Positions 1 to 64,000 of a stretch of DNA of 64,000 bases are shown piece after piece; the first letter of the stretch is position 1; each line of letters opens with the position of its first letter. This DNA comes from a virus. Location: IMG/VR virus record IMGVR_UViG_3300035696_000041. One strand, given 5' to 3'. A model generated the notes under the pieces. The model was not told where the DNA came from. It saw only the letters and a list, made by a program, of their open reading frames with translations, and did not search any database. A program made the position numbers and the translations under genes.

Positions 1-87
1 ACACTCCGTCTCGTGCGAAGCACTTGATGGACAAGCCATCGTCAACAGGCTAAATGTCGGACCTAAACTCTGGCAAACCCATCTCCT

Positions 88-348
88 TTAGGGGATGGGT
101 AGTTGATACAAACACTCTTCCATGTTTCCCATGTTGCATTCCACGGCAGCGAGAGCCTTCTGAAAACCTCGGTAGTAGCCGAAGGTTCGGGTCTTTCTGT
201 CCGTCTTGATTTCTCCCGTGACTGGGTGGGTGGCAATCACCTTTGCCCAAATCGAAGTCAGAAACCAAATCTGCGTCGGGTCGTTTTTTCGCATTACCAT
301 ATCAATATCCTCGGTCTTCTCTCGAACCTTCTCGTTCGAAAATGGCAA
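88..348 (-). CDS. hypothetical protein
   Basis: 86-aa ORF with protein-like composition on the dominant coding strand. No recognisable motif. Confidence 0.3.
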   Translation of the reverse strand: MPFSNEKVREKTEDIDMVMRKNDPTQIWFLTSIWAKVIATHPVTGEIKTDRKTRTFGYYRGFQKALAAVECNMGNMEECLYQLPIP

Positions 349-521
349 CCCATGTGGTCATTCCCGTCTCGGGGTCGGTCTCGCCGTATCCCTTCAACGC
401 AAAGATGGATTGGAAATCAGGTTCCCCGAGAGGATGGAAGATGGGCAATCCCGTCTGTCCAATATGCATGAATACTGCCTCTTCCTTCTTCACGCCCTTG
501 TAGTAGAGGCGATACACGCCA

Positions 522-743
522 TCAGGAACTAGATGTTCCTTGGGGACTGTCTGTTGTAGCGGTTTCATTTGTCTTTCGTTTCTTCGGGCGTGGCTTGCCG
601 TATTCGCACTCGGGACAGACACATTTAGGCTCACCACTCTTCACGTTCCACGCCAGTATTCTCCACTTGGCGAACGCAATGTCTTTGGCATCAGCAAATG
701 TGGCTTTGTCACCGCACTCGATGCACTCTATGGTCCATCTCAT
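522..743 (-). CDS. hypothetical zinc-ribbon protein
   Basis: 73-aa ORF with CIECG...CVCPEC (two CxxC pairs) and a basic C-terminus. Confidence 0.35.
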   Translation of the reverse strand: MRWTIECIECGDKATFADAKDIAFAKWRILAWNVKSGEPKCVCPECEYGKPRPKKRKTNETATTDSPQGTSSS

Positions 744-798
744 TCATCCAATATAGCACATGCTGTCCAATTGTCAACTGAGTTTTTCGGGTTTCCAT

Positions 799-834
799 TT
801 GACAAACGGGCACCCCTCGTGTATATTACGGGCA
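799..834 (+). promoter_or_regulatory. sigma70-type promoter (TTGACA-17nt-TATATT), plus strand
   Basis: ttgaca at 799-804, tatatt at 822-827. Predicted TSS about 834 coincides with ATG 834-836, implying a leaderless transcript. Confidence 0.4.
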
Positions 835-1073
835 TGAAATTTCTGAAAGCTGCTTACGTTTACATCCCCCAGCAAGTGCTTTCCACCTTCATCCTCTGGG
901 ATGGCATCTTTGTCTGGTATCGGGGCTTCCTTAGCATTTGGACTGACCCGTCAAGCCGCACCACGCTTTTGAGCGTGATATTTATTGGTATGTCGTTCGG
1001 GCTTATTGTAGCCCGTGCTCAAACCAAGCCGCAGAATGAAAAAGATACTCAATTTCCTCCGATGGGTCCGTGA
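834..1073 (+). CDS. small hypothetical hydrophobic protein (MKFLKAAYVYIPQQ...)
   Basis: ATG immediately downstream of the plus-strand promoter. In-frame 3' portion of ORF 540..1073. Hydrophobic segments. Confidence 0.3.
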   Translation: MKFLKAAYVYIPQQVLSTFILWDGIFVWYRGFLSIWTDPSSRTTLLSVIFIGMSFGLIVARAQTKPQNEKDTQFPPMGP

Positions 1074-1150
1074 ATGGCTGTTCATCATCTTCATCCTTTT
1101 ACCCTTGATGCTTATCGCCCTTTCACTTTGGAAACGAGAAATGCGTGACT

Positions 1151-1426
1151 ATGATTGACGTGAACAAAATCTGCAGCATGAAGACCCTTGAGGTCGTCAA
1201 GAAACTCTTGACCGATTTCCTCGCCTTCGACAAAGCCACAATACTCAAAGTGTACGAAGACGAGTACGGTTGGGGCGAAGAGGATTATGAGGCCGACAGG
1301 GATAGTGTTACTTATCTCTTGGAGCAAGTGGAACGCCGCATGAAGTCCCTCGGAAAGCATCTTGCTAAGGGGAAGACGGATAAAAGTGCATCCCAATCGG
1401 CTGTCCCTGAATCCCAAGCCTCTTAG
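1151..1426 (+). CDS. hypothetical acidic protein
   Basis: ORF 1145..1426 with ATG at 1151. Balanced, acidic composition. Overlaps alternative minus ORF 1112..1417, so strand assignment is uncertain. Confidence 0.25.
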   Translation: MIDVNKICSMKTLEVVKKLLTDFLAFDKATILKVYEDEYGWGEEDYEADRDSVTYLLEQVERRMKSLGKHLAKGKTDKSASQSAVPESQAS

Positions 1427-2090
1427 CCAGCTTCTTCATTTCTTCCTTGTCCTTATTCTCGGGAGGAACTTGGCACCCTTCGTATATCTGCTTCGTAGTC
1501 AAGTCATAGTGGAATGACTTGTCGAAAATGCCTTCCTTGCGTACACGGTCAAGGTACTTCCTCACTGTATCCGCAGTCCCGCCATCCTTCAACATATGCT
1601 CTTTGCCGAAGGTGCAAGCCAGGATGAAGTCTGATTTGGCCACGAGAGCATTGCGAGCATGGAAGCCAAGTAGCTTGCCATACTTATTGCGGTCAATCAA
1701 ATCGGCTCCCTCGGCTTGGGCGATTTGAATATCAGAAAGGGAGTTGATTCCCGTCTTGCGTTGGAATAGCCCGTGGTAGTAGTTGGCGGTGCCGCCAGGG
1801 TTCTTGTACGGGTCTTTGTCTCCCGTGTCGTGGTAGCTTCCATTCTCCCACAGGTCGGGCAAGAAGAGACGAAGGTGCGGGGCTTTCCTATCCAAAAACA
1901 ATTTGACAGCCACATGGTCTGCCCATGCGGCCCCGCCCGAGACAAGGTGGGTGATGGGATAGTTGCTCTCATTGATTTGCTCAAGCAAACCAGTAGCAAC
2001 AAGCATCATCGCCTCAAAGTGCTGGCGAGTGAGTGCTTTCCCATCTTCCTTTCGCCCTGCCGTGCCGACAATGGCGTAAGTGATTTCCAT
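1365..2090 (-). CDS. LOG/SLOG-family Rossmann-fold nucleotide-processing protein
   Basis: N-terminal YAIVGTAGR...LVSGGAAWADHVA and C-terminal KDGGTADTV resemble the GGxGxMG and PGGxGT motifs of LOG/TIGR00730-like proteins. Confidence 0.4.
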   Translation of the reverse strand: MEITYAIVGTAGRKEDGKALTRQHFEAMMLVATGLLEQINESNYPITHLVSGGAAWADHVAVKLFLDRKAPHLRLFLPDLWENGSYHDTGDKDPYKNPGGTANYYHGLFQRKTGINSLSDIQIAQAEGADLIDRNKYGKLLGFHARNALVAKSDFILACTFGKEHMLKDGGTADTVRKYLDRVRKEGIFDKSFHYDLTTKQIYEGCQVPPENKDKEEMKKLAKRLGIQGQPIGMHFYPSSP

Positions 2091-2329
2091 TAGAATCTGA
2101 CGAGCGACACCCCGTCAGTCACCAGCCGATTGCGACTAAAGGTCTTGAACTGTCCATCCCTCTTCGAGAGGGCGTTGTCCAATTCGTATCCTTTCACATA
2201 GTCACCGTCAGCTTCGACTACACGGAGGTAGCGAACCTTCATTTTGCCAGTGGTGGAATCGGGGTACTCGAACTTCACTACGGGAGTGCGTTCGTCCTTT
2301 GGTGTATTTGGGTCTAAACTTCCAGTCAT
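2090..2329 (-). CDS. hypothetical protein
   Basis: 79-aa ORF. A promoter-like TTGACA-17-TATGAT at 2339-2370 places a TSS about 2-3 nt before its ATG. Confidence 0.4.
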   Translation of the reverse strand: MTGSLDPNTPKDERTPVVKFEYPDSTTGKMKVRYLRVVEADGDYVKGYELDNALSKRDGQFKTFSRNRLVTDGVSLVRF

Positions 2330-2370
2330 AGTGCCGACATCATATCAGAATGCCAATCTGATGTCAAGCA

Positions 2371-2514
2371 CTATTCCATCTGGTCAATGACTTTCTTGAA
2401 GATGGAATGGTCGTACCCACCGTTGCACGCCTCGAATAGGATAATAAGAAGAGGAATCACTGTGATGCAACAGAACAGTAAGAGCATCCCGATTATTACG
2501 TTTTTGCTTTTCAT
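2371..2514 (-). CDS. small membrane protein (47 aa, one TM helix)
   Basis: ATG overlaps the TGA of the upstream nadE fragment (ATGA). Hydrophobic core IIGMLLLFCCITVIPLLIILF. Below the ORF-track size cutoff. Confidence 0.3.
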   Translation of the reverse strand: MKSKNVIIGMLLLFCCITVIPLLIILFEACNGGYDHSIFKKVIDQME

Positions 2515-2944
2515 ACTTTTAACGCCTGTAGTTCAGCCAACTCTTCCTCATAGCCGCCCGTGAGGATAGGAGTGCGGCACCACGTCCTCGGGTCGAGGTT
2601 GTGGTCGTCCATATGGAACGAGAGAGCATACCGCTCACGCTTCCACTGATTGCGGCTGAATAAGCGGAAGAACTTCGTGATGCTATCAATGAGCTTATTG
2701 CGGTCGTAGTCCACTTCTCGGCTGATGGCATTGAAGATTTCCACGGGCACATAGCGGTTCTTCACCACGTAGCTTTCAATCATGTGGAGCAGCCAATAGG
2801 GCATCAGGTCGTCCTCGTCGGTCTGCTTGCATTCGGCGGGCCTTAGCTCGGCTGTCGGCTGTTGCTCATTGACGTACTTCATGGCGGGGCAAGGGCCAAT
2901 GCCTTCTGGTCCTTCCTCTTGCACCCACTTGAGGTACTCACGGA
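2511..2944 (-). pseudogene. nadE: NAD+ synthetase (NadE) C-terminal fragment, separated from its 5' part by IS insertion
   Basis: TAELRP...KQTDEDDLMPY matches the conserved C-terminal region of NAD synthetases. The first 46 nt of ORF 2511..2990 derive from the IS right end. TGA stop. Confidence 0.6.
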
Positions 2945-4265
2945 TATGAACTACCCACCCGCTAAAGCAGGTGGGGTTCCCCCCAAGCAATAGTTATGAG
3001 TTTCTATTGGGTAGTTCCTACCCATTTTGTATTCCATCTTGGGAAATGCGAAATCTACGATATTCTTCGCAGCATTCACATCTCTATCGTGTTGTGTATT
3101 ACAAGTAGGACACTTCCATTCTCTATCATCAAGTGTTAGAGAATGATTTACATATCCACAATGGGAACACATTTTACTGGATGGGTCAAATCTTCCAATC
3201 TTACGGAAGTTTTTACCATACCAATCACTTTTGTATTGGAGCATATTTACAAACTTATTCCAAGCATAATCAGCGATGCGATTATTGGTTGGTGAATAGT
3301 TTATGGTTTGTATGCCCTTCACAGACAAATCCTCAATACAAATAGTATTCACTTGGTTTTCGTGAGTGAGTTTGTATGAGAGTTTATCCAAGAAATCTTT
3401 TCGTTGTCTTGCTATTTTGGAATGGAGTTTGGTAATCTGCTCTTGCTTGGAGATATAAGCAGTAGAACCTTTAGTGAGTTGCTCCAAGTCCTGTTGGTGT
3501 TTGGTGAGTTTGTCTTGCGACTTTTTCAACACCTTTGGGTTCTCAATCTTGGTTCCATCGTTTAGAGTAATGAATGTCTTTACTCCAAAGTCCATTCCTA
3601 TTGCTTTGTTCCTCTTTGGTTCGGGTTTGGCTGGGAAATCCTTATTCACTTCCACAAGGATAGAGACATAATACTTTCCATCTCTGTCTTGGGATACGAT
3701 TGCTTGCTTCAATGTTCCTTCTGCTGGTCTATCAAAGATACACTTTATTCCTTCACGGAACTTTGGTATGACTAATCGTTTCGTCTCATAGTTCAGTTTG
3801 ATATTACTATTGGTGATGGGAACTATGAAGGATTTACGGGCATCCTTCCTTGACTTGAACTTGGGAAATCCTGCTCCACTACGAAAGAATGCGGTGTATG
3901 CTCGGTCAAGGTTTAGGATGGACTGCTGTAATGATTGAGAACCTATCTCACTCAACCATTCGTATTCGTCCTTGAGAGTGGGGAGTTGAGTTGCTAAATC
4001 CTGCCAAGTGATAGTTTTCTTGGTGGATTTGTAATGGTCTATTTTGACTTGGAGGAAGTGGTTATAGACGAAACGACAATGACCAAAATGCTTGGACAAA
4101 AGAACTTGTTGTTCCTTGTTCGGCATCAAGCGATATTTGTATGCTCTGTTATACATCCTACTAATACATATAGTTGAGTTTGAGAAAACATCAAAGTATT
4201 TTCAATGGGTCGCATTCATCCCATCCGCTAAAGCAGATGGGTTTTCTGCTTCCACCAAAGATAAA
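2945..4265 (-). mobile_element. IS200/IS605-family TnpB-only insertion element, copy 1 (1321 bp)
   Basis: Ends defined by alignment with copy 2. Subterminal hairpins cccacccgctaaagcaggtggg (RE) and cccatccgctaaagcagatggg (LE). No tnpA. Lies inside nadE. Confidence 0.75.
2951..4156 (-). CDS. tnpB: TnpB RNA-guided endonuclease (OrfB, IS605/IS1341 type)
   Basis: 401 aa. RuvC-I IGMDFGVKTF, RuvC-II CIEDL, zinc finger CSHCGY...CPTCNTQHDRDVNAAKNI. About 78 percent identical to copy 2. Confidence 0.85.
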   Translation of the reverse strand: MYNRAYKYRLMPNKEQQVLLSKHFGHCRFVYNHFLQVKIDHYKSTKKTITWQDLATQLPTLKDEYEWLSEIGSQSLQQSILNLDRAYTAFFRSGAGFPKFKSRKDARKSFIVPITNSNIKLNYETKRLVIPKFREGIKCIFDRPAEGTLKQAIVSQDRDGKYYVSILVEVNKDFPAKPEPKRNKAIGMDFGVKTFITLNDGTKIENPKVLKKSQDKLTKHQQDLEQLTKGSTAYISKQEQITKLHSKIARQRKDFLDKLSYKLTHENQVNTICIEDLSVKGIQTINYSPTNNRIADYAWNKFVNMLQYKSDWYGKNFRKIGRFDPSSKMCSHCGYVNHSLTLDDREWKCPTCNTQHDRDVNAAKNIVDFAFPKMEYKMGRNYPIETHNYCLGGTPPALAGG

Positions 4266-5624
4266 CTTACCAATCTTGAGGTATTCCTTGAACACGGGGT
4301 CAACGTCAAGGACCAAGAAGGGCACCCCGAGGGCCGCAGAGACTTGATTGGCCGATTCCCGAGTCACCTTGCCACTGTTCTCTGTCGGCTGATAGGCAGT
4401 AGTGATGAGTATCCTCGTAAGAATACGAATCTGTTCCTCTTGGTCGTAACGGTCAAAGTCACTGCAACGAGCAGCACTCGCACAGTGCGGAGCGTACTTG
4501 GCGAGGAAAGGAACTGCCCCAAGTTCTCGTACTCCCAACTCGATGCCCTTGGCACACGCATAAGTCACCATTGACGAGTCGGCACCGCCAGATAGAGAGA
4601 TTACAAAGCCCTTGGTGTGGGACTTCCGCATGTAATCCATGAGAGCAAGGCCGAGGGCACGGGTGCATTCCTCATGTTTAATGTTAATGCCGCTTTCCCA
4701 CGGCTCTTCGAGAGTATTCATATTCTTCTCGGCCACACTCGGGAAAAGGAAGTCTCCCTTGACGCATCCTTCATTATATCCTTCAAGGTTCGGTTGAAAG
4801 GATGCCGTTCTGGCAACACTCGTTTTGGTCGTATGCACGTCCACGATGGCAGAAGTAATGAGAGAATCACGATAGGTAAACCGTTTGCCTTCTGCACAGA
4901 GAGACCCACCCGAGGCAATCAAAGCACCGCCATCATAGATGGCACGTCCAGATTCGTTGCCTACGAGATTTGCATACACATAGGTTGCACCGAAGGCTCG
5001 GGAGCCATCCACGACGAAGTTCCTTCGGGTCACTATCTTGCGGAAAGCGAAGTGAGAAGCTGAGGGATTGAGATAAATATCCACTCCCTTACCCGCCAGC
5101 TTGGTGCCAGGGCGTGCCGCAACCCATGCATCCTCACAGATTTCATATCCAATCTTCACCCCATCGAAAAGGAAATGAGTATCACCAATAGGATAGTCAG
5201 TTCCATTGATGGTAATGTGCTTGACTATACCCGAGGGCCACGGCTTGAAGTGGCGAGGCTCATAGTGGATGCCATCCCCCGCCAAGTGTTGCTTGCACGT
5301 AAAGCCCCACACTTGCTTGTTGGCAACAGTAGCCACGGCGTTATAGAGAGTGTTGTCAAACATCACGGGGAGTCCAATGCACACGATGATGTCCTTGGTG
5401 TGCTCGGCAATGGCGAAAAGCTTCTTCATCGCCCGTGCGGGAACGTCGGCACAGAACAAGTCGTCCTCAAGGCCGTAGCCCGTGATGGTCATTTCGGGAA
5501 GGCACAGCACCGATATGTTCTGATTCTTGGCTTCCCAAATGGTCTGAATGATATTCTTGTGGTTATTCTTCCAGTCCCGAGGGGTCTGATTCATTACCGC
5601 AGCACCAACTTTGATTAGTTTCAT
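4266..5624 (-). pseudogene. nadE: glutamine-dependent NAD+ synthetase (nitrilase domain + PP-loop synthetase domain), 3'-truncated by IS
   Basis: N-terminal CN-hydrolase domain, then SLSGGADSS PP-loop. ORF 4191..5624 ends with 25 aa (GGSRKPICFSGWDECDPLKIL) encoded by the IS left end. Confidence 0.75.
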
Positions 5625-6025
5625 TTGGCGGGTTCTTTCTTGGATGTATAGGTATAACCGAAGACGAGATAAGAAAACCCGTTGCTTCGATTGACACCAA
5701 GCAGCACATGCTGTAGGTTTACGTCGGTTGAGCCGTGGAAGTGGTTAAGCACAGCTTCATAGAAGCGGGCAGTCTTCGGAGTAAGTTTAGCTTTCTTGGC
5801 CAACTCAAACCCCTCTTGCCATTCCTTTCCAATGAGACGGTCATCGTAGTTGTAGAATAGCCCTTCCTTGGGGGCACCAAAAACCGTAATAGCATCGCCC
5901 CTGGCCTCGGGGTCCGAGTAATGCATGAAGGTGCGTATCGGCGTATCCTTATCCGTCAACGCAAAGCGGCATGGAAATTCGTCTTCCTGGTCCCAGTACC
6001 CCAAGTTGGAATGTATGCGTTTCAC
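5621..6025 (-). CDS. hypothetical protein (between nadE and pncB)
   Basis: 134-aa ORF translationally coupled to flanking NAD genes. No recognised motif. Confidence 0.45.
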   Translation of the reverse strand: MKRIHSNLGYWDQEDEFPCRFALTDKDTPIRTFMHYSDPEARGDAITVFGAPKEGLFYNYDDRLIGKEWQEGFELAKKAKLTPKTARFYEAVLNHFHGSTDVNLQHVLLGVNRSNGFSYLVFGYTYTSKKEPAK

Positions 6026-7206
6026 TTCGTTACACTTTCTACGGGAAGGCCGAGAGTAGCCTTTACAAGGTTCACGTCTTCGAGATTGCCCGTGTGTTTA
6101 CCAGGGTCATCCGAGAGTTTCACCACACCCACAGAGCCGTTGCCGAAGTCGGCAGTAGCCAGTTTGATAACCATATTCAAGGGTTTGATGCCCTCGATGT
6201 CATTGGCGAAGTGGGTTCCGATACCACCGCACGGCTGAATGAACTTGCGGAAGTACTGGTCGAGGGCAACGTAGGTATCAGTATCCAGCCCATTGCTGAA
6301 CACGAGCCGCTTCTCTTGAGAAGGAATGCGGAGCCTCTTGTAATGGTCCACCGCTCGGATGCCTTGCTCGTAGTTCTCGCCACTGTCCACCCGCACACCA
6401 TCGAAGAGGCGGGCGTCATAGGTATCAAAATCCCGATAGAACACCTTGCTCGTGAAGGTGTCGGTCAGAGCAATACCCACATTGCCATTGAAATGAGCCG
6501 CCCAATGCTTACGCCACATTCTGTCGGCCATGAGGGGGCCATAGAGGGCAGACATTGCCATGATGCACTCGTGGGCGTAGGTGCCGCTTGGAATCACGCC
6601 GTACTTCATCGCAAAGTGCGGGTTGCTTGTGCCGAGGAAACCTTCACCATCACGCATGATTTCCACAACATTTGCTTGCACTTCGTAAGAATGGCGGCGA
6701 CGGGTGCTGAAATCAATCCAGTGGCATTTGTTTTCAGAAAGCTTCGTAGTCTTCCGTTGGATGCGAAGCTTCCAATCGCCAGAGGCGGGCTGATTAGTCA
6801 TACGGAAGTACAGTTCCGAGATAATCGCCATCAGTTTGACTTCCCAATAGATGGTGCGATACCAGTAGCCCGTGATAATGATAGTGAGAGTGCCGTTGAC
6901 TTGCTTCACTTCCACTTCCCGAGGGTCCATGCGGTAGTGCCGCAGCCATTCGATGTAGGTCGGACGCTGGTACTTGATGCTGTTCCGCATCCAATCGGCC
7001 TCGGCGTCGGTCATTTCCAGTTTGGAAAGCATTTCCAGTTGCTTCTGGAGTTCAATATCAAATCCCTTGGGGAAGGGCACCTTGCTCCGAAGGATGAACT
7101 TGTACGACACCACGGCGTTCGGAAAGTCATGGAACACGACAGACCCCATGTTGAACTTGTACAGGTCGTCGTCTAGCATTGAGCGGATGATGGGTTCGTC
7201 AATCAT
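6022..7206 (-). CDS. pncB: nicotinate phosphoribosyltransferase (NAPRTase)
   Basis: SMLDDDLYKFNM N-terminus, LTDTFT and GVRVDSGE motifs typical of PncB. Start taken at the internal ATG 7206, because the upstream 40 codons are low-complexity. Confidence 0.7.
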   Translation of the reverse strand: MIDEPIIRSMLDDDLYKFNMGSVVFHDFPNAVVSYKFILRSKVPFPKGFDIELQKQLEMLSKLEMTDAEADWMRNSIKYQRPTYIEWLRHYRMDPREVEVKQVNGTLTIIITGYWYRTIYWEVKLMAIISELYFRMTNQPASGDWKLRIQRKTTKLSENKCHWIDFSTRRRHSYEVQANVVEIMRDGEGFLGTSNPHFAMKYGVIPSGTYAHECIMAMSALYGPLMADRMWRKHWAAHFNGNVGIALTDTFTSKVFYRDFDTYDARLFDGVRVDSGENYEQGIRAVDHYKRLRIPSQEKRLVFSNGLDTDTYVALDQYFRKFIQPCGGIGTHFANDIEGIKPLNMVIKLATADFGNGSVGVVKLSDDPGKHTGNLEDVNLVKATLGLPVESVTK

Positions 7207-7210
7207 ATGC

Positions 7211-7528
7211 TTATTCGAAGGTCGGGGTTTTGGTGATGGTTTCCGTAGTGCGGGTCGTGTACTGGATTTCGCCGCACTCTTGGCAAACACGTTTCCAACG
7301 AAAATCGGTCTTGGCGGCAACGTCACACGGGCCTCGCCAGTCCACTCCCATCGTGCCAGGAGGGTCGCCAGGGATGGTGTAGCCTTTGTGGTAAATGTGG
7401 TCGGGCGTCACCGCACCCCACCGATGGTTGCACGAGCGTACAGCGGAAACTAGCTTCCGCTCGGTTTCATCCAACTCCAACCGCATTGCGGCAACCCGAA
7501 GGCGAAGGTCTTGAATGTTATGGTTCAT
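7211..7528 (-). CDS. hypothetical protein with CxxC motif
   Basis: ORF 7211..7639 trimmed to ATG 7528. Contains CQECGE. Confidence 0.35.
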   Translation of the reverse strand: MNHNIQDLRLRVAAMRLELDETERKLVSAVRSCNHRWGAVTPDHIYHKGYTIPGDPPGTMGVDWRGPCDVAAKTDFRWKRVCQECGEIQYTTRTTETITKTPTFE

Positions 7529-7832
7529 TTGTATTCCAAACTGCCTTGCTAATGAGCACGTCAACCGAGTCCTTCTCGGTCTCGAATCGGCAGTCCATTT
7601 CTCGCAAGACGTAGAGAGGTTCCCCAGCCTCGGCGGCAATCTCCTTCAAGACGGGGCCATCCTTGGTAATGTCCACGTCACCAAACCACACCTTGCCTTG
7701 GCTCTTGGTGACGATGTTGGCGTTCCAGACGCACTTGTGGCCCTTGGGAGCTATCTTGCTGCCCGAGACCATTCGGCCACAGTACAAATTGCGTTTGTCG
7801 AACAGAGGGTAGAAATTTACTGGTTCACTCAT
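7518..7832 (-). CDS. hypothetical protein
   Basis: 104-aa ORF on the coding strand. Confidence 0.4.
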   Translation of the reverse strand: MSEPVNFYPLFDKRNLYCGRMVSGSKIAPKGHKCVWNANIVTKSQGKVWFGDVDITKDGPVLKEIAAEAGEPLYVLREMDCRFETEKDSVDVLISKAVWNTNEP

Positions 7833-7862
7833 AACGTCAATATACCACGTCGTTAAAAAAAG

Positions 7863-8177
7863 TCAATACTCTTCTTCGGGGGGCATCGGCGGGGTTGTTC
7901 TCGGGGCATGAAAAGCGGTCGCTTTCAAACTCTCGCCCAAGAACTGAGCCTTGTCATGGCCGAAGGGAAGGGTCGGGAAGGTCTGATACGCAGTCCATAT
8001 CCTTTTGTCCCACTCGGGAGAGAGCAGACACTTGTCGAGGAAGGTGCGGGCACGACGATGACTCCACCTTCTCTCGTGCATGTACTTCGCAATGCGGGTC
8101 TCGACTTCGCCCTTAAGGAGAAGGTCGGAGACCACCGTAAGCATATTGAACTCTTCGATGTTGAATGGCTTGCTCAT
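7863..8177 (-). CDS. hypothetical protein
   Basis: 104-aa ORF. Confidence 0.4.
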   Translation of the reverse strand: MSKPFNIEEFNMLTVVSDLLLKGEVETRIAKYMHERRWSHRRARTFLDKCLLSPEWDKRIWTAYQTFPTLPFGHDKAQFLGESLKATAFHAPRTTPPMPPEEEY

Positions 8178-9040
8178 AGAATCCTCGCACCTTTGTACTG
8201 CCAGTCATAGTAGAGGCTCCCCTCGGGGAAGAAGATAAGTTGACGGAACTCATCTTTCCCATTGGTGTCCCGAGTGAGGCAGTTGCCCATACAAACGTTC
8301 TGCCCGTTGACATCGTAAACGTCCATCCCGTGCATCAGGTGTTGCAGCAGAGTCCCGTGGTACTTGGGATAGTTCACAATCTGGGCGAGGGCCGTTTCGT
8401 CCAAAGCGTGGGTCTTCGTCCACTCGGTCACGGCGGGGCTGTCGGTCACTTCACTTGGCATGATGTTGCGGAAGGTCAGTTGCTCCACCTTGTTTTGGCG
8501 GGCAAAGCTTATCATTTCGTCAAGCTTCACCACGCTGTCAATATAGCCCTTGAGCATCATGACGCACAGCCGCACCGAGAAGCCAATCTTGTGCAGCTTG
8601 GCGATAAGTTGAGCCAAGTCGTAGTGTTTGTCGTCGGGGGTGTAAACGGAGGCGTTCTTGGCTTCGTCATAGTGGACCACCGAAAGGGCGATAGTGGTCA
8701 AGCCGAGGGTGTACCAATGGTTCAGATAAGCATCCATTTCTTCGGTATCCTCAGCCATCCGAAGACCATTGGTCTGCATTTCAATGAGCGGGAAGTCGTA
8801 CTCTTGCAGTCCCTTGAGGGTCTCGGTAATGTTGTTCGGGTAGAGGGTTGGTTCACCCTTGCCCGTCAAGAGGACCGTGGTCGTTTCGGCCTTCTGGGCG
8901 AGCCTACAGGCGATACCGAAATTTCGCCAGTTGACCTTGGGAGGGGTGCCGAAAAGGCCCGTTTGCTTGCTGATACAGAAGGGGCACGAGGCGTTACAAG
9001 CCCGTGTCCCCACGACGATTGAGAATGTTTGGAAGTGCAT
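8174..9040 (-). CDS. radical SAM domain protein
   Basis: CNASCPFC (CxxxCxxC) cluster near the N-terminus and a GKGEPTLYP glycine-rich motif. Confidence 0.7.
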   Translation of the reverse strand: MHFQTFSIVVGTRACNASCPFCISKQTGLFGTPPKVNWRNFGIACRLAQKAETTTVLLTGKGEPTLYPNNITETLKGLQEYDFPLIEMQTNGLRMAEDTEEMDAYLNHWYTLGLTTIALSVVHYDEAKNASVYTPDDKHYDLAQLIAKLHKIGFSVRLCVMMLKGYIDSVVKLDEMISFARQNKVEQLTFRNIMPSEVTDSPAVTEWTKTHALDETALAQIVNYPKYHGTLLQHLMHGMDVYDVNGQNVCMGNCLTRDTNGKDEFRQLIFFPEGSLYYDWQYKGARIL

Positions 9041-9060
9041 AGCGTTTTTCTAATGTGCTC

Positions 9061-9092
9061 ACAATATAGCACACTTCGGGCGTTTGTCAAAC
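9061..9092 (-). promoter_or_regulatory. sigma70-type promoter with extended -10 (family member a)
   Basis: Minus-strand TTGACA-16-TGTGCTATATT upstream of the radical SAM gene. Leader about 16 nt. Confidence 0.45.
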
Positions 9093-9102
9093 TGAAAAGT
9101 AG

Positions 9103-9387
9103 CTACGGGAGCCGCAGCCTGTCAGCAAGGCGGGCAGAGGGAGAGTCATTCAATAACCGCTTGCGATTGCCCCAACATCGGTTGTTTCGGAACCACGGCT
9201 TGAAGTCTTTGCGGGTCAGTTTCCGACCTAACCGCTTCTCGAAGCACCCGATGCAAATAACGTTGTCTCGCTTCTTGACGGGCATTGTGAGCAGCCATAA
9301 ACCATCGCTCACGTAGAAATCCTCTCCCATGTCCCACGGCTTGCATCGGCAATCCGTACACTTAAGGTCGTGCATAGCCTCGGGCAA
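9103..9387 (-). CDS. hypothetical Cys-rich protein
   Basis: 94 aa with CTDCRC...CIGC. Confidence 0.4.
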   Translation of the reverse strand: MPEAMHDLKCTDCRCKPWDMGEDFYVSDGLWLLTMPVKKRDNVICIGCFEKRLGRKLTRKDFKPWFRNNRCWGNRKRLLNDSPSARLADRLRLP

Positions 9388-9625
9388 GTTTGGGGTTTGT
9401 CTGCTTCACAAGCTTGTAACCCCGCTTGCTCTTGACCAGACGACGAAGGATGGTCGTTGCCGTAGCATCACACGCAGAAGCCATGAGAGCCTTTCCCGGT
9501 CCCGGGGTGATAAGGTCAATGGTGCGTGCTGCACGATACAACTGATTCATGGACCAGTTCAGCAACTCGACATTATCCATGTCTTCGTTGCCCTTAACTA
9601 TCTTTTTCTCAAGGTATGACATCAT
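9362..9625 (-). CDS. hypothetical protein
   Basis: 87-aa ORF. Confidence 0.35.
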   Translation of the reverse strand: MMSYLEKKIVKGNEDMDNVELLNWSMNQLYRAARTIDLITPGPGKALMASACDATATTILRRLVKSKRGYKLVKQTNPKLARGYARP

Positions 9626-9834
9626 ATGATTGTTATGTGTTTGCCTTTTGGCGTTACTGGATAGACCGTTATTGAATGCTCGCCTTCATCGTTGGCCCAC
9701 TCACTCTTCAAGTAGTGGACGACACCCTTACAAAAAGCATCTATGTCTTCCTCGGATGCCTTGTAGGTATCAGTAACCACTCGGGCAATGGTTTCCTTTC
9801 CTACTACTTTCACTTCAATCGAGACTTGTTTCAT
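9622..9834 (-). CDS. hypothetical protein
   Basis: 70-aa ORF with overlapping stop/start with its neighbours. Confidence 0.35.
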   Translation of the reverse strand: MKQVSIEVKVVGKETIARVVTDTYKASEEDIDAFCKGVVHYLKSEWANDEGEHSITVYPVTPKGKHITII

Positions 9835-11558
9835 TTCCGTTTCAACTGATGAAAGCTATTCCCGTTGACAAAGAATATGCCATCGGACGTAGCAAACAAT
9901 CTCATAGTAGCATCGAATGGTGGGTCTGTCAAGGTCTCGGCTTGAGCCGCCGTGGCGAACAGTTCCAACTCATTGTCGCTTGCCAAGAGGACACACAGCC
10001 CATTGTCCATCACAGTGAAGTTGATGGTGTCGTAAGCAATGTTGTCCACCTTACGCACGTCGCAAATATCGTATGCTTTGTTGAAGATGATAATGATACG
10101 GTCGAATTGACCTTTCTTCTCACCGACAACCACCACAATGTTCCTTTCGGCCTTGGCGTCCACAATACGATAGCCGTCAAGCTGAGGGATATGCTTGCTA
10201 AAACAACTGCCAAGCTTGTAGGGCAGAGTGAGGTATATCTTGCCAAGCAAGTCTTGGATGACGCACCCATTATACATCTTGGCCGAAGTGGTCGAGACGT
10301 TCTCGACTTCCTTGACTCTGTGGACCATCTTATTGCCGAAGGCAGTGAAGCTACTCTCAACCAACTTGCCTTTGCTTATGGTGTAGAAGGCATTGTTGCG
10401 AGCGAACATTTCATTGCTCTGTGCCGTGCCCACGGGGTCGGACTGAGTAAGGATTCGGAACTCAATCTTGTTGCTCAAGGATTGCTGTGCTGTCACCAGT
10501 GTACCATCCGAAGCGGATACGAGCAATATCTTCTTGGCTGCGTGTCTGCCAATCTCTTTCGTATTGGCGTATATGTGCGTCTTAGTGGCAACGTAATATA
10601 CACCCATAATGCTCGTGACTGCGAGAATATTGTCCGCATATGCGGCAATCTGTTCCACCTTCAACTTGTCAGTGCCTTGAATAGTGATAATCTGAGTAGG
10701 CACCAGCAGCGGGGCAGAGCTATCGGGCAGAGGCGGAACACCACGTTCGCCATTGAGGAACACACGTTTGAAGTAGTCCAAGTGGCGAGCGGGAATGACC
10801 TTGAAGTCATTGACGCATGGAGGTACACCCACGCCAGGGTGGAACACGCTTATGCCGTCATCCATTTGCTTTGCCTTCTCATTGGGCTTGTATTTGGCGT
10901 GCCGCCCACGATATGGATGGATATTGGTGTAGAGCCAGAAAGCCAATACAGACCACGAGAACCAGTCAGACCCAATATCGGGATTGTAATGCATGGTCCC
11001 GCTCTTGTCATAGGTGGTCACTCGGCGGTCCCTTACCGAATCCATAATCGCAGTGGCCTTGAATGAGGGAGTTGAATAACTGTCTGTATCAATGAACCAC
11101 GGGATGACAGTGCTCGGCTTCAACTCAGCCAGAATGTTAAGTTCATTCAAATCCACCACGAGACATTGAGCGGCGTGAACATCGTTGACTACCACCTGTA
11201 TCTCTTTGACGAGGCGGTTAATCATCTGGAAGTCCACGTTGTTGTCGTCCTTGAAGGTCTTGGTGAACAGCTTAAGCAACGGCTCAACATCATCCACGTA
11301 GCGAGTAGTATAGCCGAGGGGCTTCCCGTCTTTGGGGTCGAAGATAAGTTCCTTCGGTATCACTACTTGGGGGTTAGTAATGACAGACAACTCCTTCATC
11401 TTGCCGAGAGGGAGTTGCTTGTGGGCGGGGTCGTGGTACAGTTTGTACACCATACTGCCGTTAACATAGATTTCAGCTTCCCCTCCTGCCGCCAAATATT
11501 GGGATGGTTGTAGCGTAACGACATGTTTAGTCCCACCAACTATAACCTTTTTATTCAT
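9831..11558 (-). CDS. protein kinase-like protein (eukaryotic-type kinase fold) with C-terminal domain of unknown function
   Basis: AAGGEAEIY glycine loop, VYKLY lysine, LVVDLNELNIL resembling the HRDLKPENIL catalytic loop, DTDSY in DFG position. Confidence 0.4.
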   Translation of the reverse strand: MNKKVIVGGTKHVVTLQPSQYLAAGGEAEIYVNGSMVYKLYHDPAHKQLPLGKMKELSVITNPQVVIPKELIFDPKDGKPLGYTTRYVDDVEPLLKLFTKTFKDDNNVDFQMINRLVKEIQVVVNDVHAAQCLVVDLNELNILAELKPSTVIPWFIDTDSYSTPSFKATAIMDSVRDRRVTTYDKSGTMHYNPDIGSDWFSWSVLAFWLYTNIHPYRGRHAKYKPNEKAKQMDDGISVFHPGVGVPPCVNDFKVIPARHLDYFKRVFLNGERGVPPLPDSSAPLLVPTQIITIQGTDKLKVEQIAAYADNILAVTSIMGVYYVATKTHIYANTKEIGRHAAKKILLVSASDGTLVTAQQSLSNKIEFRILTQSDPVGTAQSNEMFARNNAFYTISKGKLVESSFTAFGNKMVHRVKEVENVSTTSAKMYNGCVIQDLLGKIYLTLPYKLGSCFSKHIPQLDGYRIVDAKAERNIVVVVGEKKGQFDRIIIIFNKAYDICDVRKVDNIAYDTINFTVMDNGLCVLLASDNELELFATAAQAETLTDPPFDATMRLFATSDGIFFVNGNSFHQLKRK

Positions 11559-11562
11559 ATTT

Positions 11563-12564
11563 TTATGTTATAAGCATTTCCGATAGTATTTTTGGAATGC
11601 GATTTAACTCAGTGTATTTTATTCTCATTAACTCAATACCCCGCTTGCTTGCGTATTGGGTCTTTATAGCATCTCTCCATTGGACGCCCTCCAAATCTTT
11701 TTTTGTGGAGACGTAGTTCCCGAGTTTTCTTCCACACATAAAATGTTGATTTCCGTCATACTCAACAAGTATATTCTTTTTTGGGATGTAGAAGTCGAAC
11801 TTCAACATACGACCAGTCTTGGGGTTTCGGCAATCATCAAAACTTTTCTGAGGAATATATGCAATCTTATTCTGGTCAAAGAATGCCATTATTCTTTGTT
11901 CTCCTTTGGAGAGACGACACTTGGGGCATCCACAACTATCACGGTGTAAATGTAAATGTGGAGTTTGCCAGAACTCCCCGTGTTTTTTGCAAATTATTTG
12001 TAACTTGCGGTGCTCTCCCTCGTAGATTGTTTTTGAATAATCGTAAAGGTCTCCATGAATATGTTTTGCTTCGGTTATAAACTCCGCTTGGGATTTTCGT
12101 CTGGAGGTTGCAGTTTTTACAAACCCACATTTTAGACATCCACTCCCATTGAGATGAGTATTCGGCTTTTGCTTGTACACGCCGTGCTCTGGGCATCGTA
12201 TTATAACAGGTACGTGGGCAGAGACATATGTGGATTTGGAGTAATCATATTTGTCTCCGTGGATTTCTCTTGCCTTTTTGATGAAATCATTGGTATTGGA
12301 AGTATATTTTCCGCTGCAAAAAACACATCCACAACCTCGTAAATGCGAATTCGGCTTCTGATGAAATTCGCCGTGAATAGGACATATTATTGTTACTTTT
12401 TCCTTGTTATCTTTACCATAGATAGTTTTGCCATAATCATACTTATTGCCATGAATTACAGCCGCTCGTTGTACAAATTCAGTTGTAGTAAGTTTCTCGC
12501 TCATATACATAAATAGCGAGAAAAGTCCCAAAAACGTAATATTGTTTGTCAGTATGTATTTCAC
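11563..12564 (-). CDS. homing endonuclease-like protein: three HGxKYDYSK zinc-ribbon repeats plus C-terminal DUF559/Vsr-like nuclease
   Basis: Repeats HGNKYDYGK / HGDKYDYSK / HGDLYDYSK each with CxxC pairs. C-terminal VEYDGNQH...R motif of Vsr-like endonucleases. Confidence 0.5.
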   Translation of the reverse strand: MKYILTNNITFLGLFSLFMYMSEKLTTTEFVQRAAVIHGNKYDYGKTIYGKDNKEKVTIICPIHGEFHQKPNSHLRGCGCVFCSGKYTSNTNDFIKKAREIHGDKYDYSKSTYVSAHVPVIIRCPEHGVYKQKPNTHLNGSGCLKCGFVKTATSRRKSQAEFITEAKHIHGDLYDYSKTIYEGEHRKLQIICKKHGEFWQTPHLHLHRDSCGCPKCRLSKGEQRIMAFFDQNKIAYIPQKSFDDCRNPKTGRMLKFDFYIPKKNILVEYDGNQHFMCGRKLGNYVSTKKDLEGVQWRDAIKTQYASKRGIELMRIKYTELNRIPKILSEMLIT

Positions 12565-12860
12565 TCGACAAACCTTTCATTATCCTTCGGCCAGTTCTTT
12601 AGCCTATCCTCAGCTACATGACGCCACTTCAAGCCAATCTTGGTCTTGTACCATTTGGGACCATATTGAGACAGCAGACTCCAGAAGTGGCCAGAGCCGC
12701 TACGGGCATACCACTTCTTGAACTCCCTCGCCTCTTTGACAGTCTTGAACTGAATCGTGACTTGACGTTTGGGGTCATTTATCTCTTGGGGATGTTGTTT
12801 CATATTTTGCACCATTTTTAGGGTGTCTATTGAAGAAGTCGGCCTCTTCCACAACAGCAA
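12561..12860 (-). CDS. hypothetical basic protein
   Basis: 99-aa ORF, Lys/Trp-rich. Confidence 0.3.
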   Translation of the reverse strand: MLLWKRPTSSIDTLKMVQNMKQHPQEINDPKRQVTIQFKTVKEAREFKKWYARSGSGHFWSLLSQYGPKWYKTKIGLKWRHVAEDRLKNWPKDNERFVE

Positions 12861-13098
12861 ACCCCCATACCGTTTTGGTCTCTGGATTCCATAGGTCAGA
12901 TTTATTCTCGCCGGTCAGTTCCGCCCACTTCGATTTGGCATCTTCCAGAGAAGCTGCCTCGATTTCAATGACATCATGAAGTTCCCAACATCCTTCATAT
13001 TCCATGAGACCGCCACATTCCAATCCTATTTTATATTTCATATTATTATACTTGCAATACTTATATCGTCTGAATGTGTAGTCCCATCCTTCAAGCAT
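12775..13098 (-). CDS. hypothetical protein
   Basis: 107-aa ORF. Confidence 0.3.
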   Translation of the reverse strand: MLEGWDYTFRRYKYCKYNNMKYKIGLECGGLMEYEGCWELHDVIEIEAASLEDAKSKWAELTGENKSDLWNPETKTVWGFAVVEEADFFNRHPKNGAKYETTSPRDK

Positions 13099-13841
13099 TT
13101 CCTTTTGAAGGCGGAAATCCTTCGTAATACAAACTCTCCTTCGAGGGTCTTGTAGCCCGTGAACTCTTCAATAAGGTCTGTCCACGGAATGGATTCGTTG
13201 TTGGCTTTCCGAAAGCTATTGATGCCATCCGAGACCACGGCAATGATGTCACCAGATTCAACTTGACACGTTCCCACAAAAGGCATGAATGGCTTGGATT
13301 CACTGCCTTTGTAAGACTTATCCCCAGTATTGTGGTTATTGAAATGGGTGATTTCTTTTACATAACCATCAAACTCTTTCAGATACGCTTGCTTCCGAGG
13401 CGGGTCCAATTCGTATGACAAATAATCAGGGGCACCGCTGGTTAACTGAACATGGCTGGCAGTTACCCAACCATCCTTGGCATGTCTGATAATCACCACA
13501 CCATCGCCCCACATGGCATAATTGGCCACGCCATCCTTCACCCATGCCACGAGCAAGGTAGCATCGAGGAACTGGGGAGATAAGTATGGGAATGTATCAA
13601 TCGCCCTCTGAGCACGATTGATGGTCTTCTCGCCTAAGTTGACCCATGATAGTTCTTTCATTAAGCGTATCTCGGCCTTAGCCGCCATCGCCATACAACG
13701 GGCACCGAAGTCCACGTCGGGAGAAGCGGAGCAACCATCAGATAAGATTGCATATGCAAGTCCCGCTCCCGAATATGCGAGTGCATAATCCTCGCATACA
13801 ATGTGGTCCTTACCTATGCTGAATGTACTATTTGCGTTCAT
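13038..13841 (-). CDS. PP2C-family Ser/Thr protein phosphatase
   Basis: N-terminal ILSDGCSASP (DGxGG-like) and VVSDGI near the C-terminus, as in PP2C/SpoIIE phosphatases. Confidence 0.5.
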   Translation of the reverse strand: MNANSTFSIGKDHIVCEDYALAYSGAGLAYAILSDGCSASPDVDFGARCMAMAAKAEIRLMKELSWVNLGEKTINRAQRAIDTFPYLSPQFLDATLLVAWVKDGVANYAMWGDGVVIIRHAKDGWVTASHVQLTSGAPDYLSYELDPPRKQAYLKEFDGYVKEITHFNNHNTGDKSYKGSESKPFMPFVGTCQVESGDIIAVVSDGINSFRKANNESIPWTDLIEEFTGYKTLEGEFVLRRISAFKRKCLKDGTTHSDDISIASIII

Positions 13842-14298
13842 GTCTTAATGATTGAATGATTTGGGACGTGGAGTCAAACTGCATTACATCGGGCACGATG
13901 ACGACATCCGCCTTAAATGGGTTAACTACTTCTTCTGGTTTGAAATTGGTATTCTTAAAGAGCACCGTGGGATAGAACTTGGAGCACGCCATTTCCCAAT
14001 CGGCAAGACTGCCCATGATGAATGTTATGTCAACACATTCGAGAGCATTTACAATCATTACTCGTTGGTGCTCGGGTATGACAGGGCGTCCTGGCCCCTT
14101 GACCTTGCGTACAAAGTCATCGCAATCCACGCCTACAATGAGCACGTCGCAGAGACGCTTGCACTTCTGTAGATAGGCAAGGTGGAGATTGTGAAACAAA
14201 TCAAAGCACCCCGAAGTCAGCCCCACCACAGGGTTCTTGAAGCTGTCACTCAAGTTGACTAACTCACAATCCCTCTGACTGCGAATATCTATGAGCAT
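13828..14298 (-). CDS. cytidylyltransferase-family nucleotidyltransferase (RfaE domain II / NadM-like HxGH fold)
   Basis: GCFDLFHNLHLAYL (GxFDxxHxGH) followed by DVLIVGVDCDDFVRKVKGPGRPVIPEHQR, as in HldE domain II. Confidence 0.6.
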   Translation of the reverse strand: MLIDIRSQRDCELVNLSDSFKNPVVGLTSGCFDLFHNLHLAYLQKCKRLCDVLIVGVDCDDFVRKVKGPGRPVIPEHQRVMIVNALECVDITFIMGSLADWEMACSKFYPTVLFKNTNFKPEEVVNPFKADVVIVPDVMQFDSTSQIIQSLRHERK

Positions 14299-14614
14299 AA
14301 GGTAACTCTTTGATAAGCTTAAGGCGTTGGGCCAGATACCACATGCCGCCTTGGGCCTTGGGCCTCAGTAAGCCCACGAAATTCTGTATCTCTACGAGGC
14401 ACCACACTCGGCCTTCCATCTTAAGGTGGGGTGCTTCGGGTTTAGAACAGCAATGCCATCCGGGCCGGAAAGCGAATCGTTTGGTTCTGTATGCCTTTGC
14501 GGGCAACCAAATGTTAGGGATGATGACTTGCTTCCGATTGATGAACAACGGACCAAGCGTGCCATCCTTACGCTTACGGAATAGCTTGTAGGCTATCATT
14601 TGGAGAAAGCCCAT
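14264..14614 (-). CDS. hypothetical protein
   Basis: 116-aa ORF. Confidence 0.35.
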   Translation of the reverse strand: MGFLQMIAYKLFRKRKDGTLGPLFINRKQVIIPNIWLPAKAYRTKRFAFRPGWHCCSKPEAPHLKMEGRVWCLVEIQNFVGLLRPKAQGGMWYLAQRLKLIKELPYAHRYSQSEGL

Positions 14615-14802
14615 TTGATGCCCTCGTCTTTGTTATCAAAGACTCGGACTTTGGCATAGCTATGGGAATATCCCACATGACCCTCTTTCACAAACCGCTC
14701 GGCCTCTGCCTCAGTCGTTACGGCAACGCCGAATGGGGTGTCGGAGGAACGCATGGTGCCATCGCCATCCGCCAGTAGCACATAGACGTACTTTTCTTTC
14801 AT
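14596..14802 (-). CDS. hypothetical protein
   Basis: 68-aa ORF. Confidence 0.35.
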   Translation of the reverse strand: MKEKYVYVLLADGDGTMRSSDTPFGVAVTTEAEAERFVKEGHVGYSHSYAKVRVFDNKDEGIKWAFSK

Positions 14803-14819
14803 AACTCATTAGCATGAGG

Positions 14820-14851
14820 GAGGGCGGATTGGGACCGCCGCTCCCTCACGG
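14820..14851 (-). other. GC-rich hairpin (12-bp stem, one bulge) between vWA gene and downstream ORF
   Basis: gagggagggcgg attggga ccgccgctccctc. No U-tract, so a processing/stability element is as likely as a terminator. Confidence 0.3.
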
Positions 14852-14860
14852 GGTACTGGC

Positions 14861-15634
14861 TTAGAACTTGAACTGGCTCGGATTCAGCGGAGCCGAAGCC
14901 TTGCCCGTTCCCAGAGACGAAGACGTGCTGCTAATGGACTGCGACACGAATTCGGCGAGTTTGGCGATACGCCCTGGAGTGGCGTTGCCGATGTCCACGT
15001 ACTGGTCGAAACCAGCCTCGTCCTTAACCGTCTGTAGGTAGCTACTGAGGCTTTGGACGTTGTTGGTGACGCCTACGAGAATCGTAAGCAAACTCTCAAG
15101 GTTCTCAGCCCTACGGACTGCCAAGAGAGACTTCTTGACAACAGCAGCATCAGCGGCGAGGTCGCCACTATTGATTGAGCCACAGTTGCCCTCACCATCA
15201 GTTGCCACGACCACGATGCCGTTCACCAAGAAGTCTTGGCTAGTAAGCTGTTTGCCGTAGGTGCCCGTCGCCTGAATGGCTTCGTCGCAAGCTTCAAACA
15301 ACGCCGTGCTGCCGCCGATTTGGAGAATGTTGTCATAATCCTTTTCGACGATAGTATTCAGAAGCTTGAAGCCGTGCAACTCAGTAACCACCGAGGAAAA
15401 CTGCACGACACGAAACAGGAGGTTGTCCTTGCGAGGCGACTTTTCGCACGCTTTGAAGACGGTCTTCACGCATTGCTCAAGTTGGGTCGCAAAGCCCATG
15501 ACTGAGCTACTCGTGTCAATCACGAGAGTAGCCAGAGTGTATTCCGAGGCACCAAGGTCTTTAATCTTGGCGGCAGAGAATTTGTATCCCGAACCTGCGT
15601 TCAGGGACTCAAGGTTTTTTGATAGGAGGCTCAT
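14861..15634 (-). CDS. von Willebrand factor A (vWA) domain protein (TerY-like)
   Basis: LVIDTSSSV (DxSxS MIDAS) and downstream T and D MIDAS positions (VVATDGEG). Confidence 0.65.
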   Translation of the reverse strand: MSLLSKNLESLNAGSGYKFSAAKIKDLGASEYTLATLVIDTSSSVMGFATQLEQCVKTVFKACEKSPRKDNLLFRVVQFSSVVTELHGFKLLNTIVEKDYDNILQIGGSTALFEACDEAIQATGTYGKQLTSQDFLVNGIVVVATDGEGNCGSINSGDLAADAAVVKKSLLAVRRAENLESLLTILVGVTNNVQSLSSYLQTVKDEAGFDQYVDIGNATPGRIAKLAEFVSQSISSTSSSLGTGKASAPLNPSQFKF

Positions 15635-15659
15635 ATATAACTATGCCTTTCTTTGTTGT

Positions 15660-15684
15660 TGCCCCCGCCCGTAAGCGGGGGCGA
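15660..15684 (-). other. intercistronic GC hairpin
   Basis: gcccccgcc cgtaa gcgggggc, immediately upstream of a conserved leader shared with pncA. Confidence 0.3.
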
Positions 15685-15689
15685 GTGTG

Positions 15690-16499
15690 TTACCAATCCT
15701 TCGTGTTGGTGGTCTTCATCCCCTTCTTGACCAGTTCTCTCACGAAGTCTTGGCCAAGCTTCTCGAAGCCGCCGACATTACTCGACGTGTCTTCAAGGAG
15801 GGTGAACTTGGAGACTTGGCTATCGCCAAACTCCGCAGCCACGTCACGGATGCTGTTTGCGACACAGTGCGACAGTGCCTCACCCGTGATAAGGATTTCA
15901 TCGGCCTCAGTAAGCATATCAATGAGGGCCGTATTCAGCTTGGTGGAAGGGTCGTCGTCATCGGGCACGTCGGCCTTGACAGCCGAGTAGTGCTCCGTGA
16001 ACAGGTTCGAGCCTTTGGCCACGAAGTTGACACGATTGAAGTCGCTCTCCCACTCATAGAGTGCCTTGGCAACTTCGGGAACGATGGCGTGACCCCAAGT
16101 GCCGATTAGGCAGTGCGGGGGCCAGATGCAGAGAACGTATCGCCCGTTTTTCTTGAGGGTTTCAACGTAACTCTGGGCCTTGCCTTGCCACTTCGGATTG
16201 AATGCCCGCCACACGCCGTTCTTCACGTCATCCTCAGTAATGAGAGTGAACGGATTCGGCCTATCGCCCTTGGAGTTGACCCAGAAGGCGGGGTGTGCGA
16301 TATGCACATATTGGTGCGAATCCAACGTGCAGTGGATTTGTTCGAGACGCCCCTTGTTCTTGGAAACGAACTTCCCAAGTCGGGCCATGTCTTGGTCTGC
16401 CCCGGCGACTACCAAAGCACCCTTCTCCCCGCCCGGGCCGAGGGGGATACAGAAGTCGTTCTGTGGGTCAATGGTTATTAGGTGTACTTTTCGGCTCAT
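15690..16499 (-). CDS. pncA: nicotinamidase / isochorismatase-family cysteine hydrolase
   Basis: IDPQNDF motif at the N-terminus and catalytic ITGEALSHCV. Confidence 0.65.
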   Translation of the reverse strand: MSRKVHLITIDPQNDFCIPLGPGGEKGALVVAGADQDMARLGKFVSKNKGRLEQIHCTLDSHQYVHIAHPAFWVNSKGDRPNPFTLITEDDVKNGVWRAFNPKWQGKAQSYVETLKKNGRYVLCIWPPHCLIGTWGHAIVPEVAKALYEWESDFNRVNFVAKGSNLFTEHYSAVKADVPDDDDPSTKLNTALIDMLTEADEILITGEALSHCVANSIRDVAAEFGDSQVSKFTLLEDTSSNVGGFEKLGQDFVRELVKKGMKTTNTKDW

Positions 16500-16553
16500 A
16501 TAACTATGCCTTTCGTTGTTGTTTCTTAATCCCCGACACGGGACTAAAGTGTG

Positions 16554-17477
16554 TTATTTCAAGCGTAATATCTCTCCTTTGAAGTAGTCGTTCAACATTG
16601 AGAGCAGAGGACGGTGCATAGGCATGATGTCCCCTTCGCTTATCTCACCAAATTGTGCCCACTTGACGAACTTGATGTCGTCTCGGGCCTTCGGCTCCCC
16701 GCCGATGTACCGCATTACGTATAGGAACGTGAGAATCTTGTCTTGCTCACGGCGATACCGCCAGTCGTCCACGATGGAGCTACCGACATAGCCAACCAAC
16801 TCAAGGTCAAGGCTCGTCTCTTCCTTGCCTTCACGGCGGGCCGCATCCTCGGCACTCTTGTCTTTGGCGGGGTCAGTGAACCCACCAACAAGCTGCCAGA
16901 GGTCCGCATTGGGCTTCTGAGCCAGCAAGAGCCGCTTCTTGTCGTAGTCCACGATACCAAGGTCCACCGTCGCTTTGAACGAGGGATATTGATTCTGAAC
17001 GGCGAATACGACTCCTTCACGGAAGTCTTGCGTGTTCTTGCCTTTGATGCCTATGCGGCGGCGAACTTCACTTGCCGATATGTACTTGCTCGGCACGAGT
17101 TCTACGGTGGGGTAATGGCCCATGTAGCCATTGATGAAGCTGTCTCGACTACCGTACAGGACCACACGAAGATTGGGTCCAACGGTCTTGGCGATTTGTT
17201 TATCGAGGTTCTTGCTCCAGATTTCGTTGTGACCAACGTCGTCAATGTAGAGCACTTCGATGTCTTGATAAGCTTCCTCAATCATCGCCTTGCGGATAGC
17301 AAAGTCGAAAGGATTGTTGAATGTGCATTTCAGCGGAGAGAGTCCGAGGAATATAAGGACTCGGGGGTGAGCGGCACGTACTGTGTCCAGTATCTCTTTG
17401 TGCCCCTCATGGAGGAACGGCGATTGAAATCTCGCCACGATTACGCCAACTTCGGCGTCATTATCCGTCGTCTTCAT
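16554..17477 (-). CDS. bifunctional NMN/NaMN adenylyltransferase (NadM type) - Nudix ADP-ribose pyrophosphatase
   Basis: VIVARFQSPFLHEGH (NadM GRFQPFHxGH) then Nudix box GGFTDP...REGKEETS. Start trimmed to ATG 17477. Confidence 0.7.
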   Translation of the reverse strand: MKTTDNDAEVGVIVARFQSPFLHEGHKEILDTVRAAHPRVLIFLGLSPLKCTFNNPFDFAIRKAMIEEAYQDIEVLYIDDVGHNEIWSKNLDKQIAKTVGPNLRVVLYGSRDSFINGYMGHYPTVELVPSKYISASEVRRRIGIKGKNTQDFREGVVFAVQNQYPSFKATVDLGIVDYDKKRLLLAQKPNADLWQLVGGFTDPAKDKSAEDAARREGKEETSLDLELVGYVGSSIVDDWRYRREQDKILTFLYVMRYIGGEPKARDDIKFVKWAQFGEISEGDIMPMHRPLLSMLNDYFKGEILRLK

Positions 17478-17617
17478 AGCACCTAATCTGTATCTCGGTT
17501 TTGCTAACACAACGTAGCTTCATCAAAATCTCGGCCACGCTGACAACAATACATATTGTTGATTCTGCCAAAAGTGTAACAGAAACACTAAGTCATGTCA
17601 AGTTTTCTTTTCGGCAG

Positions 17618-17941
17618 TCAAAACCCCGCAGCCTTCAACACACTACGGAGGGCTTGCTCGGGGTCTTGTTCGGGCATTATAGCCCCCGCCGCAGCCATCA
17701 TGGCAATTAAGCGTGGACCGTATGCTTCCGAAATTCTATACACATTCCGCCAGTATGCGGAGACATCCAAGATGCTCTTTTCGCTATCCTTAACCCACTT
17801 GGGAGGCAACCAGTCCATGAGCATCATTCGCTCCATCGGCTCAATGGGCCGAGGGGCACCGACTTCACCAGTCTCTTCGTCGGCAATGAACTTGATTTCA
17901 GTATCCATATTACAAATCCTCACCAGCGGCATCCTCGGCAA
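17618..17941 (-). CDS. hypothetical protein
   Basis: 107-aa ORF. Confidence 0.35.
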   Translation of the reverse strand: MPRMPLVRICNMDTEIKFIADEETGEVGAPRPIEPMERMMLMDWLPPKWVKDSEKSILDVSAYWRNVYRISEAYGPRLIAMMAAAGAIMPEQDPEQALRSVLKAAGF

Positions 17942-18110
17942 TATTGTCGAGTTCCCTCTGCTTATCCTTCAACTCATTGACTACCCATTGCACCCGCTCC
18001 GCTTCGGTCATCGGGTACTCGACATCATCCTTTTCGATGCGAATGGTCGGAGCCAGGGCAAGGTTGAGGATGCCCTTGATTTCTTTGAGTTGTTGGGCGG
18101 CAGTAGCCAT
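17910..18110 (-). CDS. hypothetical protein
   Basis: 66-aa ORF. Confidence 0.3.
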   Translation of the reverse strand: MATAAQQLKEIKGILNLALAPTIRIEKDDVEYPMTEAERVQWVVNELKDKQRELDNIAEDAAGEDL

Positions 18111-18113
18111 AGG

Positions 18114-18302
18114 TCAATTCATGGTCGGAGTCCCACCACCCACGCCGAACACCGCAAGCAGTGTGAAAACCAAGGCGAGGATGAAGAGAACAACGAGTCC
18201 CATGCCCCATTTGTCGAACTTCTTGTCGAGGTAGGCGAGGATAGTCCCGCCGAAGAAGGCAACCCAAAGGATGCCGATGAGTAGGATTAGCATTGGATTC
18301 AT
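18114..18302 (-). CDS. small membrane protein (two TM)
   Basis: 62 aa, two hydrophobic helices. Confidence 0.45.
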   Translation of the reverse strand: MNPMLILLIGILWVAFFGGTILAYLDKKFDKWGMGLVVLFILALVFTLLAVFGVGGGTPTMN

Positions 18303-18306
18303 ATTG

Positions 18307-18627
18307 TTATCGTTGGATTCTCCACATTGAGTAACGTTTCCAGATGAAGAACTTGATGCGTCCTGGTACTTGCCATCGTATCATCACCCACCAGAACGCC
18401 GCAGCCACGAGGCCACTGAGCAGTTGTACCATGTCGGTAGGGTGAAAGGGGAAATGCCATCCGTAGAGGAAAAGGTAGAAGGGGAGGCGAACGAAGGCGA
18501 GCAAGAAGAGACACGCTATGCCGAAGCCGATGAGGTCGCCGAGGCCATTGATGCCTTTCCAATCGCCGTGATATTTCATGGCGTGAGTGACCGCCATGCC
18601 GAGGAAAACGATAATGAGTAGGTCCAT
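18307..18627 (-). CDS. membrane protein
   Basis: Multiple TM segments. Start moved to ATG 18627, 7 nt downstream of the predicted TSS. Confidence 0.45.
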   Translation of the reverse strand: MDLLIIVFLGMAVTHAMKYHGDWKGINGLGDLIGFGIACLFLLAFVRLPFYLFLYGWHFPFHPTDMVQLLSGLVAAAFWWVMIRWQVPGRIKFFIWKRYSMWRIQR

Positions 18628-18637
18628 AATTTTCAAC

Positions 18638-18670
18638 ACCAATATAGCACAGCTTTATAAAATGTCAAGC
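18638..18670 (-). promoter_or_regulatory. sigma70-type promoter (family member b) with palindromic TTTTATAAAA spacer
   Basis: Minus strand TTGACA-TTTTATAAAGCTGTGC-TATATT. Confidence 0.45.
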
Positions 18671-18672
18671 CC

Positions 18673-19035
18673 TTAGATAATGACGGGTTGATATTCATCC
18701 CGAAGTAGGTCGAAGGGTGACATGTAGCAGAGGCCAATCCTGTAGTCCGCATAGGCCACGGTACGCTTTTGATGATACAGCTTGACGAAGAGAGGGTCTT
18801 TGCTGCGATACTCGTTGTAGTACACCACGGCGTTGGTCAACCTATACTTTTCCTTCTCGGGCACAAGGAAGTTCTCCCATATGATTTGATTTGGAGAGAA
18901 TTCAACGTAGGGGCCACGCTTACCAATAACCACACGCAAGTAGCCGTAAGCGAGATAGAGACCGCCTTGAGAGTAGAACTTCAAGTCGGCCCCGTGCTCG
19001 ACGTTTATCAGCAACCTTTTCTCCCATTTACTCAT
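18673..19035 (-). CDS. hypothetical protein
   Basis: 120-aa ORF. Confidence 0.4.
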   Translation of the reverse strand: MSKWEKRLLINVEHGADLKFYSQGGLYLAYGYLRVVIGKRGPYVEFSPNQIIWENFLVPEKEKYRLTNAVVYYNEYRSKDPLFVKLYHQKRTVAYADYRIGLCYMSPFDLLRDEYQPVII

Positions 19036-19412
19036 TGGAGTGTTTTTACTATGTCTTTGGCGAGTGTAAGTAACTCGGCTTCCGAGAATGATGCCTTGGC
19101 AAGATTGGCGTGGTAATCAACAAAGCGAAGATTGGAACGGTCATTTGTCCCGCCAGAACTCAACGGTATGGTATGGTCAATAGATATATTTTCTCGGGTA
19201 AGATGTCTTCCTGTAAGAGGACATTTTAAGCATTGTCGCTTGGCTATTTTCCACAAATCGAAAGCCGAGATTTGTATTCTAAACTTATACCTCAAGGTTT
19301 TAGCGGCATAACTGAAATAACGTCTCTGCCGCTTCCGTTTTCTTTTTTGACGCCATCGTTCCCGGCATCGAGGATTCATTTTTTCACGAAGGTATTTTTG
19401 TTTATCGTAACT
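19032..19412 (-). CDS. HNH endonuclease
   Basis: CLKCPLTGRHL...IDHTIPLSSGGTNDRSNLRFVDYHANLAK HNH motif. Start trimmed to ATG 19412, because the upstream part of the ORF translates the terminator hairpin. Confidence 0.6.
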   Translation of the reverse strand, partial: SYDKQKYLREKMNPRCRERWRQKRKRKRQRRYFSYAAKTLRYKFRIQISAFDLWKIAKRQCLKCPLTGRHLTRENISIDHTIPLSSGGTNDRSNLRFVDYHANLAKASFSEAELLTLAKDIVKTLQ

Positions 19413-19423
19413 CATTAAAATAA

Positions 19424-19456
19424 AAGGGAGTGAGCCACCCGAAAGGCTCACTCCCA
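19424..19456 (-). terminator. rho-independent terminator
   Basis: On the minus strand GGGAGTGAGCC-tttcgggt-GGCTCACTCCC followed by TTTTATTTT. Lies downstream of rIIB. Confidence 0.6.
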
Positions 19457-19505
19457 ACAGTCTCGTGAACGCTAGAAAACGAGTACTGTTCTTCTTGCGA
19501 AGATG

Positions 19506-21125
19506 TTAGACGACGTGGTAGCCAGTGACATAACCACGGATGATTTCGGCGTGTTCGGGACTGTCCGCACCTTTTTCATCGCCACTGAGCCACTTGGGAC
19601 CACGACCAGAGGCACGGTCCTTCTGACCCTCGGCAAGCCCCTCGGCGTAGCGAGTGGAGTTGCTTTGGCGGGTCTCGATGTACTTAACTATATCCAAGAC
19701 CGTCGCAGAAATCGCTTTTTCTGCGTCTTCGTCGGGAATTTCAAAGCCGAATTCCTCTTCGAGAGCCATCGCCAGTTCCACCCCGTCAAGGGAATCAATA
19801 CCGAAGAAGCCACTGTCCATCCTCTCATTGGGCTTGATGTCAGCCTCATTGAGTCCAAGCTGTTCGGCCAGAAGGGCACGGACTTTGATATACGTAGGGT
19901 TATTCTCGGCGGTGACTTCGGCGTCAATGCGGGCCTTGTCCTCGGGCGAGAGGAAGTTACTCAGCACCGCACCGACCAGTTCAGCCGTAGGAGTTCCGCC
20001 CACAGCATTGGGAATCGGCTCAGTCTCGTTACAACCGCAACCACACACGTCGGTAAGGCGAGCAGAGACGCCGGGGCTTTGCAGAGGCACCACGGGGACC
20101 GGAGCCACGGGAGCATTGGGAATCGGCTCGGCCACGGGAGGCGGGCCGTCGTGCGTACCAATCGGGGGAATCTCGTCCTTGGGAGTGCATCCGCAATAGT
20201 CGAGTTTTTCACCGCAAACGTCGCAAGTGCAAGTGCAATCCTCGGAAGGTTCACCGCACTTGTCGCAGACTTCGGTATCACAATCACACTCCCCATCGGG
20301 AGCACCGCATTGATGGCAGATACCCTCGTCGTCGGGTTCGTAGTCGGTGCAGAGAGTGTCGGGCAGCGGGCCATTGTACTCGCCGATGACAGTGTACTTG
20401 CAGCAACGAAGCTTCTGACAATTGCAATCATCGGGCACGCTCACCACGTCGGCGGGGTCAATTTCGACGATGACCACACGCCTGCCCCAACCTTTTGCAT
20501 ACGCAAGGGAGCCAGCGTGCAAGCCGAAGGAGCAGCCATTGTGATAGTTATCGTCCACCGAGGAACGCTCGACTTCAATCGTGGACCCGACTTCGTTAAG
20601 CAAACGCCCGCTTTCGTCAACACGCCCTTGGAGAACGACGGTTTCCTTGTTGCCGTTGATGGACCAGAAGTCCAACGTGACTCCCTTGTAGGCGAGGAAG
20701 GTGCCACGGACAGTGAGCGGCATCCCCCGATGCTCAAGAAAGTTATACATTTCGGCGATAGCACGGGCCGAAGGATTCTTCATCTTCCGCTCGATGTAGT
20801 TGGCAATGGGCTTGTAACTCAGCCCGTCCTTCATGAACGCCAGCACCCGCTCGGCGTCAATGGTGTGAATGGGTCGGCCAGCGTAGGTCACGCCCGAGGG
20901 GCAGACGGAGAGACGGCCAACGGTGTAGGTCTCCACGGCGGTCTTCAAATCCATGAGGGCGAGTAATTCGTCGGTAGGTCCAGTAAAGGTGCTGCCCTCG
21001 TAGCCGATGCGGTTGAACACCTTGTTGATGTCTTCCCATTTCGGATGGTCGGCTCGGGCAGTCTTAAGGCCAGTATCGTCAACCACCAGGATGGTGTCTT
21101 GCGTTCGAGATATGGTTTTTATCAT
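19506..21125 (-). CDS. rIIB: rIIB-like protein fused to a C-terminal acyl carrier protein (ACP) domain via a Cys-rich linker
   Basis: [35 protein letters not shown]...CKYTVIGEY parallels T4 rIIB (CSRGLHVCS...VHPRDVVSIP...CQYEVVEDV). C-terminal [42 protein letters not shown] is a canonical ACP with DSL phosphopantetheine site. Confidence 0.7.
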
Positions 21126-21130
21126 ATGCC

Positions 21131-21163
21131 GTTATTATAACACACGTTTCGCCTTTGTCAAGG
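21131..21163 (-). promoter_or_regulatory. sigma70-type promoter (member c), leaderless for rIIB
   Basis: TTGACA-16-GTGTGTTATAAT. TSS about 21127 vs ATG 21125. Confidence 0.45.
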
Positions 21164-21587
21164 GGAGAGTTTCAAACAGAGGGACTTTCTGTTGAAACGG
21201 GTTATGCTCGTCCATCCAACCCCTGAACATTCTCTGCAACTGAGCCTCGGTAGTGGCGGTTTTACCGGGACGATGGACGAACCCAAAAGATGTACTTTCG
21301 ATTCTATACGGATGGTCTTGGAAGAACACTTCGTCGGCACAACCCGCAAATTGTTTGAGAGTCAAGTCAATGTAGTAGCCGTTCCAAGTGACGTAGCAAT
21401 GGCAGTCATTCATGTGGAAGACGGGTTTGAGACCCATTTCTTTCAACGCACGGAATACGAGATAGCTACATATTCCACATGCACCGCCCAACCTGTCTAT
21501 CTGAAAGGAAAGGTTGTTCTTAACAACGTGCTCCACGAATTCCTCTCGGATGGCAGTCACTACGTATTTGACTCTCTGAATGTTCAT
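21135..21587 (-). CDS. hypothetical protein
   Basis: 150-aa ORF between rIIA and rIIB. Confidence 0.4.
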   Translation of the reverse strand: MNIQRVKYVVTAIREEFVEHVVKNNLSFQIDRLGGACGICSYLVFRALKEMGLKPVFHMNDCHCYVTWNGYYIDLTLKQFAGCADEVFFQDHPYRIESTSFGFVHRPGKTATTEAQLQRMFRGWMDEHNPFQQKVPLFETLPLTKAKRVL

Positions 21588-23974
21588 GCGGCCACAGCCT
21601 CTTTCGGTTGTTCAACCTTGGTTGCCTCGACGGGGGTCGTATCCTTCGTCAGATATTCATAAACATCGAGGGCGTTGACGTATCGGGCAATTTTCGTCAT
21701 GTCATCTTCGTTGACGTTGTTGGCGTACTCCAACGTATTCCACGGCAGATAAGGATACGCTTTCTGAGCCTCTTCCTCGGCTTTCTCGAAGTTGATGGTG
21801 CCCTTGTGCTCGCCTCGGAGGCTAGTCCATTGGCCGATGCCATCGAAAGCGTCCTTGATTTTGACATACAAGTCAAAATTCTTGTCGCCCACGGTCTTGA
21901 TAAGCCGCAGCAAGGGGCTGTTCTTGTCCATGATTTTGGGCACCAGCATCTTGGCCGCTTCCTCACAGACCTTGGTGGTGTTCTCGTAATTCTCGGCATC
22001 CACCATAAAGTCCACGTTGACCGTGAGGTTCGGCATGGCCTCGTCAATGGCTTTCCATATCAGTTTCCAGTCGCCCGACTCCTTGGCCTGATTGAACCAC
22101 TTGCTCTCGTCGGTCTTGGCGTTAATGATATAGATGCGGTCGGCGTCAATGTCCAACTCTTCGCACACCGTTTGGAGAGCAACACACGTATCATCGGCAG
22201 AGAAAGAAGTCCAAAGTTCTTTGCCCCGAACGTGCGTCTCGGCAAACCCACGGCGGCGGCGGGTGCTCTCACCAGCGAGGATATAGTACCCACCGTCTTC
22301 GATTTCCCGAATGGGCACTTCACTTTCCATGACTTCGCCCGAGTCAAGGTCCATGTACCGCATAGGGCGGGCACCACCGCCACCGCCACCGTAGTTGCGG
22401 GTGACTTTGTTGGCATTATTCCAAGTCTTGGCCTCGGGCATGAGGTTCGACAGATAGAGAACGGGCACCGAGTCAAACTGGAGTTCCTTATAGAAAAGGT
22501 CTTTCAAAGATTGCTGGTCGAAGGTTAGCACATAGACCGTGCGATAGTGCTTGGCATGACCGTGAATAAGATAGCGAGCCGCCATTTGCTGCCCATGCTT
22601 GCGGCCAGTGTCATTGATGACGACCACGGTATGCGTGGAAGCCATTATAGGCTCGCACTTGTCGGCAGTGCAACGATTGGACTTCACACGGCTCTTCTTC
22701 TTGCGGTACGTCACCAGCACGGGGGCTTGAGGCTCATGCCCCGTATCGCATACGTCGGTCGGGCATACATTGTCGAACCGATTGATGTCGAACCAACCAG
22801 AGCCATCGAGGGTAATGCCGTTCCACGAGAAGGCACCCTTGAAAGTATTCTCAAGTGCCATCAGATTTCCATCCAGAATCTTGATACGGGTCGTGACATC
22901 ATTCAGTTCGTCTTCGCCCTTCTCCACTTCAATCAGCCCCGTGCCGAAGATGGAGTTATACATGATTTTGGCATCCCACAGATTGGCGAGGCCCACGAAT
23001 TTCTCTTGGATGGAGTCTTTGATTTTCGCAAAGATTTCCTTCACCCGATTGACCAGGGCATTGATGGTCTTGTCCGTGTACTCAAGATGCTCCCGAGAGT
23101 CAACGAAGTTGATGTCGCCCATGCCGAAGTAAAGGATAACATCGTTGGCACGAAGCAACTCGAACAGAGCACGGGTCTTGCTGTCGAGGGTCATTTTGTG
23201 ATACAAAACGTTCCAATCAATCTGATACGGAACCCAACCCATGTAGGCCACAGCCGAGGCATTCCCGTCAATCTTGGGACGCACTTCCCAACCTTCACCC
23301 TTGAGGGTCGGAGGGGTGTTACGCCATTTGGTTAGAGACCCACGGTCATCATCCGAGAGGTTCTTGATGGTGGGCATGGTGGGCCAGTTGCGGTAGAAGG
23401 CCACGGCTTCACGATGGAAGGTGTACCACGCATTCTGCTTGACGGGCACCGTAATTTCAATGCCAGCGGGTTCATCGCTCGGGCAACGGTCAACCATGAT
23501 GATGTCGGGCAGCTTGGTGGAATCACCCTTGATGCACTGATAAATAGTCTTTTCTCCGTTAATCCAAGAGGACACCGTGAAGGTATCGGCATGGGCGAAG
23601 CCAGCTTTGCAGCCATACCCGAGGACACCATTCAGCCGATTGTCGCTCCGCTTGCGAGACTCACCAAGGACGGCATAAACATCCTTAATCTCGGTCTCGG
23701 TCAAGCCAGAGCCGAAGTCACGAATTCGAAAGTTAAGGTCTTCCATCGTCGGGAGGGAGACCACAACTTGGTCAATGGGTTTGTCGGCAATGACGTGAGC
23801 ATCGGCGGCATTGGTGCTGTATTCACGCACCACCGCCAATTCTTTGCGGGTGTACATTCTGTCCGAGAGAGTCACCAAGATTCGGGCTTGGGTGTTCTCG
23901 GTCAGTCGGAAATTGGCAACGGGAGTGGTTTGCCCAATCGTATCGAGGGTCTGTAGCGTTTCGTTCGGTATCAT
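21584..23974 (-). CDS. rIIA: rIIA-like protein with N-terminal GHKL (HATPase_c) ATPase fold
   Basis: RELAVVREYSTNAADA (N-box) and IRDFGSGLT (G1 box) of the Bergerat fold. 796 aa, located upstream of rIIB as in T4. Confidence 0.7.
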   Translation of the reverse strand: MIPNETLQTLDTIGQTTPVANFRLTENTQARILVTLSDRMYTRKELAVVREYSTNAADAHVIADKPIDQVVVSLPTMEDLNFRIRDFGSGLTETEIKDVYAVLGESRKRSDNRLNGVLGYGCKAGFAHADTFTVSSWINGEKTIYQCIKGDSTKLPDIIMVDRCPSDEPAGIEITVPVKQNAWYTFHREAVAFYRNWPTMPTIKNLSDDDRGSLTKWRNTPPTLKGEGWEVRPKIDGNASAVAYMGWVPYQIDWNVLYHKMTLDSKTRALFELLRANDVILYFGMGDINFVDSREHLEYTDKTINALVNRVKEIFAKIKDSIQEKFVGLANLWDAKIMYNSIFGTGLIEVEKGEDELNDVTTRIKILDGNLMALENTFKGAFSWNGITLDGSGWFDINRFDNVCPTDVCDTGHEPQAPVLVTYRKKKSRVKSNRCTADKCEPIMASTHTVVVINDTGRKHGQQMAARYLIHGHAKHYRTVYVLTFDQQSLKDLFYKELQFDSVPVLYLSNLMPEAKTWNNANKVTRNYGGGGGGARPMRYMDLDSGEVMESEVPIREIEDGGYYILAGESTRRRRGFAETHVRGKELWTSFSADDTCVALQTVCEELDIDADRIYIINAKTDESKWFNQAKESGDWKLIWKAIDEAMPNLTVNVDFMVDAENYENTTKVCEEAAKMLVPKIMDKNSPLLRLIKTVGDKNFDLYVKIKDAFDGIGQWTSLRGEHKGTINFEKAEEEAQKAYPYLPWNTLEYANNVNEDDMTKIARYVNALDVYEYLTKDTTPVEATKVEQPKEAVAA

Positions 23975-23995
23975 AGCGTTCTGTCAGTTTCGGGA

Positions 23996-24030
23996 CTAAC
24001 CTAACACAGTTTTATAAAATGTCAAGCGGG
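23996..24030 (-). promoter_or_regulatory. sigma70-type promoter (member d) with TTTTATAAAA spacer
   Basis: TTGACA-TTTTATAAAACTGTGT-TAGGTT upstream of rIIA. Weaker -10. Confidence 0.35.
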
Positions 24031-24435
24031 CAGTTCGCCAGTCTCCGCAAAGTATTGAAGGGCAGGCAGTAGCATCTTAACTTGCTTCTGCGAAAGGTGC
24101 ATTCTGTCGGGAACCAGAACGTCGGAATCGGGGAACATGACATCGAGGGATTTTTCTTGCCATCCCCAACCACCGTTGCGGTCACGGGCGGCGTCACTAT
24201 GCCCGAGGACTCGGAAGGTATTGCCCTTATTGTTGACACCAAGCCATATTAGCTCGCCGCCCTCGCCCCCAAAGGCACTGGAGCGTTGGAGGGAGCATGA
24301 CTGCCCATTGGCATCGGTAAACTCGCCACGGAGGAAACCACGGCAAGTGGGAGTCATTTTGATGGGGTTCTCGACCTTGGCTTCGGAGGGCTTTTGGTCA
24401 TTCACGATTTTGACTGCACGGATAGCGTTTTTCAT
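24022..24435 (-). CDS. hypothetical protein
   Basis: 137-aa ORF. Promoter member e at 24441-24473 is leaderless for it. Confidence 0.4.
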   Translation of the reverse strand: MKNAIRAVKIVNDQKPSEAKVENPIKMTPTCRGFLRGEFTDANGQSCSLQRSSAFGGEGGELIWLGVNNKGNTFRVLGHSDAARDRNGGWGWQEKSLDVMFPDSDVLVPDRMHLSQKQVKMLLPALQYFAETGELPA

Positions 24436-24440
24436 ATGCC

Positions 24441-24473
24441 ACTACTGTAGCACACTTTAGTCTTTTGTCAAAT
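24441..24473 (-). promoter_or_regulatory. sigma70-type promoter (member e)
   Basis: TTGACA-16-GTGTGCTACAGT. TSS about 24437 vs ATG 24435. Confidence 0.4.
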
Positions 24474-24717
24474 GGGATTGCCAATTCCCGTCATTTTCTT
24501 TTTGCTTCCACTCAAGGTAAAGGGTGTGGTTCAGCCAACAGAAGAAGACGTTCTGGGCGGTGAGAAAAACATACACAATTGCCCACCCATAGCGGTGAAG
24601 ATGGAGCATTTGCAAAAAGCAGAGCACCATGAGGAAGGCGAGCACGGCTTGAATCCATGCCCATACGTAACGGTCTTTACCGTACGGGTGAAAGCAGAAT
24701 TGTCTTATTTTGTTCAT
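24457..24717 (-). CDS. small membrane protein, paralog 1
   Basis: FCFHPYGKDRYVWAW... shares its N-terminal motif and TM layout with the next ORF. Confidence 0.45.
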   Translation of the reverse strand: MNKIRQFCFHPYGKDRYVWAWIQAVLAFLMVLCFLQMLHLHRYGWAIVYVFLTAQNVFFCWLNHTLYLEWKQKENDGNWQSHLTKD

Positions 24718-24979
24718 GTCGTTGTACTTCTTTCCATTCGGCGTGAATCATGAAATTGGCGAGGCATGTTATGGCATTCCAGCCAAAAGCACACATATTG
24801 CTGAGGCTGACGAGGGTGCGGTCTTCAACGAAGGCCACGACGCCGCAGCATAAACATAGCAAACACATGACGCCGTGCATCCAACCCCGCCAGTACCTAT
24901 CCCTACATGTAGGGAAGAAGCAGAAGCGGAAGATGGGGTGCATTGTGCCATATCGCCAATGTCGAAAGCCACGCCACAT
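24677..24979 (-). CDS. small membrane protein, paralog 2
   Basis: FCFFPTCRDRYWRGW... is a tandem paralog of 24457..24717. Confidence 0.45.
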   Translation of the reverse strand: MWRGFRHWRYGTMHPIFRFCFFPTCRDRYWRGWMHGVMCLLCLCCGVVAFVEDRTLVSLSNMCAFGWNAITCLANFMIHAEWKEVQRHEQNKTILLSPVR

Positions 24980-24983
24980 GCAG

Positions 24984-25295
24984 TTACTCCATTCCAGAAT
25001 GCACTAGAAACAATGCGATGAGGATGCCGAGGACAATAGCCGCAGCAATCCACCATCCGATATGGAGGTCACGTTTCTGCGAGGGTTCCATTACCACCCC
25101 TTGGAGATAAAGTGGTAGGCAACGTAGCCGAGGCCAGCGAGGGCACAGAGGACGATTACCGCCCACACGCACCACAGGGCAAATCCCACCCCCCAAGAGC
25201 CGCCCGAGGGTCAGCCCTTTGTTGGTGTTCACGTCATGCTGCTTGAACAAGTCCGCAGCCGTTTTGTCGGGGTCAGAGAATAGATTGTTACTCAT
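24984..25295 (-). CDS. hypothetical protein
   Basis: Start at ATG 25295 (MSNNLF), directly at the TSS of promoter member f. C-terminal hydrophobic segment. Confidence 0.35.
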   Translation of the reverse strand: MSNNLFSDPDKTAADLFKQHDVNTNKGLTLGRLLGGGICPVVRVGGNRPLCPRWPRLRCLPLYLQGVVMEPSQKRDLHIGWWIAAAIVLGILIALFLVHSGME

Positions 25296-25298
25296 GCC

Positions 25299-25331
25299 GA
25301 CAATATAGCACACCCCGACAAATTGTCAAGG
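25299..25331 (-). promoter_or_regulatory. sigma70-type promoter (member f), leaderless
   Basis: TTGACA-16-GTGTGCTATATT. Confidence 0.45.
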
Positions 25332-25333
25332 GA

Positions 25334-25612
25334 CTATCTGTGAGGCGGGCCGTGGGGAGGGCCATGAGGGGGCGGCGGATGGATGGGATAGCCCGGGCGG
25401 TGAACTGGATACCAATACCCATGTGGACCCCAGTAGCCTACGATTATTCCACCCTCGTAAAAAGGATACCAATCGGTGTACACCACGGGAGCGGGTGCGG
25501 TGACGGGTGCGGTGACAATGACACCGGGAGGCGGTGGGCCTTGAACATAAACGGTGCGAGTTACGCAACCAGCAAGGGCTACGAGTCCGATGAGCAATAG
25601 GAGTTTTTTCAT
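25334..25612 (-). CDS. lipoprotein, Pro/Tyr/Gly-rich
   Basis: Signal peptide MKKLLLLIGLVALAGC with lipobox LAGC. Repetitive PPPHGPPHGPP tail. Confidence 0.55.
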   Translation of the reverse strand: MKKLLLLIGLVALAGCVTRTVYVQGPPPPGVIVTAPVTAPAPVVYTDWYPFYEGGIIVGYWGPHGYWYPVHRPGYPIHPPPPHGPPHGPPHR

Positions 25613-26202
25613 ACTTTTCCGTGTTCTGGAGCCTTGACTACATCAAGTCTCTCACAATCGTCCATTCGAGCACTGATACCGTCGCATAGATGCAACAGCC
25701 ATGCACAATGAGTCTTCGGTGCCACAGGGCTTCCGAATTCTCTCTTGCCGTGGTGGGCAAGAATATCATGGAGGACTACATCATGATACATATCATTCAG
25801 TTCCGAGAACTTCCCAATGATGTCGTGCCAAATGAGAGCCGAACGAGGAAGGTGGTAAATCAGCCGCTTGTGCTCTGTCCCCGCCCATTCTACGAACAGC
25901 TTGTCTTTCGGCACATAGTCATACATCTTACCCGTGTCATGGAAGAGTGCCGCCAAGTAGTATTCCCGAGGGTCCACCTTGCCGCAGAGATTCAACTGAG
26001 GGATGATATGCATACCTACATCAACTATCTCCCACGTATGTCGAGCAAGACCGCCTCTCCCGTAGTGATGCAACAGCTTGTTATGACTCCCCGACCAATC
26101 TAGGAAGTCGGGATACCGATAGAGAAGTTCGTCATAGACCGGCATGACATTCATCTTGACTGCCATGCTACGGAGTAACTCGCCATGTGTTGGTTCGCTC
26201 AT
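25609..26202 (-). CDS. HD-domain phosphohydrolase
   Basis: H...HD...D signature (LHHYGRGG, LFHDTGK). Confidence 0.55.
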   Translation of the reverse strand: MSEPTHGELLRSMAVKMNVMPVYDELLYRYPDFLDWSGSHNKLLHHYGRGGLARHTWEIVDVGMHIIPQLNLCGKVDPREYYLAALFHDTGKMYDYVPKDKLFVEWAGTEHKRLIYHLPRSALIWHDIIGKFSELNDMYHDVVLHDILAHHGKREFGSPVAPKTHCAWLLHLCDGISARMDDCERLDVVKAPEHGKV

Positions 26203-26654
26203 GTTAGGTATTTCAGTGCCATGTAGTTGATGACTAGGTGAAGGAAGTTATCATGGATGATGTAGAGCCAAATAGAGATACCAAAGAGCCGAGGCTTGTG
26301 ATAACGTTCGGTGGAACCATCGCCCGAGGGGTTATTGACATGGACACTATTGAAAGGGCTGTCATCATAATACCCCGTAGTGTTACACTTGCCATACTCG
26401 GGGTAATCCAGTTTAGGATTCAAATGCCCTCGCAGCCAGATGAACCGCTTGAGAGGCGTGTGGAACCTATCCAAAAGAAAGTGGGTTGCCCCGATGACGA
26501 GTAAGGCTTTCCACGAGGTAGTAAGTATCAGAAAGCAACTCGTGTATATGAGGACGTGGACGAGACATGGGAAAGACTTCTTGCTCTTGTTAAGAGCCAT
26601 CCAGTCAGATTGGAGAACGAAGTCACCGAAGAGATGTACCAATAGTTGTTCCAT
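26199..26654 (-). CDS. membrane protein (DUF3307-like)
   Basis: N-terminal HLFGDFVLQSDW and several TM helices. Leaderless start at promoter member g. Confidence 0.4.
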   Translation of the reverse strand: MEQLLVHLFGDFVLQSDWMALNKSKKSFPCLVHVLIYTSCFLILTTSWKALLVIGATHFLLDRFHTPLKRFIWLRGHLNPKLDYPEYGKCNTTGYYDDSPFNSVHVNNPSGDGSTERYHKPRLFGISIWLYIIHDNFLHLVINYMALKYLT

Positions 26655-26659
26655 ACTGC

Positions 26660-26693
26660 TATACTATAGCACTATGGAGCCTTCTTGTCAACC
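26660..26693 (-). promoter_or_regulatory. sigma70-type promoter (member g)
   Basis: TTGACA-17-TAGTGCTATAGT. TSS about 26656 vs ATG 26654. Confidence 0.4.
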
Positions 26694-26950
26694 TTCTTTA
26701 GCTCTATCTTTTTTGGTGGGCAGTTGACTTCAAGGTTGACTTGCTCACTCGCCCGTTGGTGGTCCATAATCTTCTGAACCAGTTCCCGCAGTTCCCTATC
26801 AATACGCTCGGGAGTGTTCCAATCGGCTTGTCCTCGGCATGGACAGCGGCACAAGTCTCCACCAAAGACGCCGGGAGGGGCAGGATGCCCCAACTCACAA
26901 GCACCGTGGTTGCCATTCTCACATGCATGACATAGGTATAGATAAACCAT
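26672..26950 (-). CDS. hypothetical Cys-rich protein
   Basis: CHACENGNHGACE...CRCPCRG. Confidence 0.35.
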   Translation of the reverse strand: MVYLYLCHACENGNHGACELGHPAPPGVFGGDLCRCPCRGQADWNTPERIDRELRELVQKIMDHQRASEQVNLEVNCPPKKIELKKVDKKAP

Positions 26951-26951
26951 A

Positions 26952-27158
26952 CTACAGAGTCTCGTTGATGAATACACCTTTCAGACGACGCCAAAAGGAC
27001 TTCCAATGGAAAGTCTTGATGTCTTCACACCGAGGGCAGTATTCCATTTGGAAGTCTTTCGTGTTCCGCAAATGAAGGTGATGTTCCCAATCGGGCTTCT
27101 GGCACTCGCATGGAGGCTCTTGGGACGGGGCAGAATGTAATAGAGAAGTGACTTGCAT
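26952..27158 (-). CDS. hypothetical Cys-rich small protein
   Basis: 68-aa ORF. Confidence 0.3.
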   Translation of the reverse strand: MQVTSLLHSAPSQEPPCECQKPDWEHHLHLRNTKDFQMEYCPRCEDIKTFHWKSFWRRLKGVFINETL

Positions 27159-27159
27159 G

Positions 27160-27429
27160 TTATCCTACCCCGTGATACAGTTTCTCACGTTCGGCCTTAT
27201 CAGCCTCGGCCTCTTTAGCTTTGCGTGCGGCCAAGTCTGCTTCAAGGACTTCAAGCCTTCGATGTATCTTACCAAGTTCCCCCATCATAAGCATATTGAA
27301 CTTCGTGATATTAGCAGTCTGAATCTCTTCCCTGTCCATGTCTCTGAATTTGAATCCAAACATATTAACCCCACGGTCCCCCGCCATAATGGCCAGTACC
27401 ACTGCCGCCTTCGGACTTATGGTCTTCAA
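27160..27429 (-). CDS. hypothetical protein with C-terminal coiled coil
   Basis: 89 aa, EVLEADLAARKAKEAEADKAEREK. Confidence 0.35.
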   Translation of the reverse strand: MKTISPKAAVVLAIMAGDRGVNMFGFKFRDMDREEIQTANITKFNMLMMGELGKIHRRLEVLEADLAARKAKEAEADKAEREKLYHGVG

Positions 27430-27577
27430 TCTTCTGCTCCAATGCCTCTATACGCTTGGCCAGAGTCTCAACGGCACTCGTAAGCTTAGTGATAGCGTCC
27501 GAATTGCTGTTGCTGGCGTCTGCCAAGTTTTGGAGACATTCACCTAACACGTTGCGTGGTCCTGTTGCGGGATTCAT
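27365..27577 (-). CDS. hypothetical protein
   Basis: 70-aa ORF. Confidence 0.3.
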   Translation of the reverse strand: MNPATGPRNVLGECLQNLADASNSNSDAITKLTSAVETLAKRIEALEQKIEDHKSEGGSGTGHYGGGPWG

Positions 27578-28038
27578 GGTTGATAGAAACAGATATAGAA
27601 GTCAATCGGAGACTGGTCAAAGACATCCCCGATGATTTCTCGGACAATACGCCACGAGGCACCGCCACGGTCACAGCCCATTAGCTTGGGGCAACCGAGG
27701 GTGGACAGACTTTTGGCCTTGGCATCGAATTCAATCTTTCGCAAGCCACGGTCCAAGGCGTCATAGCTCGTGAAGCGAGCCATAGAACCATAGTTGTACT
27801 GCCCATAGAGGTTATAGATGTACTTATCATCCTTGACCGAATGGGCGACAGAGAACGTGCCAAGACGCTTTGAATCGCCTTTGGCACCCGACCTTACGTC
27901 AGCCTCATAGGCTTCGGGATACTTTTCACGGATGGAGCGGGCAACGCCCGACCCCATCGTGTGCATACAATTGGCTTGGTGGATAATACCCTGTAGTGGA
28001 TATTCCAACAGGTTAGCATCAATGTCGTGTACCATATG
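27574..28038 (-). CDS. macro domain protein (ADP-ribose binding/processing)
   Basis: IIHQANCMHTMGSGVARSIREKYPEAY fits the macro-domain N-terminal motif (vNaAN...GgGva.ai). Start trimmed to ATG 28038. Confidence 0.6.
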   Translation of the reverse strand, partial: HMVHDIDANLLEYPLQGIIHQANCMHTMGSGVARSIREKYPEAYEADVRSGAKGDSKRLGTFSVAHSVKDDKYIYNLYGQYNYGSMARFTSYDALDRGLRKIEFDAKAKSLSTLGCPKLMGCDRGGASWRIVREIIGDVFDQSPIDFYICFYQP

Positions 28039-28039
28039 C

Positions 28040-28417
28040 TTATGCGGTTGGGACCAACTTGACGGTGACGCCGATAGCCTCGAACTTCTCCATTGCGGTC
28101 TTGGCCACAGGATACTCGGCTCCCTTGATGACAACGGAGTCGGGCGTCTCAGCGAGTCGCTTGCCCTCGGCAAGGCCCACATTGGTCAACTCACGAATGA
28201 GTTTGATTGCGGGAATCTTGGCTTGGTTGACCGACACCAGTACGACATCATACGGGCAGTCGGACTGCTCGATTTGTTTCACGAACTTGTCAGCGGGTTC
28301 CAAAAGAGGATGCACGGTTTCAGTGATGCCCCACTTGTCACGGAGTTCTTTGGTGAGAGCAATCAGTTCGGTCATCTTGAGGTTGCTCAGAGCCTCAACC
28401 ATTTCTGTAACGTTCAT
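28040..28417 (-). CDS. rplL: ribosomal protein bL12 (L7/L12) homologue
   Basis: N-terminal dimerisation helix EMVEALSNLKMTELIALTKELRDKWG. C-terminal domain DVVLVSVNQAKIPAIKLIRELTNVGLAEGKRLAETPDSVVIKGAEYPVAKTAMEKFEAIGVTVKLV parallels [38 protein letters not shown]...EAGAEVEVK. Confidence 0.65.
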   Translation of the reverse strand: MNVTEMVEALSNLKMTELIALTKELRDKWGITETVHPLLEPADKFVKQIEQSDCPYDVVLVSVNQAKIPAIKLIRELTNVGLAEGKRLAETPDSVVIKGAEYPVAKTAMEKFEAIGVTVKLVPTA

Positions 28418-28421
28418 AACT

Positions 28422-28709
28422 TTAACTAAGCCAAGTTTGCTTGGTTCGGAGGATTTTATATGGATTGTACATGCTGACAACGAACCATCCACCACGGGAT
28501 GATAGCACACCACCATATCGGTATGCGTGTAACTCTTCGTCATCCGCTACTCGGAAATCGGGGCCGAGGGCTTCTCGGCTATGCTCGGGAGGATTCTTGT
28601 CAATGCTCGTGAGCAATAACTGTTCGATGGTGGTCCCTTTGTCCCACATTCGTTTGCGGTCTTCGTCAGTCCAAATGACAAACCCATACTTATCTTCGTT
28701 AGTCTCCAT
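28422..28709 (-). CDS. hypothetical protein
   Basis: 95-aa ORF. Confidence 0.35.
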   Translation of the reverse strand: METNEDKYGFVIWTDEDRKRMWDKGTTIEQLLLTSIDKNPPEHSREALGPDFRVADDEELHAYRYGGVLSSRGGWFVVSMYNPYKILRTKQTWLS

Positions 28710-28941
28710 CTGGTTTACTCACTTCCATTGGTTTTGCTTGAAAGCTGATACACCGACCATCTTCACCAATCTTACAGATGGAGGGAGTTATGCACTTCTT
28801 ATTCTGATTGAAGCGACAGCCTACGGCTTGGCAGTCAACGTCTTCCCAGTCCCGAGAGACGGGAAAGCCGTAAGGGCGTCTCCCGTAATCCATTAGTCCA
28901 TGCACCATATCTTCGTTCATAGTCTGTATTTGCTGCCCCAT
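28699..28941 (-). CDS. hypothetical Cys-rich protein
   Basis: 80-aa ORF. Confidence 0.3.
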   Translation of the reverse strand: MGQQIQTMNEDMVHGLMDYGRRPYGFPVSRDWEDVDCQAVGCRFNQNKKCITPSICKIGEDGRCISFQAKPMEVSKPDGD

Positions 28942-29261
28942 CGTTTGGACACCACATTGAACTTCTCTATTATAGCATCTTCCAAGTCAATGTCAAGGTT
29001 GTCTGCTAACAAACTGAGATAGGTCATGATGCCCGATATTTCGTAGGCCAAGTCCTTCTTCGGTATCTTGTCTCCACGGCTTATCTTCTTGAGGAAATTG
29101 CACAGTTCGCCCACTTCGCCCGAGAGAGCACACCCCCACTCCATCGGACTCCAATTGAGGGAGTGTTTAACATCGGACTTTGAGCGTGCCACATTGGTTC
29201 TGTGAAAACAGTCAAAGGTCAATGGCTTGCTGCACTTTACTTTTTTCATACTTTCAACCAC
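28917..29261 (-). CDS. MazG-like nucleotide pyrophosphohydrolase
   Basis: EWGCALSGEVGEL...DLAYEISGIMTYLSLLADNLDIDLEDAIIEKF matches the MazG EExxE/metal-binding helix pair. Confidence 0.55.
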   Translation of the reverse strand: MVESMKKVKCSKPLTFDCFHRTNVARSKSDVKHSLNWSPMEWGCALSGEVGELCNFLKKISRGDKIPKKDLAYEISGIMTYLSLLADNLDIDLEDAIIEKFNVVSKRWGSKYRL

Positions 29262-29686
29262 TTGAACTTGTCAGTTGGAACTTTGTAGAAGTATTCGCCG
29301 TCTCTTACATACTTGTTCTTATTCAGATGCAAGTTGTCATCGTTGATATATGGCTTCACGTCTTCGCCACGAACAATTCCGATATGGGAGAAGTCCCTTG
29401 AGAGAATGATATACTGAGCCTTACCATCCACAAGAAACTTTGCCTTTCTTTCCGGAACGTTAATGTCGGCGAACGGCCATTCTACGCCTTCCCATGACAA
29501 TCGGTGTTCCACTTCGACTTGTAATGTCCCATCGGGAGAGATAAGGTCAATCCCAAACTGATTAGGATTCTCCCTAAGAATAATGGGAGGCGTTTGCTTC
29601 TTAAAGTATTCGATTACTACTCTCCTTGACTGTGGGTCATTGCTGCTATGTAATGATTTACTAAACGGCTTTCGTTCTCCGAACAT
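29246..29686 (-). CDS. hypothetical protein (possible PD-(D/E)xK-like nuclease)
   Basis: GIDLISPDGTLQVEVEHR resembles a D...ExK core. Weak. Confidence 0.3.
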   Translation of the reverse strand: MFGERKPFSKSLHSSNDPQSRRVVIEYFKKQTPPIILRENPNQFGIDLISPDGTLQVEVEHRLSWEGVEWPFADINVPERKAKFLVDGKAQYIILSRDFSHIGIVRGEDVKPYINDDNLHLNKNKYVRDGEYFYKVPTDKFKWLKV

Positions 29687-29690
29687 GTGA

Positions 29691-30368
29691 TTACGTCTCC
29701 TTGTTAAGGAGCATCAATACTTTCTTCACGATGGCATCTTTGCCCTCGGGAGTCCCTTCAAACGTTTCAAAGGGAACTTGATGCTTCCAAAGCATATCGG
29801 CGATAAGCAAATCTAGCTCTTGTGACTCTTCAAAGTCATGATTACGACCCTTTGGGTTGAATGCTTTCCTACGCTTAAGGAAGGCATTATAAGTCCACAT
29901 TTTGTTGTGTTCTTCCACCGCAAGCTTTTCGAGGGTTGGTCGTTTCTCACCGTCATAGACGGGAGTCAAGAGGATAGGGCTGTCGGTAATAATACACTCA
30001 ACTTGCCCTATCAGCCGAAAAATTCGATGATACTGTTTGCCAAAAAGATAGATTTGGTCTTGGAAGGTTCGGTGTCGTTCTTCCCAACACAAATCCTTGG
30101 CGTACTCAGCCGCTAGTTCGCAGTTGACCCCTCGGGTCTTCAACTCGAAGAAGACTCCCGCAGCCGTGGTGCTTTTACCGGCACCGGGGCCAGCAAAGAG
30201 GTTCACCACCAAAGTCTTTGGGTCTCCCTTGGCAGTCAGCTTATCCGATAGCTCATGACGAATGACTTCGGTTTGACAGTCGGAATACCTATCCGATAGT
30301 TCTGTATGGTCGGGCATACAGCACGAATGAGTCTCACATGGAGCCGAGGATGATTGATTGTTACACAT
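29691..30368 (-). CDS. P-loop kinase-like protein (AAA_28 / NadR ribosylnicotinamide-kinase-domain-like)
   Basis: Walker A FAGPGAGKST followed by ELAAEYAKD, resembling the AAA_28 family signature. Confidence 0.4.
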   Translation of the reverse strand: MCNNQSSSAPCETHSCCMPDHTELSDRYSDCQTEVIRHELSDKLTAKGDPKTLVVNLFAGPGAGKSTTAAGVFFELKTRGVNCELAAEYAKDLCWEERHRTFQDQIYLFGKQYHRIFRLIGQVECIITDSPILLTPVYDGEKRPTLEKLAVEEHNKMWTYNAFLKRRKAFNPKGRNHDFEESQELDLLIADMLWKHQVPFETFEGTPEGKDAIVKKVLMLLNKET

Positions 30369-30885
30369 AACGTTTCAGGTCTTGTTTGACGGCCTTAGAA
30401 AGCATGGCCCGTATTTCTTTGCTTGGTTTGATTTTGCGTTTGATTTTCTTGGAGCAATCTTCGCAGAGAGTAGTAATCCATCCCTCGGTGCGGCCCACAT
30501 ACAGATGACCACCTTTGCCGCATAGTTCGCAAAAGTGTGTGGAAAGTGATTCGGCCATTGCTACACAGCCTCGGCAGAATTCATCACCGCCTTGGGAGTA
30601 AATGCGAAGGGCACCGAACTTCTCTTTGACTTGAAGAGCCACAAACTGTGAAATGATTTCTTTGGATGGCTTCTTCTTGTCAGCGAAATATGTCCTATGA
30701 TTCCAATCAATATGTTGCTGGATTTGATAACACAGCGAGTTGATGATAGGAAACCAACCGTTGCCGCACTCGAACCCACGGCCCATGCATGACTCACGGG
30801 GAGACTTAGAACGTTCAATGAAAATGCGAGGATAAGACTCGCAGAGATAGTTGTCTAAAATCTTGTTCATAGCATTGGGTAACAC
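30361..30885 (-). CDS. hypothetical Cys-rich protein
   Basis: 174 aa with several CxxC pairs. Confidence 0.4.
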   Translation of the reverse strand: MLPNAMNKILDNYLCESYPRIFIERSKSPRESCMGRGFECGNGWFPIINSLCYQIQQHIDWNHRTYFADKKKPSKEIISQFVALQVKEKFGALRIYSQGGDEFCRGCVAMAESLSTHFCELCGKGGHLYVGRTEGWITTLCEDCSKKIKRKIKPSKEIRAMLSKAVKQDLKRYV

Positions 30886-31151
30886 TTCTTACAGTAAAGA
30901 ATACCTTTCTGTCCACCGACAGATTGGATGCCGATGTATCCACGCCCATAGCACTTCTTGCAGTTGGCCTTTGGGGGATAGGGCACCTTGAAAGGAACGT
31001 CAAGCCGACTTCCGGAAAGGTCAGTGGTAACGGCTTTCATCACTTGGGGACCACGGAGGGGAGGGGGCTTGCCAGTGACATCATTGATTAGGACGTATTC
31101 GGACTTGGGAGCCTCTTTCTTTGGCTGTTGCGGAACGTATTCGATTTCCAT
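30867..31151 (-). CDS. hypothetical protein with C-terminal zinc ribbon
   Basis: CKKCYGRG...CKKCY. Confidence 0.4.
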   Translation of the reverse strand: MEIEYVPQQPKKEAPKSEYVLINDVTGKPPPLRGPQVMKAVTTDLSGSRLDVPFKVPYPPKANCKKCYGRGYIGIQSVGGQKGILYCKKCYPML

Positions 31152-31200
31152 ATAGTGTAAGTATCTTTGAGGGAAACGAAAAACCCTTCATGGTAGTTGT

Positions 31201-31232
31201 TATACTACCACGAGGGGCCGAAACAGTCAACT
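31201..31232 (-). promoter_or_regulatory. sigma70-type promoter (member l)
   Basis: TTGACT-17-CGTGGTAGTAT. Confidence 0.35.
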
Positions 31233-31245
31233 AATTATAACCCCT

Positions 31246-32451
31246 TTACTTGGCGACTGGGGTGGGGGCCACGACCGCCCGAATGGCACCCATGAAGTTA
31301 TCCGACAAAATCGTGGGATTGAAGTTGTTCGGGAGATAACCTTGGATGTTCTGATAGCCAGACGAAAGTGCCTTGGCGACTTCGACAGTCACATAAGCAT
31401 TCGTTCCAGCAGTCATGTAGGATTGAAGCAACAATTGCTTGGCAGCAGCCTCGGCCTTACCAACGGCCAAGATACCCTCGGCTTCGGCGGTCATACCGAG
31501 TTTCTTGCCTTCGCCTTGCAATTCGGCTTGTTTCTTGGAGGCTTCGGCGGCGACTTCGACTTGCGTAGCAGCAGCCTTGGCGGCAATGGTGACTTGCTGT
31601 GCAGCAGCCTCAGCAGCCACGGTGACTTGCTCGGCAGCAGCTTTGGCCTTGATGACGACCAACTTGGCATCCCGTTCGCCAGCGACGACTTGGGTATTCA
31701 AATCGGCTTGGGCCTTGGACTTGGCGACCAGAGCATCGGCCTCGGCGGCTTTCTGTTCCTCAATAGCACGTTGCTGTGATTGAATGGCGGTGGTTTTCTT
31801 GCTAATCTGCTCCATGTATTGCGGGTCAAGCCCGATATGCTCAATCACGAAGTTCTCAACAATGACACCACGTTCACGAAGTTCCTTGCCTTCAACGGCA
31901 TCGGAGCCAGCGAGGGCATTCTGAATGGAAGATTGCAGCTTGACCAAGCCTTCACCCGAGTAAGCCTCAATGGCCTTCATACGGGTAGCTTCATCCTTGA
32001 CGACACGCATAACCACGGGGCGAAGGATTTTCTCTTCAATGTGACCTGGGTTGGAAATGTCACCACGGACGGTCTTATGAATGGAAACCAACTTGGCGGG
32101 GTCAATACGCCATCGGAGGTTCATGCTAATCTTCATGTCCTGACCTTCGGAGGACTGGACGAGATAGGCATCCTTTTCACGGCCCGCCGACATTTTCTCC
32201 TGGGCCATAGGCTTGTCGTTCATTACGTACACTTGGCTAGAAGCGTCGTACTTATAGACTGTTTGCGACCATCCCGGGAACAGGAAGTAGGTCTTGGGCT
32301 GCATGATGTCGGCTTCAACACCATGAGACCACGTTTCCTTGATACCGAGTTGACTACCTTCGATTGTCACGACCTTGAACGAGGTAAGCGTCAAGACGAG
32401 TGCCACGATAAGGACGATGGCACTAATGATTAACTTGAATGGATTATTCAT
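31246..32451 (-). CDS. SPFH/Band-7 (flotillin/prohibitin-like) membrane protein with Ala/Gln/Glu-rich coiled-coil tail
   Basis: N-terminal TM helix, SPFH core (VENFVIEHIGLDPQY), long AEQ repeat region. Start trimmed to ATG 32451. Confidence 0.6.
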   Translation of the reverse strand: MNNPFKLIISAIVLIVALVLTLTSFKVVTIEGSQLGIKETWSHGVEADIMQPKTYFLFPGWSQTVYKYDASSQVYVMNDKPMAQEKMSAGREKDAYLVQSSEGQDMKISMNLRWRIDPAKLVSIHKTVRGDISNPGHIEEKILRPVVMRVVKDEATRMKAIEAYSGEGLVKLQSSIQNALAGSDAVEGKELRERGVIVENFVIEHIGLDPQYMEQISKKTTAIQSQQRAIEEQKAAEADALVAKSKAQADLNTQVVAGERDAKLVVIKAKAAAEQVTVAAEAAAQQVTIAAKAAATQVEVAAEASKKQAELQGEGKKLGMTAEAEGILAVGKAEAAAKQLLLQSYMTAGTNAYVTVEVAKALSSGYQNIQGYLPNNFNPTILSDNFMGAIRAVVAPTPVAK

Positions 32452-32536
32452 ACTTGTTTGTGTGTTTGTTGACTGTCTGTTTCTTTCTGCTTGTTGTCTT
32501 TCCTCATAGGCTCCGTCGCCAATGAAAAAGCTTGGG

Positions 32537-32785
32537 TTAGAACTTTGGTTCTTCTTTCGTGGGGGCATTTGGTGCCTCACTTTCTTGTGCGGGAGGTTCT
32601 GGGGTTTTCTTCACCACGGCACGAATGGTGGAGAGGGTCCAATACGCCAGCCATGCTAGGCCAGCGAATAGGACAACGATTTCGACGCCTTCCATCATGG
32701 GAGCCTTGACCCTCAAAGTAACGAGGAACAAGATTGCCCAAACGGCACCGATGGACAGGAGAACTTTCAATTTCTTGTCTTGCAT
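32537..32785 (-). CDS. small membrane protein (possible NfeD-like partner of SPFH protein)
   Basis: Two TM helices. Immediately upstream of the SPFH gene. Confidence 0.35.
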   Translation of the reverse strand: MQDKKLKVLLSIGAVWAILFLVTLRVKAPMMEGVEIVVLFAGLAWLAYWTLSTIRAVVKKTPEPPAQESEAPNAPTKEEPKF

Positions 32786-32787
32786 AA

Positions 32788-33528
32788 CTATCCCTTTTCT
32801 ACAGGAGCCTCGGGACGATGGTGGTCCATCACCACGATTGGCTTTTTATCCATCACCGCTTTGATTTCGGCGAAGGTCCACGGGGCTTTATGCCCGTCCC
32901 ACCCCACGTCCAGAATCTTTCCGGGCGTCTCGGCGAGACTGTACTCGCACCCATAGTGCGAGTGGCCGCAGAGCATCCAAGCACCATGCTGCATTTCCTC
33001 CCATACGTGAATGGGAAAGTGGTCCAACACGCAGAACTGTCCATTAAGGATAAGTTTCACACGGTCGCCAAGATACAACATGTTCTTGTACTTGAAAGGA
33101 TACGTTTCCACTTGGATAGGTTCAATGTAATTGGCACCCATTGCCTTGCGGAAGATAGCCTTCTCGTGAGGGTTGTTGTGATTACCCCACAAGCACCACA
33201 ACTGACAGTTGAATCAGGCCAGATAAGCATTGAATTGCTCAACCGTGGTGTTAAGGCAAAAGTCTCCCAGCATGAATACGATGTCGTTAGGTCCGTACAC
33301 CGCATTCACTTTGTTGATGATGTCGTCGTCGTGCTCTTGCACGCTCTTGTATCCACGGGCTTCCCACAGAGGCACAGCCCACTTGGGGTTATGGCCCAAG
33401 TGTGGGTCCGATATGATACCGACTTTTTGCTTTTCGCTTTCTCGAATGTTTATTAACATATGCTTTCTTTTCTTTCTTCTTCTTACAACGGGGCTGAGAC
33501 TAAGAACTCCCAACACCGAGGCGTACAA
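32788..33528 (-). pseudogene. calcineurin-like metallophosphoesterase interrupted by an in-frame TGA
   Basis: ISDPHLGHN (motif I), MLGDFCLN (motif II), GNHN (motif III), CGHSH, spanning two ORFs (33214..33528 and 32788..33201) in the same frame and separated only by TGA at 33211-33213. Confidence 0.5.
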
Positions 33529-34075
33529 ATTCTTTCACGACACCGAGGGTCTTCAACGTGTCCACTCGGCAATCATGGTCCTCGCCAGCGACCTTCAACT
33601 TGAAGTAATCGTCATGGAGAGCCTGAATGCTTCCGTCACCATTCTCGGGCATCTTGCCGTAAATGCGAAGGATTTGGAGCCATACGGACGTGTCAACGTA
33701 GTGATACGTGCAGAACTGCTCCCATGAACCTTGCGAGCAAAGACGACCGATGACGTGCTCAATGTCGCCCTTGACTCCATGCCCTACGGGGGTCATTCGC
33801 CCAAGCTTCTGGTACATCCGTTGGATGAACTGAAAGAAGGGCGTCTTGGCGTCCTTGTAGGCGATTGCCCGCTTGTCGTGCTCGGCAAGGTTAATCTTGT
33901 TCACGGACATGCCTTGCCCGTTCACGATGTAGGTGCCATCGTCGGGCTTGACTTCGAGATACAAATCTCCGACCTTTTGGAATCGGGAATCTGTAGCGAG
34001 GAAATAGGCCGTTAGCAGAGAGTACTTCAACTCCCTACCGCCCATTTCGCAGTCCATGAAAAGATATGCAATCAT
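33500..34075 (-). CDS. DEDDh 3'-5' exonuclease (DnaQ-like)
   Basis: Exo I FMDCEMGG and Exo III HDCRVDTLKTL. Start at ATG 34075, 4 nt downstream of the predicted TSS. Confidence 0.55.
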   Translation of the reverse strand: MIAYLFMDCEMGGRELKYSLLTAYFLATDSRFQKVGDLYLEVKPDDGTYIVNGQGMSVNKINLAEHDKRAIAYKDAKTPFFQFIQRMYQKLGRMTPVGHGVKGDIEHVIGRLCSQGSWEQFCTYHYVDTSVWLQILRIYGKMPENGDGSIQALHDDYFKLKVAGEDHDCRVDTLKTLGVVKEFVRLGVGSS

Positions 34076-34083
34076 TGTGAAGC

Positions 34084-34116
34084 CAATATAGCACAGCCTC
34101 TTACAGAAGTCAAGTA
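34084..34116 (-). promoter_or_regulatory. sigma70-type promoter (member h), leaderless
   Basis: TTGACT-17-TGTGCTATATT. Confidence 0.45.
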
Positions 34117-34592
34117 CCTTTAATGTAGCGGCTAAGATGACGCCGTTTCCACCACGCCAACACCTTGCCCGATTGGCGGGTATCACTGCCAGAAGCGGCT
34201 TCATCTATGATGTTTACGCTTTCTCCTTTGGCAACATGCTTGAGCGTCAATGTGCCTAGCTTTACAAACATGCAAGGCTTTTGTATCCACCCCTCTTGCG
34301 TCACCGAACAATCGAACACCCCATGAGCCTCGGTTGCCTTTGTCTTTCGGTAGGTGCGGTAGATAACATACTTATCTCCAGGGCAATAAGGCACGGCAGT
34401 TAGGCAGTGCTCGACCGAAGGTGCTACGCATGTGCGAGGAACGTCGGGTTCAGTACAAGCACGATTGAACCCCTTGGAGTTGTCCCACGGCTTTAGGTAC
34501 ACCTGTTTGTCGGTTAGGGTTGAGGAAATATGATACCAATATCTCGGCGATGCGAAGATAGACCTCTTGCGTGACTGTCTCTGCTTAGTCAT
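34110..34592 (-). CDS. hypothetical protein
   Basis: 160-aa ORF. Confidence 0.4.
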   Translation of the reverse strand: MTKQRQSRKRSIFASPRYWYHISSTLTDKQVYLKPWDNSKGFNRACTEPDVPRTCVAPSVEHCLTAVPYCPGDKYVIYRTYRKTKATEAHGVFDCSVTQEGWIQKPCMFVKLGTLTLKHVAKGESVNIIDEAASGSDTRQSGKVLAWWKRRHLSRYIKGT

Positions 34593-34606
34593 AAGTCGTC
34601 TAGCTA

Positions 34607-35080
34607 TTACTGGTAGAGAGGCAAATCGCTTACCAGTTCAGCTTGGTCAGAACTACCATCGGCTACCAGTAAGTAGCCACAAGTAAGTTCCTTCCGAAAA
34701 AGCATTACTCGATTGTCTTCCTTCACAATCATCGGAGCCGTCAACTTCCTCGGGGGAATGAGGGCGGCAATCTCCGTGGTCGTATTGAAGGGGTATGTGG
34801 GGTCATAGACGCAACCAAAAGGCACCGTGCCGTCACGCATCTGTGCTCGGCGAATGCGATAGATAAGCGTATCCTTATCAACAGCAAGAACGATGGTGGT
34901 GCCGAAGGAATCTTGACATTGGTGTTTCCAATCCACCACACCCCGATTGAGACCCCACTGGGCATCCAATAGGTTAGCAGCGTGTGCCGCTTGGGCCATA
35001 GCCTTGCCTGGATTCAGAGACGGAAGGTCATTCCGCATCAGAATGTAAAACTTATACTCAATCTTCGGATTCTTTCTCAT
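34607..35080 (-). CDS. peptidyl-tRNA hydrolase, PTH2 family
   Basis: YILMRNDLPSLNPGKAMAQAAHAAN matches the PTH2 core. Confidence 0.6.
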   Translation of the reverse strand: MRKNPKIEYKFYILMRNDLPSLNPGKAMAQAAHAANLLDAQWGLNRGVVDWKHQCQDSFGTTIVLAVDKDTLIYRIRRAQMRDGTVPFGCVYDPTYPFNTTTEIAALIPPRKLTAPMIVKEDNRVMLFRKELTCGYLLVADGSSDQAELVSDLPLYQ

Positions 35081-35196
35081 ACGTCACCGTACACTTCGTG
35101 CCCTTGCGGTTAATACTCACCATCTTGTAGCCGGGTCTTGATAGACCGCACAATGCTGCCACAGCCCCTTGCTCGGGGTGCATGGTGAACACTTCC

Positions 35197-35484
35197 TTAA
35201 GAATCTTTTTCTTCGCTCTCGTCTTTTTCTTCGCCATTGTAATAGTTGTGTGTGCTCATGTTAATGACGCCCGTCCACGGCCAGTCGCCATTCCACCACG
35301 CCACGATTGAAAAACATACGATGGCGATGGCGGCAACGAGTGGCCAACCTTGGAGGCCCATTTTTGCGAGTGAATCGAGTTCAAACATATTGCTACCTTC
35401 TCTGAATGCCCTTGCGGTCTCCAACCATGCAGTTGAAGGGGTTGATTTGCCCGTGGTTCGGAATGCCTTTGCCCGTGAACCCAC
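35197..35484 (-). CDS. hypothetical membrane protein
   Basis: 95 aa with a central TM helix. Overlaps the ligase 3' end, so uncertain. Confidence 0.25.
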   Translation of the reverse strand: MGSRAKAFRTTGKSTPSTAWLETARAFREGSNMFELDSLAKMGLQGWPLVAAIAIVCFSIVAWWNGDWPWTGVINMSTHNYYNGEEKDESEEKDS

Positions 35485-36634
35485 AATAGGTCATGGTGAC
35501 AGTCTGCCCGACCCACTTGTCTTGCTCACCCAAAATCTGCTTCACCGTCTCGAAGTCACCTTTCATGGTTGCCTCGAACTTCTGTCCCTTGCTGTCTTGC
35601 ACCGAGACCGTCTTGGCAGTGCCGCCCCAGTTACCAGAGCCAGGGTCCACGAAACCGAGGATAAGCACTTCCATGTCGTCGAACGGCTTAAGCTTAATCA
35701 AGTCGTCGGTTCGCTCGTGCTGATAAGGAGCATCGGCATTGCGAAGGATGGCACCCTCGTACCCGTCCTCGATGAAGTCCTCGAACAGCCGCTTGGCTTC
35801 CTCGATGGTGTAGGCCATCAGATATGGCACGGGGACGATGTACTTAATGCCAGTGAGAAACTTGTGGAGGGCATCCCGCCGCTCTCGGCATGGGGTGTTC
35901 TCAGTGATTTCCACACCGTCAACGGTGAAGCCGTAGGCGTCGTACACGTAGTACTTGACAATCCTCTCGCTCTTGGCCAACAGTTCGGGGGTCAATTCCT
36001 TTAGGGAAGTCTTGCGAACGATTTTGATTAGCTCGTTCAGCTTGTGCCGATAGTCGTGGTTGTACAGTTCCCCGTCCAACACGAGTTTAGGAAACGTTTG
36101 GAACATAGACTCAAGGGTCTGCCAAATGTGGGGGGCCGAAAGGATTGGCTCGCCTTCACGGGTGTACGGCCCCATCGTGGAAACCACTTGCCGCATACCG
36201 TTGTACTTGCGGTCCACCATGACGGGCAAGCGAACCTTCGGGGTGCGGTCTTCAATGTGAGTGTAGGCTTTCCCGTCCTTGTCCTTCTTGGTCTTCTCGC
36301 TAATCAGAGGATAGGCGAGCATGGGCTTGATGAAGCGGTAGCCTTTGTCAATCTCCTTGATGTCTTCCCAGTAGCCGCCCGTTTTCAGCTTGTCCTTCCA
36401 CTTGGACATAGCCTCGGCCTCGGCTTGCTGTTCAGGAGTCGTTTGGTGCTTCTTGCCGACGTTCTTGGACTCGCAGACGGTCCATTTGGACGTGACCTTG
36501 TTGCCCCCTTGCTGCCCCGTAATCATCCGATACTTGTTGCCCTCGACTTCGACGTTCCATTCGAGGACAGTCTTGCCATCACTGGCTCGGGCGTACAGGG
36601 TCGGCAGGTCAAACTTGAATAGGGAGTTGCTCAT
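35393..36634 (-). CDS. ATP-dependent DNA ligase
   Basis: Motif I VDRKYNGMR (KxDG), motif III LVLDGELY, motif IV EGAILRN, motif V DLIKLK. Confidence 0.7.
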   Translation of the reverse strand: MSNSLFKFDLPTLYARASDGKTVLEWNVEVEGNKYRMITGQQGGNKVTSKWTVCESKNVGKKHQTTPEQQAEAEAMSKWKDKLKTGGYWEDIKEIDKGYRFIKPMLAYPLISEKTKKDKDGKAYTHIEDRTPKVRLPVMVDRKYNGMRQVVSTMGPYTREGEPILSAPHIWQTLESMFQTFPKLVLDGELYNHDYRHKLNELIKIVRKTSLKELTPELLAKSERIVKYYVYDAYGFTVDGVEITENTPCRERRDALHKFLTGIKYIVPVPYLMAYTIEEAKRLFEDFIEDGYEGAILRNADAPYQHERTDDLIKLKPFDDMEVLILGFVDPGSGNWGGTAKTVSVQDSKGQKFEATMKGDFETVKQILGEQDKWVGQTVTMTYCGFTGKGIPNHGQINPFNCMVGDRKGIQRR

Positions 36635-36635
36635 A

Positions 36636-36827
36636 TTAGCGAACGAGGGTCTCGAAGGTGTGGTTTTCGGTAACGCTCCCGCAAGTCACCGTCATGGTGT
36701 CATATGGAAGGTCGGCTTCACGGTTAATCATTGCCATTGCCAAGTCCACGGCTCCCTTTTCAGAATCCGCCGCCCCGAAGTACTCGGTTGGTTCAACTTC
36801 AAACGTAATGACGATTTTTCGTTTCAT
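36636..36827 (-). CDS. hypothetical protein
   Basis: Start at ATG 36827, coinciding with the predicted TSS. Confidence 0.35.
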   Translation of the reverse strand: MKRKIVITFEVEPTEYFGAADSEKGAVDLAMAMINREADLPYDTMTVTCGSVTENHTFETLVR

Positions 36828-36831
36828 GAGC

Positions 36832-36863
36832 CTACTATAACACACCTTGGGCAGTTGTCAAGA
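36832..36863 (-). promoter_or_regulatory. sigma70-type promoter (member i), leaderless
   Basis: TTGACA-16-GTGTGTTATAGT. Confidence 0.45.
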
Positions 36864-37355
36864 GGGCTTGTGTAGCGACTTCACAAGTTCTGCAAACCCA
36901 GGTGCCGCAGTATCTTCCGTATTGCCCTTTTTCCGCATCCGCTTGTAAATGTCGTCCACCCATTCGAGGAATTCCTGCTCATCATTGTAGGCGGCGAACA
37001 CCGAGGCGTATTGCTGTAGCTCTTTCTGCTCCATCCAAATCCAAACAGCCACTTCAATGTGAAGAGTCGGGGAGATTTGATAGATAATGCGTTGGAGTCC
37101 ATCCTCGGGTTTCATTGGAGCGTTGTAAGCCACGCACTTGTCTTTCAACTCTTTCACAAGCTTTTTGCAGTCCACAGCGAACCCGATGCGATTAAGCTTG
37201 ATTTTCTCCATGTCCCGAAGCCACTTGCCGCTCGGGAGAAATGCGAACCGCTTGAGGTACTCATTGAATGAATCCACATTGAATGAGTGGCTCAGATGCG
37301 GAAGGATGTCCTTCCGCCAGAATTCATATACGGTATTTAGGTGGTCGTAGTTCAT
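36858..37355 (-). CDS. hypothetical protein
   Basis: 165-aa ORF. Confidence 0.4.
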   Translation of the reverse strand: MNYDHLNTVYEFWRKDILPHLSHSFNVDSFNEYLKRFAFLPSGKWLRDMEKIKLNRIGFAVDCKKLVKELKDKCVAYNAPMKPEDGLQRIIYQISPTLHIEVAVWIWMEQKELQQYASVFAAYNDEQEFLEWVDDIYKRMRKKGNTEDTAAPGFAELVKSLHKPS

Positions 37356-37564
37356 ACAAGTTGGGATGGGACTAAGAGTTTGAATCTTCCATACTCTGTG
37401 GGTCTAAGAACCCATTGGTCGGTATCCATACAGAGTTTGATACCCTTAACCTTCTCGGTGGCAAGTTCTTTCTTGCGGGCAGCGATTTCTCTCTTGAGGA
37501 ACCCGATAGTCAGTTCGTTAAGGTCATCCACATCAATATGTTTGCAGTAGTATTCGACACTCAT
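37352..37564 (-). CDS. hypothetical protein
   Basis: 70-aa ORF, coupled to its neighbours. Confidence 0.3.
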   Translation of the reverse strand: MSVEYYCKHIDVDDLNELTIGFLKREIAARKKELATEKVKGIKLCMDTDQWVLRPTEYGRFKLLVPSQLV

Positions 37565-37758
37565 AGGCGTTGGTTCTTCTTGACTTGGAAATGACGTTTG
37601 GCTCCCTCGGGGAGTTGGTCGAACAAAGCCAGCATATTCGTCTTGGTCTTTAGTTCGGTCGGATACGTCTGAAAGGTGAATAGCTTCAACACTTCCATTA
37701 CTTCGTCGGGAGTGGCTCCAGGCTTTGGGTCGAAGATTAGTATTCTATCGGTGTTCAT
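37561..37758 (-). CDS. hypothetical protein
   Basis: 65-aa ORF. Confidence 0.3.
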   Translation of the reverse strand: MNTDRILIFDPKPGATPDEVMEVLKLFTFQTYPTELKTKTNMLALFDQLPEGAKRHFQVKKNQRL

Positions 37759-38024
37759 TTTCGGTAGTGGGCGGTTGAATCACAGCGGCAACGAAAGGTA
37801 TCACCGCTATGGTCGGATTGACCGATGACTGTTTTGTGATGAATAGGGCATACAAACCAATGATGACCATTCGGACAAAATTGGTCTGAAAGCGGACAAC
37901 GACATCCCCCAACAGACTCCGCACCACAAGTGGGGCAAACCCTATGCAATTCCCAATTGGGCTTGAAGTCGGGTTGGGGTTCGCTGTCTATCAAAACAGC
38001 CAAGCATCTTTCTTCGGCATTCAT
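37755..38024 (-). CDS. hypothetical zinc-ribbon protein
   Basis: CPTCGAE...CRCP...CPNGHHWFVCP. Leaderless at promoter member m. Confidence 0.4.
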   Translation of the reverse strand: MNAEERCLAVLIDSEPQPDFKPNWELHRVCPTCGAESVGGCRCPLSDQFCPNGHHWFVCPIHHKTVIGQSDHSGDTFRCRCDSTAHYRK

Positions 38025-38030
38025 AGCATT

Positions 38031-38061
38031 ATACTACCACAGCCACTACCGTAAGTCAAGC
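38031..38061 (-). promoter_or_regulatory. sigma70-type promoter (member m), leaderless
   Basis: TTGACT-17-TGTGGTAGTAT. TSS about 38024, which is the ATG. Confidence 0.4.
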
Positions 38062-38065
38062 GATT

Positions 38066-39373
38066 TTACACCGCAACATCGGCCTTGATGGCGGGATGCG
38101 GCTCGTATCCGATAAGCTTGATGTCGTCGTACTTGAAGTCGAAAAGGTTCTTCACTTCGGGGTTCAACCACAACTTTGGTAGGAGTTTGGGTTTCCGTGC
38201 CATCTGGAGTTTCACTTGGTCCTGATGATTCTTGTAGATATGCAAGTCCCCATAGGTATGAGTGAATGTCCCAGGCACCATACCCGATACATGAGCAACC
38301 ATCGCCAACAGCAAGGCATAGGAAGTGATATTGAAAGGAACACCGAGGAAAGTGTCGCACGAACGCTGATACAGCAGCAGGTTCAGGCGGCGTCTCGGGA
38401 TGGAGAGTTTATCCAAGTCGTCGTCACCCAAACGAAGCAGATTCGCCTTGGGGTCTCTTTCCTCACCAATTTCAATTCTTTCTTGCCATGTGAGTTCTTG
38501 CGTATTGAAATGGAAGAGGCAGTGGCATGGCGGCAGAGCACAATGGTCAACCCAATAAGGATGCCAAGCTGAGACAATCATTCGGCGGTCAAGTGGGTTG
38601 CTCTTGAGTTTGTCGAGCACCTTCTTGAGTTGGTCCACCGTTCCTCTCACGCCAATCTTGGCACCATTGAATCCATATTGGTCCTCATCGGCTTCCTCGC
38701 CATAATAGGGGAAGGCTCTCCACATACCGCCATAGGTGCCTTCGCCAAGGTTCCCCCAACGCTCCGCAAACCCAACCTCGTTCTTGATTCTTCCAATGAA
38801 CTGTTCCATCGTTGGCACGGTCTCTTTGGTAAATCCATGACACATGCAATTCCCATCGGGATGCTGCATCACTTCCTTCTTGTACTTGGCATAGGCCCAC
38901 TCGTCCCAAATATGAACATCATTGTCCACGAGGTATTTGATATTGGTGTCCCCACGGATGAACCACAGCAATTCGTGAACGATGCCTTTGAACCACACCT
39001 TCTTGGTGGTAAGAATAGGGAAAGCATCGAGGTTCACGTCAAACTTGGCTTGGGCACCGAAGACGGCAAGCGTATCCACGCCAGTCCTATTGCCCGTCCA
39101 TCGGCCTTCGTTAAGGATAAGTTGGAGCAAGCAGAAGTACTCGTCGTCAACGTGATTGGAATAGGCCACAACCTCTTCACACGGGATATTCGGGTGTGCG
39201 GGGCATCCACAGTTGACGCAGACTTCGTTACACTTTCCGTCTTTGTGCTTGGGGGCGTCTATGTCGGGATAGGGCTGAAAGCAATGTTCACAGACTTTCG
39301 TTAGGTTCGAGGGGGTTGTCATCAGATTTATCATATTACCATCGGTCTGGGTCGTCGTAAGGCTCTTGAGCAA
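38066..39373 (-). CDS. thyA: thymidylate synthase family protein (ThyA or dUMP/dCMP hydroxymethylase) with N-terminal Cys-rich extension
   Basis: RTGVDT, FPILTTKKV, ELLWFIRGDTN, GTVDQLKKVLDKLKSNPLDRRMIVSAWHP, ALPPCH catalytic Cys, YQRSCDTFLGVPFNITSYALLLAMVAHV. Extra 60-aa N-terminus with 8 Cys and a roughly 30-aa insertion. Confidence 0.7.
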   Translation of the reverse strand: MLKSLTTTQTDGNMINLMTTPSNLTKVCEHCFQPYPDIDAPKHKDGKCNEVCVNCGCPAHPNIPCEEVVAYSNHVDDEYFCLLQLILNEGRWTGNRTGVDTLAVFGAQAKFDVNLDAFPILTTKKVWFKGIVHELLWFIRGDTNIKYLVDNDVHIWDEWAYAKYKKEVMQHPDGNCMCHGFTKETVPTMEQFIGRIKNEVGFAERWGNLGEGTYGGMWRAFPYYGEEADEDQYGFNGAKIGVRGTVDQLKKVLDKLKSNPLDRRMIVSAWHPYWVDHCALPPCHCLFHFNTQELTWQERIEIGEERDPKANLLRLGDDDLDKLSIPRRRLNLLLYQRSCDTFLGVPFNITSYALLLAMVAHVSGMVPGTFTHTYGDLHIYKNHQDQVKLQMARKPKLLPKLWLNPEVKNLFDFKYDDIKLIGYEPHPAIKADVAV

Positions 39374-39737
39374 ATTCGGATGCTTTAAGATAACCTACGG
39401 CAGTCACGTTCCATCCATGTTCCCAAAGTCGTATCTTCTCTGGGTCCGTGTAGGGGCATGATTGTTTGGGTTTTCGTTGTTTGTATGCTTCGGCTCCCTC
39501 AATGGATATTGGGTCGGCCTTGTAATCTGAATCGTCAAACAGACGTTCAAAAAGTTTCATCAAATCATCCCGCTTTTTCTCGGGGCGTTCTGTACCGCAA
39601 TCGCACCACGGGCATACATCAGTTCCGCCCATGCTCGCATCCTTCACGGGGTATCCGCAAATCCTACAGGGAGCCGTCTCGTCGTACTCAACCGAGAACG
39701 GTTTCCCATCCATTCCTGTATAGGTAGCCGTTTTCAT
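39336..39737 (-). CDS. hypothetical Cys-rich protein
   Basis: CRICGYP...CPWCDCG. Start trimmed to ATG 39737. Confidence 0.35.
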   Translation of the reverse strand: MKTATYTGMDGKPFSVEYDETAPCRICGYPVKDASMGGTDVCPWCDCGTERPEKKRDDLMKLFERLFDDSDYKADPISIEGAEAYKQRKPKQSCPYTDPEKIRLWEHGWNVTAVGYLKASEFAQEPYDDPDRW

Positions 39738-40234
39738 ATACCTGGTAACTGTCGAGTGTAACTGGCCACAATGTAGTCCTTTTCCTCTTTGACTATTTGC
39801 CACTTGGGAAATAGGTGTTCAAAATCTGGCATGTACACGTCGCCCTCGTATTCATCGGCAAGGTGAGTGACAACTACCTGATGTATCCACGGCATCAAGG
39901 ATTTATACACCTTTGCCCCACCGCATACCCATATCAAACTCCATTGAGATTGCCATCCCAAATCTTGATTGAAGATGTCGAATAGCATCTGCTTGCTAAC
40001 GTAACGACAGAGTGTCCCCGAGGGCATGGCTTGGAGTTGTGGGTCTTCCGTAAGGATATAGGTAAACCTTCCTGGGAGCGGCTTACCAATGGATAAGAAG
40101 GTGCTGCGGCCCATTACCAGTGGGCACCCCATCGTCACCTTCTTAAAGAACTGAAAGTCCTCGGGGATATGCCACGGTATCTTGCCATTACAGCCGATGA
40201 CCCTATTCGGGTCCATTGCTACTATTGCTCTCAT
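39734..40234 (-). CDS. folA: dihydrofolate reductase
   Basis: IVAMDPNRVIGCNGKIPWHIPEDFQFFKKVTMGCPLVMGRSTF...LPGRFTYILT. Confidence 0.7.
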   Translation of the reverse strand: MRAIVAMDPNRVIGCNGKIPWHIPEDFQFFKKVTMGCPLVMGRSTFLSIGKPLPGRFTYILTEDPQLQAMPSGTLCRYVSKQMLFDIFNQDLGWQSQWSLIWVCGGAKVYKSLMPWIHQVVVTHLADEYEGDVYMPDFEHLFPKWQIVKEEKDYIVASYTRQLPGI

Positions 40235-40397
40235 TATCTTTAGGAGGTTTGGGATAATCCATCACATCAGCCACGAGTTCATCCACCGTCACACCATCAA
40301 TATCGGCTAAATACTCCAGAAATGAGTTTGCAACTCGTAAGTTACCCATTTGGACGTATTCGCCTCTTTCGTATTCTTTTCGGACTTCTTCTTTCAT
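40203..40397 (-). CDS. hypothetical protein
   Basis: 64-aa ORF. Confidence 0.3.
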   Translation of the reverse strand: MKEEVRKEYERGEYVQMGNLRVANSFLEYLADIDGVTVDELVADVMDYPKPPKDNESNSSNGPE

Positions 40398-40729
40398 GCG
40401 TATATTTGTGGGAACTTATCCCTTAAGTCAGCATAGGCTGTATGGTCCCGCCATAGGATAGCATTGGATGCCATTGTAGCATATGGTTCGACACAATGAG
40501 CCGAGACGAATTCGAGGAAAGCCAGTTCCTTGGTGGATAGCCCGCCATCCCCAGTCACCTTGAAGTTAATCAAGGCATCCACGATATTGCGAGCCTCATA
40601 CTTATCCTTGGCTCGGGCGATGATTTGTTCATCGCCCTCTGGCCCCTTCCAAATGGCTACTTCCTTGCCGCTCCATCCTTCCTCGATGTAGCACCAGTAG
40701 TTGTCATTGCCATACTTTTTCGAGTTCAT
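40394..40729 (-). CDS. hypothetical protein
   Basis: 111-aa ORF. Confidence 0.35.
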   Translation of the reverse strand: MNSKKYGNDNYWCYIEEGWSGKEVAIWKGPEGDEQIIARAKDKYEARNIVDALINFKVTGDGGLSTKELAFLEFVSAHCVEPYATMASNAILWRDHTAYADLRDKFPQIYA

Positions 40730-41034
40730 AGTTTGGAGACGAGGGTGACTTTCATTATCTTCCCCGTCATTTCGTTTACTTCGAGGTCGAACTCGACTTC
40801 GTAAAAGAAATTGCGAAGTTCACGGGCCAGTTTTTCCAATGACGCCTTTGAGAAGTGGGGCACCACACGTTTCAACTCTTCGAGGTTCTCACACTCGGTA
40901 GAGTATGAGCCGTGGGCATACCACTTCATTGTTGTCATGTTACTCTTCTCCAGCGGCTCGGTCGTAGTACCGCCCTCGGGTCTCGGGGTCAAGGTCGAAG
41001 AAGTCTTGGCCAGTTTCTTCACGGGCTTTGTCAT
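40726..41034 (-). CDS. hypothetical protein
   Basis: 102-aa ORF. Confidence 0.35.
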   Translation of the reverse strand: MTKPVKKLAKTSSTLTPRPEGGTTTEPLEKSNMTTMKWYAHGSYSTECENLEELKRVVPHFSKASLEKLARELRNFFYEVEFDLEVNEMTGKIMKVTLVSKL

Positions 41035-41152
41035 ACCAATAGGCTCTTTCCTCGGGGTCTAAATCGAAAACCCCACGATTGGTTGTGTAGTAGTTGTCGT
41101 CGTCTCTCATATCAAAAGATACTTTTCTCGCACCAGTTGAATGACATCCCAA
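40940..41152 (-). CDS. hypothetical acidic protein
   Basis: 70-aa ORF. Overlaps the previous ORF in another frame, so uncertain. Confidence 0.25.
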   Translation of the reverse strand: MGCHSTGARKVSFDMRDDDNYYTTNRGVFDLDPEERAYWYDKAREETGQDFFDLDPETRGRYYDRAAGEE

Positions 41153-41715
41153 GCATCATCCAAAGCCTCATGCGTCACGACTTCGGGCAGCTTGGCTCGT
41201 CTTTTGCACTCCTTCAAGTCGGGCGGTACTCGGTCGTTGCGAGGGTCAAAGTACATCATGCCAGGGTCAACTACTCGGTGGTGAAACTTCGGCATGAACG
41301 GAAATTGTTTGAGGAAAGGAAGGTCAAACCCCGCCGCATTCTTACCCGCTACAACGAGGACTGGTTGCTGATTGAGAAAGCTGCCCGATGGCCACATATG
41401 CTGATACTTAAAGAGCCACTGCTTGAAATGTGGCCACAAGTAATTGGGGGCCGTGAGCGTTCTGTCATAGTCATACATTCCAGCCACGCCCTCGGCCTTC
41501 TTAAGTTCAAGTATCTTCTGGAAGATATGGGCATTCATGGCCAGAGCATAAGGCTCTCCCCGATAGTTATCCTTCCAGACGTACCTATGGAAAGTCGGGA
41601 GTTGGTTTCTTGGGAGCAGTTTCTCCGTGTCTTCGAGGAAGGCACCCACTTCAAGAACATCACAGGTTGCGGGGTCCAGTCCAGTAGTTTCAATGTCGAG
41701 GGATAGATATATCAT
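41107..41715 (-). CDS. DEDDh 3'-5' exonuclease (oligoribonuclease / T4 DexA-like)
   Basis: Exo I LSLDIETTGLDP and Exo III THEALDDAWDVIQL. Confidence 0.55.
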   Translation of the reverse strand: MIYLSLDIETTGLDPATCDVLEVGAFLEDTEKLLPRNQLPTFHRYVWKDNYRGEPYALAMNAHIFQKILELKKAEGVAGMYDYDRTLTAPNYLWPHFKQWLFKYQHMWPSGSFLNQQPVLVVAGKNAAGFDLPFLKQFPFMPKFHHRVVDPGMMYFDPRNDRVPPDLKECKRRAKLPEVVTHEALDDAWDVIQLVREKYLLI

Positions 41716-41963
41716 TCCAGTCCTTTCCAGAGGTCGGGTTCTTCGTTATGAAATTTCATACATTGCTCCATGAACCTTCCTCTGTTCTTAAGCTTGCTCT
41801 TGCAAGCGAGAGTATTTGTGGCCCACCCCAAGAGTAGGTCAACGTCCATTCGCCAAGCGGCACCGCCGTAGTATTCTAGCAAGTCGTCAATAAGAGACCA
41901 CCGACCATTCTTCATCAAAAGGTCGGCAGTGTCATACAACTCGTCTAGTTCCTTGTCGGTCAT
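41712..41963 (-). CDS. hypothetical protein
   Basis: 83-aa ORF. Confidence 0.35.
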   Translation of the reverse strand: MTDKELDELYDTADLLMKNGRWSLIDDLLEYYGGAAWRMDVDLLLGWATNTLACKSKLKNRGRFMEQCMKFHNEEPDLWKGLE

Positions 41964-42262
41964 TTACTCAAGCGTCCCCATATCCATCCCACTGCCACGA
42001 AGGCGAGAATGATGAAGCCGAACTTCAGTACGCCTAATGCCATCCACGCATGGGCGAGTCCCTTGAACAAGACCCATACCAAGACAAGGCAGACTAACAG
42101 TGCGATGATGATATTACGATGCATAAGTCGGGACCATCGCCAACAGTTTCTCTTTGTCCTCAGTGAATTTCCAAGCACCCTTGGAAACCCAACGAGTACG
42201 CTGAACCACTTCGGGGACGACTTTGAAAATCTTCTCGTCGCCCTTCCAAGTAACGGGACCAT
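41960..42262 (-). CDS. hypothetical membrane protein
   Basis: 100 aa, two TM helices. Confidence 0.35.
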   Translation of the reverse strand: MVPLLGRATRRFSKSSPKWFSVLVGFPRVLGNSLRTKRNCWRWSRLMHRNIIIALLVCLVLVWVLFKGLAHAWMALGVLKFGFIILAFVAVGWIWGRLSK

Positions 42263-42902
42263 CGTAAGACTCCTTCACAATAAGCCTACCATTCTTGGCC
42301 CCATCGGGGAAGTCGGTTGCCCAGTTAACGCCCTTGTCGTGCAGCATTTCGTGCATCTGAGGCGTGCTCTTGCCTTGCAACTCCTTGTGAGAGAAATTGG
42401 CTTGAGCAACCATAGACACCGAGTTGCGGGCACAGTCTTGGTTACGCCAGATGAAGTAGTTCATCACTTCAATTCTGTCGGGGATGGTGAACACACGAGC
42501 ATCAAAGTATGCAAGTGGAATAGCATTCACTGGCCCAAGTCTCAACAGACGGTTGTAGTTGAAGTGGGCCGTGATAATAGAAGCAGCCACAGAAGTAATC
42601 TTCTGGGAGTTGCCGTCAAACCATGCCGAAGTCTGAGGCGTAGCGAAATCCGTCAAAAGGATAGAGATTTCGTCGGACTGAGTGTAGGCGAATACGGCAC
42701 CCTGAATTTCAGGAAGCATATTGATGATGGACAGGTCGAAGTCCTCGAACAACTCGTTATCGAAGGGTTTCTTGAGTCCACGGGTGTACGTATGGAAATG
42801 ACATCCATCAAGACGGAGTATTGTGTATGTTCGGCGGGGAAGATAGTATCTGGTCCTATCTTCATACTGATTCTTCATGCGGTCCCCGAGGTCGTCTTTC
42901 AT
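42114..42902 (-). CDS. Thg1-like protein (tRNA-His guanylyltransferase / 3'-5' nucleotide polymerase family)
   Basis: RMKNQYE...YLPRRTYTILRLDGCHFHTYTRGLKKPFD and AYTQSDEISILL match the Thg1 palm-domain motifs. Confidence 0.6.
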   Translation of the reverse strand: MKDDLGDRMKNQYEDRTRYYLPRRTYTILRLDGCHFHTYTRGLKKPFDNELFEDFDLSIINMLPEIQGAVFAYTQSDEISILLTDFATPQTSAWFDGNSQKITSVAASIITAHFNYNRLLRLGPVNAIPLAYFDARVFTIPDRIEVMNYFIWRNQDCARNSVSMVAQANFSHKELQGKSTPQMHEMLHDKGVNWATDFPDGAKNGRLIVKESYDGPVTWKGDEKIFKVVPEVVQRTRWVSKGAWKFTEDKEKLLAMVPTYAS

Positions 42903-43095
42903 AACGCTTTATGTGATACTTGATAAGGTTGTACTCAACCCCATATTTCTTATGTAATGCCCACATACTATCACCTTTCAAGTAATCTGTCAAGACTTGA
43001 GTTTGGATTTTTGAGGAACGTCGGCGTTGATTAGGGGTTAGGTAACGTTTGTCGGGGTGCTCGGCGAGTCTGTCTTCGAGGATGTAGGGTCGCAT
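42862..43095 (-). CDS. hypothetical protein (possible HTH)
   Basis: 77 aa. LTDYLKGDSMWALHKKYGVEYNLIKYHIKRY is helix-turn-helix-like. Confidence 0.3.
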   Translation of the reverse strand: MRPYILEDRLAEHPDKRYLTPNQRRRSSKIQTQVLTDYLKGDSMWALHKKYGVEYNLIKYHIKRYERRPRGPHEESV

Positions 43096-43316
43096 GTGCT
43101 TCCTTTCCTGAGAATTTCGTATAGTAATGCTCGTTCTTCGTACTGTTGGTGAGTGAGAGCGACGAACCGATAAATCATACCACGGATTTCTCCATAGTAA
43201 TCACTATCAAAGGTGGATTCGCTGAGAGCATCTTCAATCTCTCTGGCTAACTCGTCGGTCTGTCGTTTGGCAATTCGTGCTACTTCGTCCAGTCTGGTTC
43301 GTTCGTCTTGTGTCAT
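43038..43316 (-). CDS. hypothetical protein
   Basis: 92-aa ORF. Confidence 0.3.
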   Translation of the reverse strand: MTQDERTRLDEVARIAKRQTDELAREIEDALSESTFDSDYYGEIRGMIYRFVALTHQQYEERALLYEILRKGSTCDPTSSKTDSPSTPTNVT

Positions 43317-43570
43317 TTCAGTTCCTTTAGTTCATCGGCGACATTAAGAACAGCCACGGCAACAAGGGCACGAATGGCTTCTTTGTCGGCACGGTAAAAT
43401 GTATAGTGGGACTTTCGAAGCTTTGGGTGACGGCTCTTATGCACCCAAACATCCCCCGTCTCCAAATCCACGAAGGCCCATTTTCTGGGGCACTTCGAGT
43501 CAATGGTCATCTTGACGCTCGCCGGGGCGTCCTTCACCTTCTGGCCGTTCTTGAGGGTCCGAGTTTTCAT
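43313..43570 (-). CDS. hypothetical protein
   Basis: 85-aa ORF. Confidence 0.35.
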   Translation of the reverse strand: MKTRTLKNGQKVKDAPASVKMTIDSKCPRKWAFVDLETGDVWVHKSRHPKLRKSHYTFYRADKEAIRALVAVAVLNVADELKELK

Positions 43571-43817
43571 ACGGGGTATAATACCATTTCTCTAGGTCTT
43601 CTGTAAAGAAGAAAAATGACCCCCAATGTTCGGTCCAGACCAGCAGCAGCAAAAAGTTACCAAAGTACTCCCGCTCCATGATGGCGTTCTCGAATTTCAA
43701 CTCGGTGCCATCTTGATGCTTAACGATGACCCGCCCCTTGAAATCCATGCACTGGAGTTTGCTATCCTTTTCCTCAAGGTAGGTGCGGGCGTCGAGTTTG
43801 ACTTGTGCGAGGCTCAT
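43500..43817 (-). CDS. hypothetical protein
   Basis: 105-aa ORF. Confidence 0.3.
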   Translation of the reverse strand: MSLAQVKLDARTYLEEKDSKLQCMDFKGRVIVKHQDGTELKFENAIMEREYFGNFLLLLVWTEHWGSFFFFTEDLEKWYYTPYENSDPQERPEGEGRPGERQDDH

Positions 43818-44773
43818 ATGCTACGTGCTCTCCCGCCCAAGAACCACCACCCCTTGCCGAAGACAGAGGTTGGCGGCTTGACGGGCTTAGACGGTGGGGC
43901 CGCACGAGTGGGGCGGGGCTTGGAAGGCATAATCCGAATAGGCACCGACTTGCCAACATAGTCCTCTCGGAAAGCCTGAAAGGCATTGACGGCCCGAGAC
44001 AGCAACTCTTCCTTGAGGCACAATTCATCACAGAGCATGAAGTTCTTGTACCCGATGTCAGTGAGCCATGCCAACTCATTCCAGTCCGCACATGACGGCA
44101 CGGCGTCTTGGATGGTCGAGAGCAGCAGCCGAGAACCACAGACGGTCTCTGGGTCACGGTCAACGAGCAGCTTGGTAGCGGCAAGAATCTCATGGGGTCT
44201 GTCGAGTTCGACATACATATCCCCACGGGCGAGAACGAGGCGGGTGTTCGGGGTCTTGACGAAGTGATTGCGGACGTACTCCAACCCCTTCTTGTCTTCA
44301 ATCTTGAGTGCCACTTCGGCATCGTCGCCCACAAGCTTGCGGAATTCGTCCACGTCTTGCTGGCTTTGCACGTATGACAAGAACCAGTGCGTGAAGCCAG
44401 CGGCTCTCACTTTCTGTATCTTTTCCAGTTCGATGGGAGTGAACTGTTCGCCGAACACTTGGAGGCTCGAATCCCGAATATGAAGAGACTCCCCTGGCTT
44501 GACCAAGAACTTCGGCCCACCGAGGAACTTGAGTCGTTTCCCATCTTCCAACACTTCATGGAGCAACGCCACGTCGGCCCCCGCCTTGAATAGCACGGGG
44601 GTCGGCGTGTCCACTTGGATGGCGTGATTCAGCCGAATGTCCAAGTAGTTGTCGTTCTTAATCCACTCCGTTACACGAAGCTGACGCCCCTTAATGTCGT
44701 AGTAGAGGGGCATTTCAATATTCATGTGACTAATCTTGTCGAGTTCCTCGTCCAACTCTGTGGTACTCATCAT
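43814..44773 (-). CDS. pyruvate-kinase-like / HpcH-type TIM-barrel protein (tentative)
   Basis: KIEDKKGLEYVRNHFVKTPNTRLVLARGDMYVELD resembles the KIEn..G...vARGDLgvE segment of PK/HpcH barrels. Start trimmed to ATG 44773. Confidence 0.3.
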   Translation of the reverse strand: MMSTTELDEELDKISHMNIEMPLYYDIKGRQLRVTEWIKNDNYLDIRLNHAIQVDTPTPVLFKAGADVALLHEVLEDGKRLKFLGGPKFLVKPGESLHIRDSSLQVFGEQFTPIELEKIQKVRAAGFTHWFLSYVQSQQDVDEFRKLVGDDAEVALKIEDKKGLEYVRNHFVKTPNTRLVLARGDMYVELDRPHEILAATKLLVDRDPETVCGSRLLLSTIQDAVPSCADWNELAWLTDIGYKNFMLCDELCLKEELLSRAVNAFQAFREDYVGKSVPIRIMPSKPRPTRAAPPSKPVKPPTSVFGKGWWFLGGRARSI

Positions 44774-44907
44774 CGCCGAATTTAAGCGGATTGAGGACAG
44801 GCGGCGGTCACGAGAGAACCGAGGAAAGTGAGGGAAACTCGGCCACAAGGTAACTGACAGATTCACGTCTAGCATAGAATTGATGTCCGTATAACGGAGT
44901 GAAATGT

Positions 44908-45951
44908 TTAGATGAGGGGCTTCATGGTCTTGGGACCAGTCTTGCCCTTGCTGTCGGTTCCGTCCGTCAGCTTCTTCATGCTTTTACGCATGACCGATTT
45001 GCCGGTGCCGCCTTTCGTGGCATCACGGGCAGCGTCGGGGATTTGATGGATGGTCACAAGCGACTTGTAAACCATGTCCACCTTGGCCTGACCACCCTTG
45101 TCGGCCAGTTGGCGGTCTTCCAACTCTTGCTCGAAATAAGCAATGCGGCCCGTTTCCTTGGCGAGGATGCCGAAGATAACGTCCACCACACGGTCAGCCG
45201 AGGGCAGAACCGCAATGTGGTCTTCACCCACCAACTCGGACCAGTGACGGAAGGTCGAGCGGTCGTCGTCCGAAATGTTGTTGGACCATCCGCTTCCCGC
45301 ACCGTAGGACTTCTGGATGAAATAGACAGACATCTTGTCTTGGAGTGCCTTGAAGATGTCCTTGGTAGGCATAGCCTTCTCCAACTTGACGTTGCAGTAG
45401 GTCTCGGCCATGTCCTTGCTGACAACGTTGTAGGTCTTCTCGTCACCAATAAAGATGATGATAGGCTTGATGGCCTTCGGCATCTTGACGTTCTTGAGGG
45501 CGTACAGAGCCGCCAACTCATAGGTCTCTGTGCCTTGCCCGCCGCCGTTGCCCTCGATGATTAGCTCTTCGAGGCGTTTCTTCAAATCAAGCCCCTTGGC
45601 GAAGGGACGGAATTGCAACGGGTAGGTTTCGCCGTTGTGGGCGTCCCCGATGGCAGCGAAGCAGAATTCGGCGTCCTCGCCGAGGTACTCCTTGGTCTCA
45701 TGCTCCAAATAGGGCAGCTTGGAGAACATGATTTTGGGCCACTCACCCATGCTCCCCGTTTGGTCCACCACGACGATAAGCGGCGAGGTACTGTTGGTAC
45801 TGACGCTATCGGGGATAAGGTCTTTGGCCACTTTGCCAGCCGCCGTAGCATCTGCGTAGCTGCGGCCAGCGTGAGAATCGTATGCACGGCGAGCACTTGA
45901 GAAATCGTGCCCTACCCATACGCCAGGACTATAATCACCACTTTCACTCAT
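44908..45951 (-). CDS. von Willebrand factor A (vWA) domain protein
   Basis: LIVVVDQTGSMG MIDAS motif. Located immediately downstream of the J-domain kinase. Confidence 0.6.
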   Translation of the reverse strand: MSESGDYSPGVWVGHDFSSARRAYDSHAGRSYADATAAGKVAKDLIPDSVSTNSTSPLIVVVDQTGSMGEWPKIMFSKLPYLEHETKEYLGEDAEFCFAAIGDAHNGETYPLQFRPFAKGLDLKKRLEELIIEGNGGGQGTETYELAALYALKNVKMPKAIKPIIIFIGDEKTYNVVSKDMAETYCNVKLEKAMPTKDIFKALQDKMSVYFIQKSYGAGSGWSNNISDDDRSTFRHWSELVGEDHIAVLPSADRVVDVIFGILAKETGRIAYFEQELEDRQLADKGGQAKVDMVYKSLVTIHQIPDAARDATKGGTGKSVMRKSMKKLTDGTDSKGKTGPKTMKPLI

Positions 45952-45985
45952 ATGTTTTGTTTCTGTTTGTTGGTTTAACTGTTAA

Positions 45986-47026
45986 TCAATGCTGACGATG
46001 TACGACGGGTTTCTTTCCGAAAATGGGCTTCATACCAGAAGCCGTTCGCCCGAACACCTTTCGCCGCACTTCCGAAATCATATCCCCAAGGTCATCTTCA
46101 ATCTTTCCGTATTGGGGTCGGCTGTTCACGTCACGGGCAATGAGCCTTTTGATGAAGTCGCAAATCTCGTCGGGAACGTCTTGCGGAATCATCTTGCGTT
46201 GAACATGCTCATGCCCGCCCGAGAGAGCGTACAACATGGTCATCCCGAGGCTGTAATAGTCGGACTCTGGCACCAGGGGCTTGTTGGCGGCTTCCTCGGG
46301 CGGGGCATAGTAGGGAGTGAATCCCTTGCTTTGGGTCGTGTGAGTTGGCTTGACGAGAGAAAGACCAAAGTCCACCAGCACGGCCATGTGCTTGTCCTCT
46401 TGAACGATGATGTTCTGAGGCTTCAAGTCCCCGTGGATGACGCCGTTGCGATGGATATAGTTAAGACCGTTGATGACCCGCTCCATAATCCACATGACGG
46501 ACTCGGGTTCCATCGGCCCATCCAACTTCTCTATGGTTTTTTCGAGAGTGAGGCCAGGGATGTAGCTCATGACGAGAAGCACTCGGCCATCGTCGAGTTG
46601 AATAAGGTCACGCATGGCGGGGAGGGCGTAGTGTCTCAAGTCCCACAGCACTTTGCATTCGTCCACGAGAATCCCGGTGTCGTCGAGGGTGACATTGGAG
46701 CAGTCCTTTATGCATACCAATTCCCCGACCACCTTATGCTCGGCCTTGTAGGTGCGGCCAAACCCGCCCTCGGCAATCTGTTCCAGAAGCTTGTACTGGC
46801 CGATGGTCTTGCCCACGTCCACGTCACGGGTGCGGTCGTAGCGACGACGTTCGGAGGGGTCAGAAATTAGGGTGTATGCCTCGTTGATTTCGGTTGCTCT
46901 CACCCCATCTGTGCTTGCCCCAGTATCGGGATGAACTTCCTTCATCAGTGCCTTGTAGGCGGCTTCGATGACTGCGGTTCGGGCACGGGGATGAACTTCG
47001 AGGACTTGATAAGCGTCACGTTTCAT
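45986..47026 (-). CDS. DnaJ (J-domain) - Hanks-type Ser/Thr protein kinase fusion
   Basis: J domain DAYQVLEVHPRARTAVIEAAYKALMKEVHPD (HPD tripeptide). Kinase IAEGGFGRTYKA, HGDLKPQNII, DFG, PYYAPPE. Start at ATG 47026, one nt after the predicted TSS. Confidence 0.7.
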   Translation of the reverse strand: MKRDAYQVLEVHPRARTAVIEAAYKALMKEVHPDTGASTDGVRATEINEAYTLISDPSERRRYDRTRDVDVGKTIGQYKLLEQIAEGGFGRTYKAEHKVVGELVCIKDCSNVTLDDTGILVDECKVLWDLRHYALPAMRDLIQLDDGRVLLVMSYIPGLTLEKTIEKLDGPMEPESVMWIMERVINGLNYIHRNGVIHGDLKPQNIIVQEDKHMAVLVDFGLSLVKPTHTTQSKGFTPYYAPPEEAANKPLVPESDYYSLGMTMLYALSGGHEHVQRKMIPQDVPDEICDFIKRLIARDVNSRPQYGKIEDDLGDMISEVRRKVFGRTASGMKPIFGKKPVVHRQH

Positions 47027-47031
47027 TTTGC

Positions 47032-47064
47032 TCAATATAGCACGGAGGTTAGCGTTCGTCAAGA
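47032..47064 (-). promoter_or_regulatory. sigma70-type promoter (member j), leaderless
   Basis: TTGACG-17-CGTGCTATATT. Confidence 0.45.
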
Positions 47065-47117
47065 TGTTTCTATAAAAAGAACGCCACCCCGAAGGGTGGC
47101 GTCCTGTGAGCACACCA

Positions 47118-47690
47118 TCAGAAGGCGATACCGATACCGAAGTCGAATCGCAGTGGGTTGCCCTTGGCCGTGGTCCAACCATCGGCGGCGGTGTGGGTCA
47201 ACAAGTCGTAGTTGATGCCAGCGTAGATGAAGGCATTGCCTTTGGTGTAGTATTCCAGTTCAATCTCGGGGCCAGTACGCCATCCGAGGGAGGAACGGTC
47301 ATACACCGCACCAGCAGACCAACCCGTGTCGAGGTACAGCTTGTCCTTGATAAGCGACCACGCCCAAGCGGCGTCGAGGTCCGTAGCACCTTCCAAGGCC
47401 GGGGACCATCCCAACTCCTGGGAGATACCGAACCAGATGGGCTGCTTCAACGGCTGGAACGAGTAGGTCAAATCGAATGCAAACTCGGTATGTCCCGATT
47501 TCGGATTCGTGAGGCCACTGCCGCCGAACGTCAACTCCATAGGAGTGCCCGTTTCAGCGGGGGCATTGGTCAAACTGAGCGACGGCGAATTGGTGCCGAA
47601 GAGAGTGCTTGAGGCAGTGTTCGTATCTGCGGCGTAGGCGGCGAAGCCCACGAGAACCACTGCGAATAAGGATAGAAGTGTTTTCTTCAT
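47118..47690 (-). CDS. outer-membrane beta-barrel protein (OmpX/Ail/Lom-like)
   Basis: Signal peptide MKKTLLSLFAVVLVGFAAYA, alternating amphipathic strands, aromatic girdle residues and a C-terminal ...FGIGIAF ending in Phe. Confidence 0.5.
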   Translation of the reverse strand: MKKTLLSLFAVVLVGFAAYAADTNTASSTLFGTNSPSLSLTNAPAETGTPMELTFGGSGLTNPKSGHTEFAFDLTYSFQPLKQPIWFGISQELGWSPALEGATDLDAAWAWSLIKDKLYLDTGWSAGAVYDRSSLGWRTGPEIELEYYTKGNAFIYAGINYDLLTHTAADGWTTAKGNPLRFDFGIGIAF

Positions 47691-47735
47691 GTGTTTCTGT
47701 GTATTTACTGAGTTGATGGTGTACTGCGGTGCCGA

Positions 47736-48785
47736 TTAGTCGGCGTTCATCGGCACGACAGCCGAGAAGATGATGACCTTGGACAGAGCCATGACTTGCT
47801 GTTTGGTAAGGTTATTACCCGTCAAATCAATCTCCACATGCGAGGCCAAAGTGGTGTCACCACGGAGTTGGTCCTTGTACTTCATCGTGCCCGACAGCGA
47901 GGGGATGCTCGTATCAGTCGAGAAGAAGGATGACTCGTCGGCGGCGGGGGCGAATGCGGCGTTCTCCGAGGGAGGCGGCTCATTCACACGCACGTCAAAC
48001 TGATACTCGCCACTGCCACGGGTAGGCTCAAGCCATCGGATGGTGCCAGTAACGGTGTCCCGCTTCGAGCCATAGACCAACGACACGTTGTTGAAGAACC
48101 AGCAGTTCTTGTCATAGTCGTAGAGCATTTCGCCCGTGACTGTGACAGCACCGTAGGTCTGAACTGGGCCAGCACCGAGAACAGTGTTGTTATAGCTCAT
48201 TTTGTCATACTTTTTCAGCACGACAGTCTGGGGTTTGCCGCCGACAGAACGAGTGATGCTAATGGCGTTGCCCTTGAAGGTGTCGAGCCAGTTGGCGGGA
48301 CGATTCATAGGCTTGCCATTGACGGTGCCCGTGAACTTGCTGGAGAAGCCAGCGGCTTGGCCCCGAGGCAGCACGTCAACCGAGAGGTCTCCATTGTCAT
48401 AGCTATACACGCCATCCGAGGCAATGGGCACGCTGCCCTTGAGTTTGCCCACGTTGAGACTCTGGGCGGGGTTCTTGGGGTTCACCACGTCGAGGTCAAG
48501 GTCATAGGACACACGACGACTCTGCGTCACGCCCTTGCTGAACATGCCCTCGATGATTTGAGGGCGGTCAGTGATGGTGCCGTGGAACAGAGCCGAGTTG
48601 CAGACATTGACGTTGACCGAGTACTGGTCAACTACGCCCTTGATGGCCCGCTCCGATTGGCGGGAGTTGTACTTGATGTCCAACGTTCCCTTGATGAACG
48701 TCGGAGGGTTGGTGCCTGGGGTTTGGCCGAACGATGGCAGAGCCAACGAAGCGACCAGTGCGAGGATTGTAACGAACTGTTTCAT
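47736..48785 (-). CDS. secreted protein of unknown function
   Basis: Signal peptide MKQFVTILALVASLALPSFGQ at internal ATG 48785. The upstream 40 codons of the ORF are Arg/Ser-rich and probably untranslated. Confidence 0.45.
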   Translation of the reverse strand: MKQFVTILALVASLALPSFGQTPGTNPPTFIKGTLDIKYNSRQSERAIKGVVDQYSVNVNVCNSALFHGTITDRPQIIEGMFSKGVTQSRRVSYDLDLDVVNPKNPAQSLNVGKLKGSVPIASDGVYSYDNGDLSVDVLPRGQAAGFSSKFTGTVNGKPMNRPANWLDTFKGNAISITRSVGGKPQTVVLKKYDKMSYNNTVLGAGPVQTYGAVTVTGEMLYDYDKNCWFFNNVSLVYGSKRDTVTGTIRWLEPTRGSGEYQFDVRVNEPPPSENAAFAPAADESSFFSTDTSIPSLSGTMKYKDQLRGDTTLASHVEIDLTGNNLTKQQVMALSKVIIFSAVVPMNAD

Positions 48786-48838
48786 ACTGCTTTTCACTTT
48801 CTTGTTTGATTGTTGATGTTGACTACTACGACGGACAC

Positions 48839-48973
48839 TTATTGCTGAGGTTGGACTTCCGTAGTCCCGTCTTGCGAAGGGGCGGCGGTATCCGTGCGGC
48901 CACACCCGCCGAACACGTAGGCGATGATAAGGATAGCCAGCACGACACAGAAGGCTTTGATTTTGAAACTCAT
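48839..48973 (-). CDS. small lipoprotein (44 aa)
   Basis: MSFKIKAFCVVLAILIIAYVFGGC with lipobox FGGC. Below the ORF-track cutoff. Confidence 0.3.
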   Translation of the reverse strand: MSFKIKAFCVVLAILIIAYVFGGCGRTDTAAPSQDGTTEVQPQQ

Positions 48974-49009
48974 ATGCTTATTCGATGTTGATGGTTTGTG
49001 GTTGGCGGT

Positions 49010-49792
49010 TTAGGACACGGCAATCTTCTGACGTTCACTCTGCACGGGTGTAGCGGTCACGTCAATGACACTCGACACGGGCGGCAGCGACTTGGCTTGC
49101 TTTGCTTGCAGTTGACGCTTTTCCTTCTCGTCGTCCATGAGGGCGATGTCCAGGTCGGCGAAGGACTCGTTCAACTTGGTCTGAACGCTGTCGAGGGCGG
49201 TCTCGATGCAAATCTTGTCGAAGGTATCTCCCGCCAGTTCGCCAGCGGCTTCGTTCATGGCCATAGCGGCACAAGCCATCTTCCATTTCTTCTCCGTGCG
49301 GGCAATGGTCTCGGCGAACTGGGCGAGCATGTCTTGGGCTTGCTGATACTTTTGCTTCCGCAATTCGAGAAGCTGCTTCATCTTGTTGAGTTGCTCGACG
49401 TAGGTCTGGGCGTCTTCAAGCCCTTCCTTGACGTAGCCCTTCACTTGGTCGGCGAAAGCCATGACTTGGGCGGCGAACTTGGCGATATTGGCACGGTAGT
49501 CTTGGAGGGCGTGCTCTTTCTTGATGTACTCGTTCTGCAACGTCTCGCAAGGGTTCTTCATGGCCTCGGCCTTGATAGCTTTCAGCCGCCAGTTGGCGAC
49601 CTTGAGGGCGAAGTACTGCGTGAAGTTGATGCCGACGAAACCGAGTCCGGCAGCGACAGCAAGGCCGATAATCCCACCGATGGCTTGGAGGACAAAGGGG
49701 GCGACGAGGAAACCGACGACTCCTACCCCAAGGACTTTGAGGATGGTCTCGGTGCGTTGTTTACGTTGTTCTGGAGTTAATTGTGTGCTCAT
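49010..49792 (-). CDS. membrane protein with long coiled-coil domain
   Basis: Two N-terminal TM helices followed by heptad-rich QYQQAQDMLAQFAET... region. Confidence 0.45.
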   Translation of the reverse strand: MSTQLTPEQRKQRTETILKVLGVGVVGFLVAPFVLQAIGGIIGLAVAAGLGFVGINFTQYFALKVANWRLKAIKAEAMKNPCETLQNEYIKKEHALQDYRANIAKFAAQVMAFADQVKGYVKEGLEDAQTYVEQLNKMKQLLELRKQKYQQAQDMLAQFAETIARTEKKWKMACAAMAMNEAAGELAGDTFDKICIETALDSVQTKLNESFADLDIALMDDEKEKRQLQAKQAKSLPPVSSVIDVTATPVQSERQKIAVS

Positions 49793-49811
49793 AATTTTTG
49801 AACTGTTGCGA

Positions 49812-49843
49812 ACAATCTACCACACTTTTATAAAATGTCAAGG
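49812..49843 (-). promoter_or_regulatory. sigma70-type promoter (member k) with TTTTATAAAA spacer
   Basis: TTGACA-TTTTATAAAAGTGTGG-TAGATT. Confidence 0.4.
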
Positions 49844-49861
49844 GGAGACTGTTCTTTTTGG

Positions 49862-50419
49862 CTAAGTCTTGATGACGTAGGTGTTGAGGAACAGCTTGCG
49901 ACGGACAACCCATACGTCGGTTGGGTCGGTGCGGTTCTGGCAAATGAAGTCGCCTCCATTGCCCCATTGAATGTTCTTACCGAGTTGAGGATAGTCTTCG
50001 GTGCCCCACTGCCCTTCAATGGCGAAAGACCCCATGTTGTACATTCGGTCATCGGGGTAAGGTTGGGTTGCATTGGTGCCGTGAAGAGAGGCAAGAAGCT
50101 CCTTGGTGACTTCGAGGCAATTCACCGCATTGTCGGGTTTCGGCGTGCAGACCATCCATCCGTCCTTGTCAATCTCGGTCACGTCGTACTTCTGGAGCAG
50201 CTTCTTTTGGGTTTGTTGCCAAGCGTCTCCCGCCCCGCCGATACAGACGATGGAGCCATCGCCAAGAGGTTCCCGTCCTTCGAGGGTATCCAGCAAGAAC
50301 TTGCTGGCCACTTGACGGTCAACGAGAAGGGTAATGAGAGGTTTCGCCTTGAGAGGCTGAGTTTTGCTGGCGATTCGCCAGCCCGTGAGAAAGCCAGTGA
50401 TAATTTTCATGGTGAGCAC
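49862..50419 (-). CDS. hypothetical protein
   Basis: 185 aa. IVCIGGAGDAW and WGNGGDFICQN glycine-rich motifs of unknown affiliation. Confidence 0.4.
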   Translation of the reverse strand: MLTMKIITGFLTGWRIASKTQPLKAKPLITLLVDRQVASKFLLDTLEGREPLGDGSIVCIGGAGDAWQQTQKKLLQKYDVTEIDKDGWMVCTPKPDNAVNCLEVTKELLASLHGTNATQPYPDDRMYNMGSFAIEGQWGTEDYPQLGKNIQWGNGGDFICQNRTDPTDVWVVRRKLFLNTYVIKT

Positions 50420-50434
50420 TATAACCCATCACTC

Positions 50435-50659
50435 TCAGTTTGTCAAGTCCCCCGTTTCAATTCTCTCGGGATACTTTCCTGACTGCACCCAAGTATATGA
50501 AGGCATGTAGGTCTCGGTGCTTTGAGCGGCAAGCCAAGCGGCATTCCATTCGTCACGCTCGTCTTGATTGGGATAGTCGGGACAATCGTTGAGAGTTTTG
50601 CCATTGAAATAGCCATCCCAACCATCGTCGTAAATCTTCTTGCGTGCTTCGTCTGTCAT
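50435..50659 (-). CDS. hypothetical protein
   Basis: 74-aa ORF. Confidence 0.3.
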   Translation of the reverse strand: MTDEARKKIYDDGWDGYFNGKTLNDCPDYPNQDERDEWNAAWLAAQSTETYMPSYTWVQSGKYPERIETGDLTN

Positions 50660-50834
50660 ATGGCCTCCTTGTTTTGTATCTTAAATCACGGACTAACTTC
50701 ACTGCTTCTTCCCGAGTGTAGCAGTGATACCACAAGTAGTGTTCGGCTTGCTTGAACGAATGAGCCTTCTGTGTGACATAGTAGCTCTGAGTGTACCACC
50801 CGTGGTTATACAGGTAGTTTGACAACTCAAACAT
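50553..50834 (-). CDS. hypothetical protein
   Basis: 93-aa ORF. Overlaps the previous ORF, so uncertain. Confidence 0.25.
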   Translation of the reverse strand: MFELSNYLYNHGWYTQSYYVTQKAHSFKQAEHYLWYHCYTREEAVKLVRDLRYKTRRPYDRRSTQEDLRRWLGWLFQWQNSQRLSRLSQSRRA

Positions 50835-50883
50835 GAACCGAGTGAAGTGTGCCGAGGGACAGTAGGAAGACTCAAGCGGGTTC

Positions 50884-51138
50884 TTATTCCTCGAAGTTGA
50901 TGTATGGATACTTATTCATTGCGGAGAATGTCTCCAAATCCATCACTTTCTTAACTTCGGCGGCACATGCAGAAACAGGAACAAGTTTGATAACTTTGTC
51001 TTGGTGACATAGTTGATAAAACCCATCCTTCGGCTGACCATCAAGATGGTCGCACAGATTGACAGGAGGGTCGGAAGCAACACGCTTAATCCGCTTGCCT
51101 TGCTTCAAGGCTTCAATGGCTTCATTCGTTTTCATCAA
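50884..51138 (-). CDS. hypothetical protein
   Basis: 84-aa ORF. Confidence 0.3.
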   Translation of the reverse strand: MMKTNEAIEALKQGKRIKRVASDPPVNLCDHLDGQPKDGFYQLCHQDKVIKLVPVSACAAEVKKVMDLETFSAMNKYPYINFEE

Positions 51139-51379
51139 ACTTATCCATGAACCCGTCGTAGCCTTCGGGCTTCGGCATTTCGCCCTTCTCCACCATCACC
51201 TTGACTGCCGAGGATGCCCCGAGGGCGATGGCTTCATGTCCTTCCAACGGGATGTAGCCAGTAAAGCAGAGCAAGTCATACTTTTTCCTTCCGTTCTCTC
51301 CCGTGATTATCATGATTTCCATGTCGTCCATATCGGGCGGCAACTTGCGAAGGGCTTTTTTTAACTGACCTAAGTTCAT
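51122..51379 (-). CDS. hypothetical protein
   Basis: 85-aa ORF. Confidence 0.3.
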   Translation of the reverse strand: MNLGQLKKALRKLPPDMDDMEIMIITGENGRKKYDLLCFTGYIPLEGHEAIALGASSAVKVMVEKGEMPKPEGYDGFMDKFDENE

Positions 51380-51383
51380 ACGC

Positions 51384-52043
51384 TTATTTTTTGCGTTTGT
51401 TGATGATGTCTATTAACTGTTGGGAAACGCTGTCGGGAATGACGATTTTCAATCCGCCCCTTTTCTTGGGAGGAAGGGTAATACAATCCCCCTTCTTGAT
51501 TTCTTTCTCGGCTTCCTTGATACGTTCCAGAATGAAGTTAGTCTTTTCCGCTACCTTTTCCTCGGTCCACCCGTCGAAGGTCAGTTCCCACAAAATGCGG
51601 GCAAAAGCCTCTTCGTTAGAACACCCCGACTCATTGATGACAGGAGTATCAATCAGCTTGCTCCATCGGATACCCATGATAGAGAAGTAGCGATTGTACT
51701 TGTTGAGATTGACATTGTATTTGCCCTTGGGGACTTTCAATCCACGTCCACCACCCCAAGGCTTGGTTCCCTTGGGCGGGGCGACATAGCGAGGGTTCAG
51801 CAAACAAACGTCAATGAATTCTTCCTTGGACAGAGGGTCGGTGCTGTTTCGGACAAGGATGGACATTGGGTATGCTTTTACCTTGGGCTTCCCCATCAAC
51901 TCTTTGACCACTCGGCTGTAGTTGAATACGGTCTGAGCCAACTCGGGGCGGTCTTCTTTGCACGCATAACCACGGTCACGTTCGTTAATCAGAGCGTACA
52001 CCGTGTCAAGGTCAACGGCCATTAGTAGTTGTCGAAGTGTCAT
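51384..52043 (-). CDS. hypothetical protein
   Basis: 219-aa ORF. Confidence 0.4.
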   Translation of the reverse strand: MTLRQLLMAVDLDTVYALINERDRGYACKEDRPELAQTVFNYSRVVKELMGKPKVKAYPMSILVRNSTDPLSKEEFIDVCLLNPRYVAPPKGTKPWGGGRGLKVPKGKYNVNLNKYNRYFSIMGIRWSKLIDTPVINESGCSNEEAFARILWELTFDGWTEEKVAEKTNFILERIKEAEKEIKKGDCITLPPKKRGGLKIVIPDSVSQQLIDIINKRKK

Positions 52044-52246
52044 TTGATTTCATCTGCGAAATGCAGAAACTCGTATGCGATGTCGTTCACGTCTTGGCCC
52101 TTGTAGCGGTCCTTGACGGCATCTTTGTATTTTTTCTCGGCTTCGCCGGGACTATTGGCATTCACAAGTTTGCCAACGACTTCTTGTCGAGGGGCCGATA
52201 TGTTCAAAAATCGGCGGGTCACTCGGGCTTCAATGAAGAATAGCAT
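52040..52246 (-). CDS. hypothetical protein
   Basis: 68-aa ORF. Confidence 0.3.
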   Translation of the reverse strand: MLFFIEARVTRRFLNISAPRQEVVGKLVNANSPGEAEKKYKDAVKDRYKGQDVNDIAYEFLHFADEIK

Positions 52247-52257
52247 AGTATCGGGTA

Positions 52258-52626
52258 TTATACTTGTTCTGAGCCTGATGTCAAGCCCTTTTGTTTCTTT
52301 CTCTCACCATCTATAAACCTCATTGCAGGGATGAGACTTTCGAAAGCATTTCGATACACCCGATACCTATATACAATCAGGTTTTTCGTCAGAGATTTGA
52401 TGAAGGGGTCTTTAAGCTTCATCAAGTCCACCCGCTTGAGGGCTTGCTCTCGGAGCAGTTCCATACAGGTGGTGACAGTCTCGGGGTCTTTGGCACCCGT
52501 GATGTTGAACAGTTTGCTTGTGTAACTACCAAGCAGTCGAGAAACTCGACGACTTGCCCACGGGGTTTCTTCCAAAGCGGCTTCAAGCTTCTCGCACGCT
52601 TTGGTCTTTCCGAATGTGTATTTCAT
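52258..52626 (-). CDS. hypothetical protein
   Basis: 122-aa ORF. Confidence 0.35.
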   Translation of the reverse strand: MKYTFGKTKACEKLEAALEETPWASRRVSRLLGSYTSKLFNITGAKDPETVTTCMELLREQALKRVDLMKLKDPFIKSLTKNLIVYRYRVYRNAFESLIPAMRFIDGERKKQKGLTSGSEQV

Positions 52627-53018
52627 TTCTCTTGCTCGCTAATGCTCTTCCAATGGTTGATATACCGTTTAGCGAGTTCTTTGTCTCGCCGAGGCAGTCC
52701 TTGCACGTCTCGGACGAGACAATCAAGAATGAGGCCACTTACGTCATCGGCATGTTCAATGCCGTAATTCTCTTTGAACCACCGCACCATGATACTATCC
52801 TTATCCCACAATGACCACTCATTGCGGAGCATCATGCCCACGGTGAAGTGGACCTTGGCGGCGTCGAAATCGTCCTTCTTGATTTCCTCGAAGTCGGCGG
52901 GAGTCAGACCCTCTTTCAAGGTCTTTACTGCTTCTTCAAGGTTGATGGGAACCATATCAGGGTTGATTTTCATATGGTAATTCGTGCTGCTTGGGGAAGA
53001 ACTCATGTCCTTCCACAA
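52623..53018 (-). CDS. hypothetical protein
   Basis: 131-aa ORF. Confidence 0.35.
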   Translation of the reverse strand: MWKDMSSSPSSTNYHMKINPDMVPINLEEAVKTLKEGLTPADFEEIKKDDFDAAKVHFTVGMMLRNEWSLWDKDSIMVRWFKENYGIEHADDVSGLILDCLVRDVQGLPRRDKELAKRYINHWKSISEQEK

Positions 53019-53706
53019 TAGGTTTGAACTGAAACTCGTGGCGTAGCTTGTGAATGCGAAGAGGCGTCTTCAAGACATAACGCTCGTTCTCTTCTCGATG
53101 CAAGAGATAGTATCCACAATTCTTGGGGTTTCCCCAACTCTCGAATTCCTCTACGGAACTGTGGAACCATCGCATGATAAACAACCGCATGGTCATGCCG
53201 TGGGTGACGATGACAACGTTGCGAGGGAAATCCTTCTTCTTGAAATCACGGTGCAGAGTATTGAGGAAGTCACTCACACGGTCAAACACGTCGGCACAAC
53301 TTTCACCCCCATCACGAAAACGATAGTAAAAGTGGCCATAACTATCCCGATACTCTTCGACCTTTTCGATGAACCCCACGTCCCCCCGGGTGTCCATATT
53401 CTGTCCCCACTCTTGCTCACGAAGCCGTGGGTCTTCGTAGAACTTGTATAGGTCGGGGTCGGGAATGGGAAACGACTTGCGGATGCCCATGTAGGTTTGG
53501 CGGGTACGCCAGAAGGGAGAGACGTAGAATTGGACAGACTCTTCGGGTCCAATGATAGTTTTCAGTTCCTTGCCAACGTCTTCGGCTTGCTGTTCTCCCT
53601 TGGGAGTGAGAGTAAGAGCGTAGTCGGGAATGTCCTTATATACACTTTTGTCAGCATTCCCGATTGACTGACCGTGACGAACAACGAATATCCTATCGGG
53701 TTTCAT
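52957..53706 (-). CDS. histidine phosphatase superfamily protein (phosphoglycerate-mutase-like)
   Basis: VVRHGQSIGN (RHG catalytic motif) near the N-terminus, second His in VTHGMTMRL. Confidence 0.55.
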   Translation of the reverse strand: MKPDRIFVVRHGQSIGNADKSVYKDIPDYALTLTPKGEQQAEDVGKELKTIIGPEESVQFYVSPFWRTRQTYMGIRKSFPIPDPDLYKFYEDPRLREQEWGQNMDTRGDVGFIEKVEEYRDSYGHFYYRFRDGGESCADVFDRVSDFLNTLHRDFKKKDFPRNVVIVTHGMTMRLFIMRWFHSSVEEFESWGNPKNCGYYLLHREENERYVLKTPLRIHKLRHEFQFKPIVEGHEFFPKQHELPYENQP

Positions 53707-54107
53707 ATCCTTTCCACTGTAATCTTGAAGCCAAGTTCGGGAAATACTATTGACTTGGGTTCTGCCTTCGGCTTGGGGTTCCAGTCAACAAGGGTTTCTT
53801 TATACTCAATCCCAAGTTCCTTTCGGAGTTTTTCCGCTTCTTTTCGTAATTCTTCGAGGGCATACTCTCTCTGAATTGTGGATTGATATTCTCGTGCCAT
53901 ACTGGCTTGAGTGAAGGTGTATCCCCCTACATTCAGAAAGAAGGTGAAGTAGCCCAGAATTCCCGCTTTGTCGGAGCGACTTTCGTAAAGTGTAATCTTA
54001 TTCATGATTTGGGTTTGCTCTTGAAGAGGTTTGATACGAAGGCCACAATGATTACTCCCACCGAAAACACGCCCCACCCGATGAACATTGCGGCAATGTA
54101 TTCCCAC
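53703..54107 (-). CDS. hypothetical protein
   Basis: 134-aa ORF. Confidence 0.35.
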   Translation of the reverse strand: MGIHCRNVHRVGRVFGGSNHCGLRIKPLQEQTQIMNKITLYESRSDKAGILGYFTFFLNVGGYTFTQASMAREYQSTIQREYALEELRKEAEKLRKELGIEYKETLVDWNPKPKAEPKSIVFPELGFKITVERI

Positions 54108-54278
54108 ACACTAAAGGTTTCAGCCATAACTATTTAGATATTCGACTATCGTTTGAACGTGACAGCGGTGCGTCTTACACTTCGGGTTATCGCAAGCTGG
54201 TAGGCACCGACACCAGCACCCGAGTCTCTTACCTTTTAACGCTAGTACTCTAGCATGAAAATCGGGGTCTTGCAACTT

Positions 54279-55598
54279 TTTATCTCTGTGGGAGCAGAAA
54301 ACCCACGCACCTTTAGGTCGTGGGATGAATGCGACCCATTGAAAATAGTTAATCGTTTTCTCAAAGTGAATGATATGTATCTTGTAGAATGTATAACGTT
54401 GCTTACAAATACAGAATATATCCGACCAAGGAACAAGAAGTCCTTTTGTCTAAACATTTCGGACATTGCCGATGGATATACAATCATTTTCTTGAAGTAA
54501 AGATTAAGCATTACAAAGAAACCAAGAAAACATTGAACTGGCAGGATATGGCAACTGAACTACCAAAATTGAAAGAAGAATATGAATGGTTGAGTGAGAT
54601 TGGAAGTCAATCTCTCCAACAATCTATTCTCAACTTGGATAGAGCATACACTTCCTTTTTCCGTTCCAATGCTGGATTTCCCAAATTTAAGTCAAAGAAG
54701 TATGCTCGTAAGTCGTTCATTGTTCCAATGACAAATAACAACATTAAACTGAACTATGAGACAAAACGATTAGTCATACCGAAGTTTCGTAAAGGAATAA
54801 AGTGTGTATTTGACCGACCGGCAGATGGAATCTTGAAGCAAGCAATTGTATCACAAGATAGAGACGGAAGATATTATGCTTCCGTTCTCGTAGAAGTTGA
54901 AAAAGAACTTCCAAAGAAACCAAACCCAAAGAAAGATAAAGCAATCGGCATAGATTTTGGAGTTAAGACATTTTTGACATTGAATGATGGAACAAAGATA
55001 AAAAGTCCTAAATACCTTAAACAATCTGAACAGAAACTTACCAAACACCAACAGGATTTAGAAACTCTCACCAAAGGTTCCACTGCTCATATCTCCAAAC
55101 AAGAACAGATTACCAAACTTCATAGTAAAATAGCAAGACAACGAAAAGATTTCTTGGATAAACTCTCATACAGATTAACGAACGATAACCAAGTTCAATC
55201 CATCTGTATTGAGGATTTAACCATTCGGGGAATGCAGAAAGACAACTATTCACCAACTAATAAACTCATAGGAGATTATGCTTGGGGGAAGTTTGTAAAT
55301 ATGCTCCAATATAAAAGCGACTGGTATGGTAAAAACTTCCTAAAAATAGGTAGGTTTGAACCATCCAGTAAGACGTGTTCTCATTGTGGATATGTAAATC
55401 ATTCTCTCACATTAAATGATAGAGAATGGACTTGTCCAGATTGTAATGAAAAACACGATAGAGATGTGAATGCTGCCAAGAATATCTTGGATTTCTCATT
55501 TCCAAAGACAACGTTTAATACGGGTAGGAACTACCCGATAGAAACTCATAACTATTGCGGTGGAAACCCACCTGCTTTAGCGGGTGGGTAGTTCATAG
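54279..55598 (+). mobile_element. IS200/IS605-family TnpB-only insertion element, copy 2 (1320 bp)
   Basis: Left end tttatctctgtgggagcagaaaaccca and right end cccacctgctttagcgggtgggtagttcata both align with copy 1. Opposite orientation. Confidence 0.75.
54389..55591 (+). CDS. tnpB: TnpB RNA-guided endonuclease (OrfB)
   Basis: 400 aa, full RuvC-I/II/III and zinc finger (CSHCGY...CPDCNEKHDRDVNAAKNI). Collinear with copy 1. Confidence 0.85.
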   Translation: MYNVAYKYRIYPTKEQEVLLSKHFGHCRWIYNHFLEVKIKHYKETKKTLNWQDMATELPKLKEEYEWLSEIGSQSLQQSILNLDRAYTSFFRSNAGFPKFKSKKYARKSFIVPMTNNNIKLNYETKRLVIPKFRKGIKCVFDRPADGILKQAIVSQDRDGRYYASVLVEVEKELPKKPNPKKDKAIGIDFGVKTFLTLNDGTKIKSPKYLKQSEQKLTKHQQDLETLTKGSTAHISKQEQITKLHSKIARQRKDFLDKLSYRLTNDNQVQSICIEDLTIRGMQKDNYSPTNKLIGDYAWGKFVNMLQYKSDWYGKNFLKIGRFEPSSKTCSHCGYVNHSLTLNDREWTCPDCNEKHDRDVNAAKNILDFSFPKTTFNTGRNYPIETHNYCGGNPPALAGG

Positions 55599-55744
55599 AA
55601 GTAGGGCTTGAATCTTTCGCAAGCCTCATCCCGAGTGATGCCGAGGCGATTGTGGTCGAAGGGGTTTCCGAAAATAGAAGAACGGTCACAGACAACATCG
55701 GGCTTGTGGCACCGCATGTTGACTATGACCGTTTGCGATTCCAC
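55577..55744 (-). pseudogene. DUF4326-like protein, 3'-truncated by the IS right end
   Basis: IVNMRCHKPDVVCDRSSIFGNPF...ACERFKPYF matches the DUF4326 core (dvyIgR...GNPF). The last six codons (YELPTR-stop) are IS-derived. Start position uncertain. Confidence 0.3.
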
Positions 55745-55752
55745 AGGGCTGT

Positions 55753-55947
55753 TTAGCGGGAGCCAACCGGAAGAACCATCATCTTGGACTTCAACACGTA
55801 GTTTCTCAGCGTGGCGAGGTCTTGCCGCAAAGGGCGACGGTTCATGGTGTAACGGGTGAACGTGAAGCCACCGTAGGGGCTGGTCGTCCAACGTCCGTTT
55901 GAGCGGTAGAAGATGCCGTACCTCACGGCTTGTTTCTTGTTTGGCAT
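55753..55947 (-). CDS. hypothetical protein
   Basis: 64-aa ORF. Alternative frame to the long ORF 55577..56020. Confidence 0.25.
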   Translation of the reverse strand: MPNKKQAVRYGIFYRSNGRWTTSPYGGFTFTRYTMNRRPLRQDLATLRNYVLKSKMMVLPVGSR

Positions 55948-56085
55948 AACTTGTTTGTTCTTTTCGTTTTACATACACAACTCCACAGGGGAGTATCTTA
56001 CGCAGCTTATAATTTACCACAGATGCCCTTGGGTGTCAATAACAAAAAAGCCCCGCCGAAGCGGGGCTGTGCAAAACGGGTCTTG

Positions 56086-57621
56086 TTAGACCTGAACACG
56101 CTCATAGCGAGGCGTGTTAACCGTCTCATACACGATGCTGAGAGGGTCGAAGGTGATTGCGGACATCAAGGACTTCAAGATGCTAGGAGAGCATCCCGAG
56201 ACCATGCACGTTCCCGTGTCGTCGGAACGAATCGGGAAGTTTTCGTTACGGGCCGCAACGTTCCACCAAACCACACGAGGCAGTTGGTAGCCAGCGGCTT
56301 CGTACTTGTCCTTCATGACTTGGAAGTTCGTCTTGTCGTTGCGGTACGACGCTGAGTCGAACTCCATGTCCGAGATTACATACAGAACTTGCGGCATGTC
56401 GCTCTGAGCGACCTTGTTCTGGCGAGCCGTGTTCAGAATCATGTCGAACGCACTCTGGAGGTTGGTGGTGCCACCCCAGTTGTTCTTGTCCATGTTCTGG
56501 TACTTCTCGTACAGGTTCTGGCCCTTCAAACGCTGGAACGTTGGGGACTCGGAGAAGTTCATCCACAAGTCCTTGAAAGGGCCGACGTTACGCTCTGCGA
56601 AGTAAATCGCAAGCGACACGGCGACAAAGATGTTCGGAACACCCGAGAACATTGAGCCAGAGCAGTCAGCGATGACGATACCCTTGTGCTCGTTCTTGCC
56701 CATCCAGTTAGGCATGGACTTCCACTGCAAGTCGGCTTGCAGAATTTCTTGCGGCGAAGGGGTTGCCCCACCGTACGGAGTCTTCACGAGTGAACGGAAG
56801 ATTTCGTATGGATATACCACCGTGGCGTTCATCTTGGCTTCGCCCTTCTTGACAGACTCCAGGTAAGCCGCATAGCGGGTTTGGTCGTGCTTGCCGAACG
56901 CCTTGCGGTAGTTCAGCGATGCCTTGGAAGGCACACGCTCAAAGTCAATGTGCGACCAGTCGCCCGAGCACATCTTGACTTCAAGCACATCAATGTGCTT
57001 ACGCAGTGCGGACAGAATCTTGCGGTAACGCTTTGGCGTCAATTCCAGAGCCTCACGAGTCTTGCGAGCAAGACGCACGGACTCCTTGGACGAAGTGTTC
57101 TCGGACTTGAGCCACTTGGCCAAGAGCGAGACGGACTCACCCGCCTTCATGTTCTTGATGTCGGCCTTCAACTGCTTGGCGAAGAGGGCGAACACTTCGG
57201 CCTCAAGTGGGGTTCCCACGAGGGCGTACAGGTCGTCCCAACGGCCATAGAAGGCTACGTTTTCGAGGTTCTTGCGGGCAACATCTGTGTAGTGCTGGCC
57301 GAGCCAGTTGAAAATGTTGCGGAAAGTCTGACGCTCTCCCTGACCTTCACGCACGTCACGGAAGTAGAAGAGAATCTTGGTTGCCAACAGACGGTCCTCG
57401 GCAAAGGCACGAGAGAACAGGTTGACAGTATCTTGCGGAGCACGCTGACGGAGGGCACCGCCCTGGCCGAACCAGTCGAGGACTGAGGACAGGGTGCTCT
57501 TGTTGGTGATTGCCCCCTTCTCGGTGTACGCAACGTTGGACACGTTGGTCATGGCCGTAACGAAAGCGTTAGGCTGAGGGACAAACTGGGTACGGTTGGT
57601 CTTGCGAGTCACGTTCTTCAT
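56086..57621 (-). CDS. vWA-domain protein, Ro60/TROVE-like (DUF2828-like)
   Basis: 511 aa. C-terminal IVIADCSGSM MIDAS motif. N-terminal helical region of Ro60-like length and architecture. Confidence 0.45.
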   Translation of the reverse strand: MKNVTRKTNRTQFVPQPNAFVTAMTNVSNVAYTEKGAITNKSTLSSVLDWFGQGGALRQRAPQDTVNLFSRAFAEDRLLATKILFYFRDVREGQGERQTFRNIFNWLGQHYTDVARKNLENVAFYGRWDDLYALVGTPLEAEVFALFAKQLKADIKNMKAGESVSLLAKWLKSENTSSKESVRLARKTREALELTPKRYRKILSALRKHIDVLEVKMCSGDWSHIDFERVPSKASLNYRKAFGKHDQTRYAAYLESVKKGEAKMNATVVYPYEIFRSLVKTPYGGATPSPQEILQADLQWKSMPNWMGKNEHKGIVIADCSGSMFSGVPNIFVAVSLAIYFAERNVGPFKDLWMNFSESPTFQRLKGQNLYEKYQNMDKNNWGGTTNLQSAFDMILNTARQNKVAQSDMPQVLYVISDMEFDSASYRNDKTNFQVMKDKYEAAGYQLPRVVWWNVAARNENFPIRSDDTGTCMVSGCSPSILKSLMSAITFDPLSIVYETVNTPRYERVQV

Positions 57622-58878
57622 ATGAACTTCCTTTCTTTTTGTTGTCGGGTTATAGTGCTAGATTCCTACGTGCATTCGTATGCTTTTCGAATCTATCAAC
57701 AAATTGAGCTAGATGCATGTCTTTTTACAGTTGGACTTCTGGGTCTTTTTTAACGACGGAACCAACGTCTGCCTTATTGGTTTTGTTGCAGTTACGCATC
57801 TAAATTGCTTAGTAGGTTGCGTGTTGCTTGTCGGAATCTTTACGGGGTGTAGTCCCCAACCGAAAGGTCAATTCTCACGCTGCTTATTAGCCTACCAAAA
57901 TTGAGCTAGGTCCAGACGTTTACTGTACATCCTCAGAGCACTTTAGTATTTCTCCGAACTGAATCGGTGGATTTGTGCCAGCATATCCGTTCTTTTTTCA
58001 TGGTTAGATGAATTTGTTTTTGTTGCTGTACGGACCTAAATTGAGCAGTCAGCTTATCGGGCAATTATCCCGCTTTCACCACATGCATGTGGTGCGTGTT
58101 AGTTACACTATCACTGACTGTGGCGAGCCGCCGACTCCATCCGCTAGGATGAACAAGCTGCGAACCCATCGAGGGGGTGCATCTAAGATGCCATCGCCGA
58201 AATCGTATGTCAAAAGAACAAGTGGGCGGTATCCGATATAACCGAGTCTCATTGCTTACAGATTAGGCGGCGGGGCACCGAAAACTCCCCTGACGACGAG
58301 ATGTCAGCTTTACTGTTAGCTCAGTAGCGTGTTAACGAGTGCTCGTCTCGGGTGCTAACAAATTCCTAACAGTCACCACTCTGGAGCCGTTCTCCGTAGC
58401 TCACACGGTAGCCTTCTCTAACGGGGGCTAGTCGTTTTGCCACAGTATTTCAAATGGTTATACGTGGCCGTTTCTCGTTTTGCTTTAATTTGTTTGTCTT
58501 GCTGTTACGACATCTCAAATCCCCAACGGGCAGATACCCGAAGGGAAAGCTTACGATACTTCAAAGAGCAATCTGACAACTGAAAACATAGGGGAAGTCT
58601 CGGCCAGCACTTAATCCCCGACTTGGCGGCGTCTGTGTAATGTCGGGCTAGATTCCCATTCACAACTTCCCTAATGGGACTATGTTTTCAATTGTCAAAA
58701 GAACAACGAGATGGGATTTTGCTGTAAAAGCGTATGCTGTTACCATCTCAAATTTCAAATTGTGCGACTACTTTACCACACCCGAGCAACCTTGTCAACA
58801 ACTTTGTTCACTTTTTTCGGCTGCATTCCGATGGGTTTTTCATCGTGGGCACAACAATACCATAGGCGATGAAACTTG
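57622..58878. other. ORF-poor region with repeated AAATTGAGC(T)AG motifs; candidate ncRNA locus
   Basis: No ORF above 106 aa on either strand. Motif copies at about 57702, 57899 and 58039. Adjacent to the Ro60-like gene. Confidence 0.3.
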
Positions 58879-59277
58879 TCAAGAGGGATTTTTATTCTCC
58901 CAATGTGTAACTACTTTCTTACACATTTCGACAAATTCTTCGACGGGTTTATCTTTCTTCATCAGATTTATCCATCGGGTACAAAATACCACATTTCCAT
59001 GAACATACCCCAACTTACTGTTTACCCTATCCAATGATACGGTGTTTTCCTTTCCCGATTCCATTGTCAGGGGTGTGCCCGTATAAGCACAAACAAGGGG
59101 TAGCTTCCGAACGTCATCCGTCGTTAGAGAAAATTCTAAATGTCGTTCTTTGGCATGAGACCTCCACGCACTCATTCTATAATGAAAGGTCGAACGCTTT
59201 TTCTTCATATAGTCAGGATTAGCTTTACGCCACTCCCGACAACGTTCCTTATCATCAGCGTACTTTTTTGCTGGCAT
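58879..59277 (-). CDS. HNH homing endonuclease-like protein
   Basis: SLDRVNSKLGYVHGNVVFCTRWINLMK His-Me finger motif. SD AGGAG 5 nt upstream of the ATG. Confidence 0.5.
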   Translation of the reverse strand: MPAKKYADDKERCREWRKANPDYMKKKRSTFHYRMSAWRSHAKERHLEFSLTTDDVRKLPLVCAYTGTPLTMESGKENTVSLDRVNSKLGYVHGNVVFCTRWINLMKKDKPVEEFVEMCKKVVTHWENKNPS

Positions 59278-59346
59278 ATCTCCTAACCTTGAAAAACATC
59301 CCGCAGTGTCATTTTACGAGATGACAACTTGGTTAGGAGTTTTTTG
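59278..59346 (+). terminator. stem-loop followed by T-run (plus-strand orientation)
   Basis: tctcctaacc...ggttaggag with inner hairpin gtcat-tttacgag-atgac, followed by ttttttg. Confidence 0.3.
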
Positions 59347-59450
59347 CTGCAGGATAAAATCAGATTACATCTCTCCTAACCGAACATAAATAATTTCTCA
59401 TATATGAAAAACGAAAAAATCTTCAACTTTTTCAACAGGAATATAATAAA

Positions 59451-60311
59451 TTGCCTAATATCCCATCATCTGTCATACTCGGTGCGATGATTACTCTTCT
59501 CCATGCGGACGTATTGAAGGCCGATTTTTCCAGCTTTCCACCAATCAATCTGGTCGTGACATCCCCACCGTACAACGTGGGCATCGAGTACGATACCCAC
59601 AAGGACACGATGACGTACCCAGAGTACTTGAAGTGGTGCCATCAGTGGATTAAGAGGCTCTACCTCAAGATGCCCGACGATGGGAGATTGTGTATCAATA
59701 TTCCCTTTTCCGTAACCCCCGAGCATATCAACACCAAGAAAGGTGCGGAGGACATTAACTATCCCGTCGTTGCCGACTACACCCGCATTTGCGAGACGAT
59801 GGGATTCAAGTACTGGCGAACGCTCGTGTGGGACAAGAACCATTCCAACAAGACGTGTTGGGGTTCGTGGCGGTCAGCTTCGGCTCCCTTCATGCGTGAC
59901 CCCTCGGAAGCCATCATCATCTTCTACAAGAAGCAATGGAAACGATTGACCAAGGGTACTTCCACAATCAGCGGCCCCGAGTTTATGTCGTGGACCAAGA
60001 ACGTGTGGAAGATGCATCCCGAAACGAAATCGGAGCATCCCGCAGCTTTCCCGATTGAACTTCCGAATAGGTGTATCAAACTGTTCTCTTACCAAGAAGA
60101 CCTTGTGCTTGACCCATTCATGGGGTCGGGTACTACAGGGGAATCAGCCGTAAGACTGGAACGAAGTTTTGTGGGAGTCGAGAAAAGTGATGCTTATTTC
60201 GGCGGGGCCAAAGAGAGGGTCGAGGAAGCAGAGTTGCAAACCGCTCTCGCTAAACAAATTATGCCTCGGGCACCCGTTGACCCGAAGGAGGATGCTGCCG
60301 AGGCATTCTGA
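59451..60311 (+). CDS. DNA methyltransferase, beta class (N4-cytosine or N6-adenine)
   Basis: Motif IV VVTSPPYNVG precedes motif I LDPFMGSGTTG. Confidence 0.7.
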   Translation: MPNIPSSVILGAMITLLHADVLKADFSSFPPINLVVTSPPYNVGIEYDTHKDTMTYPEYLKWCHQWIKRLYLKMPDDGRLCINIPFSVTPEHINTKKGAEDINYPVVADYTRICETMGFKYWRTLVWDKNHSNKTCWGSWRSASAPFMRDPSEAIIIFYKKQWKRLTKGTSTISGPEFMSWTKNVWKMHPETKSEHPAAFPIELPNRCIKLFSYQEDLVLDPFMGSGTTGESAVRLERSFVGVEKSDAYFGGAKERVEEAELQTALAKQIMPRAPVDPKEDAAEAF

Positions 60312-60360
60312 TTTCGTTTGCGTATCGTAGCGTTGGACGATACGCTGTGCAAACGCTTTC

Positions 60361-61392
60361 TTACAGTCTGAGAAGGTCTTCCCAAACCTCGCTGGCCTCT
60401 TCATTCCATTCAGCCAGCCCGTGTTTGTTTACCTTTTGATGGTTGTGCTTGCGACCGCTCCACGCACTTTCAAGATGCTTAACGATGTCGTTGAAATCCG
60501 TTGGATTGGCTTGATAGTCTTTATCCAGCCACCCAATCTCGGGAGACCCAACGATAGGAATGTTTACATACACAAAGTCGGCTGAGACAATGTTGAATGT
60601 TTCGGAGAAGGATACTTGCATACCCAAGTCCATCGTAGCCACAAGCTTGAGGAAGTCATCGTGCTCCACCCAAGGATGAGTCACGAGTTGATGTTTTGAA
60701 TTCTCGAAAAGAGCCTTCAAATTTCGATATACACTTTCACCGTGGGTCTCGACCCGAGTGAAATTGATATGGAACCTCAGTATCTTGTTATGATTATCGG
60801 CAAACGAAATTGCCGCCATCGCTTGAATGAGTTGGTCTTTCAGAGGGCGAATCGCACCGAAGCACCCGATGTCAACGAAGGGGCTGCTGTCAGCCTTGAC
60901 AATGGGTTCGGGTGCCGCAGTTGTGGGCTGATAAATGTTGGGGGCATATACTGGGTTAACCCAGAACGTGCCATACAAGTCATTTTCCATTCTCTCGGAA
61001 TTGCACGAGAGGAAAAAGTTGCGGTACTTCAGTTGAAGTGCCATATACTTACGTATCCATTCAATGGCAATGCCTTCATTGGCGATAAAGGGTACATTGC
61101 TGTGCAGACGTACATACCACTTTCTCTGCTTGTGTAAGGGGATAAGTTCGTCGAACTTCGACGGCACAACCCATAGAGCTTCAATGAAGACGTGGGTTGG
61201 ATTATAGGCAGTCACGGCTGCGTCAATGGCGTTATTGTCTTGGACTTCCACGGTTTTTGCTTCAACGCCCATGCGATTCAATGCATTGCAGAGGAAACGG
61301 CATGAGTTGAGAAGCCCGTAGGATTCGCCATAGCAGGCGGGCCTCTGCTTGCAAACGAATAGGACTCGTTTCTTGTTAGTGTTATTGCTCAT
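60361..61392 (-). CDS. putative glycosyltransferase (GT-B-like; possibly DNA glycosyltransferase)
   Basis: N-terminal KRVLFVCKQRP...GVEAKTVEV Rossmann start and mid-protein FVDIGCFGAIRP loosely parallel T4 beta-glucosyltransferase. Weak. Confidence 0.3.
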   Translation of the reverse strand: MSNNTNKKRVLFVCKQRPACYGESYGLLNSCRFLCNALNRMGVEAKTVEVQDNNAIDAAVTAYNPTHVFIEALWVVPSKFDELIPLHKQRKWYVRLHSNVPFIANEGIAIEWIRKYMALQLKYRNFFLSCNSERMENDLYGTFWVNPVYAPNIYQPTTAAPEPIVKADSSPFVDIGCFGAIRPLKDQLIQAMAAISFADNHNKILRFHINFTRVETHGESVYRNLKALFENSKHQLVTHPWVEHDDFLKLVATMDLGMQVSFSETFNIVSADFVYVNIPIVGSPEIGWLDKDYQANPTDFNDIVKHLESAWSGRKHNHQKVNKHGLAEWNEEASEVWEDLLRL

Positions 61393-61466
61393 ACACCCAT
61401 AAATATGAGTCTTTATTGCCAAAGAAATGACAATCGGGTGAAAGAGAAAAAAACTTCGAAAAGATG

Positions 61467-61495
61467 TTGACAGCGTATTTTGACTGTGGTAATAT
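61467..61495 (+). promoter_or_regulatory. sigma70 consensus promoter TTGACA-17-GTGGTAATAT (plus strand)
   Basis: Marks the strand switch. Same extended -10 family as the minus-strand promoters. Confidence 0.5.
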
Positions 61496-61526
61496 GTGGC
61501 AAATTCGAACAACCAAAAGGAACAAC

Positions 61527-61973
61527 ATGAATCTCGCACAAGCACTCAAACAGAAAAACCGCCTCGCTGGAGAACTCGTCCGTCAGCAACAGATTTTGCA
61601 GCGTGAAAACGCCCGCCGCAACGACTCCGTGTCCGAAGTGGACCGTGAGGAAGTGTGGGAGAAGATTCTCTCCCTCTCCGATGAACTCGGGAAACTCAAG
61701 GGGAAAATCACCCAGGCCAACGTCAACATTTATCCCGCCCTCGAACGCATGGCCGAACTCAAGGCCCGCATTGCCTTCGTGCAAGGGTTGCAGAAGCGTG
61801 AAGGCGAGGAAATCATCCCGCTCCACGGCGACCGTGAGCCGCTGAAATACGAATGGGATTCCTATTTCAATCAGGAAAAGACCGACGCTCTTGTCGCCGA
61901 GTTGCAAGAGCAAATCAACGACCTTCAAGACGAAGTGGACGAGTACAACGCCACTACGCAAATCGAAGACTAA
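61527..61973 (+). CDS. hypothetical coiled-coil protein
   Basis: ORF 61464..61973 trimmed to ATG 61527, downstream of the promoter with AAAGGAA SD-like sequence. Confidence 0.45.
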   Translation: MNLAQALKQKNRLAGELVRQQQILQRENARRNDSVSEVDREEVWEKILSLSDELGKLKGKITQANVNIYPALERMAELKARIAFVQGLQKREGEEIIPLHGDREPLKYEWDSYFNQEKTDALVAELQEQINDLQDEVDEYNATTQIED

Positions 61974-62182
61974 TGCGGTTCGTCAAAGCCATACTTATTG
62001 GTGGAGGACGGCTGTTAGCATTCACATGCATTACTGCCGTCCTCATTCCTTACTACCTCGTTGTCATGTGCGTCAATGTAGCACTGGATGCCTCGGGGGA
62101 ACACGAAAGAGCCAATAAGTGGTTTGAATGTGGGTCCAAAGTCATGGACTTCACTGCCGCCAAGTGCGGTTTAGAATACTAA
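61973..62182 (+). CDS. small membrane protein
   Basis: ATG overlaps the preceding TAA (TAATG). ILIGGGRLLAFTCITAVLIPYYLVVMCVNVAL TM segment. Confidence 0.4.
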   Translation: MRFVKAILIGGGRLLAFTCITAVLIPYYLVVMCVNVALDASGEHERANKWFECGSKVMDFTAAKCGLEY

Positions 62183-62420
62183 TTTATGGAGCAGTTGCCG
62201 AGACGATGGTAGGTAACTGTGCGGTGCGACTGGTCCCCTCTGGGGATACTTGAATTACGAGAAAGAGAAAGATAAACGAGGTTAAATTTTCGACAATTTC
62301 CTCGGTTCAAACCTAAAGTCTCAAGTTCTCAAAAATCAAGAATCAAGCCGCAAGACTCAAAACTCTTCTGCACCAAATGGAAGCCGAGAGTAGTTGAGGC
62401 AACTGTCTCCACCTTCTTCA

Positions 62421-62588
62421 ATGAAAACCCGCCGCAGCCATAGCGAACGACCTTGCCGCCGCAAGCGTGCCCACAACTACGAGAATTGCTACTACTGCTG
62501 GCGTGCCCACCAAATGGACAAGCGATACGCTTGGATTCGCCCCGAGGAACGCCTTCTCGCCGATTACATCCTTCGCAAGATTGACTAA
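62421..62588 (+). CDS. hypothetical basic Cys-containing protein
   Basis: Part of ORF 62394..62588 from MKTRRS. Confidence 0.3.
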   Translation: MKTRRSHSERPCRRKRAHNYENCYYCWRAHQMDKRYAWIRPEERLLADYILRKID

Positions 62589-62591
62589 CTT

Positions 62592-63884
62592 ATGGCTACC
62601 CTCGTAAAAGAAGTCCGCTTGATTATGGCCGAGAATGGGATTGACCCCAAAACTGGCCTGCCCCGCAACAACTACAAGTACTGGAACGCCAAGCTATTCG
62701 ACGATGGCAATTGGAGTGCCGAATGGGGGCGGGTTGGTTGCGAAACCCCCGACAGCGGAACTTGGAACGAGTCCAACAAGACGTTAGACTCGGTGGTTCG
62801 CTCCAAACTCAAGAAGGGCTACACCCACCAAAAGACCATCGGCGAGGCCGTTGCTTCTCCTGGTTCTGGCACCGTGGTCAAGAACACCGACCTTCACGCT
62901 ATCGCCAAGGCCCAAATTCTCAAGACTTCAAGCCCGACGTTGGACCGCCTCATTAAGCGGTTCGTGGACGCCAACGTCCACAAGATTACGACGAGCACCC
63001 AAATCACGTACAACAGCACCACGGGCTTGTTCACTACGCCTCTCGGCATTGTGACGATGGAAGGTCTGACCGATGCCCGTGACTTACTCGCCAAGTTGGC
63101 CCCCCGTGTCCGCTCCCGCAAGTTTGGTCCCGAGACCGACACCATTTTGTGTCAGTATCTCCGCATCATCCCCCAAGCCCTCGGCATGAAGCGGTACACC
63201 ACCGAGACCGTCATTCCCGACGACAACGCCTTGCAGAAGCAGAACGACTTGATTGACTCCCTCGAATCGAGCTACCAAGCCATGACTTCGGCCCCCAAGG
63301 CTCCGACCACCGCTGGTCAGACGCCCGCCGAGACTGTTTTCAAGGTGGACTTGGATGTTCTTAATGACCCCGCCGAGCGTCGTCGTTTGGAACAGTACTT
63401 CGAGAACAGCAAGAAACGCCAACACGGCTATGACAACGTGCGGGTGCGTGAAATCTTCAAAGTCACCATCCACGACATGGCCCGAGTTTTCGAATCCAAG
63501 ACCACTCCCATCAAGGAAGTGTTCCACGGCACGTCTCAAGCCAACTGCTTAAGCATCCTCAAGTCTGGCTTGAAGGTCAGCCCTCCGAGCACCGCAGCCA
63601 TTGCGGGCAAAATGTTCGGCAACGGCATCTACGGGGCCATCAACAGCACCAAGTCCCTTGGCTATACCTATGGCCGTTGGGGGCAAGGTGGAGTGGGCGA
63701 CTCGGGTTGGCTGTTCATATGCGACTTCGCAATGGGCCGCATCTACTCGACTCAATCCTCATGCGACAAGCCCTCGGGGTACGACTCCGTGTGGGCCAAG
63801 GCGGGATACAGCCTCAACAACGATGAGTTGATTGTGTATCGTAACTCGCAAGTCACCATTCGTTACTTACTGGAGTGCAAATAA
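62592..63884 (+). CDS. poly(ADP-ribose) polymerase-like ADP-ribosyltransferase with N-terminal WGR domain
   Basis: WGR motif WNAKLFDDGNWSAEWGRVG. Catalytic H-Y-E: VFHGTSQANCLSILKSGLKV, GNGIYGAINSTKSLGY, NNDELIVYRNSQVTIRYLLEC (compare human PARP1 NEYIVYDIAQVNLKYLL). Confidence 0.7.
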   Translation: MATLVKEVRLIMAENGIDPKTGLPRNNYKYWNAKLFDDGNWSAEWGRVGCETPDSGTWNESNKTLDSVVRSKLKKGYTHQKTIGEAVASPGSGTVVKNTDLHAIAKAQILKTSSPTLDRLIKRFVDANVHKITTSTQITYNSTTGLFTTPLGIVTMEGLTDARDLLAKLAPRVRSRKFGPETDTILCQYLRIIPQALGMKRYTTETVIPDDNALQKQNDLIDSLESSYQAMTSAPKAPTTAGQTPAETVFKVDLDVLNDPAERRRLEQYFENSKKRQHGYDNVRVREIFKVTIHDMARVFESKTTPIKEVFHGTSQANCLSILKSGLKVSPPSTAAIAGKMFGNGIYGAINSTKSLGYTYGRWGQGGVGDSGWLFICDFAMGRIYSTQSSCDKPSGYDSVWAKAGYSLNNDELIVYRNSQVTIRYLLECK

Positions 63885-63885
63885 C

Positions 63886-64000
63886 ATGCATACCCTCGGA
63901 CTGTATTTCGTTATCATTGGGATTCTCGGCTTCTTTTTGGGAATCGGCATCCACTGTTATGGATGGTCGAAACGTGATGCTGGATGGCTCACGGCGGGGC
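63886..64000 (+). CDS. membrane protein, 5' partial at window end
   Basis: MHTLGLYFVIIGILGFFLGIGIHCYGW. Runs off the window. Confidence 0.3.
   Translation, partial: MHTLGLYFVIIGILGFFLGIGIHCYGWSKRDAGWLTAG

Follow-up and report, generated by a model that had tools for sequence, protein, structure and literature searches.

A compact WGR-PARP encoded by a large uncultured bacteriophage and its possible connection to nucleic acid end repair

PARP1–3 have a central part in how eukaryotes signal DNA breaks and serve as drug targets, and among their prokaryotic relatives two bacterial enzymes have been assayed so far. An open reading frame at positions 62592..63884 of a 64-kb stretch of viral DNA (hereafter the window) raises the question of what an enzyme of this type would do in a bacteriophage. 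A first-pass annotation had described the ORF as a bona fide WGR-PARP and, taking it together with macrodomain, Nudix and NAD+ resynthesis genes of the same window, had proposed that the phage carries writers, erasers and recyclers of ADP-ribosylation with which it could modify host targets. We have analysed whether the protein is a complete and conserved PARP, which genes accompany it in this and other phages, and which function is best compatible with these data.

The PARP gene and the phage that carries it

According to sequence comparison and a predicted structure, the ORF is confirmed as a compact three-domain enzyme of PARP1/2/3 type, with a WGR domain, a helical regulatory domain and an ART domain. 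The start codon can be regarded as fixed because the N-terminus 'MATL(V/I)KEV' is conserved among homologues. The features of the gene are as follows:

62592..63884, + strand: CDS of the PARP-type ADP-ribosyltransferase, ATG start, TAA stop, 430 aa
62592..62834, + strand: WGR domain, aa 1–81, with W45-G46-R47 at 62724–62732 ('AEWGRVG')
62892..63290, + strand: helical regulatory (PARP_reg-like) domain, aa ~101–233, from model helices and PARP1 alignment
63342..63881, + strand: ART (catalytic) domain, aa ~251–430, Pfam PF00644 at residues 262–403
63525–63527, + strand: H312, the triad His, in the 'HGTS' motif
63630–63632, + strand: Y347, the triad Tyr, in the 'GIYGA' motif
63825–63827, + strand: E412, the triad Glu, in the 'ELIVYRNSQVTIRYLLE' motif

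All four motifs quoted in the first-pass annotation (WGR, HGTS, GIYGA and the Glu motif) are thus present in the ORF. The agreement exceeds chance by a wide margin. Pfam PF00644 recognises the catalytic domain at 83.5 bits (cut-off 26.7, E=1.8e-23), and PHROG 23333 matches the ORF across its full length (E=4e-47). In a phmmer search against the PDB, query residues 21–384, reaching from the WGR domain into the catalytic domain, align with PARP2 and PARP1 at E~1e-13, and a second short stretch (residues 400–428) spans the catalytic Glu motif. More specifically, H312, Y347 and E412 pair with the PARP1 motifs 'WHGS', 'GIYFA' and 'NEYIVY', and just ahead of the catalytic Glu the phage protein has about 30–35 residues fewer than PARP1/2. 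Catalytic domains of PARP1, PARP2, PARP3 and PARP4 are among the PDB and Foldseek matches of the ORF.

The regulatory part of the protein is less easily recognised by sequence profiles. Pfam WGR is below threshold in the query alone (E=0.0029, 18.1 bits against 22) and PARP_reg (PF02877) is absent from it by Pfam at E≤1, while in precomputed Pfam annotations both are above threshold in many close homologues. Moreover, the WGR domain of PARP2 aligns with the query WGR in phmmer, and query residues 144–250 pair with the PARP1 helical domain, in agreement with Foldseek. The AlphaFold2 model built on an alignment of 65 diverse homologues has a pLDDT of 88.3 and a pTM of 0.79; it supersedes a poor model (pLDDT 63.7) obtained from 34 close homologues. 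In this model the WGR region is a beta-sheet plus a helix (pLDDT 86–97) that overlies the WGR domains of PARP1 and PARP2, residues 101–233 are helical, and the linker that joins the helical domain to ART (aa 234–250), rich in Ala, Pro and Thr, is disordered, with low pLDDT. The top Foldseek match is 4dqy_C, the WGR-HD-ART fragment of PARP1 on a DNA break (E=1.2e-23, TM 0.65), followed by DNA-bound PARP2, so that the comparison with the PARP1 structure speaks for the identity first proposed. An RNA 2'-phosphotransferase (Tpt1/KptA) was rejected as an alternative identity: its Pfam match (E=0.024) reflects the shared ART fold only. A promoter and terminator scan close to the PARP gene gave nothing above chance.

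Loss of the catalytic Glu, His or Tyr on careful alignment would have spoken against a functional enzyme. In 65 diverse homologues with 30–49% identity, H312, Y347, K354 and Y358 are invariant (65/65 each) and E412 is found in 64/65, with one Asp. Positions equivalent to PARP1 G863, K903, S904 and Y907 are conserved in the phage protein. Conservation extends to the WGR domain, where K29 and K72 are kept in 64/65 homologues, G46 and R47 in 62/65 and Y77 in 65/65; W45 is present in 47/65 and replaced by another aromatic residue in 12 more. The gene is under strong purifying selection (dN/dS ~0.06–0.11). A pseudogene or an inactive PARP-like protein is ruled out by the conservation of the triad and by dN/dS.

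The family is large: a threshold of E≤1e-3 gives 2,711 representative clusters, one of E≤1e-30 leaves 323, and nearly all of the 150 matches listed are full-length proteins of ~400–450 aa. The PARP of the window is part of a clade of its own, as yet uncultured. At least 120 metagenomic relatives share 63% identity or more with it, and at that level the phage isolate collection holds none. A scan of GTDB genomes for the close family found no member and hence gives no clue to a host or a prophage.

The window itself is derived from a large bacteriophage. It encodes an rIIA homologue, and its relatives are found in IMG/VR, some of them on contigs of 197–364 kb with rIIA/rIIB. Bacterial or eukaryotic contamination is ruled out by rIIA, the IMG/VR relatives and the jumbo-phage contexts. 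Megablast of the 50–64 kb part against phage isolates gave no match, thus there is no close cultured relative, and a tRNA scan of the window found none. PHROGs matched one of ten unannotated large ORFs, with a family of unknown function, and the best match of TnpB in a genome scan was only 46% identical and came from a metagenome-assembled genome, which gives no information on the host.

Gene neighbourhoods and a possible break-dependent function

In the window the PARP gene is surrounded by a DNA methylase gene, a coiled-coil protein gene and small ORFs. A candidate partner lies 26 kb away:

35393..36634, − strand: ATP-dependent DNA ligase, Pfam DNA_ligase_A_M E=2e-17

This ligase has 37% identity to the one encoded upstream of PARP in lineage L027 and 34% to that beside the PARP of LR756511. 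An ATP-dependent DNA ligase is located at most one gene from PARP in 4 of the 14 phage lineages examined (L027, the P0301 contig, Cellulophaga phi17:2 and LR756511, the last encoding a full-length WGR-PARP). PNKP lies 1.3–5 kb from PARP in L001, L009, L012 and L025, and RlaP, RNA ligase, RtcB, CCA-adding enzyme or Thg1 is found within 10 kb in L024, L025, L028, L030, FBKp34 and phi17:2. Altogether a DNA or RNA end-repair gene is present within 10 kb of PARP in 11 of these 14 lineages, which are not fully independent of each other. Domains that remove ADP-ribose (Macro, NADAR and ADP_ribosyl_GH) occur in PARP neighbourhoods as well. It is important to note that jumbo phages cluster accessory nucleotide-metabolism genes, and because of this the proximity of PARP to repair genes may be partly non-specific. 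As far as gene order can tell, the neighbourhoods point to DNA/RNA end repair rather than to ADP-ribosylation of host targets.

On balance we favour, with moderate confidence, the reading that the protein is a catalytically competent PARP, probably a nick- or break-activated ADP-ribosyltransferase working together with end repair. We infer activation by breaks because the WGR residues are conserved and ligase and PNKP genes neighbour PARP. In such a mechanism the WGR domain would bind a discontinuity in nucleic acid, for example a 5'-phosphorylated nick or end, and this binding would loosen the autoinhibitory helical domain. Once the helical domain is loosened, the ART domain would open its NAD+ site, and ADP-ribose, as single units or chains, would be moved onto the enzyme itself or onto nearby proteins with release of nicotinamide. 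The phage would most likely use PARP during replication or under nuclease attack. PARP would then mark breaks and coordinate the end-healing and end-sealing enzymes of the phage, i.e. ATP-dependent DNA ligase, PNKP and RNA ligases. The NAD+ salvage and macro genes of the phage would cushion the effects of this activity.

Two parts of this scheme call for caution. WGR domains occur also in non-PARP proteins, and for this reason DNA is only a presumed ligand here. The H-Y-E triad is necessary for poly(ADP-ribose) synthesis yet insufficient; H-Y-E enzymes such as PARP3 and PARP4 are mono-transferases. The residue opposite the acceptor-site Tyr of PARP1, which we take to be Tyr986, is Asn in the phage protein and in 54/65 homologues. 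Chain elongation cannot be assumed, since this position is Asn and the segment preceding the catalytic Glu is shorter than in PARP1/2. No biochemistry or genetics was found for any phage PARP in searchable literature.

Take-over of the host is the alternative that survives best. PARP would then modify host proteins, for example RNA polymerase or translation factors, with chains or single units, independently of breaks, similarly to T4 Alt, ModA and ModB. This function was proposed for phage PARPs in a survey of jumbo phages (PMC7824862), and it would be compatible with the location of the PARP gene among accessory genes and with a gene of Klebsiella phage FBKp34 that is annotated as 'anti-sigma factor' and lies between macro and PARP. 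However, the WGR and helical domains are retained and strongly conserved, which is hard to explain in a constitutive modifier of the host, and ARTs of the T4 type belong to the R-S-E class and have neither WGR nor helical domains. Nor does host modification predict the recurrent neighbourhood of ligase, PNKP and RNA ligase genes. We therefore consider it rather unlikely.

Macrodomain and NAD+ salvage genes

The macrodomain, the Nudix fusion and the NAD+ salvage genes named in the first-pass annotation all exist in the window, and for the macro gene the proposed coordinates 27574..28038 agree with the likely start:

27574..28182, likely start 28038, − strand: DarG/TARG1/Poa1p-type macrodomain protein, Pfam Macro E=7e-7
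16554..17510, − strand: NMN/NaMN adenylyltransferase fused to Nudix (NadM-Nudix type), Pfam NUDIX E=2e-14 and CTP_transf_like
9831..16499, − strand: conserved cassette PncA-vWA-NTase-PP2C-kinase (Pfam), with the following five genes
15690–16499, − strand: PncA-like nicotinamidase, with the Asp/Lys/Cys motifs of yeast Pnc1 (2h0r)
14861–15634, − strand: vWA protein (Pfam)
13828–14298, − strand: small NTase (Pfam)
13038–13841, − strand: PP2C (Pfam)
9831–11558, − strand: kinase-like protein, 575 aa (Pfam)
6022..7326, − strand: nicotinate phosphoribosyltransferase PncB, Pfam NAPRTase and NCBIfam equivalogs
2511..5624, − strand: glutamine-dependent NAD synthase nadE, split by a TnpB insertion element at ~2945–4265

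The macro protein is closest to the DarG/TARG1-type fold. It matches the DarG macrodomain in the PDB (5m31, E=6e-9) and DarG in PADLOC (E=1e-13), while its match to the NCBIfam DarG model (E=9e-12, 44.8 bits) is far under the cut-off of 250. DarG is a DNA de-ADP-ribosylase. In the HMMER alignment, which is ~25% identical, the DarG segment 'PTKKHW', in which we presume the catalytic Lys to lie, is opposite 'YGQYNY' of the phage protein, a segment with no Lys. Because the presumed position of the catalytic Lys is not Lys, a role of the macro protein as an eraser of PARP products is only putative. Klebsiella phages encode homologues of it 2.4–5 kb upstream of PARP, and the macro family as a whole is present in 2,913 phage records as compared to 16 with PARP.

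The resemblance to DarG also bears on a second alternative, in which the substrate of PARP is the end itself. PARP would ADP-ribosylate phosphorylated DNA or RNA termini and so cap nicks, genome ends or tRNA halves until repair, and macro, ARH or NADAR would remove the cap before ligation. The abundance of RlaP, CCA-adding enzyme, Thg1, RNA ligases, RtcB and PNKP in PARP neighbourhoods, and likewise that of Macro, NADAR and ADP_ribosyl_GH, would fit this idea. Some PARPs and TRPT1 are reported to modify phosphorylated RNA/DNA ends in vitro (PMC6582358, PMC8385414). Nevertheless, among the activities of eukaryotic PARPs the ADP-ribosylation of nucleic acid ends is a minority one, and the macro protein deviates from DarG at the presumed catalytic position, and modification of ends as the main function is in our opinion quite unlikely.

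Salvage is predicted to run through the deamidating Preiss-Handler enzymes PncA, PncB, adenylyltransferase and NadE and not through NAMPT. PncB exceeds the cut-offs of two NCBIfam equivalogs (TIGR01514, 346 bits against 269.55; NF003704, 404.6 against 379), the nicotinamidase carries PncA-like motifs, and the window encodes two nucleotidyltransferases of the HIGH type. The NadM-Nudix fusion matches PDB 2qjo (E=1e-8), and NCBIfam models of bifunctional NMNAT/Nudix proteins remain sub-threshold. As to the last step, CN_hydrolase and the start of NAD_synthase are in the ORF at 4191–5624 and the end of NAD_synthase is in the ORF at 2511–2990. Borders of the TnpB element between them were set by alignment to a second copy at 54279–55597. 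A search with Rfam across the whole window found no family, and thus no signal of a group I intron or IStron around the split nadE. The recycling genes of the first-pass annotation are accordingly real, with the qualification that the route is deamidating and that nadE is interrupted.

The PncA-vWA-PP2C-kinase cassette, in the same order and on the same strand, is found in ~50 IMG/VR loci; it is a conserved cassette of jumbo phages, often flanked by NadM-Nudix, PncB and NadE. The NARP1–3 pathways described for NAD+ reconstitution in phages do not include a Preiss-Handler-type cassette with an interspersed vWA-PP2C-kinase triad, and the arrangement of the window may offer a further means of countering immunity that depletes NAD+.

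If the companion genes mainly served PARP signalling, then PARP, macrodomain, NadM-Nudix and salvage would form one circuit of writer, eraser and recycler. Nicotinamide is both a product and an inhibitor of PARP, and for this reason a nicotinamidase makes biochemical sense. All components are found inside one 64-kb window, and similar combinations recur in other PARP phages. Macro, PARP, PncB and NadM-Nudix share 49 kb in the huge phage LR756500. Inside 10 kb, the PARP of the P0301 contig is accompanied by Nudix, NAMPT and Macro, and that of L027 by Nudix, NAMPT and NADAR. In the bacterial-looking contig L031 the PncA-vWA-PP2C-kinase block directly adjoins PARP, with PncB 8 kb away, and 2 of the 13 phage records with PncB belong to the 16 with PARP. 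Against a circuit of this kind, the genes do not form a linked unit in the window, where PARP is 34 kb from macro and 45–58 kb from the salvage genes and is on the opposite strand. The salvage cassette is found without PARP inside 10 kb in ~60 IMG/VR contigs, nadE is disrupted in this very genome, and it is established that phages use NAD+ salvage to counter defences that deplete NAD+. Macro and the salvage cassette are both widespread without PARP and therefore seem largely PARP-independent; counter-defence roles suit them equally well. Thus, while the genes of the proposed set are present, a circuit dedicated to PARP is very unlikely.

Finally, an exclusion or suicide module, in which PARP, once activated by the DNA ends of another, superinfecting element, would drain NAD+ or modify the invader, is hardly credible: superinfection exclusion is known in jumbo phages and hyperactivation of PARP leads to NAD+ depletion in eukaryotes, but PADLOC found no defence system in PARP and its neighbours apart from weak matches to WGR_XIII (E=1.2e-4) and, for the coiled-coil protein, LmuB (E=4e-4), there is no toxin-antitoxin-like partner, and the heavy investment of the phage in rebuilding NAD+ argues against depletion as the goal.

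We return to break-dependent activation coupled to end repair as the preferred function. Its widest form can be put forward as a tentative possibility: phage WGR-PARPs could be the sensor arm of a conserved break-response module of jumbo phages. They would sense ligatable nicks, or cleaved RNA/DNA ends that arise in replication or from host nucleases, and would place ADP-ribose on repair proteins or on the ends. They would act with the adjacent ligase, PNKP and RNA ligases and with macro, ARH or NADAR as erasers, the phage NAD+ supply feeding the reaction. If this is true, the module would be a viral counterpart, and possibly the evolutionary source, of the PARP-ligase axis of single-strand-break repair in eukaryotes. 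The window adds one further intact phage PARP, and our survey reveals that the compact WGR-HD-ART architecture, abundant among large phages that are uncultured, lies repeatedly near genes for ATP-dependent DNA ligase, PNKP, RNA repair and NAD+/ADP-ribose processing. This gives a concrete hypothesis of break sensing coupled with end repair, for which Klebsiella FBKp34, Xanthomonas XacN1 and Cellulophaga phi17:2 are suitable cultivable phages.

Comparison with known PARPs and ADP-ribosyltransferases

Human PARP2, PARP3 and the C-terminal half of PARP1 (clade 1) have the same order of WGR, helical and ART domains as the phage protein and share with it the WGR motif and the H-Y-E triad, at an identity of only ~19–22%. 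Zinc fingers, the BRCT domain and the N-terminal tail are missing from the phage protein. Unlike PARP1/2, it ends right after the last strand ('YLLECK') and has no C-terminal tail, which is presumably the part that PARP1/2 use for HPF1. The setting is also different, being prokaryotic-viral.

Among the bacterial enzymes, HaPARP of Herpetosiphon aurantiacus and CdPARP of Clostridioides difficile are compact WGR-(reg)-cat proteins of ~400–450 aa with H-Y-E, like the phage protein, and both make PAR in vitro, HaPARP in a DNA-dependent manner (PMC8120803, PMC4245714, PMC5966428). Homologues on bacterial-looking contigs are 35–38% identical to the phage protein. In the characterised bacterial systems a cognate PAR glycohydrolase reverses the product, whereas no Pfam match to PARG was found in the window, where mainly ORFs of at least 200 aa and only part of those of ~100–200 aa were scanned, and none beside the bacterial homologues examined.

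PARPs of phages are already known. Annotations of them go back to 2014, both PMC4245714 (2014) and PMC7824862 (2021) mention them, and they are grouped in PHROG 23333. The annotated proteins are full-length homologues with 24–34% identity over 94–96% of the query; several are labelled 'poly(ADP-ribose) polymerase' and one has WGR, regulatory and catalytic domains noted:

Klebsiella phages: FBKp34 gp111, 05F01, KP13-16
Xanthomonas phages: XacN1 ORF414, Xoo-sp13
Stenotrophomonas phages: CM1, RAS14
Cellulophaga phages: phi4:1, phi17:2

Alt, ModA and ModB of T4 resemble the phage PARP in being phage-encoded NAD+-dependent ADP-ribosyltransferases of infection. They differ from it in belonging to another ART clade (R-S-E, cholera-toxin-like), in having no WGR or helical domain and in acting on known host targets.

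PARP gene of the window and its predicted product

Judged from its sequence, the 430-aa protein of the window is, with little room for doubt, predicted to be an active ADP-ribosyltransferase of the PARP family. ORF calling and translation placed the gene where the first-pass annotation had it, with every motif quoted there present:

62592..63884, +: PARP coding sequence, ATG to TAA, 430 aa
62724-62732, +: WGR motif W45-G46-R47
63525-63527, +: catalytic H312 within HGTS
63630-63632, +: catalytic Y347 within GIYGA
63825-63827, +: catalytic E412 within NDELIVYRNSQVTIRYLLE

Pfam recognises the PARP catalytic domain with 83.5 bits (E=1.8e-23, cut-off 26.7), the window sequence by itself gives a sub-threshold WGR match (E=0.0029), and PHROG 23333 ("polymerase") matches the protein over its full length (E=4e-47). 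Top matches in a PDB sequence search were PARP2 and PARP1 (E~1e-13). The main alignment with PARP2 covers query residues 21-384, beginning in the WGR domain and ending within the catalytic domain, and residues 400-428 form a second, short match that includes the catalytic Glu motif. Loss of the triad on alignment, the point on which the assignment had been said to depend, was checked: H312, Y347 and E412 are all retained and align with the PARP1 motifs 'WHGS', 'GIYFA' and 'NEYIVY', while K354, S355 and Y358 align with 'SKSANY'.

AlphaFold2 gave a poor model with 34 close homologues as input (pLDDT 63.7) and a good one with 65 diverse homologues (pLDDT 88.3, pTM 0.79). In the good model a beta-rich WGR domain (aa 1-81) is joined through a low-confidence linker to a helical domain (aa ~101-233), which another linker (234-250), disordered and rich in Ala, Pro and Thr, connects to the ART domain (aa 251-430). 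The structural comparison with PARP1 that the first-pass annotation had proposed came out in its favour: Foldseek against the PDB ranks 4dqy_C first (E=1.2e-23, TM 0.65), which is the WGR-HD-ART fragment of PARP1 on a DNA double-strand break, followed by PARP2 bound to DNA. Best matches among predicted viral structures are full-length phage proteins and a PARP of Bodo saltans virus.

A search of 5.8 billion proteins gave 768 homologues at E<=1e-5. The best 120 of these share at least 63% identity, have lengths of mostly 409-444 aa and are encoded on contigs of up to 364 kb, and many of them carry the Pfam trio WGR, PARP_reg and PARP. Exhaustive representative search returned 2,711 clusters at E<=1e-3, of which 323 reach E<=1e-30; among the 150 clusters listed nearly all are 400-450 aa long and align end to end. 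In an alignment of 65 representatives (30-49% identity) H312, Y347, K354, Y358 and Y77 are present in 65/65, K29 and K72 in 64/65, G313 in 63/65, and G46 and R47 in 62/65. E412 is found in 64/65, the remaining one having Asp, and position 45 is Trp in 47/65 and Tyr or Phe in 12 more. Pairwise comparison of the window PARP with relatives gives dN/dS values of 0.06-0.11; dS is close to saturation. The window PARP is under strong purifying selection and its active site is intact.

Phage origin and immediate surroundings of the gene

Assignment of the window to a phage is sound. The gene layout is dense and mostly on one strand, and thymidylate synthase, an ATP-dependent DNA ligase, DNA methylases and two TnpB elements are present, together with a phage marker matched by 2,586 phage records:

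21584-23974, -: rIIA homologue, 796 aa, GHKL ATPase

Close PARP relatives lie on IMG/VR viral contigs, and a 364-kb contig has conserved synteny of DUF4326, DUF2828/DUF7788, an N6/N4 methylase, a ~148-aa coiled-coil protein and PARP. More distant PARP relatives have rIIA/rIIB beside them, on contigs that reach about 240 kb. No close relative of the PARP was found in GTDB species genomes, megablast against phage isolates gave no relative of the window, and a tRNA scan of the window found none.

Several other genes of the window have features of their own. The gene in the rIIB position after rIIA (region 19506-23974, -) has a phosphopantetheine-binding (PP-binding) domain near the C-terminus, and its homologues adjoin rIIA in the uncultured huge phage LR756500 and in the PARP-bearing loci L024 and L028. 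Thymidylate synthase (38066-39373, -, 435 aa) matches a 266-position Pfam profile over residues 78-435, which implies about 90 inserted residues and a 77-residue N-terminal extension. A DnaJ (J) domain is fused to a Ser/Thr protein kinase at 45986-47182 (-; Pfam DnaJ E=2e-13, Pkinase E=4e-35). Closer to the PARP there are:

55577-57621, -: DUF4326 + DUF2828/DUF7788 protein, kept upstream of PARP in the window clade (L001, L008-L010)
61464-61973, +: ~148-aa coiled-coil protein just 5' of PARP, conserved in the close clade only; its true start is probably the Met of 'MNLAQALK'
62394-62588, +: small basic Cys-rich ORF directly 5' of PARP, with a recognisable relative in L008

Family searches gave no match for the coiled-coil protein or the Cys-rich ORF. 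For DUF4326, a link between NAD+/ADP-ribose systems and DNA modification has been predicted in print.

End-repair genes near phage PARPs and a possible mechanism

Neighbourhoods were compared in 14 phage lineages, not all of them independent, with PARPs 25-86% identical to the window PARP. In 4/14 lineages PARP is next to an ATP-dependent DNA ligase or separated from it by a single gene:

L027 (PARP-bearing locus): ligase, GIY-YIG homing endonuclease, PARP
P0301 contig: ligase ending 25 nt upstream of PARP
L016 (Cellulophaga phi17:2): CCA-adding enzyme, PARP, hypothetical gene, ligase
L014 (huge phage LR756511): full-length 529-aa WGR-PARP, then ligase; pair at 36444-38033 and 34912-36060

Jumbo phages do cluster genes of this kind, yet a ligase so close to PARP in four divergent lineages is probably no accident. 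A PNKP-type kinase/phosphatase is found 1.3-5 kb from PARP in L001, L009, L012 and L025, and RlaP, T4-type or other RNA ligases, RtcB or Thg1 within 10 kb in L024, L025, L028, L030, the P0301 contig and Klebsiella phage FBKp34. Counted together, 11/14 lineages have a gene for healing or sealing nucleic-acid ends within 10 kb, and 8/14 have one for ADP-ribose or NAD+ processing (Macro, NADAR, ADP-ribosylglycohydrolase, Nudix, NAMPT, DUF4326). The window ligase (35393-36634, -), 26 kb from PARP, shares 34-37% identity with two of the PARP-adjacent ligases. Beside three bacterial-looking PARP homologues no PARG was found; these PARPs stand alone.

By analogy, we lean towards a break sensor coupled to repair. 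The WGR domain would bind a nick or an end, as expected by homology with PARP1-3, the autoinhibitory helical domain would be released, and the ART domain would then transfer ADP-ribose from NAD+ to itself or to neighbouring proteins, freeing nicotinamide. The ligase, PNKP and RNA-ligase neighbourhoods argue for a nucleic-acid break as the trigger and for an output linked to end repair. That the enzyme instead serves host take-over is doubtful: the WGR and helical domains are retained and tightly conserved, which argues for a regulated, ligand-triggered activity and against constitutive modification of the host. Capping of nucleic-acid ends by the enzyme is improbable. The recurrent ligase and end-repair neighbourhood makes the function of phage PARPs testable.

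NAD+ and ADP-ribose genes of the window

The first-pass annotation had combined the PARP with a macro-domain protein, a Nudix fusion and NAD+ resynthesis genes into writers, erasers and recyclers of ADP-ribosylation. The analysis identified:

2511-5624, -: glutamine-dependent NAD synthase gene (nadE), split
6022-7326, -: PncB, above NCBIfam equivalog cut-offs
13828-14298, -: second small nucleotidyltransferase
15690-16499, -: nicotinamidase-like (PncA-like) protein with the Asp/Lys/Cys motifs of yeast Pnc1
16554-17510, -: NadM-type adenylyltransferase-Nudix fusion
27574-28182, -: macrodomain protein (Pfam)

The macro, NadM-Nudix and salvage genes are all in the window, but one dedicated circuit is distinctly improbable: they lie 34-58 kb from PARP on the opposite strand, and nadE is interrupted. 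The macro family occurs in 2,913 phage records versus 16 for PARP, its members often being labelled 'phosphatase' or 'Macro_Poa1p_like'. Closest to the window macrodomain is DarG, a DNA ADP-ribosyl glycohydrolase antitoxin. We take its catalytic Lys to lie in the 'TKKHW' segment, where the window protein seems to have no Lys on alignment. About 60 IMG/VR loci carry the salvage cassette without PARP within 10 kb. In favour of a circuit, LR756500 has Macro, PARP, PncB and NadM-Nudix within 49 kb; Nudix and NAMPT are within 10 kb of PARP together with Macro on the P0301 contig and with NADAR in L027. In Klebsiella phages a macro homologue precedes PARP by 2.4-5 kb on the same strand, and in FBKp34 both lie between an annotated promoter and terminator. 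Of the 13 phage records with PncB, two also belong to the 16 with PARP. We read these as separate NAD+/ADP-ribose modules that often co-travel and draw on one metabolite pool, not as a single dedicated system. Exclusion by NAD+ depletion is very improbable, as PADLOC gives no defence-system support.

The PncA-like, PncB, adenylyltransferase and NAD synthase genes point to salvage by the deamidating Preiss-Handler route, not by NAMPT. Part of this gene set belongs to a larger unit:

9831-17510, -: conserved co-directional jumbo-phage cassette, [NadM-Nudix] - PncA-like - vWA - (small NTase) - PP2C - kinase-like 575-aa protein

Of 57 IMG/VR loci with the PncA-like gene (L032-L088), 51 also have vWA, 50 the kinase-like protein and 44 PP2C; within 10 kb there are PncB in 21, NadM-Nudix in 11 and NadE in 8, and three loci have PncB and NadE between vWA and PP2C. 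The cassette looks like Preiss-Handler-type phage NAD+ salvage coupled to a TerY-P-like triad. A bacterial-looking locus, L031 (10001-20736 of ENA ERZ26273027 contig_12), is the only place seen where PARP (38% identical to the window PARP) is tightly clustered with this block, a further point for a circuit: kinase-like, PP2C, vWA and PncA-like genes, 28-52% identical to their window counterparts and in the same order, abut PARP, with a STAND NTPase and PncB next, within 10 kb (PncB 8 kb off). A 333-aa DUF4379/DUF723 zinc-finger-repeat protein (11563-12564, -) sits between PP2C and the kinase-like gene; L001 has a homologue near methylases, and the gene resembles a mobile, homing-endonuclease-like insertion.

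A 1.3-kb IS605-family TnpB-only element (~2945-4265) splits nadE. The N-part ORF (4191-5624) ends after 25 codons inside the element, the C-part ORF (2511-2990) holds the end of the NAD_synthase domain, and a near-repeat GA(A/G)TACCTCAAG, encoding EYLK, is on both flanks. Rfam gave no intron or other RNA family here. A second copy of the element (~54279-55597), with 78% identity, is flanked by the His-phosphatase region and DUF4326.

Described phage NAD+ reconstitution comprises NARP1 (Adps+Namat), NARP2 (Nampt+Nmnat) and NARP3 (PnuC+NadR). The cassette is not among these, and no PncA/PncB-based phage pathway was found in the literature searched. Phage PARP genes were listed in 2014 for Aeromonas phage Aeh1 and Cellulophaga phi4:1 (PMC4245714), and a 2021 jumbo-phage survey noted them (Xanthomonas phage XacN1, BBA65562.1), suggesting T4-ART-like but chain-making action (PMC7824862). 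WGR-PARPs of Herpetosiphon and C. difficile make PAR in vitro, the Herpetosiphon enzyme requiring DNA (PMC4245714, PMC5966428, PMC8120803); no experimental study of a phage PARP was found in the literature searched. By tblastn, the 16 phage records with a homologue are from Klebsiella, Xanthomonas, Stenotrophomonas and Cellulophaga phages and two uncultured huge phages. For several the annotation already reads poly(ADP-ribose) polymerase, in FBKp34 with WGR, regulatory and catalytic domains named explicitly, and the window PARP is a further example of this gene type. Two of its features speak against taking chain formation for granted: the stretch leading up to the catalytic Glu has about 30-35 residues fewer than in PARP1 and PARP2, and what is presumably the equivalent of PARP1 Tyr986 is Asn, as in 54/65 of the family. 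In favour of chains, its ART core is about equal in length to that of the chain-making tankyrases.
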